64,000 nt of DNA. Source: Thermoplasmata archaeon (lineage in GTDB: Archaea > Thermoplasmatota > SW-10-69-26 > JACQPN01 > JAJPHT01). Below, piece after piece: positions 1 through 64,000 of this stretch. The notes below the pieces were generated by a model. That model worked only from the letters and a program-made list of their open reading frames with translations, searched no databases and was not told the DNA's origin. Where the stretch lies: contig JAXDQU010000089.1 in the NCBI GenBank assembly GCA_034667685.1, positions 21,072-85,071 on the forward strand, read 5' to 3'. The translations under genes were made by a program, and so were the position numbers. Each line of letters opens with the position of its first letter. Within the stretch, counting starts at the first letter, position 1.

Positions 1-881
1 ACGTTGGCGATCGTGCTGTTGAGGAAGAGCGTGTAGTCGCGCCCGGCCTTGAGCGGCAGCGACTCGACCATGCGCTGCACGTTGACCTTCTCCATGACGG
101 GCGCCATGCCGTGGTCGCCGATCGCGAGGAAGTGGAACGTGTCGTAGCCCGCGGCGAGCGCCTCGTGGATCTCGCGGCACTTGCGGTCGATCTCGCGGAT
201 CTCCTTCGCCATGAACACGCGGTCCTCGTCGGTCTGCGCCTTCGCGGGGATGTAGCCCTCGGGCACGAGCGGGCCCTTGTGGTGCGCGCCCTCGTCGAGG
301 TTGCTGAACTGCGCGAAGACGAACGCGTGGTCCTCGCGCCTGCGGAACGTGTCGAGCACCATCCTGTGGATCTCGTCGTCGTTCCCGCTGATCGGGTGCG
401 CGAGGTACTTGAACGTCCGGCCCTGCTCGCGCAGGAGGTCGAAGATGCCCGTGAGCGGCATGGCACCCTCCTCGAAGATCGGCTTGTGGTCCTCCACGAC
501 GCTGAACGCGGGGAGGTACGGGCCGGGGATCCACGCGGGGTCCGTGTGGTACTGGCCGCTGGCCCACCGGCTGATGCGCTTCACGGCGACGCGCATCGGG
601 TACATCACCTTGCGCGGCTGGTACGCGCGCGCCACCGGGCCGAGCTTTCCGACCCACTTGAAAGGCGAGTTGTCCGGATCGTAGCCGAACGCGCTGAAGG
701 CGTTGCTGGTGTCCGGGTACGTGCCCGTGAACATGGTGGTGCGCTGCGTGAAGCCGGGCGGCGACTCGATCGAGGCCGTCAGGCGGGTGGTCATCAGGTC
801 GTGGAGGAACGGCGCGTTCTCCGGCGTGATGTAATCGCGGCGGCACGCGTCGAGGATGAGCAGGAACGTGGTTTCAGACAT
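1..881 (-). CDS. Alkaline phosphatase superfamily protein (nucleotide pyrophosphatase/phosphodiesterase type), runs off the left edge
   Basis: Translated by hand (not in ORF track): MSETTFLLILDACRRDYIT...TMFTGTYPD...FSNLDEGAHHKGP...LAIGDHGM. These match AlkP-fold metal motifs (xLDA, DxxxH, GDHG). The start overlaps the stop of the upstream GT2 gene. Confidence 0.8.
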   Translation of the reverse strand, partial: MSETTFLLILDACRRDYITPENAPFLHDLMTTRLTASIESPPGFTQRTTMFTGTYPDTSNAFSAFGYDPDNSPFKWVGKLGPVARAYQPRKVMYPMRVAVKRISRWASGQYHTDPAWIPGPYLPAFSVVEDHKPIFEEGAMPLTGIFDLLREQGRTFKYLAHPISGNDDEIHRMVLDTFRRREDHAFVFAQFSNLDEGAHHKGPLVPEGYIPAKAQTDEDRVFMAKEIREIDRKCREIHEALAAGYDTFHFLAIGDHGMAPVMEKVNVQRMVESLPLKAGRDYTLFLNSTIAN

Positions 882-1800
882 GGACGATCCTCCGCTTGAC
901 GTACGAGGTGACGAAGGCGAGATCGAAGAGCGGCGAGGCGAGCGCGCCCAGGGCGAGCGCGTGCGGCTTGTAGCGGCGCGCGACCGGGCTCATGAGGCGG
1001 CGCAGGGTGGGCGCGAAGAAGACGAGCACGGTGCCCCCGAGCACGAAGAGGTTGCCGCTCACGGCGAAGATGAGCCCCATCCCGCCCACGGCGACGGCCC
1101 ACGCCAGGTGGCCGCGGGGCGCGCCGAGCAGCTTGTGGAGCTGGGCGTGCGCCGCGCCCTCGCGCTGGTGCTTGCGCCACTCGCTCTTCCACGAGGCGAC
1201 GTCCTTGTGGCGCACCAGCGCGTCGGGCGCGTACGCGATGCGCAGGCCGGCGAAGCGCGCCTCCTTGGCGAACGCGACGTCCTCCGCGCCGAGAGCGTTT
1301 TCGTCGAAGTGCAAGGTGTCGAAGGCGAGGCGCCGATATGCGGCGTTCACGTTCGACGCATATCGTTCCGGAAGCCCCTCGGACTGCACCTCGAAATGGT
1401 GGTAACGAAGCCCGCGCGAGACCGTGGCGGCGTTGTCGGTGGGCGGCGCGTGGCGCTGGCGCCCGTAGACGATGTCGGCGTTGCGCACGGCGCGGCGCAG
1501 CGCGTCGATCCAGCCGGGCTCGGGCACGGCGTCGGCGCTCACGAACGCGATCACGTCGTGGCGCGCCATCTCGATGCCCGCGTTGCGCGCGGCGCCGAAG
1601 CTGACGTTCGTCGGGTACGCCTTCACGCGCACGCCGCGCGCCTCCGCGATCTGCACGGTGGCGTCGCGGCTCGCGCTGTCCACGACGATGACCTCGTCGT
1701 CCCCTTCCAGCTGCGGAAGGAGCGCGTCGAGGCACTCGGGGAGGTTGGCGGCCTCATCCTTCGTGAGGATGACCACGGAGAGCGGTTCGCGGGTTGTCAA
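874..1800 (-). CDS. Glycosyltransferase family 2 with C-terminal TM segments
   Basis: LSVVILTKDEAANL, VIVVDSASRDAT, FGAARNAG, FVSADAVP, AEDVAF motifs. Confidence 0.9.
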   Translation of the reverse strand: MTTREPLSVVILTKDEAANLPECLDALLPQLEGDDEVIVVDSASRDATVQIAEARGVRVKAYPTNVSFGAARNAGIEMARHDVIAFVSADAVPEPGWIDALRRAVRNADIVYGRQRHAPPTDNAATVSRGLRYHHFEVQSEGLPERYASNVNAAYRRLAFDTLHFDENALGAEDVAFAKEARFAGLRIAYAPDALVRHKDVASWKSEWRKHQREGAAHAQLHKLLGAPRGHLAWAVAVGGMGLIFAVSGNLFVLGGTVLVFFAPTLRRLMSPVARRYKPHALALGALASPLFDLAFVTSYVKRRIVHV

Positions 1801-3067
1801 GAGGTTTCCTCCGCAGGAGCGGGACGAGGCGCACGGTCGCCCATGCGCCGGCGAGAAGCTGGACGGCGAGCCACGTCGCGCCCAGGCCGAGCACGCCGAG
1901 CTTCGCGAGCGCGAGCGGCGTGACGACGAGCAGCGCGGCCATCGTGAGGGCCGGCAGGAGCGTCAGCTCCCAGCCGGGGCGGCGCGCCTTCAGGTAGGAG
2001 AGGTAGACGTTCGCGATCGCCACGGGCGCGACCGAGAGCGCGAGCATGCGCAGCAGCTCCGCGCCCTGCGCGTAGTGGTCGCCGAAGATCCCGAGCGCGA
2101 AGCCGCCCAGGAAGAACATGCCGAGCGCCATCGGGCCGAGCACGAGGCCTGATAGCAGGAGCGCCTTGCGCAGCGCGGGCGCGGCGGGGCCGGGGCGCAC
2201 GAGCTGCGCGAAGCTGGATTGCGTCACGGCCTTGCTCGCCTGGAGCGCGACGGTGGCGACGGTCCACGCGAGGTAGAAGCGCGCGTTGGCGGCGGGGCCG
2301 AGCGCGCCGATCACGAGCAGCGGAAAGACGAGCCCGGGCAGGAACTCGCTCAGGTTGAGCGCGTAGTTGCGCGCCGCGTAGGCGAGCATCTCGCGCGAGG
2401 CCGGCGCGGGCTCGCCCTCGTCGGGGTGGCGCGCGAGGCGTGGGAACGTCACGGCGAGGCCGAACGCCAGCGAGGCGGCGAGGCCCAGGCCCCACGCGAG
2501 CGGCACGGCGGTCTCGCCCAGGCTCGCGGCGACGAAGAAGGGCGCCACGAGCTTGAGCGCATTGAACGCGACGTTGCGCGCGAGCACCAGGACGCCCGCC
2601 TGCTCGGAGACGAAGTACGCGTCGAGCACCCAAGCGGTCCCGGTGCCCACCGCGAGGAGCACGAAGCCCAGCGCGGCGATGGGCGCCCGCAGCGCGGCGA
2701 GGCTCGCGACGCCCTCGACCGCGAGCAGCAGGACCACGAGCGAGACGAAGGCGGTGAGCGCGAAGGTGGCCGCCCCGGCCCGCGCGAGCAGACGGCGCAG
2801 GTGCGCGCGCGAGAGCGCAGGGCCGTAACGGATGATGGCCGCGTCGAAGCCCGCCTTGCCGATCAGCGCCGCGAGCGTCGCGGCCGAGACGACGGCGGCG
2901 CCCACGCCCAGCGCGTCCTCGGTGAAGCGGCGCGCGGCCACGATCCAGAAGAGGAACCCGAGCAGCGCCGAGAGGCCCGCGTTGGCGACCAGCGCGTAGC
3001 CGTTGGCGTACACGGGATCGCGCACGTGCTGGCGCAGGGCGGCGAGGGCCCGCCGAAGGATCGGCAC
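1754..3067 (-). CDS. Polysaccharide/oligosaccharide flippase (Wzx/MATE-like)
   Basis: About 12 hydrophobic segments with NGYALVANAGLSALLGFLFWIVAARRF at the N-terminus. The GTG start at 3067 is preferred because the upstream extension is a palindromic repeat. Confidence 0.8.
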   Translation of the reverse strand: MPILRRALAALRQHVRDPVYANGYALVANAGLSALLGFLFWIVAARRFTEDALGVGAAVVSAATLAALIGKAGFDAAIIRYGPALSRAHLRRLLARAGAATFALTAFVSLVVLLLAVEGVASLAALRAPIAALGFVLLAVGTGTAWVLDAYFVSEQAGVLVLARNVAFNALKLVAPFFVAASLGETAVPLAWGLGLAASLAFGLAVTFPRLARHPDEGEPAPASREMLAYAARNYALNLSEFLPGLVFPLLVIGALGPAANARFYLAWTVATVALQASKAVTQSSFAQLVRPGPAAPALRKALLLSGLVLGPMALGMFFLGGFALGIFGDHYAQGAELLRMLALSVAPVAIANVYLSYLKARRPGWELTLLPALTMAALLVVTPLALAKLGVLGLGATWLAVQLLAGAWATVRLVPLLRRKPLDNPRTALRGHPHEG

Positions 3068-3129
3068 GCGGCCGCGCTTGGGCTCGCTCGGGATAGCGTT
3101 TTCGTGACGAGGGTCGAAGTCGGGGCTCA

Positions 3130-3185
3130 GGGCTCTGGACTCAGGGCTCAAGGCTCCGGAGCCTTGAGTCCTGAGTCCAGAGCCC
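3130..3185. repeat. Intergenic palindrome built from 7-nt units (GGCTCAG-like)
   Basis: gggctctggactcagggctcaaggctc-cg-gagccttgagtcctgagtccagagccc, one mismatch, between divergent genes. Confidence 0.85.
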
Positions 3186-3240
3186 CCGTTTCGAAAGTTG
3201 TACCCGAACCGGGATGGCCTCGCGAGGAAGCGCCGGCCGC

Positions 3241-4926
3241 ATGCGCAAGCTCCGCGTGCTCGACGTCGTGGCGCCGCTGATGCTGCTCGCGATCGTCGTG
3301 CTCGGCTGCTCGCTGCGGCTGCGCGACCCGACGTCGAGCCCGGTCGTGGGCGCCGAGGATCCGTACACGCACCTCGTCTTCACGAAGGAGGCGCTCGCGC
3401 GCGGCTACTTCGGCGACTCGCAGTGGCTGGGCACGTCGATGTACCCGCCGGGCCTGCACGCGCTGGGCGGCGCGCTCGCCTCGGACTCCGGCACGCCGCT
3501 ATACGCGTGGATCCTCTACGCGCCCCTCGCGTTCGGCGCGCTCGCCATCGTGGGCATGTTCGCGCTGGGCAACCGTCTCTCGGGCCCCGCGGCCGGCCTC
3601 GTCGCCGCGCTGATCGTGGCCGTGATGCCGGAGCACGTCTTCCGCTCGGAGCTGTACTTCCCCACCGCGCTCGACCTCGCCGTGCTGCCCGCCTTCCTCT
3701 ACGCGTTCGTCGTCGCGACGGAGCCCGAGGCCACGAAGGCGCAGCGCGCGGGCGGGGCGATCCTCTTCGCGCTGCTCGCCGCCTCGCTCGCCTTCGCGCA
3801 CCCGTGGGCCGTGCCGCTCTTCCTCGCGCCGGGCGCCGCGTGGGCCGCGCTGCGCATCGTGCGCGCGAAGCTGCCGTTCCGCGAGGGCGTCCGCCGCCTC
3901 ACGCCGGCGGCCGTGCTCGCCGTCGCCGCCACCGCGTTCGCCGTCTCCTCGCGCTGGGACCACACGGACAGCGGCTTCGCGTCGTTCTTCGCGCACCTCG
4001 GGCCGCTCGCGATCCTCGCCAAGCTGCCGCTCCCCGGCCCCGCGCTCTTCCCGGTCTTCCTCGCCGTCTTCGCGCTGGCCGCCGCCCCCGCGGTGCTGGT
4101 GGTCGCGGCGTTGGGCGCGGCGCGCGCGCCGCGGCTCGTGCGCGTCGCCCTCGCGGCCCTCTGCGCGGTGGGCGCGCTCCTGGTCGTGCCGATGCTCGGC
4201 GCCCACCCCGGGCCCGGCATCAACTACCGCAACATGCTCGGCGGCGCCGCGCTGGAGCTGGGCCTCGTGGGGCTGGTCGTGTCCTTCCTCGCGCCGACCG
4301 CCGTGGGCGACATGGGCCTCGCGCTGAGCGCCATCCTCTACCCGCTCACCGCGATCAACCTCTTCGAGAGCGCGTTCTGGCCGCAGCGCACCGTCGTCTA
4401 CCTCGGGCTGGGCGTCGCGCTGCTGTGCGCCGGCGTCGCGGCCGCGCTCGTGCAGGGCATCCTCGCGTGGAAACCGCTGCGCGCGCCGCGCCGCGCCGCG
4501 TGGGTCGCGCCCGTCGCGACCATCGCCGCGGTCCTGCTCGTGGCCGGCGCCGTCAACGCCGCGCCCGCGAAGACCTACGCGTGGTACCGGCTCTACACCA
4601 ACGACGAGTTCGGCGCGATCCAGGCCACCAGCGCGCTCGTGGACAAGGACCCGAGCGCGCACATCATGGTCTACTCGTGGCAGCCCGGCCTGTTCCTCAA
4701 GGCGGCCGGGAACCCGGACCAGGTGCGCTACTGCCCCGCGTGCTATCAGGACGCAGGCGCGCGCAGCAAGGCGCTCGCCGAGCACGGCGGCTCGACGTGG
4801 TACGTCGTCGTCGACGCCTACACCGACAAGGACGCGGCCAAGGGCAAGGCCGACGAGGGCTGGGTGGGGGGCGATCTCGTCGAGAGCGCGGGCCACTGGC
4901 GCGTCTACCGCCTCGGAGGGAGCTGA
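3241..4926 (+). CDS. Polytopic membrane protein, probable GT-C-fold glycosyltransferase
   Basis: Many TM helices, an acidic motif after TM1 (GAEDPYTHL, YPPGLH) and a soluble C-terminal domain. It directly abuts a Dol-P-type GT2. Confidence 0.6.
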   Translation: MRKLRVLDVVAPLMLLAIVVLGCSLRLRDPTSSPVVGAEDPYTHLVFTKEALARGYFGDSQWLGTSMYPPGLHALGGALASDSGTPLYAWILYAPLAFGALAIVGMFALGNRLSGPAAGLVAALIVAVMPEHVFRSELYFPTALDLAVLPAFLYAFVVATEPEATKAQRAGGAILFALLAASLAFAHPWAVPLFLAPGAAWAALRIVRAKLPFREGVRRLTPAAVLAVAATAFAVSSRWDHTDSGFASFFAHLGPLAILAKLPLPGPALFPVFLAVFALAAAPAVLVVAALGAARAPRLVRVALAALCAVGALLVVPMLGAHPGPGINYRNMLGGAALELGLVGLVVSFLAPTAVGDMGLALSAILYPLTAINLFESAFWPQRTVVYLGLGVALLCAGVAAALVQGILAWKPLRAPRRAAWVAPVATIAAVLLVAGAVNAAPAKTYAWYRLYTNDEFGAIQATSALVDKDPSAHIMVYSWQPGLFLKAAGNPDQVRYCPACYQDAGARSKALAEHGGSTWYVVVDAYTDKDAAKGKADEGWVGGDLVESAGHWRVYRLGGS

Positions 4927-5655
4927 ATGCTGCTCCCGCAGACCCAGGCCACGGGCGAGACCGCATTGCGCCGCCCCTCCGTCACGATCATGCTCCCGGC
5001 CAAGAACGAGGAGGACGGCATCGAGGCGACCTTCGGCGCCCTCCCGATCCCGCGCATGCTGGAGCTGGGCTACCCCGTCGAGATCCTCGTGGCCGACGGC
5101 AAGAGCCACGACCGCACGCGGGACGTCGCGCAGGCGCACGGAGCCCGCGTCATCCAGCAGCTCGGCAAGGGCAAGGGGCGCGGCGTGCGGAGCGCGCTCG
5201 ACGTCGCCCGCGGCGAGTACGTCGTCATGCTCGACGCCGACGCCACGTATCCCGCGAGGGCGATCCCCGCGTTCGTCGCGATGCTCGAGGACGGCTACGA
5301 CGTCGTGATGGGCTCGCGCTTCCAGGGCCGCATCGAGGAGGGCGCGATGAAGCGCGTCAACCGCGTGGGCAACCACGGCCTCTCCGCGCTCGCCTCCGCG
5401 CTCTACGGCCGCCGCTGCACCGACGTCTGCACCGGCATGTGGGGCTTCCGCCGCGACGTCGTGCGCAACCTGGGCCTCACCTCCACGCACTTCGAGGTCG
5501 AGGCCGAGCTCTTCGCCCGCAGCGCGATGGCGGGGCTCAAGATCGTCGAGCTTCCGATCACCTACGGCCGGCGCGCGGGCGTGACCAAGCTCGGGTCCGT
5601 CTCCGACGGCGTGAAGATCGGGATGGCGCTGCTGCGCTATCGTTTCGGAAAGTGA
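4927..5655 (+). CDS. GT2 glycosyltransferase, polyprenol/dolichol-phosphate sugar synthase-like
   Basis: PAKNEE, ADGKSHDRT, GKGRG, MLDADATY, VMGSRF, TDVCTG, FEVEAE, ELPITY motifs. Confidence 0.9.
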   Translation: MLLPQTQATGETALRRPSVTIMLPAKNEEDGIEATFGALPIPRMLELGYPVEILVADGKSHDRTRDVAQAHGARVIQQLGKGKGRGVRSALDVARGEYVVMLDADATYPARAIPAFVAMLEDGYDVVMGSRFQGRIEEGAMKRVNRVGNHGLSALASALYGRRCTDVCTGMWGFRRDVVRNLGLTSTHFEVEAELFARSAMAGLKIVELPITYGRRAGVTKLGSVSDGVKIGMALLRYRFGK

Positions 5656-5661
5656 AGCTCC

Positions 5662-5866
5662 GGCCGCCTCCGGCGGGGAAAGACGGAATCTCCGAATCTC
5701 GGAATCTCCGCGCGTGACCTTGGCGAAAACCCGGTCACCCGCGGACCCACCGACCCGAATCCAAGCTCGGGTTCTCTGGTTCTCGGGCCCTCGGGTTTCT
5801 TGTTCAGGTCACGATGCGGAGATTCCGAGATTCAGAGATTCCGTTCTTTTCCCGCCGGAGGCGGCC
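5662..5866. repeat. About 205-bp imperfect hairpin repeat, family R1 (GGAATCTCCGC...GTGACC...GGTCAC...GCGGAGATTCC)
   Basis: Arms ggccgcctccggcggg...ggaatctccgc and gcggagattcc...cccgccggaggcggcc lie between convergent genes. Related copies at 7072 and 57722. Confidence 0.85.
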
Positions 5867-5870
5867 AACC

Positions 5871-6665
5871 CTACGTCTGCGAGATGAGCCGCTCGCTCAC
5901 GTTCCACAACTTGGCAGCCTGCGCGTCGTCCCGCGCGAGCGCGGAGGGCTCGGCCAGGCGTTGCCGCACGTAGTAGCCGCCGCTCCTGACGTCGGGGCTC
6001 GTGGCGCAGAAGACCGACGTGCGGGCGCCTTGCGCGGGAGATAGCAAAAACGGAGATGCGAGCGCCACGCCGATGCGGAAGACGCCCGACTCGCGCCCGC
6101 GCGCCCAGCCGGTGCGGACGCTGCCGGGGTGCACGGCCACGCTGACGATGTCAGGACGGCGGCGGGCCAGCTCGCGCGCGAACCAGAGGTTGAGCAGCTT
6201 GCTGTTGGCGTAGGCGCGCAGGCCGCTCCAGCGGCGCTCCCCCTGCAGGTCGTCCCAGTCCACGCGCGCGCCGACGTGCGCCTGCGAGGCGACCGTGACC
6301 ACGCGCGCGGGCGGATGGCGCGCGATCAGCTCCCGGGTCAGGAGGAAGTGCGCGAGGTGGTTGACGCCGAACGTCTCCTCGAAGCCCTGGCGCGTTCGGG
6401 CGAAGCGCGCGGTGTGGAGGCCGGCGTTGTTGACCAGGACGTCGACGGGCGGCGCCTCGCGCGCGAAGCGGCGAACGTCGTCCAGGTCCGCGAGGTCGAG
6501 CTTCGCCACCTCCACGCGGCCTTTGATATCATGCGCGGCGGCGCGCCCCTTCGCCTCGTCGCGGACGGCGAGCACGACGCGCGCGCCCAAGGCGGCCAGC
6601 GCGCGGGCGGTCTCCAGGCCGATGCCGGCGTTGCCGCCGGTGACGACGACCGTCTTGCCTTCCAC
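5871..6665 (-). CDS. Short-chain dehydrogenase/reductase (retinol dehydrogenase-like)
   Basis: TGGNAGIG, NNAG, FGVNHLAHF, YANSK catalytic YxxxK, HPG. Confidence 0.92.
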   Translation of the reverse strand: MEGKTVVVTGGNAGIGLETARALAALGARVVLAVRDEAKGRAAAHDIKGRVEVAKLDLADLDDVRRFAREAPPVDVLVNNAGLHTARFARTRQGFEETFGVNHLAHFLLTRELIARHPPARVVTVASQAHVGARVDWDDLQGERRWSGLRAYANSKLLNLWFARELARRRPDIVSVAVHPGSVRTGWARGRESGVFRIGVALASPFLLSPAQGARTSVFCATSPDVRSGGYYVRQRLAEPSALARDDAQAAKLWNVSERLISQT

Positions 6666-6690
6666 GGGCGGGGGATGGCGCGAAGCCGCT

Positions 6691-6849
6691 TCAGGCCGCC
6701 GGCTTCTTGAGGCCGATCGCGGCGAGGACGCGGCGCCAGGCGGCGGGGCGCTCGGGGGCGCGGCGCTCGACGTAGGTGTCGAGCAGGTGGCGCTCCGCCT
6801 CGTGGGGCGTTCGGACCATGTAGGCGTGGTCGGGGAACAGGGGGCGCAT
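6691..6849 (-). CDS. Small hypothetical protein (about 52 aa)
   Basis: MRPLFPDHAYMVRTPHEAERHLLDTYVERR..., host-like codon usage only. Confidence 0.3.
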   Translation of the reverse strand: MRPLFPDHAYMVRTPHEAERHLLDTYVERRAPERPAAWRRVLAAIGLKKPAA

Positions 6850-7071
6850 GAGGCGGGCGGACACCCGGACGGCCATCAAGCCATCGGATCCTCGGCAAGC
6901 TGTTCGTTCGGCGAAGGAAGGCCTTGACGAAACGAAGCGACACCGGGCCACGGCCTGACGCCAACCGAGATCGCGCGCCTGCGGCTCGACGTTCACGATG
7001 GCGCTGCCCACGCGCTTCCCGTCCCGGGCGTTGATGGCGCCGCGGCGACGTTCACACGACGGCCCATGGCC

Positions 7072-7221
7072 AGGCCTCCGATCGGAATCTCCGCCTCGTG
7101 ACCTTGGTGAGAACCCGAGGATCCGAAAACCCGAGAACCCGATCTTGGATTCGGGTTGGCGGGTCCTCGGGTTCGCGGGTTTCCTCTCCAGGTCACGCGC
7201 GGAGATTCCGATCGGAGGCCT
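7072..7221. repeat. Hairpin repeat family R1, second copy (inverted relative to 5662)
   Basis: 23-bp perfect outer arms aggcctccgatcggaatctccgc / gcggagattccgatcggaggcct, with inner acccgag/ctcgggt units. Confidence 0.85.
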
Positions 7222-7263
7222 CGGCCGTCGGCCTTCGTGCGACGGGTCGCGCCGCACATGCGG

Positions 7264-7668
7264 CTATGGAAGCTCGACCAGCTCCAGCAGCACGCCGTGC
7301 GTGTCCTTGGGGTGCACGAACGCGATGCGCGAGCCCTCGACGCCCTTGCGCGGCGTCTCGTCGATCATGCGCACGCCCTTCGCCTTCAGCTCGGCGATGG
7401 CGGCCTCGACGTCCTCGACCTCGACGGCGACGTGCTGGAGCCCCGCGCCGCGCTTCTCGAGGTGCTTCGCGATGGGCCCGTCCGGGTCGATGGACTCCAG
7501 CAGTTCGAGCTTGAGGCCCGCGATGGGATAGAAGTGGGTGCGGACGCCCTGGTCCTGCACGACCTCCTCGCGCGTGAGCGTGAGGCCCAGCAGGTCCTCG
7601 TAGAGGCGCTTGGCGGCGGCCAGGTCGGAGACCGCGATGCCGAGGTGGTCGACGCGCTTGACCTTCAT
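7264..7668 (-). CDS. mce: Methylmalonyl-CoA epimerase
   Basis: VDHLGIAV, LELLE, GAGLQHVAVEV, GSRIAFVHPKDTHGVLLELVE. Confidence 0.9.
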   Translation of the reverse strand: MKVKRVDHLGIAVSDLAAAKRLYEDLLGLTLTREEVVQDQGVRTHFYPIAGLKLELLESIDPDGPIAKHLEKRGAGLQHVAVEVEDVEAAIAELKAKGVRMIDETPRKGVEGSRIAFVHPKDTHGVLLELVELP

Positions 7669-7747
7669 GGCGCGGGCAGCCCTGCCGCCCGACTTGAGCG
7701 TTGGGGGAGGAAGGACCGGGCGGGAGACGCCCGGCCCGAGGGGCGGC

Positions 7748-7951
7748 TCAGCAGCCGCCGTGGTCGATGACGTAGCGGACGGAGGCGTAGCCGCCGCCGT
7801 TGCAGGGAATCCAGGCGTTGTCGAGCTGGCAGTTCACGGACCAGGTCGGGTTGCCGGTGTTGAAGCAGTCGATCGCCGAGGCGCCCGGCGCGAGCACGAC
7901 GGCGGCCGAGCCGAGCAGGAGCGCGGCGAGCACGAGGGTGGTTGTCTTCAT
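7748..7951 (-). CDS. Small secreted Cys-containing peptide (67 aa, 4 Cys in the mature part)
   Basis: MKTTTLVLAALLLGSAAVVLAPGASA signal peptide, AGGAG RBS upstream, mature IDCFNTGNPTWSVNCQLDNAWIPCNGGGYASVRYVIDHGGC. Confidence 0.75.
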   Translation of the reverse strand: MKTTTLVLAALLLGSAAVVLAPGASAIDCFNTGNPTWSVNCQLDNAWIPCNGGGYASVRYVIDHGGC

Positions 7952-8029
7952 GGGGTTTTTCTCCTGGGCGCGAGGCCCGGTCCCCACGAGACCCCGCGGG
8001 GCCATCACGACGCTGGCCCACGGGTTTGC

Positions 8030-8353
8030 TCACAGCTTCGAGAGGACGGCCGCGACGGGCGGGCCGCAGATGTTGAGCCAGTAGACGCACACGTCGGCCA
8101 TGCCGGAGCCCGCGACGGGCGGCGCGCTCACAGGCGAGCCCTCCGGCGCGAGCGTGTGGACCTCGTCGTCCAACGCGATCATGTCGTCGCGCACCGCCTG
8201 GAGGACGAGGACGGGATTGGGGCCATCGCCGCTCGCCTCGTAGGCGACGGTGCGGCAGAGCTCGCCGGGCGGCGAGAGCGCGGAGGCCGAGCCCGCCGCG
8301 AAGGCGACGCCCAGGAGCAGGAGGAGCGGCAGGTAACGCGCGAGCCGGAGCAT
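8030..8353 (-). CDS. Small secreted protein (107 aa)
   Basis: MLRLARYLPLLLLLGVAFAAGSASA signal peptide, 3 Cys. Confidence 0.6.
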   Translation of the reverse strand: MLRLARYLPLLLLLGVAFAAGSASALSPPGELCRTVAYEASGDGPNPVLVLQAVRDDMIALDDEVHTLAPEGSPVSAPPVAGSGMADVCVYWLNICGPPVAAVLSKL

Positions 8354-8472
8354 GCGGACGGCAGGCGCGCGGCACGCCATAAGCGCTCCGGAGCCCCGCG
8401 GACGAAGCGCAAAGGGTTGGGCCAGAAAGCTGTTGAGGCGGCCGGCGCGTGCCCCGCTTGCGAGGCGAGGAG

Positions 8473-10026
8473 GTGCGACAGGCCCCGTGGCTGGCCATCG
8501 CGCTGCTGCTGGTCGTGCCGACCGCGGCGGCGTCGGTGGAGCGCGTGACGTGGACGACCAGCGCGCCGCTCGCGTGGCAAGGCGCCACCGGCGTCGAGGT
8601 CCACGGCGGCGTGCTCGCAATCGAGGACCCGCGCGCGAGCGGCGCGTGGACGTTCGACCTGGGCCGCGGCACGATCGTCGTGAGCACCTGGCGCGTCGCG
8701 CGCGTCGAGGCGCCCTCCGGCCTGGGCTCGTATGGACCGCCGATGGACGACGCCTCGCTGGAGACCTACGAGGTCAACGCGACGCGCCTCGTCGTGCGCC
8801 TGGACGACGAGCCGATGAACTTCTCCCTGGCGTCCGGCCCGGGCGGCGAGGTGCGGCTGGAGGGCGCGGCCGACGCGGCGGGCCGGCCCGTGGCGCTCGC
8901 GCGGGACCACGCGCGCTACGCCGCGAGCGAGGATATCATCGAGGGCGCGAGCCCGATGCGGCCGCCGCCCGACTACGGGTGGACGTGGCGCCAGGGCTGG
9001 CTCTTCTGCGGCCATTGGTCCGACGGGATCGGCGGCGGGTTCCCCGCGCTCGACGCGCCCACCGCGCACGCCAGCGGCCCCGCGAAGGTGAAGCTCATCG
9101 GCGGCGTCGCCACCTTCCTGGACGCGCAGGGCCGCGAGCAGACCATCGTCCTGGGCGAGCACGCCGATCCATCCGCGCCCGGCACGCCAGCGGCCCACGA
9201 GGCCGTCGACAAGCGCCTCTTCTTCGAGGGCGAGGTCCGCGCCGCCACGCTCTCGCCCTCGGGGCAGTGGGGGGTCGCGGGGCCGGCGACGTCGTGGGGC
9301 CTCGCGGGGGCGCTGACGACCACGCACGCCACGGGCGAGTACGCCGACGGCGCGGGCACGCACGCGTTCCGCGACGCGCCGATCACGGTCGAAGGGAGCT
9401 TCTCGCTCGCGCCCACGCAGGCCGGCGGGACGGCGCTCCTCGCGCCCTGGACGTACGCCGCCTCCGGTGATATCACGGCGCTCGACGTCGACGGCGTGGC
9501 CGTGGGCGAGCCCGCCCTGCCCGCCGCGGCGCCGGCGCGCGTGGCCGAGGCGACGATCGCGGGCGCGCTGCTGCTCCTCGCGGCGGTCGCGCTCTACACG
9601 CGCCTGGCGCCCAGCGACCTCCTGCGCCACGCGGGTCGCAGCCGGCTCTACGCCGAGGTGGCGCGCGAGCCGGGCATCCACCTGCGCGAGGCGGCGCGGC
9701 GCGCGGGCCTCTCGTGGAGCCCGTTGCGCTTCCACGTCGCGATGCTGCGCCGCGCGGGCATCCTGCGCCTCGAGCGCCACGGCGGGCACACGCTCCTCTA
9801 TCCCGCCAGCGCGCCGGCCCAGACGCCCGCGCCCGTGCTGCACCCCGTCGCGCAACGGATCCTGGCCGCGCTTCCCGAGGCGGGCGCGTGGATCGACGCG
9901 CCCACGCTCCAGGGGAAGGTCGGCGTCTCGCGCCAGCTCCTGAGCTACCACGTGGAGCGGCTGGCGGCGGAGGGGCATGTGCAGCGGCTCCCCGGCCGGC
10001 CGACGCTGGTGGCGCGGCGCCCCTGA
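8473..10026 (+). CDS. Membrane-anchored transcription regulator: signal peptide, large beta-rich ectodomain, TM, two winged-HTH domains
   Basis: N-terminal hydrophobic leader ending in AAA, TM (ATIAGALLLLAAVALYTRL), then RSRLYAEVAREPGIHLREAARRAGLSWSPLRFHV and a second HTH (VSRQLLSYHVERL). Confidence 0.75.
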   Translation: MRQAPWLAIALLLVVPTAAASVERVTWTTSAPLAWQGATGVEVHGGVLAIEDPRASGAWTFDLGRGTIVVSTWRVARVEAPSGLGSYGPPMDDASLETYEVNATRLVVRLDDEPMNFSLASGPGGEVRLEGAADAAGRPVALARDHARYAASEDIIEGASPMRPPPDYGWTWRQGWLFCGHWSDGIGGGFPALDAPTAHASGPAKVKLIGGVATFLDAQGREQTIVLGEHADPSAPGTPAAHEAVDKRLFFEGEVRAATLSPSGQWGVAGPATSWGLAGALTTTHATGEYADGAGTHAFRDAPITVEGSFSLAPTQAGGTALLAPWTYAASGDITALDVDGVAVGEPALPAAAPARVAEATIAGALLLLAAVALYTRLAPSDLLRHAGRSRLYAEVAREPGIHLREAARRAGLSWSPLRFHVAMLRRAGILRLERHGGHTLLYPASAPAQTPAPVLHPVAQRILAALPEAGAWIDAPTLQGKVGVSRQLLSYHVERLAAEGHVQRLPGRPTLVARRP

Positions 10027-10080
10027 GCGGAAGCGGAAACCCGATCGCCTCAAGCGCGCGCCCGGGGATGAGGGGCCGGC

Positions 10081-10713
10081 ATGCCGATCCCGGTGCCCGT
10101 CCCGCGCGAGCCGCCCCGGTACACGCTCACGCAGAGCGCCACGATCCACCTCCTGGGCGCGGCGCTCGGGTGCGCGGTCGCGCTCCTCCTGGCCGTGCTG
10201 CGGCTCTGGATCGCGGCCGCCGTCGTGCTCGCCCTCTCCGCGGGCTACTCGATCCTCCGGCTGCGCACGCGGACGGTCGTGACCGCGACGGACCGGCGCA
10301 TCCGGATCGCGGGGACCTTCGGCGAGGTCGCCATCCGCCACGAGGACGTGGGCGCGATCCGCCTGGAGCGGGACATCCTCGGCCCCAACCTCGTCATCGC
10401 GCGGCGCGATGGGAGCGAGGTCCGCGTCCGCGACGTGGCCGATCCGGCCGGCGCGGTCGCCGTCCTCGGGAGCCTCGTCCGGAGCGCCCTGGCGCCGCGG
10501 CCGACCGCCCCCTGGGGCGCCGCCCCCGCGCTCTCCCCGGAGGACCTGGTGGCGCTCGCCGCCCCGCCGCCTCCGGCCAACGCGCGCCAGGAGCCGCTGC
10601 CCGTCTTCCTGCCGCCCGAAAGCGCCGCCGAGCGCGCGGCATTGTCGGCGAAGCTCGCCCAGAAACGCGCCGTTCGTCCGGTGGATCTGAGCTTTCTCGA
10701 CCGGGACCGTTGA
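10081..10713 (+). CDS. Membrane protein with a bacterial PH-like domain
   Basis: Two N-terminal TMs followed by TVVTATDRRIRIAG...IRHEDVGAIRLER. Confidence 0.55.
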   Translation: MPIPVPVPREPPRYTLTQSATIHLLGAALGCAVALLLAVLRLWIAAAVVLALSAGYSILRLRTRTVVTATDRRIRIAGTFGEVAIRHEDVGAIRLERDILGPNLVIARRDGSEVRVRDVADPAGAVAVLGSLVRSALAPRPTAPWGAAPALSPEDLVALAAPPPPANARQEPLPVFLPPESAAERAALSAKLAQKRAVRPVDLSFLDRDR

Positions 10714-10728
10714 ACGAGCCGTCGCCAA

Positions 10729-10740
10729 GGATTAAATACC
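10729..10740 (+). promoter_or_regulatory. Putative TATA box (GGATTAAATACC)
   Basis: AT-rich TTAAATA about 33 nt upstream of the 10771 start in a very GC-rich context. Confidence 0.5.
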
Positions 10741-10770
10741 GCCCGTCCCACTCGCGCGCTGAGGCTTGTC

Positions 10771-11610
10771 ATGCGGAGTCAGGTCATGGTCGGCGCGGCG
10801 CTGGCGCTCGCCGTCCTTCTCCCGGCCGTCGCGGTCGCCACCGACCCGACCAGCGCGATCGCAGCGGTCCAGCAGAACCTCCCTTCGCAGACGCCCCAGG
10901 CCGTGAAGGACGGCCTCGCGGCCGCGCAGAACGCCGCCGGCCCCGTCGCCGGCAACCCCGCGCCCCTGCCCAACGTGGACGCCCCCCTGGGCGCCATCGG
11001 CGCCGGGCTTCCCACCTTCGCCGTCGCCGGCCTCGCCGTCGCCGGCCTCGCGGCGCTCACGGGCGCCTTCTTCATGGGCGGCGCGCGCTTCGTGACCCCG
11101 GCCGAGGTGCTGGAGAACGACGTCCGCGCGGGCATCTACACCTACCTCAAGCAGAGCGTCGGCGCCAACCTGAAGCAGGTCACCGACGAGCTGCGCCTCA
11201 CCACGACCAACGCCATCTGGCACCTCCGCAAGCTGGAGGAGGCCGGCCTGATCCACTCGCGCCGCTTCAACGGCTACAAGGTCTTCTATCCCGCCGAGGG
11301 CGGGGTCGAGGCGCGCCGCCTCTCGCTGGGCAAGACCGCCCTGGCCAACGCCAACGCCCAGGAGGTCTTCGAGCACGTGGTCGCGCACCCCGGCACGCAC
11401 CAGCGCGAGATCGCGCGGGCCCTGGGCGTCAACCACGGCACCGTCCGCTGGCACCTCAAGAAGCTCATGGACGCGGAGCTCATCGTCGAGACGCGCAAGG
11501 GCAAGGCCAGCGCGTACGAGCCCACCGCCATGGGCATGCAGGCGCTGCGCTCCGTGCAGGGCGTGCCCGCCCCCACCGCGCCTGCGGTCGAGGCGGGGTT
11601 CGCGGCGTAA
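10771..11610 (+). CDS. Membrane-anchored double winged-HTH regulator (short ectodomain)
   Basis: Signal peptide, TM, LENDVRAGIYTYLKQSVG...AIWHLRKLEEAGLI, second HTH HPGTHQREIARALGVNHGTVRWHLKKL. Confidence 0.85.
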   Translation: MRSQVMVGAALALAVLLPAVAVATDPTSAIAAVQQNLPSQTPQAVKDGLAAAQNAAGPVAGNPAPLPNVDAPLGAIGAGLPTFAVAGLAVAGLAALTGAFFMGGARFVTPAEVLENDVRAGIYTYLKQSVGANLKQVTDELRLTTTNAIWHLRKLEEAGLIHSRRFNGYKVFYPAEGGVEARRLSLGKTALANANAQEVFEHVVAHPGTHQREIARALGVNHGTVRWHLKKLMDAELIVETRKGKASAYEPTAMGMQALRSVQGVPAPTAPAVEAGFAA

Positions 11611-11613
11611 GGC

Positions 11614-11736
11614 CCCGTCTCCCCCTCTTCCCTTCTTCCCCTCTTCCCTCGCATTCCCCTCTTCCCCCAGCGTAGCCCAGGCTGGGAAGAGGGGAATGCG
11701 AGGGAAGAGGGGAAGAAGGGAAGAGGGGGAGACGGG
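11614..11736. repeat. Perfect 53-bp-arm hairpin made of polypyrimidine/polypurine 9-nt units, family R2
   Basis: 11614-11666 is the exact reverse complement of 11684-11736. A related element lies at 62811. Confidence 0.9.
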
Positions 11737-11804
11737 CGACCGGCCCACCGCCCCTCTCCAGCCCCATAAATAGGGCTTGTTTTCCAAGCATGAGGGGAGC
11801 CCCC

Positions 11805-12584
11805 ATGCGTACCGTCTGGACCCTCGCGGCCCTTTTCACGCTTCTCGCCGTCCCGCTGGCGCTCGCCGCCGGCGTCGGGCTTCCCGGCCAGACCCAGGCG
11901 CCCACGACGCCCGTCGCGGCGCCCAGCGTCCCCTCCACGGGCGGGCTCTTCCCGAACCTCGACGTCACGACCGTCGTGGCCATCGGCGCCGGCGTCGCCT
12001 TCGTGGCGGCCGTCGCGACGATGTTCTTCCTGGGCGGCGCCAAGTTCGTCAACAGCGGCAACGTCCTGGAGAACGACGCGCGCCGCCAGATCTTCGAGTA
12101 CATCCAGCAGCACCCGGGCATCCACCTGCGCGCTGCGGCCACGCAACTGAGCCTCAGCACGACCAACGTGCTCTGGCACCTGCGCAAGCTGGAGGACGCG
12201 AACCTCGTCACGTCCAAGAAGTTCGAGGGGTACAAGGTGTTCTACCCCGTCGAGGGCGGCGTCGAGACCAAGCGCCGCGCCATCGCCGCCTCCGTGCTCA
12301 AGAACGAGAACGCCGTCGCGATCCTGGAGTACGTCACCGCGCACCCCAGCGCGCACCAGCGCGAGATCGCCCGCGCCATGGGCGTCAACCACGGCACGGT
12401 CCGCTGGCACCTCCGCAAGCTGGAGGAGGCCGAGCTCGTCATGCCCATGAAGCGCGAGCACACGACCCATTACTACGTCTCCGAGCTGGGCCACACGGCG
12501 CTCTCGGGCTTCGGCTCGGCAGCAACCGTCTCGCCCGCGCCCGCGGCGCCGCCCGCGGCCAAGATCCCGGGCGACGAGCCGTGA
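11805..12584 (+). CDS. Membrane-anchored double winged-HTH regulator, paralog of 10771
   Basis: Same architecture, sharing LENDxR, WHLRKLE, GYKVFYPxEGGVE and HQREIARAxGVNHGTVRWHL. An alternative start lies at 11790. Confidence 0.85.
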   Translation: MRTVWTLAALFTLLAVPLALAAGVGLPGQTQAPTTPVAAPSVPSTGGLFPNLDVTTVVAIGAGVAFVAAVATMFFLGGAKFVNSGNVLENDARRQIFEYIQQHPGIHLRAAATQLSLSTTNVLWHLRKLEDANLVTSKKFEGYKVFYPVEGGVETKRRAIAASVLKNENAVAILEYVTAHPSAHQREIARAMGVNHGTVRWHLRKLEEAELVMPMKREHTTHYYVSELGHTALSGFGSAATVSPAPAAPPAAKIPGDEP

Positions 12585-12714
12585 ATCAAGGCTTGGACCG
12601 TGAACATCTTCGAGCCTTGGCCGGGCTTGGATAGACACTAGGGAGAGCCCTTATTTCCTCCGAGGTTGTCGTGGGCGCGGGAGGCATTCTCTGCCTGCCA
12701 ACGGAGGAACAAGC

Positions 12715-13026
12715 ATGAACAAGATGTACACCGTTCTCCTGGCTCTCGCGGCCTTCGCGCTGCTCGTGCCCGCCCAGGCCACCGCGCCCTGCTACACGAC
12801 CTCGACGCCCCAGGCGACCGTCCCCGACGCGACCGGCCAGGTCGGCGGCGACCTGTACGTGGTCAACGACCTCTGCCAGCCCGTCGTGGGCGACGGCAGC
12901 TGCATCTACAGCATCTGGGTCTACGAGGAGTCCAACGGCATCTCCGGTCTCCAGCGCGGCGACGAGGTCCAGAACGACGTCGCCAACTGCACCGACGGCA
13001 CCGCCGCGGACACGGACATCTTCTGA
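12715..13026 (+). CDS. Small secreted protein, tandem copy 1 (103 aa, 4 Cys)
   Basis: GGAGG RBS, signal peptide ending AQA, WVYEESNGISGLQR motif, downstream 9-bp stem-loop at 13037-13058. Confidence 0.85.
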   Translation: MNKMYTVLLALAAFALLVPAQATAPCYTTSTPQATVPDATGQVGGDLYVVNDLCQPVVGDGSCIYSIWVYEESNGISGLQRGDEVQNDVANCTDGTAADTDIF

Positions 13027-13176
13027 GTCGTTTTTCCGGGGGCGCCTCCGCGCCCCCGATCCTACTTCTTGGACTCGCATAGGGTCCCCCGAGAGACTAT
13101 TTGTCACGCCCTGGCGTGCAGCCTGTTGGGTGCGCGGCGCCGCAAGGCGAGGCGCGCCCGAATCGGAGGCTAAACC

Positions 13177-13488
13177 ATGAACAAAATGTACACCGTTCTC
13201 CTGGCGCTTGCCGCGGTCGCCCTGCTCGTCCCGGCCCAGGCCACCGCCCCGTGCTACACGACCTCGACGCCCCAGGCGACCGTCCCCGACGCGACCGGCC
13301 AGGTCGGCGGCGACATCTACGTCGTGAACGACCTCTGCCAGCCCGTCGTGGGCGACGGCAGCTGCATCCAGTCCGACTGGATCTACGAGGAGTCCAACGG
13401 CCTCGCCGGTCTCCAGCGCGGCGACGAAGTCCAGAACGACGTCGCCAACTGCACCGACGGCACCACGGCCGACACGGACATCTTCTAA
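13177..13488 (+). CDS. Small secreted protein, tandem copy 2 (95 of 103 aa identical to copy 1)
   Basis: GGAGG RBS and manual alignment with copy 1. Confidence 0.85.
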   Translation: MNKMYTVLLALAAVALLVPAQATAPCYTTSTPQATVPDATGQVGGDIYVVNDLCQPVVGDGSCIQSDWIYEESNGLAGLQRGDEVQNDVANCTDGTTADTDIF

Positions 13489-13497
13489 GAAAGCGCC

Positions 13498-13529
13498 CTT
13501 GCGCGGGCGCGCTCAAGCGCCCGCGCAAG
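13498..13529 (+). terminator. 13-bp GC stem-loop after peptide copy 2
   Basis: cttgcgcgggcgc-gctcaa-gcgcccgcgcaag. Confidence 0.45.
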
Positions 13530-13570
13530 AAGCGTTATGACCGGGCGCCCGCATGGTCGGCAGAACCCCC

Positions 13571-14170
13571 ATGCGCATGGCTGGCCCGGACGTCGTGCTT
13601 TTCATCGTGGGTGCCCTGCTCTTCGGCGGCGCCCTGACCGCGATCATCGTCACGCAGGGCCCCGGCGCCTTCAGCGGGACGGCCGGCGGCGCCGGCCTCT
13701 TCACCGTGAGCTGGCCCATGCAGTCGAAGGACATGCCCAAGGCGACCGTGGGCGACTTCGCCGCGGCCTCGGCCACGTTCAAGGTGACGGACGCCAACGT
13801 GGCGAACGTCACGGTCAAGATCGACTGCTCGGACAGCGTCCCGGGCGGCGTCGCGCCCTTCGCCCTCTCCGTCACCGTCGCCGGCCCCCAGGGCCAGAGC
13901 GGCAAGAAGGACGGCAACTGCGGCGACGCGATCAACGTCCCCATCCACGTGCAGGACGCGCCGCCGGGCACCACCGTCGCGAACGCCGACCAGGTCCAGG
14001 CCAGCAGCTCGACGCTGGGCCAGGGCGACTGGAAGGTCACCGTGACCGGCGCGCGCGGCTCCCCCGCGGGCGGCCTGCCCGGGCTCCCCGTCACGCAGGC
14101 CGACCCGAGCGGCGACATCGCGTTCTCCGTCCAGACCTTCGCGCCCAAGCTCGACCCGATCGCGAAGTGA
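13571..14170 (+). CDS. Membrane-anchored extracellular protein, hypothetical
   Basis: N-terminal TM, beta-rich remainder with 2 Cys. GAGGTGA at its end serves as the RBS for the permease. Confidence 0.65.
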   Translation: MRMAGPDVVLFIVGALLFGGALTAIIVTQGPGAFSGTAGGAGLFTVSWPMQSKDMPKATVGDFAAASATFKVTDANVANVTVKIDCSDSVPGGVAPFALSVTVAGPQGQSGKKDGNCGDAINVPIHVQDAPPGTTVANADQVQASSSTLGQGDWKVTVTGARGSPAGGLPGLPVTQADPSGDIAFSVQTFAPKLDPIAK

Positions 14171-14182
14171 GGTGATCGTCCC

Positions 14183-15787
14183 ATGTCCCTCCTGAAGCGC
14201 AGCCTCGCCCGCTACGGCCTGAAGAAGAGCCCCGAGGACGTCATCGAGCAGGCCAACGATCCCTCCAAGTCGCTCAAGAAGAGCCTCACCGCGTTCGACC
14301 TCACGATCCTCGGCGTGGGCGCGATCATCGGCGCGGGCATCTTCGCCTACGCCGGCCTCGGCGCGCAGATCGCCGGCCCGCACATCATCTACAGCTTCAT
14401 CCTCGTGGGATTCATCTGCGCCCTCGCGGGCCTCGCCTACGCGGAGATGGCTGCGGCCATCCCGACGTCCGGCAGCGCCTACGCCTACACGTACAGCGCG
14501 CTGGGCGAGACGATGGCGTGGATCCTCGGCTGGGCCCTCGTGCTCGAATACGCCGTGGGCGCCGCGGGCGTCGCCATCGCGTGGAGCGCCAACTTCACCG
14601 CGTTCGTGCAGAGCGTCTTCGGCGTCACGCTGCCCGCGACGTTCACCGCGTCGCCCGCCAACGGCGGCTTCGTCGACCTGCCCGCCATGCTCCTCGTCGC
14701 CGCCATCGCGACCGTCCTCGTCATCGGCTCGAAGGAGAGCGCGAAGGCCGCCGGCGTCATGGTCGCGATCAAGCTCGCCATCATCGCCGTCATCATCGGC
14801 GTGGGCCTCTTCTTCGTAAAGGGCGCCAACCTCGCGCTCTCCCCGCCCCCCTCGCCCTCGGGCGCGTGGTACGCGACGCTGGGCGTCGTGGGCCCCATCC
14901 TCGCGGGCGGCGCGATCATCTTCTTCGCCTACATCGGCTTCGACGCCGTGAGCACCACCGCCGAGGAGACGAAGCGCCCCAAGCGCGACCTGCCCATCGG
15001 CATCCTCGCGAGCCTGGGCATCTGCACCGCGCTCTACATCCTCGCCAGCCTCGTGCTCATGGGCATGGTGCCCTACACCGACTTCCTGCCCGACTGCGCC
15101 AACGTCGCGGCGGGCGTCGCGTGCGCGCCGGGCAACGGCCTCTCCGTCACCGCCGCGGCGGCCCACCTCGGCCAGCCCTTCGGCTACGCGTTCGACCACG
15201 CCGGCATCGCGTGGGCGGCCAACCTCATCCGCATCGGCGCGATCGTGGGCATCGCCTCCGTCGAGATGGTGCTCCTGCTGGGCGGCCCGCGCGTGTTCTT
15301 CGCGCTCGCCCGCGACGGCCTGCTCCCGAAGTCCTGGAGCGCCGTCCACGGCAAGTTCGGCACGCCCCACCGCACGACCGTCGGCGTCGCCATCGGCGTC
15401 ATGCTCGTCGCGGGCTTCGGCACGCTCCAGTTCGCGGGCCAGGTCACGAACGTCGGCACGCTCTTCGCCTTCGTCTGCGTCTGCATCGGCGTCGTCGTGC
15501 TGCGCTACGCGAAGCCCGACCTGCCGCGCCCCTTCAAGGTCCCGCTCAACATCGGCCGCTTCCCCGTCCTCGCGGCGCTGGGCGCCGTCACGTGCGCGAT
15601 GCTCGCCCTCGCGCTCTCGCCCATGACGCTGCTGCTCTTCGTCCTCTGGATGGGGCTCGGCCTCGTCATCTACTCGCTCTACGGCATCCGCCGGAGCCAC
15701 CTCTTCGGCCACGTCGGGCGCGAGGAGAAGCCGCTGGCGCCCGTGGATGCGGAGATCGTGCTCGAAGAGCTTCCTCCGAGCGGCTAG
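14183..15787 (+). CDS. APC-family amino acid permease (cationic amino acid transporter/YhdG-like)
   Basis: LGVGAIIGAGIF, YAEMAAAIPTSGSAY, FFAYIGFDAVSTTAEE, RVFFALARDGLLP, RPFKVP. Confidence 0.93.
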   Translation: MSLLKRSLARYGLKKSPEDVIEQANDPSKSLKKSLTAFDLTILGVGAIIGAGIFAYAGLGAQIAGPHIIYSFILVGFICALAGLAYAEMAAAIPTSGSAYAYTYSALGETMAWILGWALVLEYAVGAAGVAIAWSANFTAFVQSVFGVTLPATFTASPANGGFVDLPAMLLVAAIATVLVIGSKESAKAAGVMVAIKLAIIAVIIGVGLFFVKGANLALSPPPSPSGAWYATLGVVGPILAGGAIIFFAYIGFDAVSTTAEETKRPKRDLPIGILASLGICTALYILASLVLMGMVPYTDFLPDCANVAAGVACAPGNGLSVTAAAAHLGQPFGYAFDHAGIAWAANLIRIGAIVGIASVEMVLLLGGPRVFFALARDGLLPKSWSAVHGKFGTPHRTTVGVAIGVMLVAGFGTLQFAGQVTNVGTLFAFVCVCIGVVVLRYAKPDLPRPFKVPLNIGRFPVLAALGAVTCAMLALALSPMTLLLFVLWMGLGLVIYSLYGIRRSHLFGHVGREEKPLAPVDAEIVLEELPPSG

Positions 15788-15813
15788 CGCTCGACCCCTT
15801 CGTTTTCGTCGCG

Positions 15814-15904
15814 CTCCGCCTCCAGCCACGGAGGACACAGAGGTCACAGAGGACGAGAAAAGCCGCCTCTGTGACCTCTGTGTCCTCCGTGGCTGGAGGC
15901 GGAG
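15814..15904. repeat. Perfect 39-bp-arm hairpin, family R3 (CACAGAGG units)
   Basis: ctccgcctccagccacggaggacacagaggtcacagagg, 13-nt loop, exact reverse complement. A second copy lies at 27378. Confidence 0.9.
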
Positions 15905-16075
15905 AGCCGGCGTACAACAAGCAGCAAAGAGGACCGCCTGGGAGCGCAGTTGCATGCACCCCGACGTCCCCCGCAGCAACCTCACCGGCTTCGCGCAGAC
16001 GACCGCCGTCCTGGCGTTCCTGGCGAACAAGAACCTCGCCGTGGGCGGCGGCTACGTGGTCCGCTGAATTCCCCT

Positions 16076-16432
16076 TCACGATTCTGGTTGGTCACTCCGG
16101 CTCGCGCCCGCCTTCGGTGGCGGCGCGGGTCGTTCCCGCAACGCGGCGACGAGCGCTTCGAGCGCCGCGACATACGCGCGCCAGGCCGCGCGCCCTTCCT
16201 CCGTCATCGCGATGACGCGCCCGCGCCGCTTCGCGACGATGGCGTCGCGCTGCGTCACGTAGCCCGCCTTCTCGAGCGCGTCGAGGTGCGTCGCGAGGTT
16301 GCCTGCGGTCAGGCCGGTCGCGCCGCGCAGCGCGGCGAAGCGCATGCGCTCGCTCGCGACGAGCCGGCTGGCGATCGCGATGCGCGCCGGCGCGTGGTAG
16401 GCCGGGTCGAGCCGCGGCAGGGGCACGCTCAT
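16076..16432 (-). CDS. Winged-helix transcription regulator (MarR/ArsR-like, HTH_34 type)
   Basis: LDPAYHAPARIAIASRL...FAALRGATGLTAGNLATHLDALEKAGYV...MTEEGRAA, overlapping the upstream stop (ATGA). Confidence 0.85.
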   Translation of the reverse strand: MSVPLPRLDPAYHAPARIAIASRLVASERMRFAALRGATGLTAGNLATHLDALEKAGYVTQRDAIVAKRRGRVIAMTEEGRAAWRAYVAALEALVAALRERPAPPPKAGASRSDQPES

Positions 16433-17037
16433 GCGGCGCTCCGCGCGCGGCGCCAACCCACGAGCGCGAAGGCGGCGCCGACCGCCGCGAGGCCGATCTC
16501 GATGCGGGCGTCGCCCGTCGCCGGCGTGAGCAGCACGAGACCAAAGGCCGCGAGGAGCGCCGCGAGCGCCGCGTGCGTGGCGTCCTTGCCGCGCGCGGCC
16601 TGGAACGCGACGAACGCCGCGCCGCCCATCACGGCGAGCCCGACGTTGAGATCGGGCCGGTCGAAGGCGAACGTCGCGAGGACGACCGCGAGCGCCGTCG
16701 CGAGGAGCGCGACCCAGCGCCACGGCGCGGCGACGCCCCAGAGCGCGTCGGGCTGCACCTGGAGGCGGCGGAACGCGAGGCGCCGCAGCCCGAAGGCGAC
16801 GAGCAGCGTCAGCGCGATCATGCCCACCATGCCCCAGAGCCGGAGCGTGCCCCGCCCGCGCCCCGCCCAGAGCGGCTCGTAGGCGAAGGGCGCGACCGCG
16901 AGCGCGAGGGCGCACAGGCTCACGCCCAGCGCGGCCTGGTAGGCGCCGGCGCGTCGCGCGCGCTCGCGGTCGGTCCAGCCGCGGGCTTCGTTCAAGGCGT
17001 CCTGCGCGGCGCGCACGTCGGAGGGGAGCGGGTCCAT
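16429..17037 (-). CDS. Membrane protein (about 6 TM) co-transcribed with the wHTH regulator
   Basis: GGAGG RBS before MDPLPSD and hydrophobic segments. Confidence 0.65.
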   Translation of the reverse strand: MDPLPSDVRAAQDALNEARGWTDRERARRAGAYQAALGVSLCALALAVAPFAYEPLWAGRGRGTLRLWGMVGMIALTLLVAFGLRRLAFRRLQVQPDALWGVAAPWRWVALLATALAVVLATFAFDRPDLNVGLAVMGGAAFVAFQAARGKDATHAALAALLAAFGLVLLTPATGDARIEIGLAAVGAAFALVGWRRARSAA

Positions 17038-17206
17038 CGCCTCCTGCATGCGCTTGCAGGGCTTCAACCGGGCACGAAGTTTCCCTCGGAAACAGCGCGC
17101 CCTTCGGCGATCCCGGGAGAGCCTTCTTGAACGAAGCCCGCCCTCGGCCCGGCGTGGCGCGCAGGAAGGAGCTTCCGGGCGAGGAGCTGAGCACGGAATT
17201 CAAGCC

Positions 17207-17279
17207 CCTCAGCCTCCCCCCGCCCCCCTCCGCCTCCCCCAGCCTCCCTCCGCCTCCCCCAGCCTCCCCCGGCCTCCCC
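17207..17279. repeat. Degenerate 10-nt tandem repeat (GCCTCCCCCA-like) at the hel308 5' end
   Basis: cagcctcccccgcccccctccgcctcccccagcctccctccgcctcccccagcctccccc. Confidence 0.7.
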
Positions 17280-19451
17280 TTGGAGCAGATCGCCGGCATC
17301 GACCCGCGCATCCCGCCCGTGCTGCGCGCGAACGGCTATGGCGACCTCTGGCCCTCGCAGCAGGAGGCGGCGCCGATCGCGGTCGCGGGCCAGAACCTCG
17401 TCCTCGCGGTGCCCACCGCCAGCGGCAAGTCGCTCGTGGCGTACCTCGCGCTGCTGTCCAAGGCGCTCAAGGGCGCGCACGGGCTGTATCTCGTTCCGCT
17501 GCGTGCTCTCGCCTCCGAGAAGTACGAGGACCTGAAGGCGCTCGGGAAGGAATTGGGCCTGCGGGTCGCGATCGCCACGGGCGACCTGGACGCGGAGGAC
17601 CCGCAGCTCGCGCGTTTTGATATCGTGGTAGCCACGTCGGAGAAGGCCGACGCGCTGCTCCGCCACAAGGCGCAGTGGCTCACCAACATGGGGTGCATCG
17701 TCGCGGACGAGGTGCACCTCATGGGCGACCCGGGGCGCGGTCCGACGCTGGAGGTGCTGCTCGCGCGCTTCAAGCAGCTCAACCCCGCCGCGCAGATCGT
17801 CGCGCTCTCGGCCACGATCCAGAACTCGCGCCAGATCGCGGAATGGCTCGGCGCCGCGCACGTGAAGACCGAGTGGCGCCCCGTGACGCTGCGCGAGGGC
17901 ATCCTCTACGGCAACGCGATCACGTTCAGCGACGAGTCGAAGCAGAAGGTGGAGAGCGACCTGGAGGACGCGAGCCTCGCGCTCACCGAGGACTCCGTGC
18001 GCGGCGGGGGCAGCGTCATCGTCTTCGTCTCGACGCGCAAGAGCACCGAGGCGTTGGCCGAGAAGCTCGCGCAGGCCACGCGCGGCTCGCTGACGCCCGC
18101 GAACAAGGCCGCGCTCGACGAGGCCGCCGCGGGCCTGAAGGGCGGCAACGACGAGACCTCGGTGGAGAAGCGCCTCGCCAAGTGCATCGTGGGCGGCGCG
18201 GCGTTCCACCACGCGGGCCTGCGCAACGCCGAGCGCTCGCTGGTCGAGAAGCTGTTCAAGGCCGGCCATCTGAAGGCGCTGAGCGCGACGCCCACGCTCG
18301 CCGCCGGCGTCAACCTCCCCGCGCGGCGCGTCGTGGTGCGCGACCTCTTCCGCTATGACGTGAACAGCGGCAACGTCCCGATCCCGGTCCTGGAGTACAA
18401 GCAGATGGCGGGGCGCGCGGGCCGGCCTCGCTACGACAAGGTGGGCGAGGCCATCACCATCGCGAAGACGTACGAGCAGCGCGGCGAGATCAGCGCGTCG
18501 TTCCTCTTCGCGGACCCGGAGCGCATCGAGAGCAAGCTGGGCACCGAGAACGCGCTGCGCACGCATGTCCTCAGCAGCATCGCGTCCGAGTTCGTGGGCA
18601 ACGAGAAGGAGCTGGACGCCTTCATGCGCGCCACGTTCTACGCGCACACGTCGGACACGTGGATCCTCAAGGAGCGCACCACCCGGGTGATCGACTTCCT
18701 GCTGGAGAACGAGCTGATCAAGGCGGAGGGGGACGAGTTCAGCGCGACGCGCTTCGGCAAGCGCGTGAGCGAATTGTACATCGATCCCGCGAGCGCGGTG
18801 AAGATCCGCGCGGGCCTGGCGCGGGTCGGCGAGGTCCGGCTCACGCCCATGAGCTTCCTGCACCTCATCGCCTCGACTCCGGATATCATCCCGCTCTACC
18901 TGCGCAAGGGGGACGAGTGGCTCGCGGGCGTGGCGCTGGAGCGCGAGAGCGAGATCCTCGTCCCGCACAAGCACGGCGCGGACTACGAGTTCTTCCTCGC
19001 GGAGCTGAAGACCGCCTCCCTCCTGCACGACTGGGTCGAGGAGACGCCCGAGGAGGAGATGCTCAAGAAGTACGGCGCCTACCCGGGCGACGTCGCCAAC
19101 AAGGTCGAGACGGCGCGCTGGCTCCTCTACGCCACGGAGGAGATCGCGCGCATCTTCCAGAAGGAGGCGACGAAGCCCGTCGTCCAGCTCGCGGCGCGCG
19201 TGCAGCACGGCGCGCGGGCCGAGCTTCTCCCGCTCCTGGAGCTTCGCGGCGTGGGCCGTTACCGCGCGCGGCAGCTCTGGCGTGCGGGCTATCATTCCAA
19301 GGACCTGCTCGCGCAGGCCTCCGCCGCCGACCTGACGCGCGTCCAGGGCATCGGCCCGACGCTGGCGTCCAGCATCCTCGTGGAGCTTGGGCGCGACCCG
19401 GCTAGCGAGCCCGCTCCACCGAAGCGCGGGCAGCAGACGCTGGGGGAGTGA
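17280..19451 (+). CDS. hel308: Ski2-like DNA helicase Hel308/Hjm
   Basis: PTASGKS, DEVH, LSATI, AFHHAGL, TPTLAAGVNLPA, QMAGRAGRP and C-terminal HhH (GVGRYRAR, GIGP). The start is uncertain (TTG at 17280 or upstream). Confidence 0.92.
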   Translation: MEQIAGIDPRIPPVLRANGYGDLWPSQQEAAPIAVAGQNLVLAVPTASGKSLVAYLALLSKALKGAHGLYLVPLRALASEKYEDLKALGKELGLRVAIATGDLDAEDPQLARFDIVVATSEKADALLRHKAQWLTNMGCIVADEVHLMGDPGRGPTLEVLLARFKQLNPAAQIVALSATIQNSRQIAEWLGAAHVKTEWRPVTLREGILYGNAITFSDESKQKVESDLEDASLALTEDSVRGGGSVIVFVSTRKSTEALAEKLAQATRGSLTPANKAALDEAAAGLKGGNDETSVEKRLAKCIVGGAAFHHAGLRNAERSLVEKLFKAGHLKALSATPTLAAGVNLPARRVVVRDLFRYDVNSGNVPIPVLEYKQMAGRAGRPRYDKVGEAITIAKTYEQRGEISASFLFADPERIESKLGTENALRTHVLSSIASEFVGNEKELDAFMRATFYAHTSDTWILKERTTRVIDFLLENELIKAEGDEFSATRFGKRVSELYIDPASAVKIRAGLARVGEVRLTPMSFLHLIASTPDIIPLYLRKGDEWLAGVALERESEILVPHKHGADYEFFLAELKTASLLHDWVEETPEEEMLKKYGAYPGDVANKVETARWLLYATEEIARIFQKEATKPVVQLAARVQHGARAELLPLLELRGVGRYRARQLWRAGYHSKDLLAQASAADLTRVQGIGPTLASSILVELGRDPASEPAPPKRGQQTLGE

Positions 19452-19452
19452 C

Positions 19453-19932
19453 GTGACCGAGCCCACCATCCACGCCTACCGCGCCGAGGTGCGCGACGTG
19501 AAGGCGCTGCTCGCGCGCGTCCCGAAGGGCGTGCAGCTCCTGCGCGCCGACCGCGTGTACGGCGCGGATCACCTGCGCCTCGCCGCGCGCCTCGCCGCCC
19601 GCGCGCAGGCGGAGGGGCGCGGCCGCGCCGCCGACCTGGCGACCGAGACGCTGCTCTACGCCGCGGGCGAGCGGCAGGTGGCGAAGGCGCTCGCGTTCCT
19701 GGGCCTGCACGAGGGCGTCGTCGCGCTCGCGGCGGTGGCGTGGGACCCGGACGTCCTGGCGCGCCTCGCGGCCGCGGAGCGATGGACGCGCGACGACGCG
19801 CTGCTCGAAGGCGGCCCCGCCGTGCTCGATGCCTTCGGCGTGGCGCGCGAGGAGCGCGAGATGCTGCCCCCCGCGCGCTGGGACGAGCTCGTGCTGGAGC
19901 GCGTGGCGCTGACGGACGTCCTGAAGGCCTGA
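19453..19932 (+). CDS. cgi121: KEOPS complex subunit Cgi121
   Basis: QLLRADRVYGADHL...ETLLYAAGERQVAKALAFLG...VLERVAL, immediately after hel308. Confidence 0.8.
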   Translation: MTEPTIHAYRAEVRDVKALLARVPKGVQLLRADRVYGADHLRLAARLAARAQAEGRGRAADLATETLLYAAGERQVAKALAFLGLHEGVVALAAVAWDPDVLARLAAAERWTRDDALLEGGPAVLDAFGVAREEREMLPPARWDELVLERVALTDVLKA

Positions 19933-20121
19933 CCCAGCAGACGGTCCCAGATTGACGAGGATTCTTTTCGCACATTTCGCGATTTCACAAGATGCTCCCA
20001 GTAACATTCTTCCTCCCGCACCTGTTAGCATCGCCCGGGAGACCCGGATCCTCGTGCGCGCCCTCTCCGCCTTCGTTTTGCTCGTCGCGCTCCACGCCTC
20101 CACGCTCCTGGCGAGTTCACC

Positions 20122-20781
20122 ATGACACGCGTCCCGATTTCCCGACCCGAGAAGGCCGGCGGCCTGCATTGCCGAAGGATCGCCCGCGCCGCGTTTGCCC
20201 TCGCCTTGCTCCTTGCCCTCGTGATCCCCAACGTGGTCGCGGGCGGGGACGACGAGCCGCGCTCCGCCGACGATTGGCTCGCGAGCAACGCATGCGGACA
20301 GAGCCCGCTCGTGCCTCCCATCGGGTGCGCCATCACGGCCCACGTGAACCTGAGCCTCTTCGGGACCTGCAACGACGACGGCGCCTGCCCCTTCACCATC
20401 GGCGCGACGACGACCGGGACGTCCCGGCTCCCCGGCGCGATCGACGCCTACGTCTGGGTGCTGATGGATCTCCACGCGGGCGCCCATGGCGGCATCTGCG
20501 CGACCGACCCCTCGGGCTCCGTGACGGTCAGCACGCCGGAGAGCTGCATCAACGTCTGCGCGCGTAACACCGTGGGGACCTTCGCGGCATGCGCGGGGAG
20601 GACCATCATGATCGACCGCGTCGGACCAGGCGGCTGCGACGACGTCTACGTCGGCGCCAACTTCGACTGGGGCGAATACCTCGCGGGCGCCTCCGTGCTG
20701 AAGGACTACGTGGTCTGCGAGAACCTGGACCACACGTCCTTCATCCTGCCCGACGGCGCTCCCTATCCGTTTCCGGTGTGA
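20122..20781 (+). CDS. Secreted Cys-rich hypothetical protein
   Basis: Hydrophobic leader (AAFALALLLALVIPNVVA) and about 10 Cys in the mature region. Confidence 0.6.
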   Translation: MTRVPISRPEKAGGLHCRRIARAAFALALLLALVIPNVVAGGDDEPRSADDWLASNACGQSPLVPPIGCAITAHVNLSLFGTCNDDGACPFTIGATTTGTSRLPGAIDAYVWVLMDLHAGAHGGICATDPSGSVTVSTPESCINVCARNTVGTFAACAGRTIMIDRVGPGGCDDVYVGANFDWGEYLAGASVLKDYVVCENLDHTSFILPDGAPYPFPV

Positions 20782-20783
20782 CC

Positions 20784-21860
20784 TCAGAGCGTGAACGCGT
20801 CGACCGCGCTGCCGTCGGTGGCCAGCACGCGCGCGCTCGCCGACCCCTTCGCGAAGTCGATCACGACCAACTCGTGCCCTTCGTGGCGCGCCGCGCTCCA
20901 CGCGGGCGAGGGGCTCTGGAAGTCGTTGTAGAGCGCCGCGCCGCCTCCGCCCGTGACGACGTAGGTGACGCCGGCGATGGGTGTCGTGCGCTCGTAGTTG
21001 TGCTCGTGCCCCGCGACGGCGAGCTTGACGCCGTGCTTCGCGAAGAGGGAGGCGAACGCCTTCTGCGCGTCGACGTCGCTGCCGTGCGTCGTGCCGCTGC
21101 TGTACCAGGGCGCGTGCTCGACGGGCACGATCCACGCGGCGTCCGCGGCTTGCGCGGTGGCAAGGTCCCGGTCGAGCCAGCGCGCCTGCGCGTCGTCGAC
21201 GTGGTTCGAGTCGAGCACGACGAAGTGGACGGGGCCCGCGTCGAAGGAGTAGTACGCCGCGGCGCCGCGCAGGCCCTCCATCTGTGCCGCGTCCACGCCC
21301 CGCTCGACGTCGTGGTTGCCGGTGGCATAGGCGATCGGCACGCCGGGAAGCGACGAGGCCACGAGCCCCATCCAGCCGTCCCAGACGCGCTCGTCGCCGT
21401 ACGCGTACGCCACGTCGCCCAGGTGCACGACGAGGTCGGGCTTCTGCGCCGCGGCTTCTGAGAGCACGCGGCCGGCGGCGTCGCCCGCGCCGGTGTCGCC
21501 CACGAAGACGACGCGCAGGTGGTCAGCCGCGGGCACGCGCAGCGTCGCGCCGTCCGCGAGCGCGATCGTCGAGCCGGGCGCGGCGCCGCGCACGAGATCG
21601 CGGTGGAACGCGTCGCGCTCGATCCAGGGGAACGCGGCGACCGCGGACCAGCGCGTCACGTCGTCGCGCCCCGCGGCGAGCGAAGGGTCGGCGAGCCCGC
21701 CGCCGCTGCGCGTGACGATGGCGAAGCTGTCGTGGCCGGGCGCCACGACGACCTGCGTGAGCGAAGGCTCGTCGCCGCGCACCGCGATCACGAGGGGCGC
21801 GCCCACGGCGAGCGCGACGAGGCCGACCGCGGCGAGGGTGACGAGGATGCGTCGGTCCAC
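20784..21860 (-). CDS. Secreted/membrane-anchored metallophosphoesterase (purple acid phosphatase-like)
   Basis: VGDTG, GDVAY, GNHD, HAPWYSS, GHEHNYER, TGGGG and an N-terminal TM. Confidence 0.88.
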   Translation of the reverse strand: MDRRILVTLAAVGLVALAVGAPLVIAVRGDEPSLTQVVVAPGHDSFAIVTRSGGGLADPSLAAGRDDVTRWSAVAAFPWIERDAFHRDLVRGAAPGSTIALADGATLRVPAADHLRVVFVGDTGAGDAAGRVLSEAAAQKPDLVVHLGDVAYAYGDERVWDGWMGLVASSLPGVPIAYATGNHDVERGVDAAQMEGLRGAAAYYSFDAGPVHFVVLDSNHVDDAQARWLDRDLATAQAADAAWIVPVEHAPWYSSGTTHGSDVDAQKAFASLFAKHGVKLAVAGHEHNYERTTPIAGVTYVVTGGGGAALYNDFQSPSPAWSAARHEGHELVVIDFAKGSASARVLATDGSAVDAFTL

Positions 21861-21885
21861 GCGCGGGGGGTGGCGGGCGCGGGCT

Positions 21886-23148
21886 TCAACGTTGCCGGTA
21901 GGCTCGGCGTACGGCGCAAGCGACCAGGGTGGCGAGCGCGAGCGGCGCGAGGCCGGGGGCCGGCGCGGGGCGCGCGCCGGATTCGACGGGGACCGGCGTT
22001 CCCGGGCGGACGATGGTGAACGAGTCGAGTACCGCGCCGTGCGCGTCGATGGCCTGCCCGCGAAGCCTCGTGGGCGTGAGGGTGAGCAGGACGAACTCGT
22101 ACGTCGGGGCGCGCGTGGCGCTCCAGGCGGGCTGAGCGTCCCACGTGTCATAGAGCGAGTCGCCGCCCCCGCCGCTGTCCACGTAGACGATGCCCGCGCC
22201 GCGCGTCCAGGCGTCTCGCCCCGCGCTGGGCGTGCCGTTGCGCAGCGGCCAGGTGCGCTCGTACGCATGCGCGTGGCCGTAGAGCGCGACGTCGAGCCCG
22301 CCCGCCTCGAAGGCCGGGACGAAGTCGTCGTGCGCGGCCACGTCGGCGCCCCCGTCGTGCGCGTTCGAGGAGTAGAGCGGCCGGTGGAAGTACGCGATGC
22401 GCCATGCGTCGCCGGCGGACGCGAGGGAATCGTTCAGGAACGCGAGCTGCGCCTCCGGCCTCGTCTCGTTGGGCCGCAGCGCGACGTCGTGGTGGTAGGC
22501 CTCGGTGTCGAGCGCGACGAAGAAGGCCGGACCGTACGAGAACGCGTAGTAGCGGCGCGGCGCGTCGGGGGCCGGGAAGTGCTCGTCGTACTCGCGCGCC
22601 TCGCTCCCGCAGGGCGCCAGGTCGCCCTTCGCGTCCTGCGCGCAGAGCGTCTCGTGGTTTCCCAACGCGGTCATGGTGGGCACGCGCGAGGCGAGGGGCT
22701 CGAGGCGCGCGAGCCACGCGTCCCACGTGTTGCTGTCGCCGTTCGCGTAGGAGAGGTCGCCGCCCAGGATCACGAGGTCGGGCTTCGCCGCGGCGACCGC
22801 GTCGAGGACGAGCGTGGAGCTCTCCGTGCTTCCGAGGTCCGCGAGGAACGCGACGCGCAGCGTGCCGTTGGAGCCTGGCCGCGGCGCGAGGTCGAAGGAG
22901 CGCCCGTCGATCTGATAGCTCGTCGCCTCGGCCGGGATGCGCGCCACGAAGTCGCGGTCCGGCTCGCCGGGCGCGGAGACCTGCCGCGCCGACGCCGTCC
23001 CGTGGTCCCAGCTCACCCGCGGCGTCGCGTCGTCGCCGAACGCCACGAGGTAGCCCGCGCCGTCCCACTCCACGTGCACGCCCGTGGCGGTCGCCGCGGC
23101 GCCCGGCGCCAAGAGGACGACGAACGCGAGCGCGGCCGCCAGGCGCAT
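21886..23148 (-). CDS. Secreted purple acid phosphatase-like metallophosphoesterase with C-terminal anchor
   Basis: Signal peptide, ADLG, GDLSY, GNHE, HRPLYSS, GHAHAYER, and a C-terminal PG-hydrophobic-basic tail (archaeosortase-like). Confidence 0.88.
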   Translation of the reverse strand: MRLAAALAFVVLLAPGAAATATGVHVEWDGAGYLVAFGDDATPRVSWDHGTASARQVSAPGEPDRDFVARIPAEATSYQIDGRSFDLAPRPGSNGTLRVAFLADLGSTESSTLVLDAVAAAKPDLVILGGDLSYANGDSNTWDAWLARLEPLASRVPTMTALGNHETLCAQDAKGDLAPCGSEAREYDEHFPAPDAPRRYYAFSYGPAFFVALDTEAYHHDVALRPNETRPEAQLAFLNDSLASAGDAWRIAYFHRPLYSSNAHDGGADVAAHDDFVPAFEAGGLDVALYGHAHAYERTWPLRNGTPSAGRDAWTRGAGIVYVDSGGGGDSLYDTWDAQPAWSATRAPTYEFVLLTLTPTRLRGQAIDAHGAVLDSFTIVRPGTPVPVESGARPAPAPGLAPLALATLVACAVRRAYRQR

Positions 23149-23200
23149 CGGAGAAGGGGAGCCAAGGAGCGGCCTTCAACGCTCCCGAACGACCGAGGGA

Positions 23201-23560
23201 TCAGGCCCACGGGTTGTCGCGCAGGAAGCGCTGGTACTCCGCGAGGAGGAACGCGACCGCCTTGCGGCGCTGCTCGGCCACGTCCGTCGCCTCCGAGCCG
23301 CGCAGGTGCGCCAGCACGGTGTGGATCTCGGCGATCCGCTCCGCGCCGGGCGGGCGCTCGTGGGCGAGGTCCTCGCTGTGGAAGAAGAAGTAGTTCCGGA
23401 GCTCGGCGTCGCCCTTGACCTCGTCGTAGGGCGCGCAGAGCAGGCGCGCGCGGATCTCGCGCCGCTCGCCCTCGGAGAGCTCCTCGTACCAGGCGATCCA
23501 GTCGCGGGAGGGCTCCCGGCGCAACGCCGGAAGCTGGACCTGGCTGGGGGTCGCTTGCAT
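23201..23560 (-). CDS. Hypothetical protein (119 aa) downstream of lanC
   Basis: Host-like codons and a TATA-like TTTATAT 24-30 nt upstream on the minus strand. Confidence 0.65.
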   Translation of the reverse strand: MQATPSQVQLPALRREPSRDWIAWYEELSEGERREIRARLLCAPYDEVKGDAELRNYFFFHSEDLAHERPPGAERIAEIHTVLAHLRGSEATDVAEQRRKAVAFLLAEYQRFLRDNPWA

Positions 23561-23637
23561 AAGGCAGAGTTGCTCTTTGGGTCATATAAAGGAAGCGCGG
23601 CTGGCGACCGGGTGCCTGCGGGTCCGGAGCGCCGGGG

Positions 23638-24717
23638 CTACGCGGGACCGGGCGCCAGCAGGCTCGGCACCTCGCCCGGTCGCGCCAGCTCCAGCAGCCA
23701 GTGGCCGATGCCCGCCAGCCCCTGCATGAGCGCGGGGTGCGCGTCGTAGAGCGCGCCGGTGGGCCAGGAGCGCCACGGCTCCCTCGCCTGATATCGTTCC
23801 AGCCCCCAGCGCGCGACGGCGCGGGCGCGCGCGAGGCCGCCGGGGTCGCCCAGCGCCTCGTCCATGACGTGCACGCACGCGGCGACACCCGCCACGCCGC
23901 AGCAGAGGTGGAACGGATCGCCGGGCGAGGCGAGCATCGCGTCGAGGCGCGCCTGAGCCTGCGCCCGCAGCGCGCGCACCTCCGGCGCGAGGCCGGGCAC
24001 GCGCGGCATGGCGAGCGCGCGGGCCAGCCCCATGCCGGGCGCGCCGTGGCACCAGCTCTCGCGCTCGCGCGGCAGGGCGTGCTCGCGGCCGAACGCCTCG
24101 CGCGCGGCGGAGGGGTCCACGAAGGAGAGCGCGTAGGCCGCGCCCGAGAGCCCGTGCGCGAAGCCCGCGACGCGCGCCTCGCCGGGTCGGAGGTCGGCCG
24201 CGAGCGTGTCGGCCTCATCCGTGCCTGCGAGGAGCGCGAGCGCGCCCGCCGTGCCGCCCACGAGGTCCCAGCCGTGCGCGCGCCGGCGCGAGGCGAGGAC
24301 CTTCGTGCGCAGCCGCCGCGCGTGGGCACTCTCGCCCACCTGGTCCGCGGCCCACGCGACGCCCAGCGTCCCCAGGTACGGCCCGAAGCGCGCCTCGCCG
24401 CCGGTCTGCGCCGCCACGAGCGTCTTCGCCTCGTCGACGTGCCAGGCATGGCGCAGCGCATGCCGGATCGCGCCGCGGGCCGCGCGGGCGTGGGCCTTGT
24501 CTCCGCTGACGCGCGCGAGGCGGGCGAGGAAGAGCGCGATGCCCGCCGTGCCGCCGTAGAGGCTCGACTCCAGCGTGTAGGCCATCGCGCCGCCGTGCGG
24601 ACCCGGCTCGCGGTGCGCGGCGATCCACGTGCACCGGTCCGCGTGCCAGACCGCCTCGCGCGCGAGCTTGTCGCCGATCGCGACGGCCTCCGCGAGCAGC
24701 GCCGCGTCCTCGCGCAT
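23638..24717 (-). CDS. lanC: Stand-alone lanthionine synthetase LanC-like cyclase (359 aa)
   Basis: GxxG repeats LYGGTAGIALFL, DLVGGTAG, GFAHGLSG (catalytic His), SWCHGAPG, LCCGVAG (Zn ligands), LMQGLAGIG. Its ATG overlaps the upstream TGA. Confidence 0.85.
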   Translation of the reverse strand: MREDAALLAEAVAIGDKLAREAVWHADRCTWIAAHREPGPHGGAMAYTLESSLYGGTAGIALFLARLARVSGDKAHARAARGAIRHALRHAWHVDEAKTLVAAQTGGEARFGPYLGTLGVAWAADQVGESAHARRLRTKVLASRRRAHGWDLVGGTAGALALLAGTDEADTLAADLRPGEARVAGFAHGLSGAAYALSFVDPSAAREAFGREHALPRERESWCHGAPGMGLARALAMPRVPGLAPEVRALRAQAQARLDAMLASPGDPFHLCCGVAGVAACVHVMDEALGDPGGLARARAVARWGLERYQAREPWRSWPTGALYDAHPALMQGLAGIGHWLLELARPGEVPSLLAPGPA

Positions 24718-25454
24718 CAGATCGTCACCTCGATCTCGGAGCGGCCGGGCGCCAGGTGCGGCGCGTCGAGCCCTTCGGCGCGGAAGCGCGCCTCCAGCGC
24801 GTCGAGCGGGTCGCGTCCGGCGCGCCAGGCCTCGTGGAGCCCTTCGGCCGCGAGGCGGCTGCGGTGCAGGCCGAAGCTCTCGCCCCGGCCCGGGTCGTCC
24901 GCCACCGCGACGCCGGGCGCGATGCGGCGGGCGAACGCGGGCGTCCCCGGGCGCAGCCACGGTTTCACGGCCTCGTGGAGCGCGCGCACGTCCAGCGCAT
25001 CGCGGGGCGCGTAGAGCACCGCGGCGTCCGCGCGCACGAACTGCGAGGGATCGTTGGCGATCTTCGCGTGGTGCGGAAGGTCGAGCTTGCGCAGCGCCCG
25101 CGCGAAGGGCAGCGCGCCCTCGCGGCAGAGGTGCCAATAGACGCGCGCGGTGCCCGGCTCCCCCGCCGCGTGCCGCCGCGCGCCGGGCATGTGGCACCAG
25201 CCCAGGTCCGGGTCCTGGCGCGGCGCGCCGCGGGCCTTCTCCAGCGCGCGGTGCAAGGCGTGGGCAAGGAGGCGCTCGCGCGGCGGCATGGCCTCGCGGA
25301 CCGGGGAGCCGCGGAGGTAGTGGCGCTCGTAGATCAGCCGGGCGGCGTCCGCGACCTCCACGTTCTCGTAGCGCTCGCCCATCCAGAGGAACGTCCGCGC
25401 GTCGGCGAACGAGCCCGCGGCGGCGAGCGGCGCGAGCGCGTCGCGCAATGTCAC
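24717..25454 (-). CDS. HopA1-family protein, probable phosphoSer/Thr lyase (LanY-like, 245 aa)
   Basis: RVYWHL, HAKIANDPSQFVRADAAVLY, PAFARRIAPGVAVADDP, ESFGLHR. GTGA overlap with the kinase. Confidence 0.8.
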   Translation of the reverse strand: MTLRDALAPLAAAGSFADARTFLWMGERYENVEVADAARLIYERHYLRGSPVREAMPPRERLLAHALHRALEKARGAPRQDPDLGWCHMPGARRHAAGEPGTARVYWHLCREGALPFARALRKLDLPHHAKIANDPSQFVRADAAVLYAPRDALDVRALHEAVKPWLRPGTPAFARRIAPGVAVADDPGRGESFGLHRSRLAAEGLHEAWRAGRDPLDALEARFRAEGLDAPHLAPGRSEIEVTI

Positions 25455-26503
25455 GCGAGCCACCCCTCCCCGAGAAGATCGCGCGCGGCTCGGGCCGGGT
25501 CGTCGTGCGCCGCGCGCGCGAGCCGCGCCGCGTCGAGCGGAAGCTTCGGGCGCGCCGGGGCGACGGGGAGCGCCTCGTAGGCGTGCACGGCGAGGTGGAG
25601 CGCCAGGTTGCGCAGCAGCGTCTCGCGCAGCGCGCGGGCCGAGTCGCGGGAGAGGCGCGCGGTCCGCCGATAGCCAAGCGCGGTCTGGGCCACGGCGGCG
25701 TGCCACGTCTGCGGTGGCTGGCGCTGCCCGTCGACGAGCCACGCGCGGACGTGCTCGCAGAGCGCGTAGCCGAGGTCCCACGCGGGGTCGCCGCGGTGCG
25801 CCAGCTCCCAGTCCACGAGGCGCGCGTTGAGCTCGCCGCGCGGGCCGGCGCCCGAGGTCAGGAGGAAGTTGTCCCAGCGCGCGTCGCCGTGCACGAGCCC
25901 GACGACCCGCTCGGGGGCGGCGGCGAAGGGCAGCCCGTGGAGCGCGTCGCGCAGCGCGGCGGCGTGCGGGTCCTCCTTCGCGCGGTGGTCCAGCGAGGTC
26001 GGGATGCGCAGCGCGGCGGGCGTCTCGCGCGGGATCGCGCGGAGCGAGCCCTCCCGCGCGGCGCGGATGCCGGCCACGCGCAGGCGCGCGAGGATGCGGC
26101 CCACGGTGAGCGACGAGGCGGGGCTGACGCCGCGCGCCTGGTGCAGCTTGCCCAGCGTCGTCGCCGGGTGCACGAGCGCGGTGGCGAGGATCGCGTCCCG
26201 CGGGTCGTGGCGCAGGAGCGTGGGCACGAAGCGGCGCATCGGGGCGAGCGCGGGCGCGCGGGCGAAGGCGCGCAGCGTGGCGGCCTCGCGCGCGACGCCG
26301 GCCGAAAGCTCGGCGTTGTCCGGCTCCATCGCCTGCTTGAGCAGGACGCCCGCGCGGCGCGGCACGAGGACCTTCACGTTGCGGTTCCGGCGCGTGTAGT
26401 CGCGGACCTCGACCCGCCCGTCGCGCGCGTCCACGACGGCGCTGGCCGGCACGAGGCGGTTGCGCACGAGCCAGGGCACCGCGCCCGCCAGCGTCAGCTC
26501 CAC
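25451..26503 (-). CDS. APH-family phosphotransferase, probable Ser/Thr kinase (LanK-like, 350 aa)
   Basis: RRNRNVKV, LLKQA, LVHGDARWDNFL (catalytic loop), LVDWELAHRGDPAWDLG. Confidence 0.85.
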   Translation of the reverse strand: MELTLAGAVPWLVRNRLVPASAVVDARDGRVEVRDYTRRNRNVKVLVPRRAGVLLKQAMEPDNAELSAGVAREAATLRAFARAPALAPMRRFVPTLLRHDPRDAILATALVHPATTLGKLHQARGVSPASSLTVGRILARLRVAGIRAAREGSLRAIPRETPAALRIPTSLDHRAKEDPHAAALRDALHGLPFAAAPERVVGLVHGDARWDNFLLTSGAGPRGELNARLVDWELAHRGDPAWDLGYALCEHVRAWLVDGQRQPPQTWHAAVAQTALGYRRTARLSRDSARALRETLLRNLALHLAVHAYEALPVAPARPKLPLDAARLARAAHDDPARAARDLLGEGWLA

Positions 26504-26576
26504 GCTGCCGCCACGAGGGCGCGCGACATGAATCTTGATGTGCTCCGCAGGTCTTGCGAGCGCGGAGGTCTGCTGG

Positions 26577-26693
26577 ATGAAGCTCACCACGCGCGACATC
26601 GAAGCCATGGAAAACAAGACGCCCCGCCCCAACGAGGCGACCCCGACGGGTTGCTACTTCGGGACGGGGTGCTTCCTGTACAGCCTGCACTGA
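26577..26693 (+). CDS. RiPP precursor A1, 38 aa: MKLTTRDIEAMENKTPRPNEATPTGCYFGTGCFLYSLH
   Basis: Translated by hand. GGAGGT RBS 7 nt upstream; homologous to A2-A4. Confidence 0.85.
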   Translation: MKLTTRDIEAMENKTPRPNEATPTGCYFGTGCFLYSLH

Positions 26694-26694
26694 T

Positions 26695-26805
26695 TCAGCG
26701 CAGGCTGTAGGTGAAGCAGCTCGTGCCGAAGTAGCAGCCCGTGAGCGGAGGCACGGCGCGGTGGATCGGCGCGTTCTCGATCTCTTCGATCTGGTTCTTG
26801 TTCAT
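26695..26805 (-). CDS. RiPP precursor A2, 36 aa: MNKNQIEEIENAPIHRAVPPLTGCYFGTSCFTYSLR
   Basis: Translated by hand. GAGGCG RBS-like sequence upstream. Confidence 0.85.
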   Translation of the reverse strand: MNKNQIEEIENAPIHRAVPPLTGCYFGTSCFTYSLR

Positions 26806-26814
26806 CTCATCGCC

Positions 26815-26922
26815 TCAGATGCGGGTCCAGACGTAGCAGCCCGTGTGCGGAGGCAGCGTGAAGCTGACGCCGCTCCCGGGGGCCGGTGCGTGCTCGATCG
26901 CCTCGATGTCGGAGACCTTCAT
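26815..26922 (-). CDS. RiPP precursor A3, 35 aa: MKVSDIEAIEHAPAPGSGVSFTLPPHTGCYVWTRI
   Basis: Translated by hand. Alternative start at 26928; GAGGCG upstream. Confidence 0.85.
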   Translation of the reverse strand: MKVSDIEAIEHAPAPGSGVSFTLPPHTGCYVWTRI

Positions 26923-26932
26923 GGTCATCGCC

Positions 26933-27031
26933 TCAGAGGCGGGTCCAGAGGTAGCAGCCCGTCAGGTAGGGGCCGGCCTGGTTGGGCGCGGCGCGTTCCA
27001 TCGTCTCGATCTCGGAAGCCTTCAGCGTCAT
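26933..27031 (-). CDS. RiPP precursor A4, 32 aa: MTLKASEIETMERAAPNQAGPYLTGCYLWTRL
   Basis: Translated by hand. GGAGT RBS upstream. Confidence 0.85.
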   Translation of the reverse strand: MTLKASEIETMERAAPNQAGPYLTGCYLWTRL

Positions 27032-27139
27032 GTTCCAAACACTCCGCCGGTCGTGCCCGGCCGCCTCGCAGACGCCCGGGGCGTCAAGAACGCTGCGGCT
27101 GCGCAGCAGGCGGGCTCCTGGATGCGTCCAGACGGGCCT

Positions 27140-27385
27140 TCAGCATCGCGCCCAGGCATCGGTCTCCACGCGATAGTCCATGAACGTCCAGCCGTACGAG
27201 GGGGCCCACTCGCGGACGTGGCGCTGCACGTCGGCCGAGGGCCCGGAGAAGTGGAGCTGGACGAAGCCAAGCTCGTCCGCGTCGAGCTGCGTCCCGACCT
27301 GCGACCAGGCGCGCGCCACGGCGTGGAACGTCCAGGCGCCGCTCGTGGCACCGAGGAGCCCCGGCGCCTCGTGCGCGAAGGACAC
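27140..27385 (-). CDS. Small hypothetical protein or gene remnant (about 81 aa) whose 5' end lies in the R3 repeat
   Basis: VSFAHEAPGLLGATSGAWTFHAVARAWSQVGTQLDADELGFVQLHFSGPSADVQRHVREWAPSYGWTFMDYRVETDAWARC, host-like codons. Confidence 0.4.
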   Translation of the reverse strand: MSFAHEAPGLLGATSGAWTFHAVARAWSQVGTQLDADELGFVQLHFSGPSADVQRHVREWAPSYGWTFMDYRVETDAWARC

Positions 27386-27455
27386 AGAGGAACACAGAGG
27401 CGTCTTTTCTCGTCCTCTGTGACCTCTGTGTCCTCCGTGGCTGGAGTGGAGCGCG
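27378..27455. repeat. Family R3 hairpin, second (inverted, partial) copy
   Basis: The reverse complement matches 15810-15890 closely, including the acgagaaaag loop. Confidence 0.85.
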
Positions 27456-27462
27456 GACAAGA

Positions 27463-29067
27463 TCAGGCAGCGGGCAACGCGAACGCGAACGTGCTCCCCA
27501 TCCCGAGCCCGTCGGACGCCGCCCAGATCCTGCCCCCGTGCTGCTCGACGATGCCGCGGCTGATGTAGAGGCCCAGGCCCGTCCCGGAGCGGGACTGGCC
27601 CGCGCGGTCGTGCACCTGGCTGAAGGGGCGGAAGAGGCGCTCGATCTGGTCGCGCGAGAGGCCCGCGCCGGTGTCGGCGACGCGGACGACGACCTCGTTC
27701 CCCTCGCGGCGCGCGCTGACCTCGATGCGGCCGCCCGCGGGCGTGAACTTGATCGCGTTCCCCACGAGGTTGAGGAGCACCTGGGCCACGCGCGCGGCGT
27801 CGGCGCGGACGCGCAGGCCGGGCTCGGCGCGCGCCTCGAGCTTCACGCCCGCGAGCCGCGCGGCCTCGGCGAAGCTCTCGACGGCCTGCGCGACGGCGAG
27901 CGGCACGTCCACCTCGGCGGGGTTCATCGAGAGCTTGCCCGTCTGCACGCGCGAGGCGTCGAGCAGGTCGCGCACCATCAGCGAGAGGTGCTCCACGTTG
28001 CGGTTGAGCACGTCGACGCTGCGGCGCTGCTTGTCGGAGAGCCCGCTGTCGGAGCGCAGCAGGTGCGCCTGGAGCTTGATGGGAGTGAGCGGCGTGCCCA
28101 GCTCGTGCGCGGCGTTGTTGATGAACTGCGTCTTCATGGCGTCCAGCTCGCGCAGGCGCTGGGCGGTGGAGCGCTCGGAGACGTCGCGGATCGCCACGAC
28201 GCGCACGCTCCGCCCCTCGTGGGGGAGGTCGCGCGCGGTGATCTCGGCGTCGAAGCGCGTGCCGTCGCGCCGGCGCCCCTTGACCTCGTAGGGCGCGTCG
28301 TCGCGGCTCGCGATGCGGTGGCGGATCGTCTCGTGGTCCTCCGGCGCCACGATGTCGAACGCGGTGAGGCCCGCCACCTCGTCGGGCCCGTAGCCGAAGA
28401 GGCGCGCGAAGGCGGCGTTGGCCTCCAGGATCGTGCCGTCCTCGTGGATCGCGACGCCCTCGAACGTGGCGTCGGAGAGACGGCGGAAGCGCTCCTCGCT
28501 CTCGCGCAGCGCGTCGGCCAGGCGCCGCATCTCGATCTTCTCCTCGGTCTGGCGCACGCTCTCGCGCGCGAAGAGGGCGCCGGCCGCCGCGGTGAACATG
28601 ATGTACGCCTCGCGCACCACGAGGTCGCTTGCGTGGCCCCCGGCGCTGCCCAGGAGCGTGATCATGAGCAGGTCGCTCGCGCAGTAGACCGCGGCGGCGA
28701 AGAGCGTCTCCAGCCAGCCGTAGCGGAAGGCGACGGCGGTCGTGCTCACGAGCCAGAGCGGATAGAACGGCGAGTGGAGCCCGCCCGTGACCGCGAGCCA
28801 CACGCTGATGAAGACGGCATCGAGCGCCGTGGTGAAGTAGCTCGACGCGAGGACGGGGAAGCGCTTGTACGGCTGGAAGGCGACGACGCCGATGCCGTAG
28901 GCGTTCGCGAGCACGATGACGGCGTACGCCAGCGCCGGCGACGTGCCGTCCTTGGGCATCAGGAAGGCGTAGACGAGCGAGTTGAGCAGGATGATCGCAA
29001 AGCGGAGGCCTGCGAGCGCCCGCTCGGCGGCGTACGCCTTCTCGACGGCCGCCTCGTCTTCCCTCAC
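27463..29067 (-). CDS. Membrane-bound PAS sensor histidine kinase
   Basis: About 5 N-terminal TMs, PAS (ESEERFRRL...EANAAF), H-box AAHELGTPL, NLVGNAIKFT, DTGAG, GTGLGL. Confidence 0.92.
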   Translation of the reverse strand: MREDEAAVEKAYAAERALAGLRFAIILLNSLVYAFLMPKDGTSPALAYAVIVLANAYGIGVVAFQPYKRFPVLASSYFTTALDAVFISVWLAVTGGLHSPFYPLWLVSTTAVAFRYGWLETLFAAAVYCASDLLMITLLGSAGGHASDLVVREAYIMFTAAAGALFARESVRQTEEKIEMRRLADALRESEERFRRLSDATFEGVAIHEDGTILEANAAFARLFGYGPDEVAGLTAFDIVAPEDHETIRHRIASRDDAPYEVKGRRRDGTRFDAEITARDLPHEGRSVRVVAIRDVSERSTAQRLRELDAMKTQFINNAAHELGTPLTPIKLQAHLLRSDSGLSDKQRRSVDVLNRNVEHLSLMVRDLLDASRVQTGKLSMNPAEVDVPLAVAQAVESFAEAARLAGVKLEARAEPGLRVRADAARVAQVLLNLVGNAIKFTPAGGRIEVSARREGNEVVVRVADTGAGLSRDQIERLFRPFSQVHDRAGQSRSGTGLGLYISRGIVEQHGGRIWAASDGLGMGSTFAFALPAA

Positions 29068-29172
29068 GGCGTCGCGCAACGACGCCTCCCCGCAACAACC
29101 CGCCGCATCACCCGATGCGGTCGTTCCCCATCCCATTTAATAGAGGGCGGCCCCCATGTTCGAGCGAGCACC

Positions 29173-29676
29173 GTGCCGACCGCCGATGCCCACGCTCCAA
29201 GCCCCGAGGACGTGCGCGATGCCGCGCAGCGCCTCTTGGCGCGCCGTCACGCGCAGCGCGCGCGCCCCACGTTCGGCGACGAGGCCGACGCCGCGCTGCT
29301 CGCGGCCCTGCGCGCGCGCCCCGACGAGGCGCAGGCGCGCGAGGCGGGCCTCCGCGTCGGGCGCGAGGTCTACGCGCGCCGCTGCTACGAGGACAACGTG
29401 CCCGGCGCCGTCGCGATCCTCTCCACGACGCTCCTGGCCTCGGGCCTGGGCTCCGTCTCCGTCGAGTCCTGGTTCCATCGCCAGGGCGTGCTCGCGTTCC
29501 GCCCGCTCGACGAGCGCGACGCGGCCGCGGCCTCCTCCTACGTCTCGGGGCTCCTCGCGGGATATCTCGGCGAGGCGCTGAATTGCCGCGCTGAGGCGCA
29601 GGCGCAGCCCGGGGCGCGCTTCGCGGTGCGCCTGCTCGAAGGGCGCGACGTCAACCACGGGAGGGCCGCCGCGTGA
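29173..29676 (+). CDS. Hypothetical protein, V4R-like
   Basis: First gene of a translationally coupled operon. AGLRVG...SGLG...YVSGLLAGYL resembles the V4R pattern. Confidence 0.55.
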   Translation: MPTADAHAPSPEDVRDAAQRLLARRHAQRARPTFGDEADAALLAALRARPDEAQAREAGLRVGREVYARRCYEDNVPGAVAILSTTLLASGLGSVSVESWFHRQGVLAFRPLDERDAAAASSYVSGLLAGYLGEALNCRAEAQAQPGARFAVRLLEGRDVNHGRAAA

Positions 29677-30047
29677 TGGACCACGCCTCGCGCGTCGACG
29701 TCGCCCTCGCCGACCTGCTCAAGCACGAGGGCCTCACCGGCGCCTCGCTGATCAGCCGCGACGGGCTCTGCGTGCGCGCCGCGGGACGCTCGGAGGTCTC
29801 GCGGGAGACCTTCAGCGCGATGAGCGCGACCCTCATGGGCGCCGCCGAGATCGCGCTGCGCGAGCTGGACAACGCGCCCGCGCGGTCCATCGTCGCGGCC
29901 ACGCCGAGCGCCTGCATCATCATCGTGGGAGCCTCGCGCGAGATGCTCCTCGTCGCCTCGGCCCGCGCGGACGTCCCGCTCGCGCCGCTCGTCGCGCGCG
30001 TCGAGGAGGCGGCGCGCGGCCTGGCCAAGATCCTCTCGGGTGCCTGA
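29676..30047 (+). CDS. Roadblock/LC7 (MglB-like) protein
   Basis: GLTGASLISRDGL...ETFSAMSATLMGAAEIALREL. Confidence 0.85.
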   Translation: MDHASRVDVALADLLKHEGLTGASLISRDGLCVRAAGRSEVSRETFSAMSATLMGAAEIALRELDNAPARSIVAATPSACIIIVGASREMLLVASARADVPLAPLVARVEEAARGLAKILSGA

Positions 30048-31225
30048 TGTCGAGCGTGGAGGCGGTGGGGGTCCCCCAGCTGGAGCGGCTCATCTGCCCC
30101 ATGCCCGAGCACAGCTCCGTCCTCTTCGTCAACGATCCGGGCGTCGAGGCCGAGGCGTTCCTCTACCAGGGCGCCTACGCGCACCTCTCCGCGGGCCGGC
30201 GCGTCGTCTACGCCGTGACCAACCGCGCGCCCGAGAGCGTGCTCGCCGCGATGTCGGCGCTGGGGCTCGACGTCTTCAGCCACAAGGAGCAGCTCATCTT
30301 CGTCGACGCGTTCGCCGCGCACATGGCGCAGCCCTCCAGCGCGCAGCACGTCGTGCAGCAGCCCTCGAACCCGCTCGACTTCGCCCGCACGCTGGAGGCC
30401 GCCGCGCGCGAGGCGCCCGACGCGATGCTCGTGGTGGACGGGCTCTCGACGCTCGTCGACCAGGCCGGCCCCGAGAAGTTCGAGGCCGCCTGGCCGCGCA
30501 TCCAGGGCGCCATGGCGCGCTTCCGCTGGTCCGAGTCGCTCTTCACGAAGTGGCCCTACGGCGAGGGCGTCATGCGCCTCCTCGACGACTTCGACGCGGT
30601 GGTCACGCTCAAGGGCGTCGAGGACCGCATCACCATCTCGCAGTACTTCCGCGTCGAGCGCGCGCGCTGGCGCCCGGACGTCGACACGAAGCCCCGCCTC
30701 TACCGCGCGCTCAAGCCCGGCGGCGTCCACGTCTTCATCCCGAAGATCGTCATCACCGGCCCCTACAACGCGGGCAAATCCTCCTTCGTGCACGCCGTCT
30801 CCGACACCGCGGTCTCGGTGGACGAGCTGGGCACGACCGTCGCGCTCGACCACGGCCGCGTCACCATGGAAGGCCTCACCGCCGACATCTTCGGCACGCC
30901 CGGCCAGTCGCGCTTCGACCCGATCCTGCGCGTCGTCGCGGGCCAGGCGCTGGGCGTCGTCGTCGTGGTCGACAGCACGAAGCCCGAGTCGTTCGCGCGC
31001 GCCGCCGAGATGATGGCGCTCACGTGGAAGCAGGGCCTCCCCGGCGTCGTCGCGGCCAACAAGCAGGACCTTCCGGGAGCGCTCTCCCCCGAGGAGATCG
31101 CGAAGACGATGACCATCCCCAAGGGCATCCGCGTCGTGCCGTGCAGCGGCCAGGACCGCGAGAGCGCGCGGCGCGTGCTGCGCGAGCTGATCGACCTCAT
31201 CCTCGCCCACGTGGTGAGCGCGTGA
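30047..31225 (+). CDS. Fusion of a degenerate KaiC/RecA-like domain and a small GTPase (MglA/Arf-like)
   Basis: The N-half has DPGVEAE in place of Walker A, plus LIFVDAF and VVDGLS. The C-half has G1 GPYNAGKSS, G2 TTVALD, G3 GTPGQ and G4 NKQD. Confidence 0.85.
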   Translation: MSSVEAVGVPQLERLICPMPEHSSVLFVNDPGVEAEAFLYQGAYAHLSAGRRVVYAVTNRAPESVLAAMSALGLDVFSHKEQLIFVDAFAAHMAQPSSAQHVVQQPSNPLDFARTLEAAAREAPDAMLVVDGLSTLVDQAGPEKFEAAWPRIQGAMARFRWSESLFTKWPYGEGVMRLLDDFDAVVTLKGVEDRITISQYFRVERARWRPDVDTKPRLYRALKPGGVHVFIPKIVITGPYNAGKSSFVHAVSDTAVSVDELGTTVALDHGRVTMEGLTADIFGTPGQSRFDPILRVVAGQALGVVVVVDSTKPESFARAAEMMALTWKQGLPGVVAANKQDLPGALSPEEIAKTMTIPKGIRVVPCSGQDRESARRVLRELIDLILAHVVSA

Positions 31226-32016
31226 TGAGCGGAGCCGGCGCCGGGCCGGGCCTCGGCCCCAGCGCGACGAGCCCGGGCGGCGCGCCCGCCCCCAAGGTCG
31301 AGACCGGCGTGCGGCGCCTCGACGACCTGCTCGAAGGCGGCGTGCCTCCGACCAGCGTCACGCTGCTGTACGGCCCGCCCTTCCTCGGGAAGGAATTGCT
31401 ATCGCGCCTCTTCCTGCTCCAGGGGCTGCGCCAGGGCGTGCCCGGCATCCTCGTCCTCACGGGGCAGGCGACCAGCGACGCGCGCGCCCAGCTCGCGCAG
31501 ATCGACCCCGCGTACCCCGGGTACGAGCGCCAGGGGCTCATCTGCTTCGTCGACACGTACAGCAAGTCGATCGGCGCGGAGGACGACTTCGCGCAGGCCG
31601 AGTACGTGGACGGCCCCGTCAACCTCAACGCGGTCAGCCTCGCGGTCAACAACGCGCAGCGCCGCATCATCGCCGAGCACGCGACGCACCGGCTCGTCTA
31701 CGACAGCGTCTCGACGACGACCACGTACACCAACGCGCAGACGACGTTCCGCTTCCTCCAGGTGCTCGTGGGCAAGGCCAAGCGCGCGGGCGCGACCACG
31801 ATGCTCCTGCTCGACCAGGGCATGCACACGGACGCCGAGGTGCAGACGTTCAAGCACCTCAGCGACGGCATGATCGAGGTGCGCGCCGAGGGCACGAGCA
31901 ACTTCCTGCAGGTGGCCGGCATCGGCGTCACGGAGAACCGCGGCTGGGTCGAGTACCGCTTCACCGAACGTTTGTTCGACGTGACAGGCTCGTTCTCGGC
32001 CGGGCGGATTCGCTGA
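31225..32016 (+). CDS. KaiC/RAD55-like ATPase, single domain
   Basis: TGVRRLDDLLEGGVP, LLYGPPFLGKE, FVDTYS, LVYDSVS, HLSDGMIE. Confidence 0.85.
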   Translation: MSGAGAGPGLGPSATSPGGAPAPKVETGVRRLDDLLEGGVPPTSVTLLYGPPFLGKELLSRLFLLQGLRQGVPGILVLTGQATSDARAQLAQIDPAYPGYERQGLICFVDTYSKSIGAEDDFAQAEYVDGPVNLNAVSLAVNNAQRRIIAEHATHRLVYDSVSTTTTYTNAQTTFRFLQVLVGKAKRAGATTMLLLDQGMHTDAEVQTFKHLSDGMIEVRAEGTSNFLQVAGIGVTENRGWVEYRFTERLFDVTGSFSAGRIR

Positions 32017-32023
32017 TTCTTCT

Positions 32024-32184
32024 GGGCAAGGGCACGGGCAAGTCCCATCCCGACGCTGTTTGCCGGCGCGCTCATTTCCCAACACCGCGCATCCGAGGCA
32101 TCCGCGGATTCCGGGATTCTCGGTGTTGGGAAGGGAGCGCCACGAAGACGAGCACGGTGGAGGAACTTGCCCTTGCCCGTGCCC
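32024..32184. repeat. Nested imperfect hairpin with GGGCAC/GGGCAA 6-nt units between convergent genes
   Basis: Outer arms gggcaagggcacgggcaagt / acttgcccttgcccgtgccc, inner arms ttcccaacaccg / cggtgttgggaa. Confidence 0.75.
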
Positions 32185-32189
32185 GCGGG

Positions 32190-33401
32190 CTACAGGAAGC
32201 CCAAGCCCAGGATCGCGATCGCGACGAGGATCGCGGAGTGCTTGAGCCCGGCCTGGAAGTTGCCCTCGCTCATCACGCCCACGACCATGCCGCTGCCCAG
32301 CGCCTGCACGAGGCCGACGCCGAAGTAGACGTAGCGGAAGTCGGTGAGCGTCATCTGGTGGCTCACCAGGAGGCCGCCGCCCGCGAGGTTGCCGCCGATC
32401 TGGCTGGTGCTGGTGAGCACGCTGGGGATCAGGAGGCCCTGGAGCGCCGCGGTGACGGCGAGGAAGACGCCGAACGCGACGTAGACGACGATGACGTAGA
32501 GGCGCATCGCGGCGCGGCGCTCGGCCTCCACGGCCTTCAGCTCGCGCGCGTCGCGGGCCGCCGCTGATAGCACGTCCTTGACGTTGCCGCCGGCCTGCGT
32601 GGCCTTGATCATGAGCGCGACGGAGCGCGTGACGAGGGGCGTGCCGACGCGCTCGGCGAACATGCGCAGCGCGTCCTGGAAGGGCGTGCCCCAGCTGACC
32701 TGGTGCGCCATGCGGCGGACCTCGTCGTTGAGGCGGCCGTAGTCGCCGCGCGCCGCGACGCGGATCGCCTGCGCCATCGTCATGCCCGCGTTGTGCGACT
32801 CGTTGAGGTCGCGCAGGAAGTCGGGGAAGCGGTCCTCGATCTGCTGGATGTTGCGGTCGCGGACGAAGCTGAAGTAGGCCGTGGGCGCGCAGGCGAGCAG
32901 GATCGCGACGCCCGAGAGCAGCGGCGCCGTCATCGGGCGCGTGGCGGTGGAGAAGGCGCGGTCGAACGCGCCGCCCCAGACGAGGAACGAGAGCCCGACC
33001 ACGACGACGGCGAGCGGGATCGTGATCAGGAGCGTCGTGATCTCGGCGGCCGCGGCGCGGTTGTCGAGGCCGAGGCTGCGCGCGCGCTCGTAGAGCCTGG
33101 GCGCGCGCGAGGCGACCAGCGCGGCCATCGCCATCGTGGTGGCGGCGCCGATGAAGAGGAGCGAGAGGTCCCAGGGCGTGTGCGCGCCGCGGCTCGGGTT
33201 CGTGAGGATGCCCACGCGCACGAGCACGACGATCGCGATCAGGAGCGCGGGGATCAGGCCCAGGAAGAGGTAGACGGTGCGCGCGGTGCCCGTGGGGCGC
33301 GTGGGCTGCGGCGCCTGCTCGACGGCCTCGCGCACGAAGGGCGGAAGCGGCTGCACGGGCAGCTCGCGATCATCGTGGTGGATCGGGGGGATCGAGGTCA
33401 A
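32190..33401 (-). CDS. Type IV pilus/T2SS-F membrane platform protein (TadC/ArlJ-like)
   Basis: IEDRFPDFLRDL...AGMTMAQAI...YGRL...SWGTPFQDAL...AGGNVKDVL...GLKH. Confidence 0.9.
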   Translation of the reverse strand: MTSIPPIHHDDRELPVQPLPPFVREAVEQAPQPTRPTGTARTVYLFLGLIPALLIAIVVLVRVGILTNPSRGAHTPWDLSLLFIGAATTMAMAALVASRAPRLYERARSLGLDNRAAAAEITTLLITIPLAVVVVGLSFLVWGGAFDRAFSTATRPMTAPLLSGVAILLACAPTAYFSFVRDRNIQQIEDRFPDFLRDLNESHNAGMTMAQAIRVAARGDYGRLNDEVRRMAHQVSWGTPFQDALRMFAERVGTPLVTRSVALMIKATQAGGNVKDVLSAAARDARELKAVEAERRAAMRLYVIVVYVAFGVFLAVTAALQGLLIPSVLTSTSQIGGNLAGGGLLVSHQMTLTDFRYVYFGVGLVQALGSGMVVGVMSEGNFQAGLKHSAILVAIAILGLGFL

Positions 33402-33404
33402 GGC

Positions 33405-34301
33405 TCACCCCTCCGGGGCCATGTTCTTGAGCACCCACGAGAACGCGCCGTGCGTGAGCGGCAGGAGCAGGAAGACGAGCAGGAAGAGGAACGTCTGCGA
33501 CGTGCCCGTGGAGCGGCCCACGACGAGCATGATGCTGAGCATGACGAGCATGAAGAGCGGGCCCGCGATGACGACCGTCACGTAGGATTCCGCGAGCACG
33601 CCGAGCCCTTCGAGGAACTCGCGCTGCACGCGGCGGTTCTCCGTCATGTACTGCTCGGCCTTGCTCGCGAAGTAGGCCTTGAGGTCGCCCCCCGAGAGGA
33701 TCGTGGTCTTGGCGCCCTGCAGGAACTCCTGGAAGCGCAGGCTGGGCGAGCGCCCGATCGCGCGGCTGATGGCGGTGACGAGGTCGATGCCGAGGAGGTC
33801 CACGTCGCGCACCATCCACGCGACCTCCTTCGCCACCTCGCCGTAGGTCGTCTCGCGCGCGAGGTCGCGCAGCAGCACGGTGGGCACGACGCCCGCGCTC
33901 GACATCGCGGCGATGAAGTTCACCGCGTAGGGGAGGTCGCTGTCGATGCGGCGGCGCCGCTCGCCCGCGCGGTAGTCCGGATAGACCTGCAGCCCGACGT
34001 AGGTGGAGCCCGCGAGCATCACGGGCAGGATGATCATGACCGCGGCGATCGCCGTGCTGGGCGGGCCCGACGCGACGGCCGTGAGCCCGAAGAGGAGGAA
34101 GACGAGCACGTAGCCGCCCACGAGCACGAGCAGCGTCGCGAGCCACGTGAGCGCGACGAACGCCTCGGGCAGCATCGCGATGTGCGCCTGCTCCAGCGAG
34201 AAGCGGAGCTTGTCGGCGCGCGCCGCGCTGCGCCGGGCCGGGGCGCCGAAGAGCGCGAGCGCGACCCGGACGAAGCCGTCGGCGTTGCTCTCACGAGGCA
34301 A
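33405..34301 (-). CDS. Second T2SS-F membrane platform protein (TadB/TadC-like)
   Basis: IDSDLPYAVNFIAAMSSAG...YGEVAKE...GIDLVTAI...SPS...SGGDL...LAESYV. TTG start with a GAGGTG RBS. Confidence 0.88.
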   Translation of the reverse strand: MPRESNADGFVRVALALFGAPARRSAARADKLRFSLEQAHIAMLPEAFVALTWLATLLVLVGGYVLVFLLFGLTAVASGPPSTAIAAVMIILPVMLAGSTYVGLQVYPDYRAGERRRRIDSDLPYAVNFIAAMSSAGVVPTVLLRDLARETTYGEVAKEVAWMVRDVDLLGIDLVTAISRAIGRSPSLRFQEFLQGAKTTILSGGDLKAYFASKAEQYMTENRRVQREFLEGLGVLAESYVTVVIAGPLFMLVMLSIMLVVGRSTGTSQTFLFLLVFLLLPLTHGAFSWVLKNMAPEG

Positions 34302-36066
34302 CCGGGGCCACCTCGAGGTCGCGCAGCGTGCGCGCGGCGTCGATCGCGTAGCCGTTGATGACGCGCGACACGCTCGCGATGTCGCGGATGCGCTTCTCCT
34401 TGAGCAGGAGCAGGATGCGGACGCGGCGGTCGAACTCGGCGCGCAGCGCGGCCTCGGCCAGGTGGCGCTCCTCCGCGACCTCGCCGAGCACGAAGGACGC
34501 GCCCGAGTAGCGGAAGCGCCCCTCGTTGCCGTCCCAGTAGAACGCGCGGTTGGTGAGCAATTCGCCCGTGCGCGGGTCGGCGCCGGTGAGCTCGACGATC
34601 TCGCGCATCTTGCGCACGCGCCCCGTGGGCAGGCGCAGGTCGGCCTGGATCGCGATGATATCAAGCGAGGCGAGCATGTTGCGCGGGATCTCGATGGGCT
34701 TCGACTCCAGGCGGTGGACGGCGCTGGGCACCGAGTCCGCGTGCATGGTGCTGAACACCGTGTGGCCCGTCGCCATCGCCTGGAAGAGCACGTACGCCTC
34801 GGCGCCGCGCACCTCGCCCAGCAGGATGTACTCGGGGCGCTGGCGCAGGCTCGCCTTGAGCAGGTCGAACATGTCGACCTCGCCCGCGCGCTTGCCTGCG
34901 TGGTCCGCGCCGCCGCCCGCGCGCGTGACGCCGGGGATCCAGTTCTCGTGGACGAGGTTCAGCTCGCGCGTGTCCTCGATGCTCACGATCTTCTTCTGCG
35001 GCGGAATGAACAGGGACAACGCATTCAGGGTTGTGGTCTTGCCCGACGCCGTGCCGCCGCAGACGAGCGCGCTGGCGCCGTGCTCGACGGCGAGCCAGAA
35101 GTACGCCATCATCTCGGGGCTCATCGTCTCGTAGATCAGGAGGTCCGTCGGCGTGAGTGGGTCGCTGCGGAACCGGCGGATGGTGAACGTGCTGCCGCGC
35201 GTCGTGACCTCGCGCGAGAGCGAGGCCTGGAGGCGCGAGCCGTCGGGGAGCGTCGCGTCCACGAGCGGATCGGCCACGCTGATGTGCTTGCCCGAGCGCT
35301 GCACGAGCTGCATGACGAAGCCGTCGAGCGCGTCGTCGTTGGGGAAGACGACGTTGGTGCGGATGCTCTCGTAGCGCCGGTGGTAGAGGAAGACGGGGAG
35401 CTTCGCGCCGTCGCAGGAGATGTCCTCGATGTTCGGGTCCTGCATGAGGACGTCCAGGCGGCCGTAGCCGAGGAAGTCGCGCTCCAGGTAGTAGGCGACG
35501 CGCGCCCGCGAGAGCGGACCCAGGTGCACCTTGTGGCGCTTGGCGAGCGCGTCGAAGCGGTCGGCCAGGTAGGCGCGCGCGCCGCGGCGGTCGAGCGCGT
35601 CGATGTCGACGTCGAGCGTGCGCAGGAAGGCGTCGCGCACGAAGTCGAACGCCTCCTGCTCCTCGGCCGTCATCTGCGGCTCGAAGACCTCGTAGCGGTA
35701 GGCGTTGGTCAGCTCGTCGTACGCGATGCGCACGTAGCTGTACGGGGGGCGGATCGGGCGCAGCTCCACGACGCGCTCGTGCGGCGCGGGGGGCGGGATC
35801 GCCGTGACCTCGCGCTCCTCGAACTGGACCTCGGGCTCGGGCTCCTCGCCGCGCAGGCGCGCCACGAAGCCGCGGAATCCCCTGGGCGCCTTGGCCGCGG
35901 GGTGAGGCGCATCGGGCACCGGCGCAAGCTCCGAGAGCGGCGTGGGCGCGGGCGCGCCGAAGAGGATGGACTCCAGCTCCCGGTCGTCGGTGGGCGCATC
36001 GCCCGGGGGCGGATCGACCTTGGGGGACGACTTGCGGAAACCCCCCGGGATCTTGGAAGCGCTCAC
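34291..36066 (-). CDS. Type IV pilus assembly ATPase (PilB/ArlI/VirB11 family)
   Basis: GYGRLDVLMQDPNIEDISCDG, GSTFTIRRF, GGTASGKTT, IEDTREL, LRQRPEYILLGEVRG, TGH, STMHA. Confidence 0.93.
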   Translation of the reverse strand: MSASKIPGGFRKSSPKVDPPPGDAPTDDRELESILFGAPAPTPLSELAPVPDAPHPAAKAPRGFRGFVARLRGEEPEPEVQFEEREVTAIPPPAPHERVVELRPIRPPYSYVRIAYDELTNAYRYEVFEPQMTAEEQEAFDFVRDAFLRTLDVDIDALDRRGARAYLADRFDALAKRHKVHLGPLSRARVAYYLERDFLGYGRLDVLMQDPNIEDISCDGAKLPVFLYHRRYESIRTNVVFPNDDALDGFVMQLVQRSGKHISVADPLVDATLPDGSRLQASLSREVTTRGSTFTIRRFRSDPLTPTDLLIYETMSPEMMAYFWLAVEHGASALVCGGTASGKTTTLNALSLFIPPQKKIVSIEDTRELNLVHENWIPGVTRAGGGADHAGKRAGEVDMFDLLKASLRQRPEYILLGEVRGAEAYVLFQAMATGHTVFSTMHADSVPSAVHRLESKPIEIPRNMLASLDIIAIQADLRLPTGRVRKMREIVELTGADPRTGELLTNRAFYWDGNEGRFRYSGASFVLGEVAEERHLAEAALRAEFDRRVRILLLLKEKRIRDIASVSRVINGYAIDAARTLRDLEVAPVAS

Positions 36067-36220
36067 GGGATCAACTCGATTCCGCGGTTTGGCGCTATAT
36101 AACCCTGGCGAAGGCGCACAGCGGCCAAACCGCCGCGGTCCGCGGGTCGGGCGGAGAAGACATTCGGCGGTCACGTTTCGATTGATATACGTGCCCCCGA
36201 CAGACCTGCCGCGTCCAGGA

Positions 36221-39200
36221 ATGCCGCGCCAAGGCCACCGTCTGCGTCATGGGCAAGCCGCCTCCGAGACCACGGGCACGATCCTGCTCCTGGCGATCGC
36301 GGTCGCGCTCGCGGGCGTCTTCGCGCTGGCGATCTTCAACCTCCCGCCGCCCCTGCCCTCCTCGCACGCGACGCTCCAGGCGTTCACGCCGCCCGCGTCC
36401 GACCAGTTGGTCATCGAGCACCGCGGCGGCCCCGCCATCCCGCTGGGCTCGCTCACCGCGGCGGTGCGCGTCAACGGCACGCTCACGCAGTTCAACGTGG
36501 GCGCCGGCATCACGAGCGGCACGTGGACCGTGCTCGCGCCCAACGGCACGGCCAAGGCCGCGGGCGACAGCTTCTCGGCGGGCGACCAGGCGATCTACAC
36601 CGCGCCCGCGCTGTGGGGCGCCGACGCGAGCGTGCAGGTCGTCAACGGCGCGACGACGGGCGGCCTGGGCGCCGCGCTGGCCCTCGCTCCAACGACCGTG
36701 CAGGCGAAGGACAATGCGAAGCCCACGTTCGTCTCGGCGCGCACGCTCACCACCACGACGATCCAGGTCAACTTCACGGAGCCCATCCGCAACCTCACGG
36801 ACCCGGCCTCCGTCGTCATCAGCCCGCTGGACTTCACCGTGCAGAACGCGGGCATCACGTACACGGTGACGGCCGTTCGCCTCTTGGCGAACGGCTCGTC
36901 CGCGGAGATGACCTTGGCGAGCGCGATGCCCACGAGCGCGACGCCCTACGTCAACGCGACCGCCTCGCCCGCGTGGACCTCCGACCTCGCGGGGAACCCG
37001 CTCAACGCCACCGCCTCGGTGGTGGCCTCGGACGGCGTGGCGCCTGGCATCACCAGCGTCGCGGCGAGCAGCGTCTCGGTCGCGGGCGCCACCATCACGT
37101 GGACCACCGACGAGCCCGCCGCCACGAGCCTCGTCGACGTGGGCCCGACGCCCGGCCTGGGCATCGTCGTCTCGGCGCCCTCGGGCGGCACGTCGCACAG
37201 CGCCACGCTCTCGACGCTCTCCGACAACCAGCTCTACGACTTCGAGGTCGTCTCGACGGACGCCAACGGCAACGCCGCGGCCTCCTCGATCCTCAGCTTC
37301 ACCACCTCGGCGTTCCCGGCCTCCACCGGCGGCGCCACCGGGTCGAACCGGCTCTCGCTCTCCTCGGGCGTCTCGCTCTCCTCGGGCGTCCTCTCGACCG
37401 CGCTCACCGTCACGCTGAAGGACCCCAACGGCACCGCCCTCAACGCGACGGGCAACACCGTGGTCAACCTCGCCACCAACAGCACGTCGGGCTCGTTCTT
37501 CTCCGACCCCACGGGCGCCACGCCCGTCACGAGCGTCACGATCCTCGCGGGCCAGAGCGCCGCGACCTTCTACTACCGCGACTACCGCGACGCGGGCACC
37601 TCGGCGCTCACCGCGGAGTCGGAGGGCGTGATCCCCGCCTCGACGCTCGCGCAGGTCTCGCTCAACAGCGGCCGCACCTTCGCCTACCACCTGACGTTCA
37701 GCGCGCTCCCCGCCATGCCCATCGCCAACGGCGCGGACGTGTCGGGCTTCACCGTCGCCCTGCGCGACGTCTTCGACCAGCCCGTCGTGCCCCCGTGGAC
37801 CATGACGGTGAACCTGAGCACGAACAGCACGGTGGGCTACTTCACCGACACGGGCGGGAGCGTCATCTCCTCCTTGTCCTTGTCGAGCAGCAGCGCCTCG
37901 TTCAAGTACCACGACGGGCGCGGCGGCGCGGCCCTCGTCATGGCGTTCGCCAACGGCACGCAGCCCGCGGCCGCGCAGGTGAGCGTCTCGGGCAGCAGCC
38001 AGGTCTTCGGCCTGCTATCAAGCGCGCAGACGTGGACCGGCCTCAACACGTACGGCGCGGGTCTGCTCAACGTCACGAACCTCGCCACGCCCAACGGCAC
38101 GCTGCTCCTGCCCAGCGGCAACGGCACGCTCATGGATCTCGGCGGCGCGCAGACCGTGACGGGCAACAAGACGTTCGCCTCGGGCACGCTGCGCGCGGCC
38201 GACCTCTACGACGCCAACGGCAAGGCGATCCTCAACCTCAGCGCGACCGCGAACGCCATCGACGGCCTGACGATCACCGACGCCGCGAGCGGCGGCACCG
38301 TGACGATCGGCGCCTCGGGCGGAGACGCCAACGTCCCGCTCAACCTGGCGAGCAAGGGAAGCGGTGCGCTCCAGCTCAACGGCCAGGCGATCGCGCTGGG
38401 CGGCTCGTTCACGACCACGGGCGCCAACGCGCTCACGTTCGCGACGACGGGCACGACCAGCGTCACACTCCCCACGAGCGGCACGCTGCTCTCCACCGCC
38501 GGCGCGGTCCCGATCCACGACCTCGTGGTGGGAAGCGGCGCCGCGACGCTCAACGTGCTCGCGCCCAGCGCCACCAGCGGCGTGCCTCTCGTGAGCCAAG
38601 GCAGCAGCGCGGACCCGACGTTCGGCGCGATCAACCTCGGCTCCGCGAGCGCGGTCACCGGCACGCTCGCGTACAGCCACCTCGCGCTCACCGGCGCGAT
38701 CCAACCCTCCGACCTCTCCGCGGCCGTCAACGGCTCGTTCCTCGTCAACGCGAGCAACAGCATCCCGACCGCGGACCTCCAGGACGCCTCCGTCACCGCC
38801 GCCAAGCTCGCGGGCTCGATCCCCTACAGCAAGCTCTCGTTGGCGGGCAGCATCCAGCCCTCGGACCTCTCGGCGGCCGTGAACGGCTCGTTCATCCTCA
38901 ACCAGAACGCGCAGGTGCTCACGGGCCACCTCGCCGCCGCCAGCGTCACGGCGGAGAAACTCAACCTCAACGCGAGCAGCATCGCGTACGGCAAGCTCGC
39001 GCTGACGGGGAACGTCGTGAACGGCGACCTCGCGGCCAACACGATCGCGTTCAGCAAGCTCGCGCGCACGGGCACGTCCGGCCAGGCGCTCCTCTCGGGC
39101 GGCGCGGGCGCGGACGCCGCCTACGGCGCGCTCAACCTCGCAGGGGGAAGCAGCATCGTGACCGGCACGCTCCCCGTGGGCAACGGCGGCACCGGCGCGA

Positions 39201-40150
39201 CCTCGTTCACGACCAACGGCGTCGTGCTGGGCGGCGCGACGCTCTCCACCACCGCGGCAGGCGCGGCGAACCAAGTCCTGCGCATCCCCTCGGGCGGCGG
39301 CGCGCCCGCGTTCGGGGCCATCGACGTGTCACAGAGCGCCGCCGTCACCGGCACGCTGGCGATCGCGAACGGCGGCACGGGCCTGACGAGCGCGGGCGGC
39401 ACGGCGAACCGCGTCCTCGTCACGACCGACGGCACCACGTGGACCGCGGGCCAGGTCAACCTCAACTCCGCCATGGTCAGCGGCAGCATCGGCCCCACCA
39501 CCGGCGGCACGGGCCAATCGACCTACACGCTGGGCGACACGCTCTACGCGAGCGCCGCGAACACGCTCGCGAAGCTCCCGGGCAACACCGCGTCCACCAA
39601 GATGTTCCTCTCGCAGACCGGCACGGGCGCGGTCAGCGCCGCGCCCTCGTGGAGCGCGCTCGCGGCCGGCGACATCCCGAGCCTCGACGCCTCCAAGATC
39701 ACGACGGGCACGTTCGCGGACGCGCGCCTTTCCAGCAACGTCGCGCTGCTCAACGCCGCCAACTCGTGGACCGCGGTGCAGACGTTCACGCTCGGCATGC
39801 GTCTCACGCCCACCGCGAGCGCCTCGATCCCCACGTGCACGGCGGGCCTGGAAGGCTCGCTCTACTACGACAGCACGCTCCACGCGCTGCGCATCTGCGG
39901 CCAAGGCTCGGCGTCCCTGCTGCTCCCCGCGTCGGACGGGACGAGGCTGATCAACCACGTCTTCCCCGCCACGGGCACCTCCGAGACCATCAGCGTCAGC
40001 CAGCCCGACACGAGCTACGGCGTCGTGTGCCAGCCGCAATACGCGGCAAGCCAGAACCCGATCATCAGCGGCAAGACCACGACGAGCTTCGTCATCACGT
40101 ATGGCAACGGTGGCCGCAGCGGCACCGCGGACTGCTTCATCTTCCGGTGA
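36221..40150 (+). CDS. Giant type IV pilin-like adhesin (1309 aa) with Ig/Fn3-like domains and tail-fibre-like repeats
   Basis: Class III-like signal (HGQA/ASETTGTILLLAIAVAL) and the archaeal pilin motif IEHRGG. Fn3-like ATITWTTDEPA. Repeats GTLxxxNGGTG and LDASKITTGTF. Confidence 0.75.
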   Translation: MPRQGHRLRHGQAASETTGTILLLAIAVALAGVFALAIFNLPPPLPSSHATLQAFTPPASDQLVIEHRGGPAIPLGSLTAAVRVNGTLTQFNVGAGITSGTWTVLAPNGTAKAAGDSFSAGDQAIYTAPALWGADASVQVVNGATTGGLGAALALAPTTVQAKDNAKPTFVSARTLTTTTIQVNFTEPIRNLTDPASVVISPLDFTVQNAGITYTVTAVRLLANGSSAEMTLASAMPTSATPYVNATASPAWTSDLAGNPLNATASVVASDGVAPGITSVAASSVSVAGATITWTTDEPAATSLVDVGPTPGLGIVVSAPSGGTSHSATLSTLSDNQLYDFEVVSTDANGNAAASSILSFTTSAFPASTGGATGSNRLSLSSGVSLSSGVLSTALTVTLKDPNGTALNATGNTVVNLATNSTSGSFFSDPTGATPVTSVTILAGQSAATFYYRDYRDAGTSALTAESEGVIPASTLAQVSLNSGRTFAYHLTFSALPAMPIANGADVSGFTVALRDVFDQPVVPPWTMTVNLSTNSTVGYFTDTGGSVISSLSLSSSSASFKYHDGRGGAALVMAFANGTQPAAAQVSVSGSSQVFGLLSSAQTWTGLNTYGAGLLNVTNLATPNGTLLLPSGNGTLMDLGGAQTVTGNKTFASGTLRAADLYDANGKAILNLSATANAIDGLTITDAASGGTVTIGASGGDANVPLNLASKGSGALQLNGQAIALGGSFTTTGANALTFATTGTTSVTLPTSGTLLSTAGAVPIHDLVVGSGAATLNVLAPSATSGVPLVSQGSSADPTFGAINLGSASAVTGTLAYSHLALTGAIQPSDLSAAVNGSFLVNASNSIPTADLQDASVTAAKLAGSIPYSKLSLAGSIQPSDLSAAVNGSFILNQNAQVLTGHLAAASVTAEKLNLNASSIAYGKLALTGNVVNGDLAANTIAFSKLARTGTSGQALLSGGAGADAAYGALNLAGGSSIVTGTLPVGNGGTGATSFTTNGVVLGGATLSTTAAGAANQVLRIPSGGGAPAFGAIDVSQSAAVTGTLAIANGGTGLTSAGGTANRVLVTTDGTTWTAGQVNLNSAMVSGSIGPTTGGTGQSTYTLGDTLYASAANTLAKLPGNTASTKMFLSQTGTGAVSAAPSWSALAAGDIPSLDASKITTGTFADARLSSNVALLNAANSWTAVQTFTLGMRLTPTASASIPTCTAGLEGSLYYDSTLHALRICGQGSASLLLPASDGTRLINHVFPATGTSETISVSQPDTSYGVVCQPQYAASQNPIISGKTTTSFVITYGNGGRSGTADCFIFR

Positions 40151-40154
40151 TATC

Positions 40155-41021
40155 ATGCGGCGCGCGAACGATCGGGCGGCGGCGGGCGTCGTGGCGGCCA
40201 TCATCATGCTGGGCGCCATCGTGGCGTTCCTGGTCTACATGAACGCGACGTGGGTCCCCGCGTGGGTCGAGTCGAAGGAGTCGAGCCACGCCGCGGACGT
40301 GGGCGACGCCATGGCGACGTGGGCCATCGACGCGGAGGACCACGCGGCGCGCGACCAGGTGGGCTCCCGGTGGAGCGTGACCGCGCCCCTGGGCGTCTCG
40401 GGGCTTCCGATGCTCGGGACGGGCGCCTCGTCGGGCGAGATCTCGCTGGCGACGACGCCGACGCTCAACGTCTCGCAGAGGAGCCTCCCAGTCCTGCTCG
40501 CGGGCGGGGGCGTGTCGCTCACCACGCACACGCTGCGCTATCCCAACCAGACGATCACGTACGCGCTGGGCGCGCTGCAGGTGGACCAGAGCGATGGCTC
40601 GTGGGTGGACCTGCGCAGCCTCGTCTCGGCCTCGCGCGCGGCGAGCGGCACGATCTCGCTCGCGATCCAGGCCGCGAACGTCACGGGGGGCCCGCAGCAG
40701 GCGGGCGGCAACGGGAACGCGCTCGTCGCGGGCACGCTCACCGGCGTCACGAACCAGACGCACGCCGCGGGCAACGTGACGATCCAGGCGCAGGGCGTCG
40801 ACGCGGGCGCGTGGCGCGCGGCGCTCAACCGGACGCTCGTGGCCTCCGGCCTGCGCGGCGAGGGCGCCTTCCGGGCCGACTGCCAGGGCTTCGTCTCGGC
40901 GAAGGACTTCTGCTACACGGCCGGCAACAACACGGCCAGCCAAGTCGAGGTCGTCCTGTACAACGTCGGGAGCGGCTGGACCACGCAGGTCGCGGCGTTC
41001 GCCACCGAGGTTCGTTCGTAG
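40155..41021 (+). CDS. Pilin-like protein (minor pilin)
   Basis: MRRANDRA/AAGVVAAIIMLGAIVAFL class III-like signal, followed by VPAWVESKESSH. Confidence 0.7.
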   Translation: MRRANDRAAAGVVAAIIMLGAIVAFLVYMNATWVPAWVESKESSHAADVGDAMATWAIDAEDHAARDQVGSRWSVTAPLGVSGLPMLGTGASSGEISLATTPTLNVSQRSLPVLLAGGGVSLTTHTLRYPNQTITYALGALQVDQSDGSWVDLRSLVSASRAASGTISLAIQAANVTGGPQQAGGNGNALVAGTLTGVTNQTHAAGNVTIQAQGVDAGAWRAALNRTLVASGLRGEGAFRADCQGFVSAKDFCYTAGNNTASQVEVVLYNVGSGWTTQVAAFATEVRS

Positions 41022-41072
41022 TTCTTGGCGAAATGCTGAAGTCCATCCATGCGCCCCTCCGCGGGCAGTCCG

Positions 41073-42200
41073 ATGCAGACCGGACCCGAACCCCACGAGG
41101 CCCTGGCCCGCCGCTCCTCGCTTCCGCGTGACGAGCCGATCGACCTGGGCTCGCTCCTGGACGACGCTCCCCACGCCGTCGTGGTGCTCGACGGATCGGG
41201 CCGCATCATGGCCGCGAACGCGCGCGCCGAGGCGCTCCTCAACGCCCCCGCGGACGTCCTGGTGGGCGCCCCGCTCGACGCGCGCCTGGCGCCCGGCTCG
41301 CTGGCCGACTTCGAGCGCGCCTTCACCGCGAGCCTGCGCCGGGGCGAGGCGCCGCCCGACCTGGAGCTCGGCCTCGCGCAGGGGCTCGTGGACGCGACGT
41401 TCCTCCCCGTGATGGACGGGCGGCGCCTCGTCGTGCTCCTCCTGCGCGACCTCACGCCGGAGCGCACGCGCCGCGACGAGGCCATGCGCGCCGAGGCCGC
41501 GCAGTACCGCAAGATGGCCGACCTGGGCAAGCTCATCGCGGGGGTCGCGCACGAGCTGCGCACGCCGCTGACCTACGTCGCCAACAACCTCGCCATCCAG
41601 CGCGCGCGCCTCGAGGACGCCTCGGGGAACGCCGACGACGCGAAGGCCATCCTCCGCGACGCGCTCGCCGCCAACCTCACCGCGCAGGAGGGCGTCAACC
41701 GGCTCGCGCACGTGCTCCAGGAGCTTCGCCCGCTCTCGCGCAACCGGCCCATGCGCCTGCGGGCCGTGGACCTCGCCGACCTCGTGCTCGACGCGGTGCA
41801 GACGTTCCGCGCGGCCGACGGCGACCGCGTCCGCGTCGCGCTCGACCTCCAGGCGACGCACCGCGTGGCGCTCGACCGCGACGACATGGCGAACGTGCTG
41901 ATCAACCTCCTCAACAACGCGGCGGACGCGATCGGCCACCAAGGCTCGATCGAGGTCAGCACGCGCAACGCGACCGTCCCGCCCGAGATCCGCATCGTGG
42001 ACCACGGCCCCGGCGTCGCGCCCGACTTCGCGCCGCAGCTCTTCGAGCCCTTCCGCACCACCAAGCCGGACGGCACCGGGCTGGGCCTCTTCATCAGCCG
42101 CCGCACCGTCGAGGCGCACGGCGGCACGCTCACCTACGAGCCCACGCCCGGCGGGGGCGCGACGTTCGTGATCCGGCTGCCTTGCAGCGAGACGACGTAG
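41073..42200 (+). CDS. Soluble PAS histidine kinase
   Basis: PAS (VVVLDGSGRIMAANARAE), LGKLIAGVAHELRTPL, NLLNNAADA, DHGPG, FEPFRTTK, GTGLGL. Confidence 0.9.
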   Translation: MQTGPEPHEALARRSSLPRDEPIDLGSLLDDAPHAVVVLDGSGRIMAANARAEALLNAPADVLVGAPLDARLAPGSLADFERAFTASLRRGEAPPDLELGLAQGLVDATFLPVMDGRRLVVLLLRDLTPERTRRDEAMRAEAAQYRKMADLGKLIAGVAHELRTPLTYVANNLAIQRARLEDASGNADDAKAILRDALAANLTAQEGVNRLAHVLQELRPLSRNRPMRLRAVDLADLVLDAVQTFRAADGDRVRVALDLQATHRVALDRDDMANVLINLLNNAADAIGHQGSIEVSTRNATVPPEIRIVDHGPGVAPDFAPQLFEPFRTTKPDGTGLGLFISRRTVEAHGGTLTYEPTPGGGATFVIRLPCSETT

Positions 42201-42353
42201 CCCAGGCGCTTCGCGCCCACGAGGAAGACGGGAAGACGAGCGGACTTTCGTCTCACCTCTTCCTGTCTTCCCTGACGCCGAAGGCGTCCATGTGCAGCAG
42301 GAACAGGATTATTCCAGTAACGGATACACGCGGTGCCTGGAGGCGAACCACGC

Positions 42354-42560
42354 ATGTCCGACACGGATATCTGCGCGCCCGCTCCGTTCGATAGCATCCT
42401 CGACGCCGTGGGGCGACGCCGATGGTCCGCCTCCGAAGGCTCTCGCCCGCGGGCGGCGCGACGATCTGGGCGAAGTGCGAGCACCTCAACCCGGGCGGCG
42501 CGCCGGGCCTGATCGAGCGCGCGGAGAGCCGGGGCCAGCTCGCGCCCTCCGCCGCCGCCG
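42354..42560 (+). pseudogene. Cysteine synthase/cystathionine beta-synthase N-terminal remnant
   Basis: GGAGG RBS, then MSDTDICAPAPFDSILDAVG, a frameshift, and TPMVRLRRLSPAGGATIWAKCEHLNPGG/APGLIERAESRGQL. The PLP-lysine motif SVKDR is missing. Confidence 0.65.
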
Positions 42561-42742
42561 CGGGGACGCGCGACTTCTGCCTGGACATGGCAATGCCCGC
42601 GCACGATGCGACGATGGCCTGGTGCAGGCCGCCGGCGACTACGTCTGGATCTGCGACGTACCGACGCGGGCATGCGCGGGGGCTGGCGGATGCCGCACAT
42701 GTTTGGCGTCAAGCTGAATGGCGAAGGGCTCGATGGTCCTCC

Positions 42743-43198
42743 ATGCGAGACATGCGGCCGGAGGACGCCCGCGCGATGCTCCGCCAGGGGCGCGTGGGCG
42801 TGCTCGCGTTGGCGCGCGGCGGCGACGCCTACGGGCTCCCCGTCTACTACGCGTTCGACGGGCGCCACCTCTACTTCCACACCCACCCCGGGCACAAGAG
42901 CGACTACATCGGCGCGACGCGCGAGGCCTGCTTCACGCTGGTCGCCGCGCGGAGCACAGACGAGTGGGCGAGCATCATGGTCTTCGGCGTGCTCGAACGC
43001 GTCGACGGGACGCCCTCGCACCTCGCCGCGATGCACGCGCTCATGGCCGTGCCGCTTCCCCCCGAGTGGGGCGTGAGCGAGGCGGGCGAGCCGCGGCGCG
43101 GGGGCGAGGGCGCCGCGACCTACCGGCTCACGCCCACGCGCATCTCCGGACGCTTCAGCCAGCGCGAGGTCGAGCCCTCCGCCCTGGAGGTCTCCTGA
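42743..43198 (+). CDS. Pyridoxamine 5'-phosphate oxidase-like flavin-binding protein (NimA-like)
   Basis: GRVGVLAL...YGLPVYY...YFHT...GHK...WASIMVFG...ISGR. Confidence 0.8.
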   Translation: MRDMRPEDARAMLRQGRVGVLALARGGDAYGLPVYYAFDGRHLYFHTHPGHKSDYIGATREACFTLVAARSTDEWASIMVFGVLERVDGTPSHLAAMHALMAVPLPPEWGVSEAGEPRRGGEGAATYRLTPTRISGRFSQREVEPSALEVS

Positions 43199-43315
43199 TC
43201 CGGCCCGCGCCGACGCGCGCGTGGTCCGTCCAGCGCGGGTCGAGAGGGGTTCGGGAAATCCCCAACCGTGAAGCACCCCTTATCCTCCTTCCCGCCTTCA
43301 TCCGGGCCTGAGAGC

Positions 43316-45016
43316 ATGCGCGTCCTCCCCTTCGCGATCGTCCTCGTCCTCTTCGCGACCGCCGTCGTCCCCGCCATCCCCCGCGCCTGGGCGGCCGGCG
43401 GCGAGCGCTACGCCGTCTCCGGCGTGGTCCTGTCGGACGCCGGCGAGCCGCTGGCGAAGGCGCAGGTGAGCGCCTACGTCTCCGCCGACGGCTACGGGGC
43501 CAACGACCAGACCGTGACCGACGAGACGGGCGCCTACACGCTCTCGCTCCCGGCGGGGCAAGGGAACGTCAACGTCTACTACGCGCCCTGGCGCGCATCC
43601 GCCGGGCGCGACGTCACGGTCTCGGCCAACCTGACCGGCGTCGACTTCAAGCTCGTCACGCCGCCCCCCAAGACGGCCATCGTCGAGGGGCGCGTGCTCG
43701 GCCCCGACGGCGCGCCCGTCGAAGGCGCGACCGTGTCGCTGGGCTACGCGTGCTGCATCGCGTACGCCACGGCCACGCCGGCGCCCACCACCGCGGAGAG
43801 CGACAGCGCGAGCAGCGGCACGACCTCGGCGATGCCGATCCGCGCGCCCGGCCCCTACTATGGCGACTTCCCCGACCCCGTGACCACCGGCGCGGACGGC
43901 GCGTACCGCTTCGCCACCTACGGCGGAAGCTATCAGATGACCGCGTGGGCCAAGGGCTTCGCGCAGACGACGCAGACCGTCGAGGCCAAGGACAACGAGA
44001 CCGTGAAGCAGGACGTCAAGCTGGAGCGCGTGCCGGCCGCCGATGCGATCGTCGAGGGCAAGGTCGTCGACGCCAGGACGGGCCTGCCCGTCGCCAACGC
44101 GCAGGTCTACGTCTCCAACCTCGCCTGGAGCCGCAGCAACTTCACGACCACCGACGAGAAGGGCGCGTTCCGCGTCGCCACGCTGCCGGGCTGGTCGCAG
44201 ATCACCATCAGCGCCGAGGCCAACCGCCTCGTGCCCGAGCCGATGGCGACGGACGACAAGATCGTCGCGCGCCCCCTCCCCGCGCCCGGCGGCGAGGCCG
44301 GCCCCGCCTACTATCAGTATCAGCACGCGCTGAGCCTCGTCCCGGGCTCCAACCCGGTCGACGTGAAGCTCGCGCCCAAGCCCGCGCCCAGCGTGGCGCT
44401 CGTGGGCTACGTCGTGGACCACGACGCGAAGACCGGCGTGGCCAGCGCGTGGGTCAACGTCTGGAACCAGGACGCGGGCGAGTGGGGCAACGCGCAGACC
44501 GACGCGACGGGCTCCTACAAGATCCTCGTGCGCCCCGGCCACTACACGATCAACGCCTACGCCGACGGCTACCTCGGCGGCGCCGAGTCGTTCGTCCTCG
44601 GCGCGGACCCGAGCCAGGCGCGGCAGGACGTCCAGGTCGTCAAGGGCGCGCCGCGCTACGCCCCCTGCGACGAAGGGTGCGGCGGGCCCATCATGTACGA
44701 GAAGGGCATCGCCGCCTCGTCCGCCCCGGACGCCGCGCCCGCCACGGCCCCGACGGCCGCGTCCCCCTCGCCGGCCTCGGCGCGCGACGCCGCGAGCGCC
44801 GCGCCCACCGCGGGCGGCGCGTCGGGCGCGTCGAGCTCGGGCGCGCAGGCCTACAGCGGCACCGGCGGCGGCCTCCCGCCCTACAGCGAGAGCGCGGCGG
44901 GCACGCCCACGCCCACCGGCGAGGCGGGCGCCACGAAGCCCGCGCCCGGCCCCGCGCTGGCGCTCCTCGTGGGCGCGGTCGCCTTGGCGGCCCTCGCCGC
45001 GCGTCGGCGCCGCTAG
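43316..45016 (+). CDS. Cell-surface protein with carboxypeptidase-regulatory-like (beta-sandwich) repeats and an archaeosortase-type C-terminal anchor
   Basis: Signal peptide, four repeats of GxVxxxxGxPxxxAxV...TDxxGxY, Ala/Ser/Pro-rich linker, and PGPALALLVGAVALAALAARRRR. Confidence 0.8.
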   Translation: MRVLPFAIVLVLFATAVVPAIPRAWAAGGERYAVSGVVLSDAGEPLAKAQVSAYVSADGYGANDQTVTDETGAYTLSLPAGQGNVNVYYAPWRASAGRDVTVSANLTGVDFKLVTPPPKTAIVEGRVLGPDGAPVEGATVSLGYACCIAYATATPAPTTAESDSASSGTTSAMPIRAPGPYYGDFPDPVTTGADGAYRFATYGGSYQMTAWAKGFAQTTQTVEAKDNETVKQDVKLERVPAADAIVEGKVVDARTGLPVANAQVYVSNLAWSRSNFTTTDEKGAFRVATLPGWSQITISAEANRLVPEPMATDDKIVARPLPAPGGEAGPAYYQYQHALSLVPGSNPVDVKLAPKPAPSVALVGYVVDHDAKTGVASAWVNVWNQDAGEWGNAQTDATGSYKILVRPGHYTINAYADGYLGGAESFVLGADPSQARQDVQVVKGAPRYAPCDEGCGGPIMYEKGIAASSAPDAAPATAPTAASPSPASARDAASAAPTAGGASGASSSGAQAYSGTGGGLPPYSESAAGTPTPTGEAGATKPAPGPALALLVGAVALAALAARRRR

Positions 45017-45180
45017 GAGCCTATCCCGAAACCTGCGCGGCAGGCGAGGCCGACGAGGCGGGGGTGGATGCGAGGCGCGCGATCCCGAAGGAATCGCAGC
45101 GCGCTTTCGAGGCGTCGCGCAACGAAGCAGACGCCCCCGCATCGTCGGCCGCAGCCCCGCGCAGGTTTCGGGATAGGCTC
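45017..45180. mobile_element. MITE-like element, 164 bp, with perfect 24-bp terminal inverted repeats
   Basis: GAGCCTATCCCGAAACCTGCGCGG ... CCGCGCAGGTTTCGGGATAGGCTC, starting right after a TAG stop, with no coding capacity. Confidence 0.65.
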
Positions 45181-45355
45181 CAAGCCGAAAAATCAAGCAA
45201 GGCTCATACGAGGATCCCGCGCTGATTCCGCCAGATGGGATGCACCAGCGAAGCCAGGTTCAGCGTGCGGGGAGCCTTGCTCCTGCGCGAGGAACGGACG
45301 TACCAACGAGGCCATTTGGCGACCGAGACGCTGGTCGTGGAGCGCCTGCCCTGAT

Positions 45356-45673
45356 CTAGGGAAGAACGGGCGGCCCCTGCGTCGGGTCGGGGACCTGCTG
45401 GCCCACCGACTGCGTCGTGGAGCCCACGAGCGTCGAGAAGACATTGGGCACGCATTGCGCCGGGTCGATCATCACGGCGTAGGATCGGCCGCCGTCCACG
45501 TACTCCGTGACGACGAAGCCGACCTCGCTGTCCAGCGACGGGGTGACGCCGGTCTGGCCGTCGGGCGGGGCCGAGTCCACGTTGACGCACTGCGCCGGCG
45601 AGGCGCCCGCGAGGGGCGCGACGGACACGCCCAGGATCATCAGGATGAGCGCGGCGCGCGCGAGAGCAGACAG
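45356..45673 (-). CDS. Small secreted protein (2 Cys), divergent from the membrane regulator
   Basis: LSALARAALILMILGVSVAPLAGA leader. GGAGG lies 7 nt before a CTG at 45673, so the start is uncertain (an ATG lies at 45640). Confidence 0.5.
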   Translation of the reverse strand: MSALARAALILMILGVSVAPLAGASPAQCVNVDSAPPDGQTGVTPSLDSEVGFVVTEYVDGGRSYAVMIDPAQCVPNVFSTLVGSTTQSVGQQVPDPTQGPPVLP

Positions 45674-45814
45674 GAGATGGCCTCCGGACCCGGAGCCCTG
45701 TGCCGAAATGATAAGGCTTGTCGTGGGGGCGTTCGCCGGCGCGGAAGGGATCGGCCGCGACCGAAGACCTTGGACGACAAAGCTTATGGCGGCCTCCACG
45801 GAAGTCGGCGCGTC

Positions 45815-47431
45815 ATGGCCGCGCTCCGCCTCGCGCTCAGCGTGATCCTCCTCGTGCTCGTCCTCCCGCTCGCGGCGGCGGCTCCGGCGAGCGGCGCGCT
45901 CGACGTGGGCGGGCCGATGCGGTTCGCGGGCAACCTCGCGGCCGACGCCGGGACGGCGGCGCTCTTCTGGAACGGGACGGCGCCCCCCGACCTCCAACTG
46001 CAGGGCAGCGCCCTCCACATCGAGCGCTCCGGCACGAGCGAGACCGTCGGGAAGACCCCCCTGGGGCCCGGCGTGAGCCTCAGCTCGCGCGACGTCGACG
46101 AGACCGCGGACGTGGCCGCCGGGCGCCTGACGCTCTCGCCGGGCGCGGGGGCGCAGGTCGTCGGTCTCGGCGTGCAGGGGATGGCGCGCCTGGAGGCCAC
46201 CGACGCGACGCTGCGCGGCGTCAGCGCCGCCCCGCTGATCACCCTGGACGCGCAGCTCCAGCACCAGGCCGCGCACTGCTCGGCGACCCGCTGCCTCGCG
46301 GGCCTCGGCTCCTACGAGGTCGCGGGCGCGCGAGACGCGGGCATCGTCTCGGGCACGGTCACGCTCTTCCTGCGCGGCCCGGTCCTCCAGGTCACGGACG
46401 ACCAGGGCGCCACCACGACCTACGCCTCGGGCCACACCGAGCAGTCCAACGGCGCGACGACGCAGGTCGACGACACGTGGGTCGTCGTCACGATCCAGAA
46501 GGCCACCGGCGGGTTCTCGCGCGCGAGCACGCAGGCCGCGTACCTCGACGCGCCGCACGTCACGGGCGCCGCCGTGAGCATGCCGGTCGCCACGGGCAAC
46601 CTGCGCGTCGGCGGCAGGTCGTACAACGCGCAAGGCGAGGCCATCGAGGCCGCCGGCGCGCTCCGCCTCACCCTCGCGAGCCTGACGCGGCCCACGTCCC
46701 TGCCCGACGACGACCGCGTCGTCTACGCCGACGGGTTCCACGCGGACGTCGCCGGCGACGTCGCCACGATCAACCTCCACGAGGCGCCCGTGCTCTCGCA
46801 GGCGCCGGCCGAGGCCGCGGGGCTTGCCGCGCTGGGCGTGGCCGCGGCCGCCGCGGTCGCCTACTACTGGCCCCTCCTCGCGTTCCACGCGGCCGCGCTG
46901 GCGGCGCCGCTCTACACGCGCCTGCGCCAGCCCGAGATCCTCGACAACGGCGTGCGCAACCGGATCTATGATATCATCTGCGCGAACCCCGGCATCAGCG
47001 CGCGCGCCGTGCACCGCGAGAGCGCGCAGAGCTGGGGCACCGTCGTCTATCACCTTCGCCAGCTCGAGCGGCACCACCTCGTCGTCTCGCGCACGCTGGG
47101 CCGGACGCGCAACTACTACGAGAACCACGGCAAGTACCGCGGCATGGAGGTCCAGCTCGCCTGCCTCCAGGCGCCGCGCGCGCTGGCCCTGGCGCGCGTC
47201 GTGCTGGAGCACCCCGGCGTCACGCAGGAGGAGCTCGTGGCGGCCTCCGGCTTCCCGCAGCCCACCACCTCGTACTACGTCCGCAAGCTGCGCAAGGCGG
47301 GGCTCGTGGACGAGGCGCGGGAGGGGCGCTACGTGCGCTACCTGCCCGCCGCGGACCTCGCGCGCTTCGTGGAGACCGCGGAATCGGGCCTCGCCGTGGG
47401 CGCGCCCCACGCGCCCGGGGTCAACGCCTGA
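45815..47431 (+). CDS. Membrane-anchored regulator: signal peptide, large ectodomain, TM, two winged-HTH domains
   Basis: MAALRLALSVILLVLVLPLAAA, PLYTRL...ILDNGVRNRIYDIICANPGI...WGTVVYHLRQLE, second HTH HPGVTQEEL...TTSYYVRKL. Confidence 0.82.
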   Translation: MAALRLALSVILLVLVLPLAAAAPASGALDVGGPMRFAGNLAADAGTAALFWNGTAPPDLQLQGSALHIERSGTSETVGKTPLGPGVSLSSRDVDETADVAAGRLTLSPGAGAQVVGLGVQGMARLEATDATLRGVSAAPLITLDAQLQHQAAHCSATRCLAGLGSYEVAGARDAGIVSGTVTLFLRGPVLQVTDDQGATTTYASGHTEQSNGATTQVDDTWVVVTIQKATGGFSRASTQAAYLDAPHVTGAAVSMPVATGNLRVGGRSYNAQGEAIEAAGALRLTLASLTRPTSLPDDDRVVYADGFHADVAGDVATINLHEAPVLSQAPAEAAGLAALGVAAAAAVAYYWPLLAFHAAALAAPLYTRLRQPEILDNGVRNRIYDIICANPGISARAVHRESAQSWGTVVYHLRQLERHHLVVSRTLGRTRNYYENHGKYRGMEVQLACLQAPRALALARVVLEHPGVTQEELVAASGFPQPTTSYYVRKLRKAGLVDEAREGRYVRYLPAADLARFVETAESGLAVGAPHAPGVNA

Positions 47432-47442
47432 GCCGCCCCGAC

Positions 47443-47658
47443 AAAACCATGAAATAGGGGATGTTGCTTGAGGGGGCACCGCGCCCGGAAAGCTGGGCGC
47501 TGTCGGGCATCGAACCCGACCTCTGGCGGCCCGGCCGCCATGCGACCGTGGCGCACGAAACCTACATATGGGGGATGTGCGTACAGGGGCTGCCCGCTCC
47601 GGCATCTGTCCGGCGCGCGGGCGCGACCTGTGTGCGCGAAACCTTGAAATAGGGGGCG
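47443..47658 (+). promoter_or_regulatory. Three tandem BRE/TATA-like promoter motifs upstream of the rRNA operon
   Basis: AAAACCATGAAATAGGGG (47443), GAAACCTACATATGGGGG (47557), GAAACCTTGAAATAGGGGG (47638). Confidence 0.6.
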
Positions 47659-48100
47659 TGCATTCGTCGCCACCTCGCCCACCTGGGCGAGAAGCGCTGC
47701 AAAGCGCGATCACGGACCTTCGGTCCGCTGCAATCCGGATCCTTGGGCCCACCGGGCTCAACGAGGATTCAAATACGAGAACCGCGTTCTCGCCCGAGCC
47801 GTTCGGACCCTGTGCGGGGCCGATTGGCACCATGGACGCTGACGCGCCGAGCGGCTTGTCAAAGCTGCGTTGACAGCGTAGATCCAATCCGTGGGACAGC
47901 GAGTCGCTGACTCGATAGCATTCATGTGAAGCTGGGAGAAACCCGATTCCCCGCGCTTCGGCGCGCCGGAAACGTGACCTCTCACAGCTGAGATTCGAGC
48001 CAAGTTGCTACGTGCACAGACCCTAATAGCAGCTCTCGCACAACGCGAGAAGCATTGCAAGGACATAGGAGCGGACAAGTTCCCGCCCTGCGCACACGTG

Positions 48101-48134
48101 CGCAGATGGATGGTGAAACTTGCTTCACTCCGCC
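48101..48134 (+). other. 5' arm of the 16S processing stem with a bulge-helix-bulge motif
   Basis: cgcagatggat-GGTG-AAA-cttgcttcactccg pairs with cggagtgaagcaag-CACC-TAA-gtccatctgcg at 49662-49693. Confidence 0.8.
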
Positions 48135-48135
48135 A

Positions 48136-49603
<1,468 letters not shown>

Positions 49604-49758
49604 ACACAAAACAAAACCTTGCGCTTGGCCTGCTGGACGCTGTCCAGTGGGAGAGCGTTGACGGAGTGAAGCAAGCACCTAAGTCCATCTGCGTTCGATG
49701 GCAACTGGCTCGAATCATTCAAATATGCGAGCACGCATCGCCGCGCCCCGGTCCACCG

Positions 49759-49830
49759 GGGCGCGTAGATCAGCGGTAGATCGCTCCCCTTGCAAGGGAG
49801 AGGCCGTGGGTTCAAATCCCACCGCGTCCA
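49759..49830 (+). tRNA. tRNA-Ala (TGC), CCA not encoded
   Basis: Acceptor GGGCGCG/CGCGTCC with G3:U70, anticodon arm CTCCC-CTTGCAA-GGGAG, T arm GTGGG-TTCAAAT-CCCAC. Confidence 0.95.
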
Positions 49831-50089
49831 TCGGCCGAAATCGGCCGAGGCCACGGTGTCTCTGCAACGATTTGCAGATCCCACCGCGTCCACCTGCGAG
49901 GCGGTGTAGAACCGCGCGCTCGCTTCAAGTTCAATCCCGCCCTCGAGGCGGTTCACGATTGAATCCCGCCGGCTCTTGCCAAGAGCCAGCTGGAACGGCC
50001 CAGGAAGTAAGACGGGTTCTTCGACCCGCGTTCCGATGACGGTCGGACGCATACGCAACCTGGACGCAAGTTGAGTTACACGTCTAGTA

Positions 50090-53009
<2,920 letters not shown>

Positions 53010-53108
53010 ATTCGACGTGTAACTCGACCCTCAAACAGGTTGCGTATGCAGATCACAAACGCAGAATGCGTTGAACGCAGTCTGCCTTCCCAGGAAAAGG
53101 GAAGGTGG

Positions 53109-53229
53109 TTTGACGGCCATAGCGACGGGGTCCACCCGGTCCCATTCCGAACCCGGAAGTTAAGCCCGTCCGCGTATTCGTCGTGTACTGGAGTGGGAGA
53201 CCCTCCGGGAAAGCGAGTACGCTGTCACC
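53109..53229 (+). rRNA. rrf: 5S rRNA (ends approximate)
   Basis: TGACGGCCATAGC...CCCATTCCGAACCCGGAAGTTAAGCCC...GCTGTCA. Confidence 0.93.
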
Positions 53230-53538
53230 CACCTTCCCCTTCCATCTCATCTTCTTCTGCCCGAGCTTCGAGCTCGCGCCGCCTTCGCTCCCCTCCGCGA
53301 TCCGCCGCCCGGCCTCCGCTGGGAGGACGTCGAGGCGAGTCTCGCCCCGGGCGAGGCCGTGGCGCATGACCGGGCCAAGAGACGGGCGCCACGGTGAGCC
53401 CCTCGACGTCGTCCTCCTCGGGTGGGCGGACGATGCCGCCGTGGCCGCGTGACGTTCGCCGATGCGGGCGCTCACGAGCCGTTTGCCTCCTCGTCCCCCC
53501 TGGCGTAGGCTCAAGCCTCCGCGCGACGTGCCGCCCCT

Positions 53539-54012
53539 GTGGCCGAGCTGCAAGTGGGTGACAAGGCGCCCGACTTCACGCTGCCCGACGACAAGGGCGA
53601 GCCCGTCAAGCTCTCGCAGTTCCGCGGGCAGCCGGTCGTGCTCTACTTCTATCCCGAGGACGACACGCCAGGTTGCACGGTGCAGGCGTGCGGGTTCCGC
53701 GATGACATCCGCGCGTTCGAGGAGCTCGACGCGGTGGTCATCGGCGTGAGCCCCGATCCTCCCGAGTCGCACGCGCGATTCCGCGCGAAGTTCCGCCTCC
53801 CTTTCATCCTCTTGGCGGATCCGCAGCGCAAGGCGATCGAGCGCTATGGCGCGTGGGGCGAGAAGAGCATGATGGGGAACCAGTTCGTCGGCCTCATCCG
53901 CAGCACGATCGTGATATCGCCCGAGGGGCGCATCGCCGGCGTGTTCCGCAACGTGCGGACCGAAGGGCATTCGCAGCGCATGCTCGAGCAGGTCCGCAAG
54001 CTCGTGGCCTGA
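53539..54012 (+). CDS. bcp: Peroxiredoxin BCP/PrxQ
   Basis: [33 protein letters not shown]. Confidence 0.92.
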
Positions 54013-54459
54013 TCAGGCCCGCAGCTCCAGGATGAACGCGTGCGCGCCTTGGAGGATCCGGCGCGGCCCCTCGAACGACACGCGCGCGAGCGCCTGCGCG
54101 TAGGGGAGCCATGCGTAGCCCGAGTGCTCGTGGCTGATCTTGACCTCGCGCGTCTGCGCTTCGATCAGGTAGAAGCGGACGTCCTTCTCCACGAGCGTGT
54201 GCCCGCGGCGGAAGCGGTAGTCCGTGTCGTCCTCGAAGCCCGCGATGAGGCGCTGCTTGTCGATCGGGATGCCCGTCTCCTCGGCGACCTCGCGCTGCGC
54301 GGCCTGGACGTCGCTCTCGCCCGCCTCGACGTGCCCCTTGGGAAAGCCCCAGTTTCCGCCGCCGTAGCGGAGGAGCAGGTACTCGGGCCCGTCGGGCGTC
54401 GTCGCGTAGACGACGGCCCCCGCCGAGCGCTCCTTCACCCGCTTCCTCGGAGGCGACAT
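54013..54459 (-). CDS. Nudix hydrolase, Ap4A hydrolase-like
   Basis: SAGAVV, WGFPKGHVEAGESDVQAAQREVAEETG Nudix box, ISHEH. Confidence 0.9.
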   Translation of the reverse strand: MSPPRKRVKERSAGAVVYATTPDGPEYLLLRYGGGNWGFPKGHVEAGESDVQAAQREVAEETGIPIDKQRLIAGFEDDTDYRFRRGHTLVEKDVRFYLIEAQTREVKISHEHSGYAWLPYAQALARVSFEGPRRILQGAHAFILELRA

Positions 54460-54511
54460 GGCTGACCCTGAGCCATGGGGGGGACCCTACAAAGCCCCTT
54501 TGTTCTCCGCT

Positions 54512-55750
54512 TCAGAGCCCCTTCCACTTCGCCGCGCGCGCGACGCGCTCCACCGCCACCGCGTACGCCGCGGTGCGCATGTGCACGCCGTACTTCTTCG
54601 ACGCGTCGTGCACGTCGTGGAAGCTCTTCACCATGCGCTCCTCGAGGCGGTCCTGCACGAGCTTGAGGCTCCACGGGTATTCCGTCTTGGCCTGGAGCTG
54701 CTCGAACCAGCTCACGGTGACGCCGCCGGCGTTCGCGAGGATGTCGGGGATGACGAACGTGCCGTTCTTGAAGAGGATCTCGTCGGCCTCGGGGAGCGTG
54801 GGCCCGTTGGCGGCCTCGGCGACGATCTTCGCCTTGACCTTCGCCGCGTTGTCCTTCGTGATCTGGCCTTCGAGCGCGGCGGGCACGAGCAGCGTCACGT
54901 CGAGCGTGAGCAGCTCCTCGTTGGTGATCTCCTTCCCGTTGCCGAAGCCCGCGACCTTGCCCGTCTTCTCCTTGTGCTCGACGAGCTTCTTGACGTCGAA
55001 GCCGTTGGGGTTGTAGAGGCCGCCGTGCGAGTCGGAGACCGCGACGACCTTGCTCCCCGGCAGGAACTCCTGCGCGAGGACCGCGACGAAGCTGCCCGCG
55101 TTGCCGAAGCCCTGGATGGCGATGGTCGCGCCGTTCGTCTGGAGGCCCTTCGCCTTGAACGCCTCGCGCGTGGCGATCATGCAGCCGCGCGCGGTGGCCG
55201 TGTCGCGTCCGAGCGAGCCGCCGATCTCGACGGGCTTGCCGGTGATGACGCCGGGCTCGTGGCGGCCGGTCTGGCGGTTGTACTCGTCGAGGAACCACGC
55301 CATCGTCTGCGAGTTGGTGTAGACGTCGGGCGCGGGCACGTCGGTCTCCGGGCCGACCACGAGCGAGATCGCGCGCGCGTAGCCGCGCGTGAGGCGTTCG
55401 AGCTCGCCCTGCGACATCGACTTGGGGTCGCAGATGATGCCGCCCTTGCCGCCGCCCAGGGGCAGGTCCATGACGGCCGTCTTCCACGTCATCCACGCCG
55501 AGAGCGCGACGACCTCGTCCTCGCTGACCTGCGGGTGATAGCGGATGCCGCCCTTGTAGGGGCCGCGCGCGTCCTGGTACTGCGAGCGGAAGCCCTGGAA
55601 GACCTTGATCTCGCCGCTGTCCATGCGCACGGGGATCGAGACCTTCAGCACGCGCTTGGGGCTCTTGAGCACGGCGCGCGCGCCCGCGTCGAGCTTGATC
55701 ACGTCGGCGGCGATGTCGAACTGCCAGTTGGCGACTTCGCGGGGGTTCAT
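54512..55750 (-). CDS. gdhA: Glutamate dehydrogenase
   Basis: GPYKGGIRYHP, MTWKTA, GGGKGG, DVPAPD, QGFGNAG, EAANGP, PDILANAGGV. Confidence 0.95.
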   Translation of the reverse strand: MNPREVANWQFDIAADVIKLDAGARAVLKSPKRVLKVSIPVRMDSGEIKVFQGFRSQYQDARGPYKGGIRYHPQVSEDEVVALSAWMTWKTAVMDLPLGGGKGGIICDPKSMSQGELERLTRGYARAISLVVGPETDVPAPDVYTNSQTMAWFLDEYNRQTGRHEPGVITGKPVEIGGSLGRDTATARGCMIATREAFKAKGLQTNGATIAIQGFGNAGSFVAVLAQEFLPGSKVVAVSDSHGGLYNPNGFDVKKLVEHKEKTGKVAGFGNGKEITNEELLTLDVTLLVPAALEGQITKDNAAKVKAKIVAEAANGPTLPEADEILFKNGTFVIPDILANAGGVTVSWFEQLQAKTEYPWSLKLVQDRLEERMVKSFHDVHDASKKYGVHMRTAAYAVAVERVARAAKWKGL

Positions 55751-55865
55751 GGTCTCGCGCAGCGAAGGGGAACGATCGGCATAACGCTGTTGGCTCGCGG
55801 AGCGCGGGCGAACCCCGCGCGGAAGGTTGAAGTGGGGTCCGCGGGGTGCAGCCGCGGTAGGCGCC

Positions 55866-56177
55866 ATGTCCCCGGACGGCCACGAGCAGGATCTCTCGCA
55901 GTACTACGCGCAGCGCAACGTGGAGGCCATCATCCTCCTCAAGGTGGACACGCAGCGCGCCGACGAGATCGCCAACCACCTCACGCGCCTCCCCGAGATC
56001 CGCCACTCCTACCTGGTGACGGGCGAGGACGACATCGTCATCAAGGCGCAGTTCGGCTCCTACAAGGACCTGAAGAACTTCATCATCAAGACCCTCGCGC
56101 CGTTGGAGGGCATCATCGACACCAAGACGATGATGGTCGTCACGACCTACAAGGAGAACGGCAAGATCATCGAGTGA
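55866..56177 (+). CDS. Stand-alone Lrp/AsnC ligand-binding domain protein
   Basis: AIILLKV...YLVTGEDDIVIK...GIIDTKT, divergent from gdhA. Confidence 0.8.
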   Translation: MSPDGHEQDLSQYYAQRNVEAIILLKVDTQRADEIANHLTRLPEIRHSYLVTGEDDIVIKAQFGSYKDLKNFIIKTLAPLEGIIDTKTMMVVTTYKENGKIIE

Positions 56178-56275
56178 GCGAAGCGAGCTCGATGAGCGCG
56201 GCAAGATCATCGAGTGCTCGCGCCCACCGACGATCCAGCCACGAGCCTGATGGCCGCTCCTTCCCATCTTCTGGC

Positions 56276-56776
56276 GTGGCCGAACCGACTGCTCCACTTC
56301 CCCCCGCCGCGCCGCCCGAGGCGCAGCACGCGGCCGAAGTCGTCGAGCACGTGAAGGAGGCGCCCGCGGAGGCGAAGCAGGCCATCGCGATCGACCAGAA
56401 GCTCCTCATGAGCGAGGTGCAGATGCTCCTGGCCGAGAAGCGCACGGCGTACGCGCTCCTGCGCACGGGCGTGACGGTCTCGCTCGTCCCGCTCTCCATC
56501 TGGACGGTCCTCGTCGCCACGAGCCGGCTCTACAACGTCTTCGACATCCTCTGGCTCCTCGTGCCTGTGATGGTCCTGGCGGTCGGGCTCTTCCTGCTGG
56601 GCATGTGGCTCGTCTACCACGCGCTCGCGCACGTGCGCCACATCGAGAACGTGATGCTCGGCCTGCGCAAGAGCGACACTATGCTGGAGACGCTGCTCTT
56701 CCGCGAGGCCGGGTTCCGCTACCTGCCCAGCTTCCGCGTGCTCCGCCGCTTCCGCCGCACCAAAGGCGCGTCGTAG
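56276..56776 (+). CDS. DUF202-like membrane protein
   Basis: LAEKRTAYALLRTG followed by 2 TMs. An alternative GTG start lies at 56174. Confidence 0.65.
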   Translation: MAEPTAPLPPAAPPEAQHAAEVVEHVKEAPAEAKQAIAIDQKLLMSEVQMLLAEKRTAYALLRTGVTVSLVPLSIWTVLVATSRLYNVFDILWLLVPVMVLAVGLFLLGMWLVYHALAHVRHIENVMLGLRKSDTMLETLLFREAGFRYLPSFRVLRRFRRTKGAS

Positions 56777-56780
56777 GGGC

Positions 56781-56999
56781 TCAGCCGGCGCCGCCGCCGA
56801 AGAACCCGAACTGCAGCAGGACCAGCGCGAGGATCGAGAGCGCCAGGAGGCCGTACATGAAGAAGGCCGTCCGCTTCCGCCGCTTCTGGAGGTCCGCGTA
56901 GTCGGCCTCGCACGTCGGGCTGCACGTCTTGTCGCCGAAGGGCACGGCGCGCGAGCAGACGACGCAGTGCGCGTGGTTGGGGATCTGGATGGTGCTCAC
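56781..56999 (-). CDS. DUF2116-like Zn-ribbon membrane protein
   Basis: HAHCVVCSRAVP...TCSPTC plus a C-terminal TM, coupled to pyrH. Confidence 0.8.
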   Translation of the reverse strand: MSTIQIPNHAHCVVCSRAVPFGDKTCSPTCEADYADLQKRRKRTAFFMYGLLALSILALVLLQFGFFGGGAG

Positions 57000-57679
57000 T
57001 GGATCAAGCTCCCATGGAAGTCGGTACGGCCGGTGATCGCGCCTTCGAGCGCCTTGAGGTCGCGCCCGTCGACGACGGCCGTCTCGATGCCGCTGCGCGC
57101 GATCATCTTGGCGCCCAGCGCGTCGACGACGCCCGTGCCGCCGGCCTTGCCGTCGCCCATCGAGCAGATGCGCACCAGCTCCTCGGCCGAGAGGCGCGGG
57201 AGGTGCTTCGCGTTCGGGTCCTTGCGCGGGTCCGCGCTGTAGACGCCGTCGACGTTGGTGGCGATGACGATGCGCTTCGCGCGCGCGGCGTCGCCGAGCA
57301 TCACGGTCACCGCGTCGGTGGTGTGGCCCGGGTGCGTGCCGCCCATGACGACGATCGGGTAGCTGCGCGAGGCGAGGAGCGCCTCGTCGAACGAGAGCGG
57401 CGGCTTCGGGTAGGCGTGCGGAAGGGCGGCGATCAGGATGCGCGCGTTGATGCGCGTCACGGCGATGCCGATCTCGTCGAGCGTCGTCTCCGGCGCGCCC
57501 AGCGCGCGGGCGCCCTGGATGTAGGTGCGCGCGACGGCGCCCCCGCCCACGACGGCCAGGATGCGGCGCGAGGCCGAAGCGCGCTCCAGCAGCTCGGCGA
57601 TCTGCTTGGTGAGCTGCGTGTCGACGCCCTTCTCGCCCACGAGGAAGGAGCCTCCGAGGCTGACCGCCACCGCGTCCAT
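56996..57679 (-). CDS. pyrH: Uridylate kinase (archaeal type)
   Basis: SLGGS, VVGGGAVARTY, LDEIGI, GGTHPGHTTDAV, ATNVDGVYSADP. Confidence 0.93.
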   Translation of the reverse strand: MDAVAVSLGGSFLVGEKGVDTQLTKQIAELLERASASRRILAVVGGGAVARTYIQGARALGAPETTLDEIGIAVTRINARILIAALPHAYPKPPLSFDEALLASRSYPIVVMGGTHPGHTTDAVTVMLGDAARAKRIVIATNVDGVYSADPRKDPNAKHLPRLSAEELVRICSMGDGKAGGTGVVDALGAKMIARSGIETAVVDGRDLKALEGAITGRTDFHGSLIQ

Positions 57680-57721
57680 CGTGACGGCGGACGAGAGTCT
57701 TCCACTTGAGGTTTCCGGGCT

Positions 57722-57836
57722 CGCGTGACCCGGGGCGAAACCCGCGGACCCGCGGACCGCAGACCCGGTTGCGGGTTCTCGGGTCCGCGGGTTCTCGGGT
57801 CCGCGGGTTCTCGGGTTTCGCCCAGAGTCACGCGGA
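57722..57836. repeat. Family R1 hairpin core, third copy
   Basis: cgcgtgacc...gaaacccgcggacccgcgg...gggttctcgggtccgcgggttctcgggtttcg...gtcacgcg. Confidence 0.8.
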
Positions 57837-57988
57837 TGGGACGAGCCCGCAAACTTCTTCTTCAAAGGGCTCTCCTCCCCGTACGATGCCCGCCCAGCGC
57901 CTGGCCTAGTTTTCCGCCCCGCACAGGGGCCCACGCCAGTCCGCTCGCTCGCCGAATTCCGCTCGACTCCCTTCCGGAGAACATCCTC

Positions 57989-59263
57989 ATGGCCGATGGC
58001 CGCCAAGAAACCCAATCCGCCGACCGCGCACGCTACGAGTTCAAGCGCAGGCTCGAAGAGCTTCGCAACATCAAGGGCTCCGCGACGCAGCTCATCTCGC
58101 TCTACATCCCCCCGGGCCGCCAGATCCACGAGGTCATGGCGCAGCTCCGGTCAGAATACTCGCAGGCGTCCAACATCAAGTCGAAGGCGACGATGAAGAA
58201 CGTCACGGGCGCCCTCGAAAGCGCGATGTCGACGCTGAAGAACTTCAAGGACCCCGGCGAGAAGGGCATCATCATCTTCGTGGGCCACCGCGCGATCGGC
58301 GCCGAGAAGACGAAGATGTTCTCGCACGTCGTCGTCCCGCCGACGCCCATCTCGCTCTACAAGTACCACTGCGACAGCGCGTTCTTCCTGGAGCCGCTGG
58401 AGGCCATGCTCAAGGAGCACAACAACTACGGCCTCGTCGTGCTCGACCGCCAGGAGGCCACCATCGGCTTCCTGCGCGGCCAAGCCATCCAGGTCGTCAC
58501 GAACATGCAGTCGATGGTGCCCAACAAGCACAGCAAGGGTGGCCAGTCGGCGCGGCGTTTCGAGCGCATCACGGAGAACATCGCCGAGCAGTGGTTCCAG
58601 AAGATCGGCGAGGTCGCCAATGAGATCTTCCTGCCCGAATTCCTCAAGGGGGACCTGAAGGGCGTCATCATCGGCGGCCCGGGGCCCACGAAGGAGTACT
58701 GGCTCGAGACCGAATACATGAACCACGAGCTGCACAAGCACATCGTGGGCCAGCCCGTCGACACGGGCTACACCGACGAGTACGGCCTGCGCGACCTCGT
58801 GGCGAACGCCGCTCCGCTCCTCCGGGACTTCGGCCTGATGGAGGAGAAGGACGTCATCAGCCGCTTCATGCGCGAGATCGGCAGGCCCGACGGCGGCCTG
58901 GCGGCCTACGGTGAGGCGCAGGTCCGCAACGCGCTGACCATCGGTGCGGTGGACACGCTGATCCTCTCCGAGAAGCTCCGCAAGGTGCGCCTCGTCATGA
59001 AGTGCGAGTCGTGCGGCTGGACCAAGGACGAGACCACCGCCGAGGACCCCATCGAGTTCGAGAAGCGCTACCCCAACTGCGCGCAGTGCGGCCAGCAGTC
59101 GGTGGCCATCGACAGCGAGGTCGACATCGTCGAGGAGCTTTCCGTCCAGGCCGAGAGCATGGCCTCGAAGGTCAAGATCATCTCCGGAAACTCGGACGAG
59201 GGGGAGCTTTTCTTCAAGGCATTCGGAGGAATGGGCGGCATCCTCCGGTTCCGCGTCGCGTAG
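57989..59263 (+). CDS. prf1: Peptide chain release factor aRF1
   Basis: ASNIKS, YHCDS, KGGQSARRF, IGGPG, zinc ribbon CESC/CAQC, FGGMGGILRF. Confidence 0.96.
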   Translation: MADGRQETQSADRARYEFKRRLEELRNIKGSATQLISLYIPPGRQIHEVMAQLRSEYSQASNIKSKATMKNVTGALESAMSTLKNFKDPGEKGIIIFVGHRAIGAEKTKMFSHVVVPPTPISLYKYHCDSAFFLEPLEAMLKEHNNYGLVVLDRQEATIGFLRGQAIQVVTNMQSMVPNKHSKGGQSARRFERITENIAEQWFQKIGEVANEIFLPEFLKGDLKGVIIGGPGPTKEYWLETEYMNHELHKHIVGQPVDTGYTDEYGLRDLVANAAPLLRDFGLMEEKDVISRFMREIGRPDGGLAAYGEAQVRNALTIGAVDTLILSEKLRKVRLVMKCESCGWTKDETTAEDPIEFEKRYPNCAQCGQQSVAIDSEVDIVEELSVQAESMASKVKIISGNSDEGELFFKAFGGMGGILRFRVA

Positions 59264-59319
59264 CCTCCTCGCTGCACCCACGCAAGCGCGAAGATTGTCT
59301 TGCCGCGTCCGGAGCCCGC

Positions 59320-59601
59320 ATGAAGGCGGCCCTTCTGTCCCTGATGCTCGTGGCCGTGCCGCTCCTGGCGCTGGCCCACTTCGCGAACGCGTGCCCCGAC
59401 CCGGACTACGGCTGCGACCCGGCGCCCGGCCAGCAGATCCCGCAGGCTGTCCAGGACATCAAGAACCATGTCCCGCAGGTCGGCGTGTGCACCGAGATCA
59501 ACGGCAGCTGCCCGTCCCAGATCGTCTGCGTCTCGGAGAACGGCTCGGTCAAGTGCGTCCGCGACCCGTGCGCGCCGCCCACGACCTGCTTCCTCGGCTG
59601 A
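59320..59601 (+). CDS. Small secreted Cys-rich protein (93 aa, 8 Cys)
   Basis: GGAG RBS, signal peptide ending ANA, CPDPDYGC...CTEINGSCPSQIVCVSENGSVKCVRDPCAPPTTC. Confidence 0.75.
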   Translation: MKAALLSLMLVAVPLLALAHFANACPDPDYGCDPAPGQQIPQAVQDIKNHVPQVGVCTEINGSCPSQIVCVSENGSVKCVRDPCAPPTTCFLG

Positions 59602-59680
59602 GTCAGCCCGGCCCGGTCGCCGCCGGGTCGCCCACCTTGAGGCACCCGTCGCCGTACACCTGGATCCCCTCGTCCATGTG

Positions 59681-60109
59681 TTAGCTTCCGAACTCGCTGG
59701 TGATGGATTCCCGAAGCGACTCAAGATGGGCTTTGACGTCCGGGTCATCGATCTTGTCGTGGCGAGCCTTGAGCTCCTTGTCGACGTGATTCACAACCGC
59801 TTTCTTGTCGGCCTCGGCGTCGGCGGCCTTCTTGATGGCCGCATCGGTTCCTTTGGACCCGAAGTAGTAGCCCATGACGGACGTGATGAGTCCGAATGCT
59901 GGTGTGATCAGAAGGGTGCGGTCCAGGTAGGTGCTTCCACCGGGGGCCGTCAATTGCGGCGTGGCCCATGCGTAGTGGATGAACCAGGCGCCGCCAAGAA
60001 TGACGATCAGCGCGATCGTCGCCCTGATGACGTCCGAGAATGTCGTGGGCCGGGGCCACCAGTTGGGAATTTCCCGGATGCGTTCCGGGGGGAGCTTTGG
60101 TTCGACCAT
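59681..60109 (-). CDS. Two-TM membrane protein with a GYYFGS motif and charged tail, atypical composition
   Basis: Two hydrophobic helices. The segment has visibly more A/T-ending codons than its flanks. Confidence 0.6.
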   Translation of the reverse strand: MVEPKLPPERIREIPNWWPRPTTFSDVIRATIALIVILGGAWFIHYAWATPQLTAPGGSTYLDRTLLITPAFGLITSVMGYYFGSKGTDAAIKKAADAEADKKAVVNHVDKELKARHDKIDDPDVKAHLESLRESITSEFGS

Positions 60110-60423
60110 CGTGCCCCCGATCTTGGCTCGGCGGAAAGTAACTTTTGCATCCCGGTGCCGCGCACAAAATCAGGGGGAAATCTCTCAACCTTTGCGTCGC
60201 TTTCCCCACGGCCGCTCGGACGGTGCGAGGTCGGGAACGATGGGGGCGCGCTTGCGGGCGGGCCGAGTATCCGGACAAGCAGCGGGATTCGAAGCAGTCG
60301 CATCGGAGCTTCGCCCCGGGGCTCGCGGCGCACCCTGCCAGGAGGAGCGCGGGCAGCAGCAGGGCCTGGCGCATGCGCCCCGCTGGGCGAAGGAGAAGAT
60401 GAGCGCGTTGGCGCCGGGTGGGG

Positions 60424-60660
60424 TCATTCTCGCGCGAGGCGGCTGGGCAATCCCAGGGGGCGGCGCAGGCGGCGCAGCCCGTGGCGGGCCACATCGCCCA
60501 GCGCCTCGAGAAAAGCGACCGAGTATGCCGCGCCGACGATCGCCGCGTCGCGGGCCGCCTGCGCGACCTCACGCCAGGGCGCCTCGCGCGCGCCGGCCTT
60601 CGCGCCGTCGATCGCGGCCAGGACGCGCGCGGCGTCCAGGCGCGCCCGGTGCGACGACAT
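60424..60660 (-). CDS. Small hypothetical protein
   Basis: The ATG lies 5 nt after the lipoprotein stop; host-like codons. Confidence 0.35.
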   Translation of the reverse strand: MSSHRARLDAARVLAAIDGAKAGAREAPWREVAQAARDAAIVGAAYSVAFLEALGDVARHGLRRLRRPLGLPSRLARE

Positions 60661-60665
60661 GGCGT

Positions 60666-60884
60666 TCAGCCCGAGGTCGGGCTCGTGGGCGTCGGCGTCG
60701 CCGTGCTGTTGGTCGTCGAGTTGTTGCCGCTGCCGACGGCTTGGAAGCCGCCGTCGATCTGGTCGCCGCCGGCGCTCGTGTTGTTGCTTGTGCTCTGCTG
60801 GTTGTTCTGGCTGCTGGTGCAGCCTGCCGCGAAGGCGAAGCCGACGATCGCGAGCAGGCCGATGAGCAGGGGAAGCGTTCGCAT
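60666..60884 (-). CDS. Small lipoprotein (72 aa, low complexity)
   Basis: MRTLPLLIGLLAIVGFAFAAG-C lipobox and an S/T/N/Q-rich mature part. Confidence 0.65.
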   Translation of the reverse strand: MRTLPLLIGLLAIVGFAFAAGCTSSQNNQQSTSNNTSAGGDQIDGGFQAVGSGNNSTTNSTATPTPTSPTSG

Positions 60885-60940
60885 TGGGACCCACGCTCCC
60901 CTGGGTCGGTATAGTGGTTCCAGGCCATGCGTCGAACCAT

Positions 60941-61024
60941 CCCGAGCCCTCTTTCGAGCCCCAGCCCGAGCCCTGCTTGCGCGAGGCAGCAGGACTCGGG
61001 CTGGGGCTCGAAAGCGGGCTCGGG
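60941..61024. repeat. 37-bp-arm hairpin of GAGCCC 6-nt units upstream of argS
   Basis: 60941-60977 versus 60988-61024, 2 mismatches. Confidence 0.85.
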
Positions 61025-61061
61025 GAAACGTTCTTCAAGGAACGCCCCGCTCGGCGCGGCG

Positions 61062-62807
61062 ATGACCGTGCCCCACGACCCGCTGGGCAGCTTCCGCGAC
61101 GAGGCCGTCTTCCTCCTGGAGGAGGCGCTCCACAGCCTTCGCCAGGACGAGGCCCGCGCGGGCGCGCGCGCGGCGCTGGCGCCGGCGCCGGCGGGCAAGG
61201 GCGACTTCACGTACGCGGTCTTCCCGCTCGCGAAGGCGATGCGCCAGGCGCCGGCCGCCATCGCGCAGCAGGTCGCCGCGGCAATCCCCGCGAGCCCGCG
61301 CCTGGCGGTCAAGGCCGAGGGTCCGTACGTGAACTTCAGCGCGGCGCCGGAAGCCCTCGCGCGGGCGACCCTGGAGTCCGTCCGGACGCTGGGCGTCCGC
61401 TACGGCACGCACGCGGCCACCGGCGAGCGCGTGATCGTCGAGCACACGAGCGCCAACCCCAACGGCCCGTTCCACGTGGGCCGCGCGCGCAACCCAATCG
61501 TGGGCGACACGACCGCGCGCGTGCTGCGGGCCGCCGGCGCCGAGGTCACGACGGAGTATTACGTCAACGACATGGGCAAGCAGGTCGCGATCCTCAACTG
61601 GGGCCTCAAGAACCTCAAGCCCGCTGATGTCACTCCCTCGGACCGCGACAAGGTGGACCACCAGCACGTGGGCTACTACCAGAAGGCCAACGATCTCCAG
61701 GAGAAGGACCCGCAGGTGGCCGCGCAGATCGGCGCGTCGCTGCACAAGTTCGAGGCGGGCGACCGCGGCACCGCGCAGGCGTTCCGCGAGGCCGTGACGC
61801 TCGTGCTCACCGGCATGCGCGAGTCGCTTGCGCGCATGAACGTCACGATGGACCGCTACTCGTGGGAGTCCGAGTACGTGTTCAACGGCGCGACCTCCGA
61901 GGTCGTCGAGAAGCTCAAGAAGGTCCCCATCGCGCACCAGGACGAGACGGGCTCGTGGTACCTCGACCTCGCCGCGTACGGCATCGCAGGCCGCAGCAGC
62001 CGCTGGACCTTCCTGCGCAAGGACGGCACCTCGCTCTACACGACGCGCGACCTCGCGTACCACCAGGACAAGTTCCGCCGCGCGGACCGCTGCGTCAACG
62101 TGCTCGGCGAGGACCACAAGCTGACCATGCAGCAGCTCGACATCGCGCTCGACCTGCTCGGCGTCGCGCGCCACCCCGAGGTCCTCTGGATCAGCTTCGT
62201 CTCCCTGCCCGAGGGCAAGATGAGCACCCGGCGCAACCGCGTCGTGTTCATCGATGACCTGATGGACGAGGCCGTCGCGCGCGCCCGCGAGGAGGTCGAG
62301 AAGCGTCGCCCCGAGATCGCCGAGGAGGAGAAGGCGCGCATCGCGGAGGTCGTCGGCATCGGCGCGCTGCGCTTCAACATCGTGCGCGTGCAGAGCGAGA
62401 AGAGCATCACGTTCCGCTGGGAGGACGCGCTCAGCTTCGAGGGCGACAGCGCCCCCTTCGTCATGTACGCGCACGCGCGCGCCCACAGCATCCTCGCGAA
62501 GGCGGGAAGCGTCGGCTTCGCCGACGCTTCCCTCCTTCGTCATGAGAGCGAGCGCGCCCTGGTGACGGCGATCGCGCGCTTCCCGGGCCAGATCAGGACG
62601 GCCGCGGCCGAGCTGCGCCCGCACGCCATGGCAGGGCATGCCGTCGAGCTGGCGGGCGCGTTCAACGCCTTCTACCGCGACTGCCCCGTCATGCTCGCGG
62701 ACAACCCGCCGCTGCGCGACGCGCGCCTCGCGCTCGTGGAAGCGGCCCGGCAGGCGTTGCACAACGCGCTGGGCATCCTGGGCATCGTGGCGCCCGAGAG
62801 CATGTGA
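61062..62807 (+). CDS. argS: Arginine--tRNA ligase
   Basis: EHTSANPNGPFHVGRARN, YYVNDMGKQ, RKDGTSLYTTRDLAYH, KMSTR, YAHAR, LGIVAPESM. Confidence 0.96.
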   Translation: MTVPHDPLGSFRDEAVFLLEEALHSLRQDEARAGARAALAPAPAGKGDFTYAVFPLAKAMRQAPAAIAQQVAAAIPASPRLAVKAEGPYVNFSAAPEALARATLESVRTLGVRYGTHAATGERVIVEHTSANPNGPFHVGRARNPIVGDTTARVLRAAGAEVTTEYYVNDMGKQVAILNWGLKNLKPADVTPSDRDKVDHQHVGYYQKANDLQEKDPQVAAQIGASLHKFEAGDRGTAQAFREAVTLVLTGMRESLARMNVTMDRYSWESEYVFNGATSEVVEKLKKVPIAHQDETGSWYLDLAAYGIAGRSSRWTFLRKDGTSLYTTRDLAYHQDKFRRADRCVNVLGEDHKLTMQQLDIALDLLGVARHPEVLWISFVSLPEGKMSTRRNRVVFIDDLMDEAVARAREEVEKRRPEIAEEEKARIAEVVGIGALRFNIVRVQSEKSITFRWEDALSFEGDSAPFVMYAHARAHSILAKAGSVGFADASLLRHESERALVTAIARFPGQIRTAAAELRPHAMAGHAVELAGAFNAFYRDCPVMLADNPPLRDARLALVEAARQALHNALGILGIVAPESM

Positions 62808-62810
62808 CGC

Positions 62811-62928
62811 CGACGAAGGGAAGACGCCGAAGGGAAGACGGGAAGCGAGGGAAGACGGGAAGACGGGAACAAGGGTCCCTTCTTCCCGAGTTCCCATCTT
62901 CCCTAGCTTCCCGTCTTCCCTTCCGTCG
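62811..62928. repeat. Imperfect hairpin of GGGAAGACG 9-nt units (R2-like)
   Basis: gacgaagggaagacg...gggaagacggga / tcccatcttccc...cgtcttcccttccgtc. Confidence 0.75.
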
Positions 62929-62966
62929 CCGCAAGCTCCAAACATGGGCCCGCGTCTGCGCGCCGC

Positions 62967-63464
62967 ATGGCCGCGACGCCGCCCCCGACCGACCCCACGA
63001 ACCCGCGCGTGAAGATCCAGACGTCCGCCGGCGACATCACCGTCGAGCTGCTCGCGAAGGAGGCGCCGATCTCGACGCAGAATTTCCTCGCCTACGTGCG
63101 CGAGGGCTTCTACGAGGGGCTCGTCTTCCACCGCGTCATCAAGGGCTTCATGATCCAGGGCGGCGGCATGGACGTCTCGGGCAAGCCGAAGAAGGGCAAG
63201 AGCCCCATCAAGCTCGAGATCAACTACCCGACGCTCCAGCACTGGAACGGCGCGCTCGCGATGGCGCGCACGAGCGACCCCAACAGCGCGACCTCGCAGT
63301 TCTACATCTGCCACGGCGCGCAGCACGGCCTCGACAAGAACTACGCCGTCTTCGGCATCGTGCGCGAGGGCAGCAAGGTCGTCGAGGCCATCGCCACGAC
63401 GCCCACCGACCGCGCGGACAAGCCGAAGACCGACATCGTGATCCAGGGCGCCACCGTGCTCTGA
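62967..63464 (+). CDS. ppiA: Cyclophilin-type peptidyl-prolyl isomerase
   Basis: AP..TQNF..Y..GFYEGLVFHRVIKGFMIQGG, ALAMART, SATSQFYI, LDKNYAVFG. Confidence 0.93.
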   Translation: MAATPPPTDPTNPRVKIQTSAGDITVELLAKEAPISTQNFLAYVREGFYEGLVFHRVIKGFMIQGGGMDVSGKPKKGKSPIKLEINYPTLQHWNGALAMARTSDPNSATSQFYICHGAQHGLDKNYAVFGIVREGSKVVEAIATTPTDRADKPKTDIVIQGATVL

Positions 63465-63497
63465 GACGCGGCCGACGTCTTTCCCGGCCCCGGCGCG

Positions 63498-63909
63498 ATG
63501 CGCCTGAGCGCGCGCCTCGTCCTCGCGGCCGCCCTCTCCGATGGGTCGCCGGCTCATGGAGACGCATGGGCTGCTTCACCCCGCGGGGACGTGGCTCGGG
63601 TTCGTCGCGCCCTCGCTCGTCTTCCTCGGCGCGGTCGCGCCGGAGGGCAACGCGCCCTGGAACCTGACGCTGCCCTTCGTCACTGCGCCCCCGGACCTCG
63701 CGCCCGTCATGGAGGCGTGGCGCGCGCATGGGCGTCGAGTCGTGGCCATCCAGGGCGCGAACGCCACGCTGACCTGGACGGTCGTGCTGAGTGCGGGGCT
63801 CGGCGGATGCGGCGGCGAGGACGGCGGCACGCTCCACCTCGTCGCGGGGCAGCCGCGGCCTTTCACGCCCGACGGACACCGCGGGCCGCGCGGCACGGCA
63901 TGTGTCTAG
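63498..63909 (+). pseudogene. Possible frameshifted secreted-protein gene
   Basis: MRLSARLVLAAAL leader at 63498 in one frame, with an ORF at 63541-63909 in another frame. Confidence 0.25.
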
Positions 63910-64000
63910 AGGCTGTTTCACAACCTCTGTCGCGGTCGCGCAGAATTCTTTCCCTTTCCGCGGCGAGGCGTGCCTTGCTTGGCTGTGCTTCGCTTGCCGC

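Follow-up and report, generated by a model that had tools for sequence, protein, structure and literature searches.

An archaeal gene cassette built around an inactivated KaiC-small GTPase fusion and recurrently adjacent to type IV pilus genes

In the archaellum core formed by ArlH, ArlI and ArlJ, ArlH reportedly binds ArlI in a nucleotide-dependent manner (Chaudhury 2016). KaiC-like and inactivated KaiC proteins ('iKaiC') are reported to have been proposed by Makarova, Galperin and Koonin in 2017, as cited in PMC5847659, as archaeal signalling hubs, with dead KaiC domains fused to signalling domains. To our knowledge, very little has been learnt about how archaeal type IV pili are regulated after transcription, and small GTPases of prokaryotes have hardly been studied beyond those of Myxococcus and Streptomyces. 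In Myxococcus, the MglA/MglB switch controls type IV pili. In groups 2-5 of a survey of the MglA family (Wuichet and Sogaard-Andersen 2014, PMC4316618), the G3 motif is GTPGQ instead of DxxGQ and a G2 Thr replaces the intrinsic Arg finger; the proteins surveyed are single-domain GTPases, and for archaeal group 4 the survey reported no conserved neighbours. KaiC-family and Roadblock genes have been noted by Makarova, Koonin and Albers (2016, PMC4858521) in pilus loci of archaea; the available portion of their account names neither a small GTPase partner nor an iKaiC-GTPase fusion. In the cultured Asgard archaeon MK-D1, the GTPase genes generally lie outside operons containing Roadblock, longin or TRAPPC3 genes, according to Tran et al. 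2024 (PMC10933270).

The window, i.e. the whole stretch of 64,000 nucleotides that was analyzed, contains an rRNA operon of archaeal type (16S-tRNA-23S-5S), and the host is a Thermoplasmatota-like archaeon. The four-gene cassette is that of a soil archaeon. It extends from 29173 to 32016 on the + strand and encodes a V4R/TRAPPC3-fold protein (g1), a Roadblock/MglB-like protein (g2), an inactivated KaiC-small GTPase fusion (g3) and a second KaiC-like protein (g4). The four genes are translationally coupled, as every stop codon overlaps the following start (Table 1), and the GC content at the third codon position (0.88-1.00) tracks exactly their reading frames. The overlapping stop and start codons had been pointed out in a preliminary description of the locus and are borne out by the three junctions. 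The domain calls made there, the V4R-like one included, agree with Pfam/NCBIfam profiles, with the match of a homologue and with fold matches. The motifs DPGVEAE, GPYNAGKS, GTPGQ and NKQD are found in g3 and are conserved among its relatives.

Table 1. Coordinates of the cassette and of its neighbours in the window
Feature	Position	Strand	Details
PAS-HisKA-HATPase sensor histidine kinase, divergent	27463..29136	-	557 aa; HATPase_c 8.3e-29, HisKA 4.2e-16, PAS_9 5.3e-16
g1 ORF	29173-29676	+	167 aa
g1/g2 junction	29673-78	+	GTGATG
g2 ORF	start 29673/29676, end 30047	+	124 aa
g2/g3 junction	30045-49	+	TGATG; overlap of one base
g3 ORF	30047-31225	+	392 aa
g3 inactivated KaiC-like (iKaiC) domain, residues 1-231	30047..30739	+	PF06745, KaiC-like fold match, Walker/Glu losses
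g3 small GTPase domain, residues 232-392	30740..31225	+	TIGR00231, Arf, MglA group 2-5 motifs
g3/g4 junction	31222-27	+	GTGATG
g4 ORF	start 31222/31225, end 32016	+	264 aa
Long imperfect hairpin between convergent operons	32017..32189	.	MFE -100.7 kcal/mol, z -6.85, 0/200 shuffles as good
T2SSF platform, C-terminal half of split ArlJ/FlaJ-like protein	32190..33401	-	PF00482 8.9e-23; ArlJ profile 268-541 of 555
T2SSF platform, N-terminal half of split ArlJ/FlaJ-like protein	33405..34664	-	PF00482 6.9e-11; ArlJ profile 22-249 of 555
T2SSE-family FlaI-like pilus assembly ATPase	34291..36174	-	PF00437 7.9e-35
Giant protein with archaeal type IV pilin N-terminus	35942..40150	+	1402 aa; Pilin_N PF07790 1.2e-8, residues 105-179
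DUF7289 protein (archaeal pilin-locus family)	40101..41021	+	PF23960 4.6e-7

The preliminary view of g3, a KaiC-like domain deprived of the Walker A Lys and joined to an intact small GTPase, is confirmed by the Pfam matches and by the residues at the conserved positions. Residues 35-157 match KaiC (PF06745, 9.6e-8, score of 32.1 vs a cut-off of 26.6). In the predicted model of g3 (pLDDT 89.8, pTM 0.85), the N-terminal domain superimposes onto PH0284 with an r.m.s.d. of 2.4 Å over 221 residues (Z 26.0), and onto KaiC with Z of 24-25.6. The position of the Walker A Lys is occupied by Ala (22/30 sequences) or Gly (6/30), and Asn-Arg aligns with the catalytic Glu-Glu that follows strand 2 in PH0284 and KaiC. 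The Walker B Asp is retained in all 30 sequences.

For residues 232-385 of g3, the matching models are those of small GTPases (Arf, 2.3e-10; TIGR00231, 1.4e-13, score of 50.9 vs a cut-off of 42.5). In the 30-sequence alignment, the G1 Lys is invariant and the G4 motif NKQD is found in 28-30 sequences. The G2 Thr-Thr pair (T263 29/30, T264 30/30) and the G3 motif GTPGQ (P285 28/30; G283, T284, G286 and Q287 30/30) are likewise conserved, the G3 Gln being lost in some members of the fusion family from f7. Judged by these motifs, the GTPase carries the signature of MglA groups 2-5. The solved proteins nearest to it in sequence are Arf/Arl, and no MglA is present among the best 60 solved-structure sequence matches. 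With its N-terminal KaiC-like domain, g3 does not have the single-domain size of the MglA family (about 160-200 aa).

The Roadblock protein g2 matches Robl_LC7 (PF03259, 8e-8, 32.4 bits vs a cut-off of 23), and its closest solved relatives are the Robl_LC7 proteins 7f8m (6.3e-7) and 9jue. The motif SRDG, with its Asp-Gly pair, is conserved in an alignment of 30 Roadblock sequences. Of the initial comparison with MglA/MglB, the GTPase signature and the Roadblock partner with Asp-Gly can be kept; the framing in terms of polarity in Myxococcus is abandoned, the host being an archaeon.

The fourth protein, g4, matches KaiC (PF06745, 1.1e-22) and DUF7504 (3e-13). Its Walker A motif is GPPFLGKE, to be compared with GxxxxGK[ST] in KaiC; of 35 sequences of the g4 family, 28 retain the Lys, 26 have Glu at the Ser/Thr position and 33 retain the Walker B Asp. 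Gly-Gln stands at the place of the catalytic Glu-Glu, and the relatives of g4 have Asp, Asn or Lys followed by a varied residue. The early designation of the fourth gene product as a KaiC must thus be amended, since g4 is degenerate and both KaiC-like units of the cassette are without the catalytic glutamates. The g4 and g3 families align over 230 columns (hhalign probability 99.5%, E 9.8e-23), which identifies g4 and the N-terminal domain of g3 as paralogues at the level of sequence profiles. The tandem RecA-like domains of KaiC are missing, g4 and the g3 domain each being a single unit of about 230 residues.

The first protein, g1, has no match of its own among Pfam and NCBIfam models. A homologue from another family (L039:10615-11133) matches V4R (PF02830, 6.5e-10, 39.4 bits vs a cut-off of 31), and is the only one of 41 members of the g1 family to pass the gathering score; these 41 representatives were found in a library of 1.84 billion proteins. 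The predicted model of g1 (pLDDT 92.2) resembles the V4R, PoxR, Bet3/TRAPPC3, BcsD and H-NOX folds with Z of 9-11.6. Individual values are 11.1 for the V4R protein MJ1460 (r.m.s.d. 2.4 over 95 residues), 10.7 for PoxR, 10.3 for Bet3 (125 residues) and 11.6 for AxCeSD. TRAPPC3 was also retrieved by Foldseek (E 1.9e-4). Homologues of g1 occur in 6 of 40 related loci in addition to the window. We regard g1 as a lineage-specific accessory with a predicted V4R/TRAPPC3(Bet3) fold.

Upstream of the cassette, the divergent sensor histidine kinase is a likely input partner. Downstream, the two T2SSF genes and the T2SSE gene lie on the opposite strand, so that the convergence with a pilus operon proposed from the start is found; the pilus genes are not co-transcribed with the cassette. 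The hairpin between the convergent operons is probably a palindromic repeat element or a terminator. The T2SSE ATPase, the T2SSF platform (two genes) and the Pilin_N protein correspond to the constituents by which an archaeal type IV pilus locus is recognized, namely ATPase, platform and a pilin with a class III signal peptide. As the window contains an archaeal rRNA operon, the pilus is archaeal, not bacterial. The coding frame of the N-terminal platform ORF shifts near 34220-34290, and the true start is probably near 34290. The true start of the giant pilin ORF is also probably downstream of the position given. The DUF7289 gene is found again beside the cassette in loci L034, L036, L041 and L064. 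Contig depth in run X1 spikes at the hairpin, which suggests a repeated element. In RNA library X12, contigs match parts of g1, g2, the g2/g3 junction, g3, T2SSF and T2SSE at 90-95% identity; they stem from a relative and, being contigs, are no evidence of transcription, and the library may also contain DNA.

Of 401 genomes sampled from the phylum, 71 have the fusion, and it occurs in 41 of 162 genera. All 40 loci that were fetched have an ORF of fusion length and a KaiC-like gene of the g4 type beside it, directly downstream in 38 and within about 1 kb in two. A Roadblock gene was detected by tblastn in 29 of these loci. More than 400 homologues of the same length have KaiC and Arf/Ras Pfam domains, and atlas clusters with the KaiC-GTPase architecture belong to Thermoplasmatota and Methanobacteriota. 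By its sequence, the KaiC-small GTPase fusion is a conserved family. No paper describing this fusion module was found in the literature, the 2017 article of Makarova, Galperin and Koonin being outside the comparison. That Roadblock genes and KaiC genes lie close to pilus genes in archaea is already published.

The co-occurrence of the fusion architecture with type IV pilus loci, a check recommended at the outset, was examined in the same 40 loci. Pilus genes are present within about 10 kb of the cassette in 22, representing 7 of 14 sampled families and three arrangements, vs about 4% expected by chance (a rate derived from 6 T2SSE matches in 3.48 Mb). A T2SSE gene is near the cassette in 20 of the 40 loci, and in 13 of the 22 that have flanks of 5 kb or more on each side. 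The fusion tree has two deep halves, and each includes loci with this adjacency. The link to pili is real, although not universal: no pilus gene was seen in the fetched flanks of 18 of the 40 loci, among which are 9 of the 22 loci whose flanks reach 5 kb or more on each side. The cassette is considered to be a conserved archaeal G-protein signalling module, the most likely output of which is the adjacent non-archaellum type IV pilus; the probability of this reading is estimated at about 0.55.

It is less probable, while deserving serious attention, that the cassette is a general-purpose, conservon-like G-protein signalling module for which the pilus is only one neighbourhood or target among several. 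The loci without pilus genes in the fetched flanks fit this possibility, in particular the clade of f10, f15, f26 and f27, where no pilus gene is found in the flanks and the fusion is paired instead with extra, canonical KaiC genes. Also in line with it are the kinase homologues that lie at most 3 kb from the cassette in 9 of 40 loci, as well as the REC genes flanking the cassette in L037, L055 and L064. The order kinase, Roadblock, small protein, GTPase also resembles that of the actinobacterial conservon as given in PMC4316618; however, neither g1 nor any other cassette protein matches DUF742 (CvnC) at E up to 0.1. The cassette-adjacent ATPases are not established as orthologous: their tree has three clades, a backbone that lacks resolution and an own-genome paralogue nested on a long branch, and their identities to distant cassette neighbours (50-53%) and to own-genome paralogues (36-51%) overlap. 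The tree thus does not establish one dedicated pilus type for these ATPases. What weighs against a general-purpose module is the excess of pilus genes over chance, and the arrangement in families f7 and f38, where T2SSE, T2SSF, T2SSF, Roadblock, fusion and KaiC genes follow one another on the same strand, separated by 79-162 nt (about 100 nt), as a contiguous block.

A variant archaellum, i.e. a swimming motor and not an adhesion pilus, with the cassette as its ArlH-like accessory, is very improbable. FlaI and ArlJ are the top NCBIfam models for the ATPase and the platform proteins, and g4 matches FlaH weakly (PRK06067, 5.6e-7), but the scores are far under the cut-offs: 385.5 bits vs 550 for FlaI, 29.3 vs 194 for FlaH, and 12.4 vs 215 for ArlH (NF052589). 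The ATPase of the window is accordingly classified by its score as FlaI-like and not as an archaellum motor. The identification of g4 as ArlH was rejected, the true ArlH of the genome scoring 227.3 bits. This protein is encoded on another contig, in a genuine locus of ArlH, ArlI and ArlF-like genes, with a true FlaI (719 bits). The filament genes adjacent to the cassette are Pilin_N and DUF7289, with no match to an archaellin family. The least credible proposal is that of a system of defence against viruses or of a timing oscillator based on KaiC. P-loop NTPase pairs do adjoin surface-structure genes in some defence islands, and the homology to KaiC is present. However, PADLOC models gave no match for the four proteins, and the KaiC-like units are single-domain and lack the catalytic glutamates, the N-terminal domain of g3 lacking also the P-loop Lys. 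No KaiB-type family occurs among the Pfam matches of the scanned window ORFs.

With the adjacent pilus as output, the four genes probably form an on/off switch for an archaeal surface filament; every binding step described here, and the direction of control, is what we infer. By homology with the action of MglB on MglA, g2 would regulate the GTPase of g3 as a GAP/GEF platform. The dead KaiC-like domain of g3 and g4 may form a KaiC-type ring or hetero-oligomer acting as a scaffold, not as an enzyme. Nucleotide binding by g4 is possible, as its P-loop Lys is retained, although the catalytic glutamates are gone. In the lineage of the window, input would be supplied by g1, which may sense a small ligand or act as a co-regulator, and by the divergent PAS histidine kinase. 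The KaiC-like scaffold would dock on the hexameric FlaI-like ATPase in the fashion of ArlH on ArlI. Pilus assembly, by a machine consisting of the FlaI-like ATPase, the split FlaJ-like platform and giant pilins, would be gated by the GTP/GDP state.

A more speculative and rather doubtful extension is that g1, the Roadblock protein and the GTPase constitute a prokaryotic platform of the TRAPP/Ragulator type, plugged onto the pilus ATPase by the dead KaiC domain and g4. The Bet3-like subunit would then flank a Roadblock/longin dimer carrying the G protein. If this were true, the cassette would represent a G-protein-gated archaeal filament motor and offer a tractable, non-Asgard model for the first joint working of eukaryotic GTPase-regulator folds. 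Three folds of the eukaryotic TRAPP/Ragulator platforms (TRAPPC3/V4R, Roadblock and small GTPase) are coupled in one operon, which therefore names which regulator pairs with which GTPase. As a candidate for the control of a surface filament of archaea by a G protein, the cassette is concrete and widespread, and its partners are defined, expressible and assayable.

The folds shared with the eukaryotic TRAPP core, Ragulator and their Asgard relatives are TRAPPC3/V4R, Roadblock/longin and small GTPase. In contrast to the general case in MK-D1, all three are translationally coupled in one operon; g1 resembles Bet3 no better than it does V4R sensor domains and BcsD. The actinobacterial conservon CvnA-D likewise brings together a sensor histidine kinase, a Roadblock protein, a small accessory protein and an MglA-type GTPase. 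Its CvnC component (DUF742) has no match in the cassette, where the GTPase is joined to iKaiC and a KaiC-like gene comes next. Identity between the GTPase domain of g3 and actinobacterial CvnD-type proteins is only about 34%. With the ArlH-ArlI-ArlJ core, the locus shares the adjacency of a single-domain KaiC-like gene to those of a FlaI-type hexameric ATPase and of a FlaJ-type platform protein. In contrast to this core, g4 fails the ArlH and FlaH models, the ATPase is under the FlaI cut-off, the platform is split in two genes and the filament genes encode pilins; ArlH, unlike g4, is not known to have a GTPase or Roadblock partner. In MglA/MglB of Myxococcus xanthus and Thermus thermophilus, as in the cassette, the gene of a Ras-superfamily GTPase lies beside a Roadblock gene. 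The likeness to MglA groups 2-5 extends to GTPGQ, to Thr-Thr without an Arg finger and to the Asp-Gly pair of the Roadblock protein. The cassette GTPase differs from MglA in being joined to a dead KaiC domain, in always having a second KaiC-like protein at its side, in its archaeal host and in a sequence closer to Arf/Arl than to solved MglA.

The cassette consists of four genes whose reading frames are matched exactly by the third-codon-position G+C (0.88–1.00), in a window of ~72% G+C. The g1/g2, g2/g3 and g3/g4 junctions are GTGATG, TGATG and GTGATG, so that the stop codon of each gene overlaps the next start. These three overlaps confirm the coupling of the genes claimed in the preliminary description. 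The host is an archaeon, since a complete rRNA operon of archaeal type (16S, tRNA, 23S and 5S) lies in the window. Its assembly comprises 3.48 Mb in 124 contigs, with a completeness of 99%, and the central protein g3 has its named relatives among Candidatus Thermoplasmatota MAGs. The same cassette, with 83% identity, is present in a public record entitled 'MAG: Proteobacteria bacterium' (L001, contig JAJPHT010000012.1). As the gene content of this record is archaeal, the bacterial label is probably wrong.

Positions of the cassette and of neighboring features in the window
Feature	Position	Strand	Description
LanC-like/APH pair	23638-26632	-	679-aa ORF and 393-aa ORF
PAS histidine kinase	27463-29136		divergent from the cassette
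g1	29173-29676	+	ORF, predicted V4R/TRAPPC3 fold
g2	29673-30047	+	ORF, Roadblock
g3	30047-31225	+	ORF, 392 aa, KaiC-like + small GTPase
g4	31222-32016	+	ORF, KaiC-like
Spacer	32017-32189		173 nt, between g4 and T2SSF
Second PAS histidine kinase	41049-42200	+	past the pilin genes
Winged-helix protein	45068-47431	+	787 aa, past the pilin genes
16S rRNA	48136-49603		rRNA operon
23S rRNA	50085-53014		rRNA operon

The g3 protein is a fusion of an N-terminal KaiC-like domain (PF06745, 9.6e-8) and a C-terminal small GTPase (Arf, 2.3e-10; TIGR00231, 1.4e-13). An AlphaFold2 model built with 30 homologues was confident (pLDDT 89.8, pTM 0.85). Residues 1–231 of the model superimpose onto the KaiC-like protein PH0284 with a Z-score of 26.0 and an rmsd of 2.4 Å over 221 residues, and match KaiC domains with Z ~25. 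g4 has a single, KaiC-like domain (PF06745, 1.1e-22; DUF7504, 3e-13) and is not ArlH, as it reaches 12.4 bits with the ArlH model for a cut-off of 215.

The state of the catalytic sites was examined by residue-by-residue alignment to PH0284 and KaiC, with 30 sequences for the g3 N-terminal domain and 35 for g4. In the former, the Walker A Lys is replaced by Ala (22 sequences) or Gly (6), the Walker A Ser/Thr by Glu (22), and the catalytic Glu-Glu by Asn-Arg, while the Walker B Asp is retained in all 30. In the g4 family, the Walker A Lys is kept in 28 sequences and replaced by Arg in six and Thr in one; the Ser/Thr is a Glu in 26, and the Walker B Asp is retained in 33. The catalytic pair is Asp, Asn or Lys with a varied residue in the relatives, and Gly-Gln in the g4 of the window. 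Given these replacements, the g3 N-terminal domain and g4 are best read as non-catalytic; g4 may retain nucleotide binding. The preliminary description took g4 for an ordinary KaiC, which it is not.

Profile–profile comparison of the g4 and fusion families (99.5% probability, E 9.8e-23, 230 columns) identifies g3 and g4 as paralogues. In this alignment, the tail conserved at the C-terminus of g4 (TGSFxxGR followed by IR) falls on the beginning of the GTPase domain, over its first strand and P-loop (TGPYNAGKS, g3 residues ~233–244). This suggests that g4 may have descended from a duplicated fusion gene cut off just past the P-loop.

The GTPase domain (residues 232–392) looks fully competent by its motifs: among 30 sequences, the P-loop Lys is conserved in 30, the G2 Thr-Thr in 29–30, and GTPGQ (G3) and NKQD (G4) each in 28–30. 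By plain sequence, the closest solved proteins are Arf/Arl, and MglA is absent from the top 60 solved relatives. Stand-alone GTPases of ~170 residues, 40–53% identical, are found in Asgard, Bathyarchaeia, Methanosarcinales and Chloroflexi records. Several members of family f7 (L054, L055, L056, L067, L068 and L070) have GLPGL, GIPSY or GIPSH as G3; the catalytic Gln is gone and the remainder of the module is retained. Such variants could be locked forms or depend on a GAP. g2 belongs to the Roadblock/LC7 family (PF03259, 8e-8), with a conserved SRDG motif in the Roadblock alignment; an Asp-Gly pair is reported for coupled MglB proteins (Wuichet and Sogaard-Andersen, PMC4316618).

No match to g1 was found in Pfam or NCBIfam. 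Its family is small: a search of 1.84 billion proteins at E up to 0.001 yields 41 representatives. A single aligned member, L039 from another taxonomic family, exceeds the cut-off of the V4R model (6.5e-10), which does not match the other 40. The predicted structure (pLDDT 92.2) matches AxCeSD/BcsD (Z 11.6), the V4R protein MJ1460 (Z 11.1, rmsd 2.4 Å over 95 residues), the phenol-sensor domains of PoxR and MopR (Z ~10–10.7), Bet3/TRAPPC3 (Z 9–10.3) and H-NOX (Z ~9). By these model matches, all belong to one recognized fold group, and the initial designation of g1 as V4R-like holds at the level of the fold. A common fold of V4R and TRAPPC3 has been described (Tran et al. 2024, PMC10933270). Of the 40 related loci, 6 share g1 with the window, and in two of these the gene lies between Roadblock and fusion; it counts as a lineage-specific accessory.

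At E up to 1e-20, 71 of the 401 genomes sampled from the phylum carry a match to the fusion, and these represent 41 of 162 genera; a few of the matches span the GTPase part alone. Forty loci, mostly on longer contigs, were fetched from positive genomes with up to ~10 kb per side, and all contain a fusion-length ORF. A g4-type gene directly follows in 38; in the other two (L060 and L071) the Roadblock gene is intercalated. Roadblock was found in 29 loci by tblastn. Other components vary: a receiver domain takes the place of g1 in L064, receiver or receiver-kinase genes are close to the module in L037 and L055, and an additional canonical KaiC immediately precedes the fusion in L047, L060 and L071. 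A PAS histidine kinase resembling the divergent one of the window lies within 3 kb of the module in nine loci. Beyond the phylum, protein-atlas clusters of the same length with Arf/Ras and KaiC families have known members that are mostly Methanobacteriota.

In the window, 173 nt separate the cassette from a convergent operon encoding a T2SSE ATPase and two T2SSF proteins. [quoted passage not shown] The best model for the ATPase is FlaI, with 385 bits, under the 550-bit cut-off. Past the ATPase come an ORF of 1402 aa, whose N-terminus is of the archaeal pilin type, and a DUF7289 gene. A variant archaellum is an unlikely identity for this locus: a separate bona fide archaellum locus is present in the genome (ArlH, 227 bits for a cut-off of 215; FlaI, 719 for 550; an ArlF-like gene), so that the window locus is a non-archaellum type IV pilus.

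Several further observations concern the surroundings. The genome has six T2SSE-family and 12 KaiC-domain matches, and on its contigs C105 (true ArlH/ArlI) and C120, too, T2SSE has KaiC-like genes in its vicinity. The spacer folds as a single long, imperfect hairpin (MFE −100.7 kcal/mol, z −6.85), where the contig depth of sequencing run X1 peaks at 128 versus ~15. Contigs from a root-metagenome RNA library (X12), 90–95% identical to window positions 29266–31123 and 32685–35852, span parts of g1, g2, the g2/g3 junction, g3, T2SSF and T2SSE; they come from a relative and give no indication of transcription. The 787-aa protein carries C-terminal tandem HVO_0163-type and MarR-type winged-helix domains; this protein and the second PAS histidine kinase could be transcriptional regulators of the locus. 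Elsewhere, an ORF whose C-terminal domain is LanC-like (4.3e-23) adjoins an APH-type phosphotransferase (2.5e-8), which may form a split lanthipeptide-synthetase-like pair in an archaeon.

Among the 40 loci, T2SSE is found in 20, and any pilus gene in 21 by tblastn, or 22 once Pfam adds L064, with Pilin_N and DUF7289 directly after g4. T2SSE is present in 13 of the 22 loci whose flanks extend 5 kb or more on each side. Given six T2SSE-family matches over the 3.48 Mb of the assembly, the chance of a randomly placed gene having T2SSE within 10 kb is ~4%; this is a rough figure, and related genomes are non-independent. There are three arrangements: convergent in close relatives of the window; a same-strand layout in which g4 is followed by the pilins and ATPase, seen in f30, f50, f4 and one f1 genome; and a contiguous same-strand T2SSE-T2SSF-T2SSF-Roadblock-fusion-KaiC series with gaps of 79–162 nt in f7 and f38. 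In the tree of fusion proteins, pilus adjacency occurs in both deep halves, requiring at least eight gains or losses, at least five of them forced by supported branches. It was not found in the fetched loci of the clade comprising f10, f15, f26 and f27. The main rival reading, a general signaling module for which pili are merely one context, is judged possible and the less probable one. The tree of neighboring ATPases has three supported clades with an unresolved backbone, and a paralogue from the same genome is nested, on a long branch, within one of them; the module is therefore not assignable to one particular pilus type. A defense system or a clock is unlikely too, and PADLOC returned no match for a defense system.

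ArlH docks on ArlI in the archaellum motor. By analogy, the module probably docks on the hexameric pilus ATPase. Beside the observed gene structure, domains, residue losses, conservation and synteny, a model is proposed in which we infer all binding steps and the direction of control. GTPase and Roadblock would form a G-protein switch, tethered to a non-catalytic KaiC-type scaffold made of the g3 N-terminal domain and g4. The V4R-fold protein, histidine kinase and receiver domains would provide lineage-specific inputs, and the commonest output would be the type IV pilus machine.

No published description of an iKaiC-GTPase, Roadblock and KaiC-like module was found by full-text search, Makarova et al. 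2017 and the 2016 supplements being outside its scope. No paper was found for KaiC-like with small GTPase; the matches for KaiC, roadblock, GTPase and archaea do not describe the fusion; and, by titles and abstract openings, nothing relevant was among the matches listed for roadblock, archaeal, pilus, GTPase and Thermoplasmat. A strong association of KaiC-family ATPases with type IV pili of archaea was reported by Makarova, Koonin and Albers (2016, PMC4858521), who also noted Roadblock genes in such pilus loci; FtsZ is the sole GTPase named in the KaiC, roadblock and GTPase passages of that article. For the Asgard strain MK-D1, Tran et al. 2024 (PMC10933270) describe the genes of small GTPases as generally lying outside the operons of Roadblock, longin and TRAPPC3. 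The term iKaiC is used for inactivated KaiC domains fused to signaling domains by Galperin et al. 2018 (PMC5847659), who cite Makarova et al. 2017. Wuichet and Sogaard-Andersen (PMC4316618) surveyed single-domain GTPases and, in its account of the archaeal MglA group 4, their article reports no conserved neighbors. The signature they give for MglA groups 2–5, GTPGQ with Thr replacing the Arg finger, is also present in the g3 GTPase domain. The module is relevant to archaeal cell biology and to the evolution of GTPase regulators: it is a real, conserved variant of the MglA/MglB-type switch, the iKaiC signaling hub and the KaiC-like accessory of type IV filament motors.

Follow-up and report, generated by a model that had tools for sequence, protein, structure and literature searches.

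A putative modular type IV pilin of a Thermoplasmata archaeon that may carry an acquired trimeric adhesin fibre

How does the chromosome of an archaeon come to encode a protein that begins as a pilin and ends as a fibre of the kind found on phage tails? The question is raised by a gene in a 64,000-nucleotide stretch of DNA (the window) from a Thermoplasmata archaeon (contig JAXDQU010000089.1 of assembly GCA_034667685.1), for which the initial annotation had proposed a captured viral receptor-binding fibre displayed on a pilus. Our best reading, to which we assign a probability of about 0.7, is a modular type IV pilin bearing a horizontally acquired trimeric adhesin fibre. The data suggest a borrowed gripping device on the pilus machine of this soil archaeon, the outer half of the protein resembling the three-stranded fibres with which tailed phages and predatory bacteria take hold of other cells.

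The gene (36221-40150, + strand, as are all its parts described below) is a single intact open frame which starts with ATG at 36221 and specifies 1309 amino acids. Third-position GC across the longest open frame (35942-40150) is 0.95, like that of the other genes in the window, and GC content is in line with the genome. An assembly chimera was ruled out: contigs from a second soil-metagenome run (X2) agree without a single difference over 34758-36903 and 37314-40124, the latter spanning the Ig domains, shaft and tip in one piece. The pilin-plus-shaft architecture is found in two further proteins, P0007 and P0010. Every motif quoted in the initial annotation was located in the protein by script: IEHRGG (residue 65), IQPSDLSAAVNGSF (two copies, residues 827 and 878), DASVTAAKLA (855), GTLPVGNGGTG (982), GTLAIANGGTG (1044), IGPTTGGTGQSTYTLGDTLYAS (1090), DIPSLDASKITTGTFADARL (1151), DTSYGV (1263) and KTTTSFVI (1285). 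Two details required correction. The cysteine module is present with the spacing C-x4-EG-x-LYYD-x8-C (C1206 to C1226), not x7; and the YSKL repeat, reported three times, occurs in the strict form [YF][SG]KLxLxGx[IV]xxxDL only twice (residues 869 and 923), the third copy in the translation being the variant YSHLALTGAIQPSDL. The duplication is visible in the DNA as 112-nt direct repeats (38638-38749 and 38791-38902) which are 73% identical and 153 nt (51 codons) apart.

The protein opens with a class III (prepilin-type) signal and hydrophobic N-terminal helix (36221..36340), recognized from the translation and the start of the Pilin_N match. The leader is basic (MPRQGHRLRHGQ), and about 24 hydrophobic residues follow the cleavage region, which is predicted from the sequence to be QA|ASETTG. 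The pattern A/G | [VIA]-S-[PDE]-x-[VI]-[GA] is found in the 11 other Pilin_N ORFs of the genome too, and P0007 and P0010 both keep AASET.GTILLL unchanged. At -2 of the predicted site stands Q, where most pilins of the genome carry D, E or another residue. The match to Pfam Pilin_N (PF07790; residues 12-86, 36254..36478) includes the EHRGG motif and lies over the cut-off (E=7e-9; 36.9 bits against 25.2). The pilin globular part (residues ~41-165, 36341..36715, its boundary set by eye from the alignment) is the best-conserved region of the protein, being 69-77% identical to P0007. The description of the N-terminus as an archaeal pilin is supported by the Pilin_N score, a predicted cleavage region that fits those of the other 11 pilin-like ORFs, and the adjoining PilB/PilC genes.

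Four beta-rich domains follow. Two spacers (36716..37315) comprise residues 166-275, for which no family match was found, and an Fn3-like domain (~276-365); they precede two tandem Ig-like domains with an NSTxGYF signature (residues ~375-482 and 483-592; 37343..37996). The earlier assignment of Ig/Fn3-like domains holds in the relatives, where the Pur_ac_phosph_N/fn3 domain exceeds the Pfam cut-off (34.0 bits in P0007 and 31.4 in P0010), and falls short in our protein (Pur_ac_phosph_N, 21.4 bits against 30; fn3, 15 against 25). The NSTxGYF unit is repeated many times in two sister pilins, P0142 and a protein of genome G002. Two weak relatives, P0144 and P0147, carry accessions of Big_1 / Invasin_D3 in the precomputed Pfam column.

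The fibre shaft has two parts. The proximal shaft (residues ~596-950, 38006..39070), with its 51-residue tandem duplication and Y[SG][KH]L.L.G....DL repeats, is homologous to the long fibre proteins P0004, P0116, P0087 and P0053. The distal shaft (residues 951-1175, 39071..39745) contains three GGTG units and DIPSLDASKITTGTFADARL; no other module is shared so widely, each of its 25-residue blocks being covered by 40-102 of the 120 matches listed. Residues 620-1309 are matched by 235 proteins at E<=1e-3; among the 120 listed, only two (P0007 and P0010) have the pilin end in common. A scan of 16 matches revealed ends of the Peptidase_S74 (three), Gly_rich_2 (two) and C1q (one) families, Phage_fiber_2 in one, and two pilin relatives. 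Residues ~596-1175 are homologous to the fibre shafts of bacterial proteins with such tips. The matches named by organism (7 of the 120 listed) are all bacterial cellular proteins. A Bdellovibrio protein, P0116, matches ours (E=2.4e-14) and also Bd2133 (PDB 8OND; E=9.8e-10); since it aligns with residues 720-1090 only, and with Bd2133 in a neighbouring part of its own sequence, the link between our protein and Bd2133 is indirect.

The shaft also has matches on uncultivated viral contigs. Among 602 candidate stretches in IMG/VR, 113 code for proteins related to residues 1040-1175, and the viral-contig proteins have the GGTG units with 35-83% identity over the best segment. Two of the seven carrier proteins examined (L014 and L017) match tail-fibre PHROGs and one (L022) a tail-spike PHROG, and some of the genes next to the carriers match tail or virion PHROGs. 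Residues 1127-1232, including the DIPSLDASKITTGTFADARL stretch, align to solved chains named 'Tail fiber protein' (PDB 6CL6, E=0.0014; 6CL5, E=0.002), ALAAGDIPSLDASKITTGTFADARL pairing with ALAATDIPGLDASKLVSGVLAEQRL; these we take to be R-type pyocin fibres. The recognition of DIPSLDASK as a fibre motif, and of the C-terminal half as fibre-type, agrees with this alignment and with the homologies to tipped bacterial fibres and viral-contig proteins. A tblastn search of 50,697 deposited phage genomes with residues 601-1309 returned no match, and a PHROGs search with the protein itself no fibre family. Foldseek, which had been proposed as a check, found nothing in the PDB at E<=0.001; the model behind the BFVD matches is of low confidence, and these matches, with TM-scores of 0.16-0.22, probably reflect sequence.

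The shaft is followed by a cysteine module (residues 1176-1232, 39746..39916; NSWTAVQTF...P.C-x4-EG-x-LYYD-x8-C) which recurs in other fibre-like proteins; it is present in five copies in P0130 and sits mid-fibre in P0003, P0005 and P0082. The terminal domain (residues 1233-1309, 39917..40147), containing Cys1270 and Cys1305, is an orphan. Residues 1276-1309 are covered by none of the 120 matches listed, and a search of 1.84 billion representatives with the terminal region yielded only eight proteins at E<=0.001, six with their best stretches in the cysteine module and two multi-Fn3 proteins matching residues ~1228-1284. AF2 predicts beta strands with low confidence, and a language-model feature search of the tip listed viral clusters only, with scores (0.84-0.87) in the range below 0.9 in which matches are leads only. 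By analogy the terminal domain is presumed to be the ligand-binding tip; as no recognizable binding fold was found in it, adhesion is argued by analogy only.

The trimer prediction called for by the initial annotation was run on residues 977-1232 (39149..39916), and three copies pass the homotrimer test as an intertwined assembly with an ipSAE of 0.83 (runs 0.83, 0.85 and 0.77), the best of three controls reaching 0.02; the run used a noisy custom alignment, three copies fall outside the calibration of the tool, and a pass can reflect likeness to solved fibres. Of proteins solved as pairs, 20 of 30 attained that ipSAE mark, as did 1 of 23 solved as single chains. Partner pLDDT is 93-94, with ~965 interface contacts and at least 96% contact agreement between runs. 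The same residue of two chains is in contact at positions 26, 44, 90 and 154, as is expected on a three-fold axis. Modelled as a monomer, the segment has a mean pLDDT of only 55. What was found is a C-terminal half with fibre homologs, of which residues 977-1232 model as a trimer rather than as monomeric Ig or beta-helix domains, behind a predicted prepilin cleavage site.

The gene lies in the archaeal chromosome, head-to-head with a PilB-like secretion ATPase gene (T2SSE; 34291..36174, - strand; Pfam E=7.9e-35), the true start of which is probably downstream of the longest-ORF start, and two PilC/TadC-like platform genes (T2SSF; 32190-33401 and 33405 to ~34300, - strand; E=8.9e-23 and 6.9e-11); the longest ORF of the second reaches 34664, overlapping pilB. 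Five nt past the stop of the fibre gene begins a pilin-like DUF7289 gene (40155..41021, +; 288 aa with a hydrophobic N-terminus; E=4.6e-7, 30.1 bits, cut-off 27), a probable operon partner. A congeneric genome (L001) has the fibre gene, DUF7289 and pilB/pilC in the same order, the last three being 73%, 81% and 79% identical, respectively, and a KaiC-like gene as well. In the window, Pfam identified genes for Roadblock/LC7 (29673-30047, +), a KaiC-like domain fused to a Ras-like GTPase (30047-31225, +) and a KaiC/FlaH-like ATPase (31222-32016, +), which beside a pilus locus are likely regulatory; KaiC-family ATPases are described as known associates of archaeal type IV pilus loci (PMC4858521). 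The other neighbouring ORFs scanned are housekeeping genes and an rRNA operon. The genome has one Peptidase_A24 gene and, in all, six T2SSE matches. In a paralogous locus, on contig C104, an ATPase is accompanied by an ~800-aa modular pilin bearing other domains and by a DUF7289-like match below cut-off; the plan of a pilin with a grafted module thus recurs in this genome.

A search of 401 genomes of the phylum located the shaft in two, both members of one genus. The pilin stalk (residues 1-600) has a long match in four other genomes, 21 having been searched in the class; in G002, G006 and P0142 the distal part consists of Ig repeats or another domain, with no fibre. The fibre gene and its L001 counterpart share 53% identity over residues 1-988, past which no alignment is possible, compared with the 73-81% of its neighbours. 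Segment identities to P0007, the closest relative, run, from N- to C-terminus, 77, 69, 59, 56, 60, 62, 53, 27, 62, 16 and 6%. These comparisons suggest that the fibre part was brought into the archaeal phylum, with bacteria or their phages as donors, and that, by exchange or divergence, it changes much more quickly than the pilin anchor. The capture of a specifically viral fibre is not established: a virus may have been the source, yet the matches named by organism are bacterial and the deposited phage genomes gave none.

In the mechanism we propose, residues 1-165 (prepilin-type signal and pilin module) would bear four bead-like beta domains (166-592) as a stalk, on to which a shaft of ~580 residues of the phage tail-fibre or Bdellovibrio MAT type has been grafted, terminating in the small cysteine-containing module and the orphan domain. 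The leader would be cut by the A24 prepilin peptidase of the genome, and the N-terminal helix pulled from the membrane by the adjacent PilB ATPase and PilC platform. The C-terminal halves of three copies would join in one intertwined homotrimeric fibre, standing at the tip of a filament of the genome's small major pilins, much as is predicted for the homotrimeric minor pilin CofB, or straight on the cell surface. The variable tip would bind a ligand outside the cell, the likeliest being a glycan or protein on the surface of another cell or particle. Processing, incorporation into and display on a pilus, a trimeric state for the remaining shaft, adhesion, ligand and donor are what we infer from homology and context.

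The most serious competitor, to which we would give something like one chance in five, is a membrane-anchored surface fibre that uses the class III signal for export and processing only. The N-terminal helices of the three chains would remain in the membrane or form a short stub, with the fibre projecting like those of Bdellovibrio, a parallel to archaeal surface proteins that have prepilin-type signals and no long filaments. The trimer model is equally compatible with it; the locus has no small major-pilin gene, its pilin-like genes being the fibre gene and DUF7289 only; an extension as bulky as 1140 residues would be hard to pack in a filament body; and MAT fibres are surface-displayed without a pilus (PMC10769870). 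Yet six near-identical small major-pilin genes are present, all on other contigs, and the congeneric genome keeps the pairing with a PilB dedicated to it, both PilC genes and another pilin-like gene. The conservation of the pilin globular domain above all other parts suggests specific contacts, and CofB offers a precedent, being a modular minor pilin that forms a trimer and is predicted to sit at the tip of its pilus (PMC8179133).

We regard as improbable a monomeric adhesin, of beta-helix or Ig type, for which the trimer prediction would be an artefact arising from resemblance to solved fibres. The trimer score is the model's own confidence and may owe a pass to memory, and the beta domains of the N-terminal 600 residues are of an ordinary monomer type; against this stand the fall in pLDDT from trimer to monomer, the very large interface with its same-residue contacts, and the relatives whose last module, the Peptidase_S74 chaperone or C1q, is an obligate trimer. 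Least probable is a viral or proviral tail-fibre gene that merely happens to lie in the chromosome, with an incidental pilin match. The frequency of the shaft on viral contigs and in proteins matching tail-fibre PHROGs, and the viral leads for the tip, would fit such a gene, but a Pfam scan of 42 other ORFs of the window detected no family of capsid, terminase, portal, tail or integrase proteins, Pilin_N is conserved over cut-off in all three fusion proteins, pilB/pilC synteny is retained, and the GC content is that of the genome.

The modular pilin preferred here has partial counterparts elsewhere. Large class III-signal proteins of archaeal type IV pilus loci, predicted to be adhesins or minor pilins, adjoin secretion ATPase and TadC genes with KaiC-family ATPases near, as here (Makarova et al. 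2016; PMC4858521); the portions of that source used here mention no tail-fibre or trimeric-fibre module for them, and 'tail fib', 'modular' and 'fused' are absent from the main text, as available to us, of a 2026 survey of archaeal T4F systems (PMC13705601). Modular pilins are described as widespread in bacteria (PMC8179133). In PilB/PilC of Streptococcus sanguinis and CofB of the ETEC type IVb pilus an N-terminal pilin carries C-terminal functional modules, as in our protein; in CofB the pilin module is followed by a beta-repeat and a beta-sandwich domain, and the trimer that it forms is predicted to sit at the pilus tip, a location predicted for modular pilins from the bulk of their modules (PMC8179133). 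Bacterial pilin modules of the IPR012902 type are the basis of that survey (the word 'archaea' is absent from its main text as consulted), whereas our pilin module is of the archaeal Pilin_N type and the graft, at ~580 residues, is far longer than the modules described there.

The mosaic adhesive trimer (MAT) fibres of Bdellovibrio bacteriovorus, of which Bd2133 is one, are cellular rather than viral and are used for binding other cells; they show meandering trimerization, the cell-proximal end is conserved and the variable tips can be swapped, and some of the proteins lack the S74 chaperone (PMC10769870). The long Gly/Thr/Ala/Ser-rich shaft of the non-S74 subgroup is homologous to that of our protein, which, by contrast, belongs to an archaeon and has at its proximal end an archaeal pilin with four beta domains. 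Phage and tailocin tail fibres differ in their virion context and in attaching through a baseplate- or tail-binding domain instead of a pilin; they have in common with our protein the shaft module and the gradient from conserved anchor to variable tip.

The fusion is encoded by an unbroken 1309-amino acid ORF with an ATG start, located at positions 36221–40150 of the forward strand exactly as the initial annotation had placed it. The longest open frame around it (35942–40150) has a third-position G+C content of 0.95, and the A/T-rich sequence TTGATATA lies 32 nt 5’ of the ATG at 36221; this is possibly a TATA box, in which case the leader would be very short. All of the motifs quoted in that annotation were located in the protein, with two small corrections. 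The cysteine module is present but its spacing is C-x4-EG-x-LYYD-x8-C and not x7, and the YSKL-type repeat, counted there three times, occurs twice in its strict form and once as a YSHL variant. The protein repeats are visible at the DNA level as a 51-codon tandem duplication. Contigs from a second soil-metagenome run correspond to the window without a single difference across 34758–36903 and 37314–40124, and since the latter piece bridges the Ig domains, shaft and tip, an assembly chimera is excluded for the fusion. All 22 N-x-S/T sequons fall within residues 85–917. The distal shaft and tip (residues 918–1309) have none, which could reflect either a foreign origin or a binding end that needs to stay unglycosylated.

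The pilin module occupies residues 1–165. Pilin_N (PF07790) matched residues 12–86 over positions 1–77 of its 78-position profile with 36.9 bits (cut-off 25.2), and the curated cut-off was also exceeded in P0007 and P0010, the two relatives with an identical pilin-plus-shaft plan. The leader MPRQGHRLRHGQ is followed by A↓ASETTG (the arrow marks the putative cleavage site) and by 24 hydrophobic residues, an arrangement consistent with the host’s own pilins. The host genome contains 11 Pilin_N ORFs over the cut-off and one under it, with N-termini of the form small residue ↓ [V/I/A]-S-[P/D/E]-x-[V/I]-[G/A] preceding a hydrophobic helix. The FlaFind rule calls for a charged residue at position –2 of the cleavage site; the inferred cleavage region of the target, QA↓ASETTGTILLLAIAVALAGVFALAIF, has Q at this position. 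Because this residue is unusual, the class III signal is, on sequence grounds, graded as very likely and short of proven.

Four beta domains (residues 166–592) separate the pilin from the shaft. The first (residues 166–275) has no family match; the second is Fn3-like, falling under the Pfam cut-off in the target and over it in two relatives; and the third and fourth are Ig-like domains with the motif NSTxGYF, found in many copies in sister proteins. Searches with the whole protein gave no match in NCBIfam, none at E≤1 by phmmer against PDB sequences, and no fibre family in PHROGs, where the sole match was weak, of unknown function and in the N-terminal half.

The shaft (residues ca. 596–1175) is homologous to recognised fibre proteins, a relationship reached by several routes. 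With residues 620–1309 as query, 235 proteins were recovered at E≤1e-3. Among the 120 matches listed only P0007 and P0010 share the pilin end; the remainder are long proteins, and the seven named to organism are all bacterial. The most widely shared region of the query among the matches listed is residues ca. 950–1175. Pfam analysis of 16 matches, two of them the pilin relatives, revealed a C-terminal Peptidase_S74 domain, an intramolecular chaperone, in three, Gly_rich_2 in two, C1q in one and a Phage_fiber_2 repeat in another, and one match is labelled “tail fiber domain-containing” by its source. P0116, a Bdellovibrio relative annotated as a “beta strand repeat-containing protein”, is in turn similar to the solved MAT fibre Bd2133 (8OND; E=9.8e-10). 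In IMG/VR, relatives of residues 1040–1175 are encoded in 113 of 602 candidate stretches (single-protein query). Seven of the carriers on viral contigs were examined, of which two matched tail-fibre PHROGs, one a tail-spike PHROG and four no PHROG; some of the genes beside these carriers match tail or virion PHROGs. Lastly, residues 1127–1232 align with the PDB entries 6CL6 and 6CL5, each a “Tail fiber protein” (E=0.0014 and 0.002, respectively). This alignment passes through ALAAGDIPSLDASKITTGTFADARL, a motif that the initial annotation had associated with phage tail fibres and that now aligns to a solved fibre.

Peptidase_S74 (PF13884) gave no match in the target at E≤1, and since the C-terminus is an orphan domain we class the protein as of the non-S74 type. 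A tblastn search of residues 601–1309 against 50,697 deposited phage genomes gave no match, a result for which the low-complexity filter may have masked the Gly/Thr/Ala-rich sequence. The entry 9efk (“orf22”, E=5.4e-6), found with the profile of an alignment built in this analysis (A2), was discarded because the profile columns in that match trace to the N-terminal regions of rows other than the target.

The shaft is followed by a module with two cysteines (residues 1176–1232) which recurs in other fibre-like proteins, in one of them (P0130) five times, and in others in mid-fibre. The terminal ca. 77 residues (1233–1309) are effectively an orphan: a search of 1.84 billion representatives gave just eight proteins at E≤0.001, of which six match the cysteine module and two, multi-Fn3 proteins, match residues ca. 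1228–1284. Modelled alone in AF2 the tip has a mean pLDDT of 44.8. The ESM Atlas features of the tip, with top scores of 0.84–0.87 and viral clusters throughout, lie under the 0.9 level and are a lead only. From its position and variability we infer that the tip is the ligand-binding end.

Among 401 sampled genomes of the phylum two, both of the same genus, contain the shaft, and three pilin-fibre fusions were found in 5.8 billion clustered proteins. A long match to the pilin stalk (residues 1–600) occurs in four more of the 21 genomes searched in the class. Two of these (G002 and G006), like the sister pilin P0142, have Ig repeats or another domain in the distal part, with no fibre. Measured against the closest relative, P0007, identity declines from 77% in the pilin part through 53% in the proximal shaft and 16–27% over most of the distal shaft to ca. 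6% at the tip. The restricted distribution, the Ig-bearing sister pilins and this gradient together point to a fibre module that originated outside the phylum and was joined to a pre-existing modular pilin, after which the distal parts rapidly diverged or were exchanged. The donor of the shaft may have been either a bacterium or a phage. A third soil-metagenome run matches only a small share of the gene’s sequence words, which stem from a related strain; a single contig of that run (depth 3.4) departs from the window after 38666 and may carry a different distal shaft, which is too thin as evidence for tip swapping.

The gene adjoins a type IV pilus machine, with one T2SSE and two T2SSF genes: the PilB-like ATPase gene is divergent (head-to-head) from the pilin-fibre gene and the two PilC-like genes lie beyond it. 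The prepilin peptidase is encoded elsewhere in the genome, the one Peptidase_A24 match being on contig C76 (18.7 bits, or 29.1 counting in-frame neighbours; above the cut-off). Five nt past the stop of the pilin-fibre gene is the start of a DUF7289 gene, whose product has a hydrophobic, pilin-like N-terminus, and a histidine kinase gene is next. On the far side of the pilC genes (29673–32016, forward strand) are genes for a Roadblock/LC7 protein, a KaiC-like domain fused to a Ras-like GTPase, and a KaiC/FlaH-like ATPase. We take the Roadblock and GTPase pair to resemble MglB/MglA-type polarity switches. An association of KaiC-family ATPases with type IV pilus loci of archaea is already known (PMC4858521). 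Two ORFs on the reverse strand (31197–31670 and 31698–32075) are wrong-frame shadows of the KaiC-like gene on the forward strand, and a reading at 11665–12543 of the syntenic locus L001 was likewise discarded as wrong-frame.

L001, from a congeneric genome, has the same gene order as the window. Its neighbouring genes are 73–81% identical, and its pilin-fibre gene is 53% identical across residues 1–988, beyond which alignment is impossible. KaiC-like genes flank this locus too. Between its pilB and pilin-fibre genes (5169–7958, reverse strand) it encodes a 929-amino acid protein with six HYR domains which is missing from the window. The public record containing L001 bears the title of a Proteobacteria MAG. 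Its locus nevertheless has archaeal Pilin_N genes and the 73–81% identity to the window, and G009, a genome of the same genus, encodes the same protein; judging from these sequences the Proteobacteria label looks wrong.

No small major-pilin gene was found within the studied locus. Six near-identical Pilin_N genes of ca. 150 amino acids (MKANQKF...DDAVSPVIAVILMVAITVVLAATVYVWVSGFG) occur in two clusters, on contigs C71 (158–2157) and C98 (12429–13217), and probably specify the major pilins, unlinked to the locus. A paralogous locus on contig C104 (ca. 4800–12360, reverse strand) combines a T2SSE ATPase and a small pilin with a modular Pilin_N protein of ca. 800 amino acids, which carries other distal domains and no fibre, and with a sub-cut-off DUF7289-like match. 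The plan of a pilin with a grafted module has thus been used more than once in this genome.

The initial annotation had likened the distal half to phage fibres, and a trimer prediction, which it called for over residues ca. 600–1309, came out in favour of an intertwined homotrimer for residues 977–1232. Three copies of this segment (26-row alignment) gave an ipSAE of 0.83 (runs 0.83, 0.85 and 0.77; best control 0.02), a mark reached by 20 of 30 proteins solved as pairs and one of 23 solved as single chains, the present test with its own alignment and three copies being outside that calibration and its pass possibly an echo of likeness to solved fibres. In the model the partner pLDDT is 93–94, contact agreement between runs is at least 96%, and there are ca. 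965 interface contacts; the same residues of different chains touch at 26, 44, 90 and 154, as a three-fold axis would give. The model supports, short of proof, an obligate intertwined trimer, and a trimeric character would extend to the remaining shaft by homology. Modelled as an AF2 monomer, residues 977–1309 reach a mean pLDDT of 55.2 and have no Foldseek match in the PDB at E≤0.001. Four BFVD matches at this threshold, to uncultured tailed phages or unnamed entries, have TM-scores of 0.16–0.22 and are sequence echoes, not fold evidence. A monomeric adhesin, for which the Ig-like and Fn3-like domains of the N-terminal half might be cited, is unlikely beside these predictions.

A proviral gene is also unlikely. 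The shaft has relatives on viral contigs, as a virion tail fibre would; the setting, rather than lying amid virion or tail genes, is chromosomal, with a complete archaeal rRNA operon (16S, tRNA-Ala(TGC) in the spacer, 23S and 5S) at 48136–53230, which accounts for a dip to 56–61% in the window’s ca. 72% G+C. No virion family was found by Pfam scan among the 42 other ORFs of the window. The remaining genes are of the housekeeping type, e.g. an archaeal-type helicase, aRF1, ArgRS and glutamate dehydrogenase. The rRNA operon, these genes and the lack of virion-family ORFs identify the host as an archaeon, whose assembly comprises 124 contigs totalling 3.48 Mb at 99% completeness. The strongest alternative is a fibre anchored in the membrane, in which the pilin signal serves export only. 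A locus without a small major-pilin gene would sit comfortably with it, the adjoining PilB/PilC genes less so, and we consider it fairly unlikely. We favour, with a probability of roughly 0.7, a pilus or at least a machine-dependent fibre: the A24 peptidase would process the prepilin-type protein, the adjacent PilB/PilC machine would handle the product, the C-terminal halves of three copies would join into one fibre, and the variable tip would bind an external ligand. A more specific form of this reading is offered tentatively, as well short of an even prospect. Three modular pilins would cap a type IV filament with a trimeric, tip-swappable, phage-type receptor-binding fibre acquired from bacteria or their phages, whose distal shaft and tip are exchanged among strains. 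If true, a soil archaeon would gain programmable recognition of particular cells, be they partners, prey, kin or hosts. Tail fibres and the MAT fibres of Bdellovibrio would be analogous to such a device, the archaeal one differing in being extended by a pilus.

To our knowledge, modular pilins and cellular tail-fibre-like adhesins have each been known only in bacteria, and separately; the present protein unites them in an archaeon. Modular pilins, trimeric tip pilins, MAT fibres and the large signal-bearing proteins of archaeal type IV pilus loci have already been described. The minor pilin CofB is a bacterial precedent for a tip-capping trimer, and bulky modular pilins have been argued to fit at the pilus tip only (PMC8179133). 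MAT fibres are surface-displayed, meandering trimers whose proximal domain is constant and whose tips can be swapped, S74 being present or absent, and members of the strict family possess a conserved beta-rich N-terminal domain of ca. 130 amino acids right after a Sec signal peptide (PMC10769870). The target has Pilin_N at its N-terminus and the Bdellovibrio relative aligns with residues 720–1090 only; we therefore do not regard it as a strict member, and liken its working to that of a MAT fibre by analogy. We found no description of an archaeal pilin fused to a trimeric shaft of the tail-fibre type in the literature, including the main texts of surveys of archaeal type IV filaments (e.g. PMC4858521).

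Judging from the fusion, long trimeric fibres may be presented by the type IV filament machines of archaea, and a mosaic fibre toolkit common to phages and predatory bacteria may have crossed a domain boundary. Since the family is rare and has a clear pattern of conserved anchor and variable tip, it is a compact test case for reconciling a trimeric module with helical pilus assembly, for the attachment targets of uncultivated soil archaea, and for the movement of receptor-binding modules among viruses, bacteria and archaea.

Downstream of the locus, on the forward strand, are genes for a 582-amino acid protein with four CarboxypepD_reg repeats (43268–45016) and a 787-amino acid protein with HVO_0163-type and MarR-type HTH domains (45068–47431). 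Several more HVO_0163-type HTH proteins are encoded at 8449–12584.
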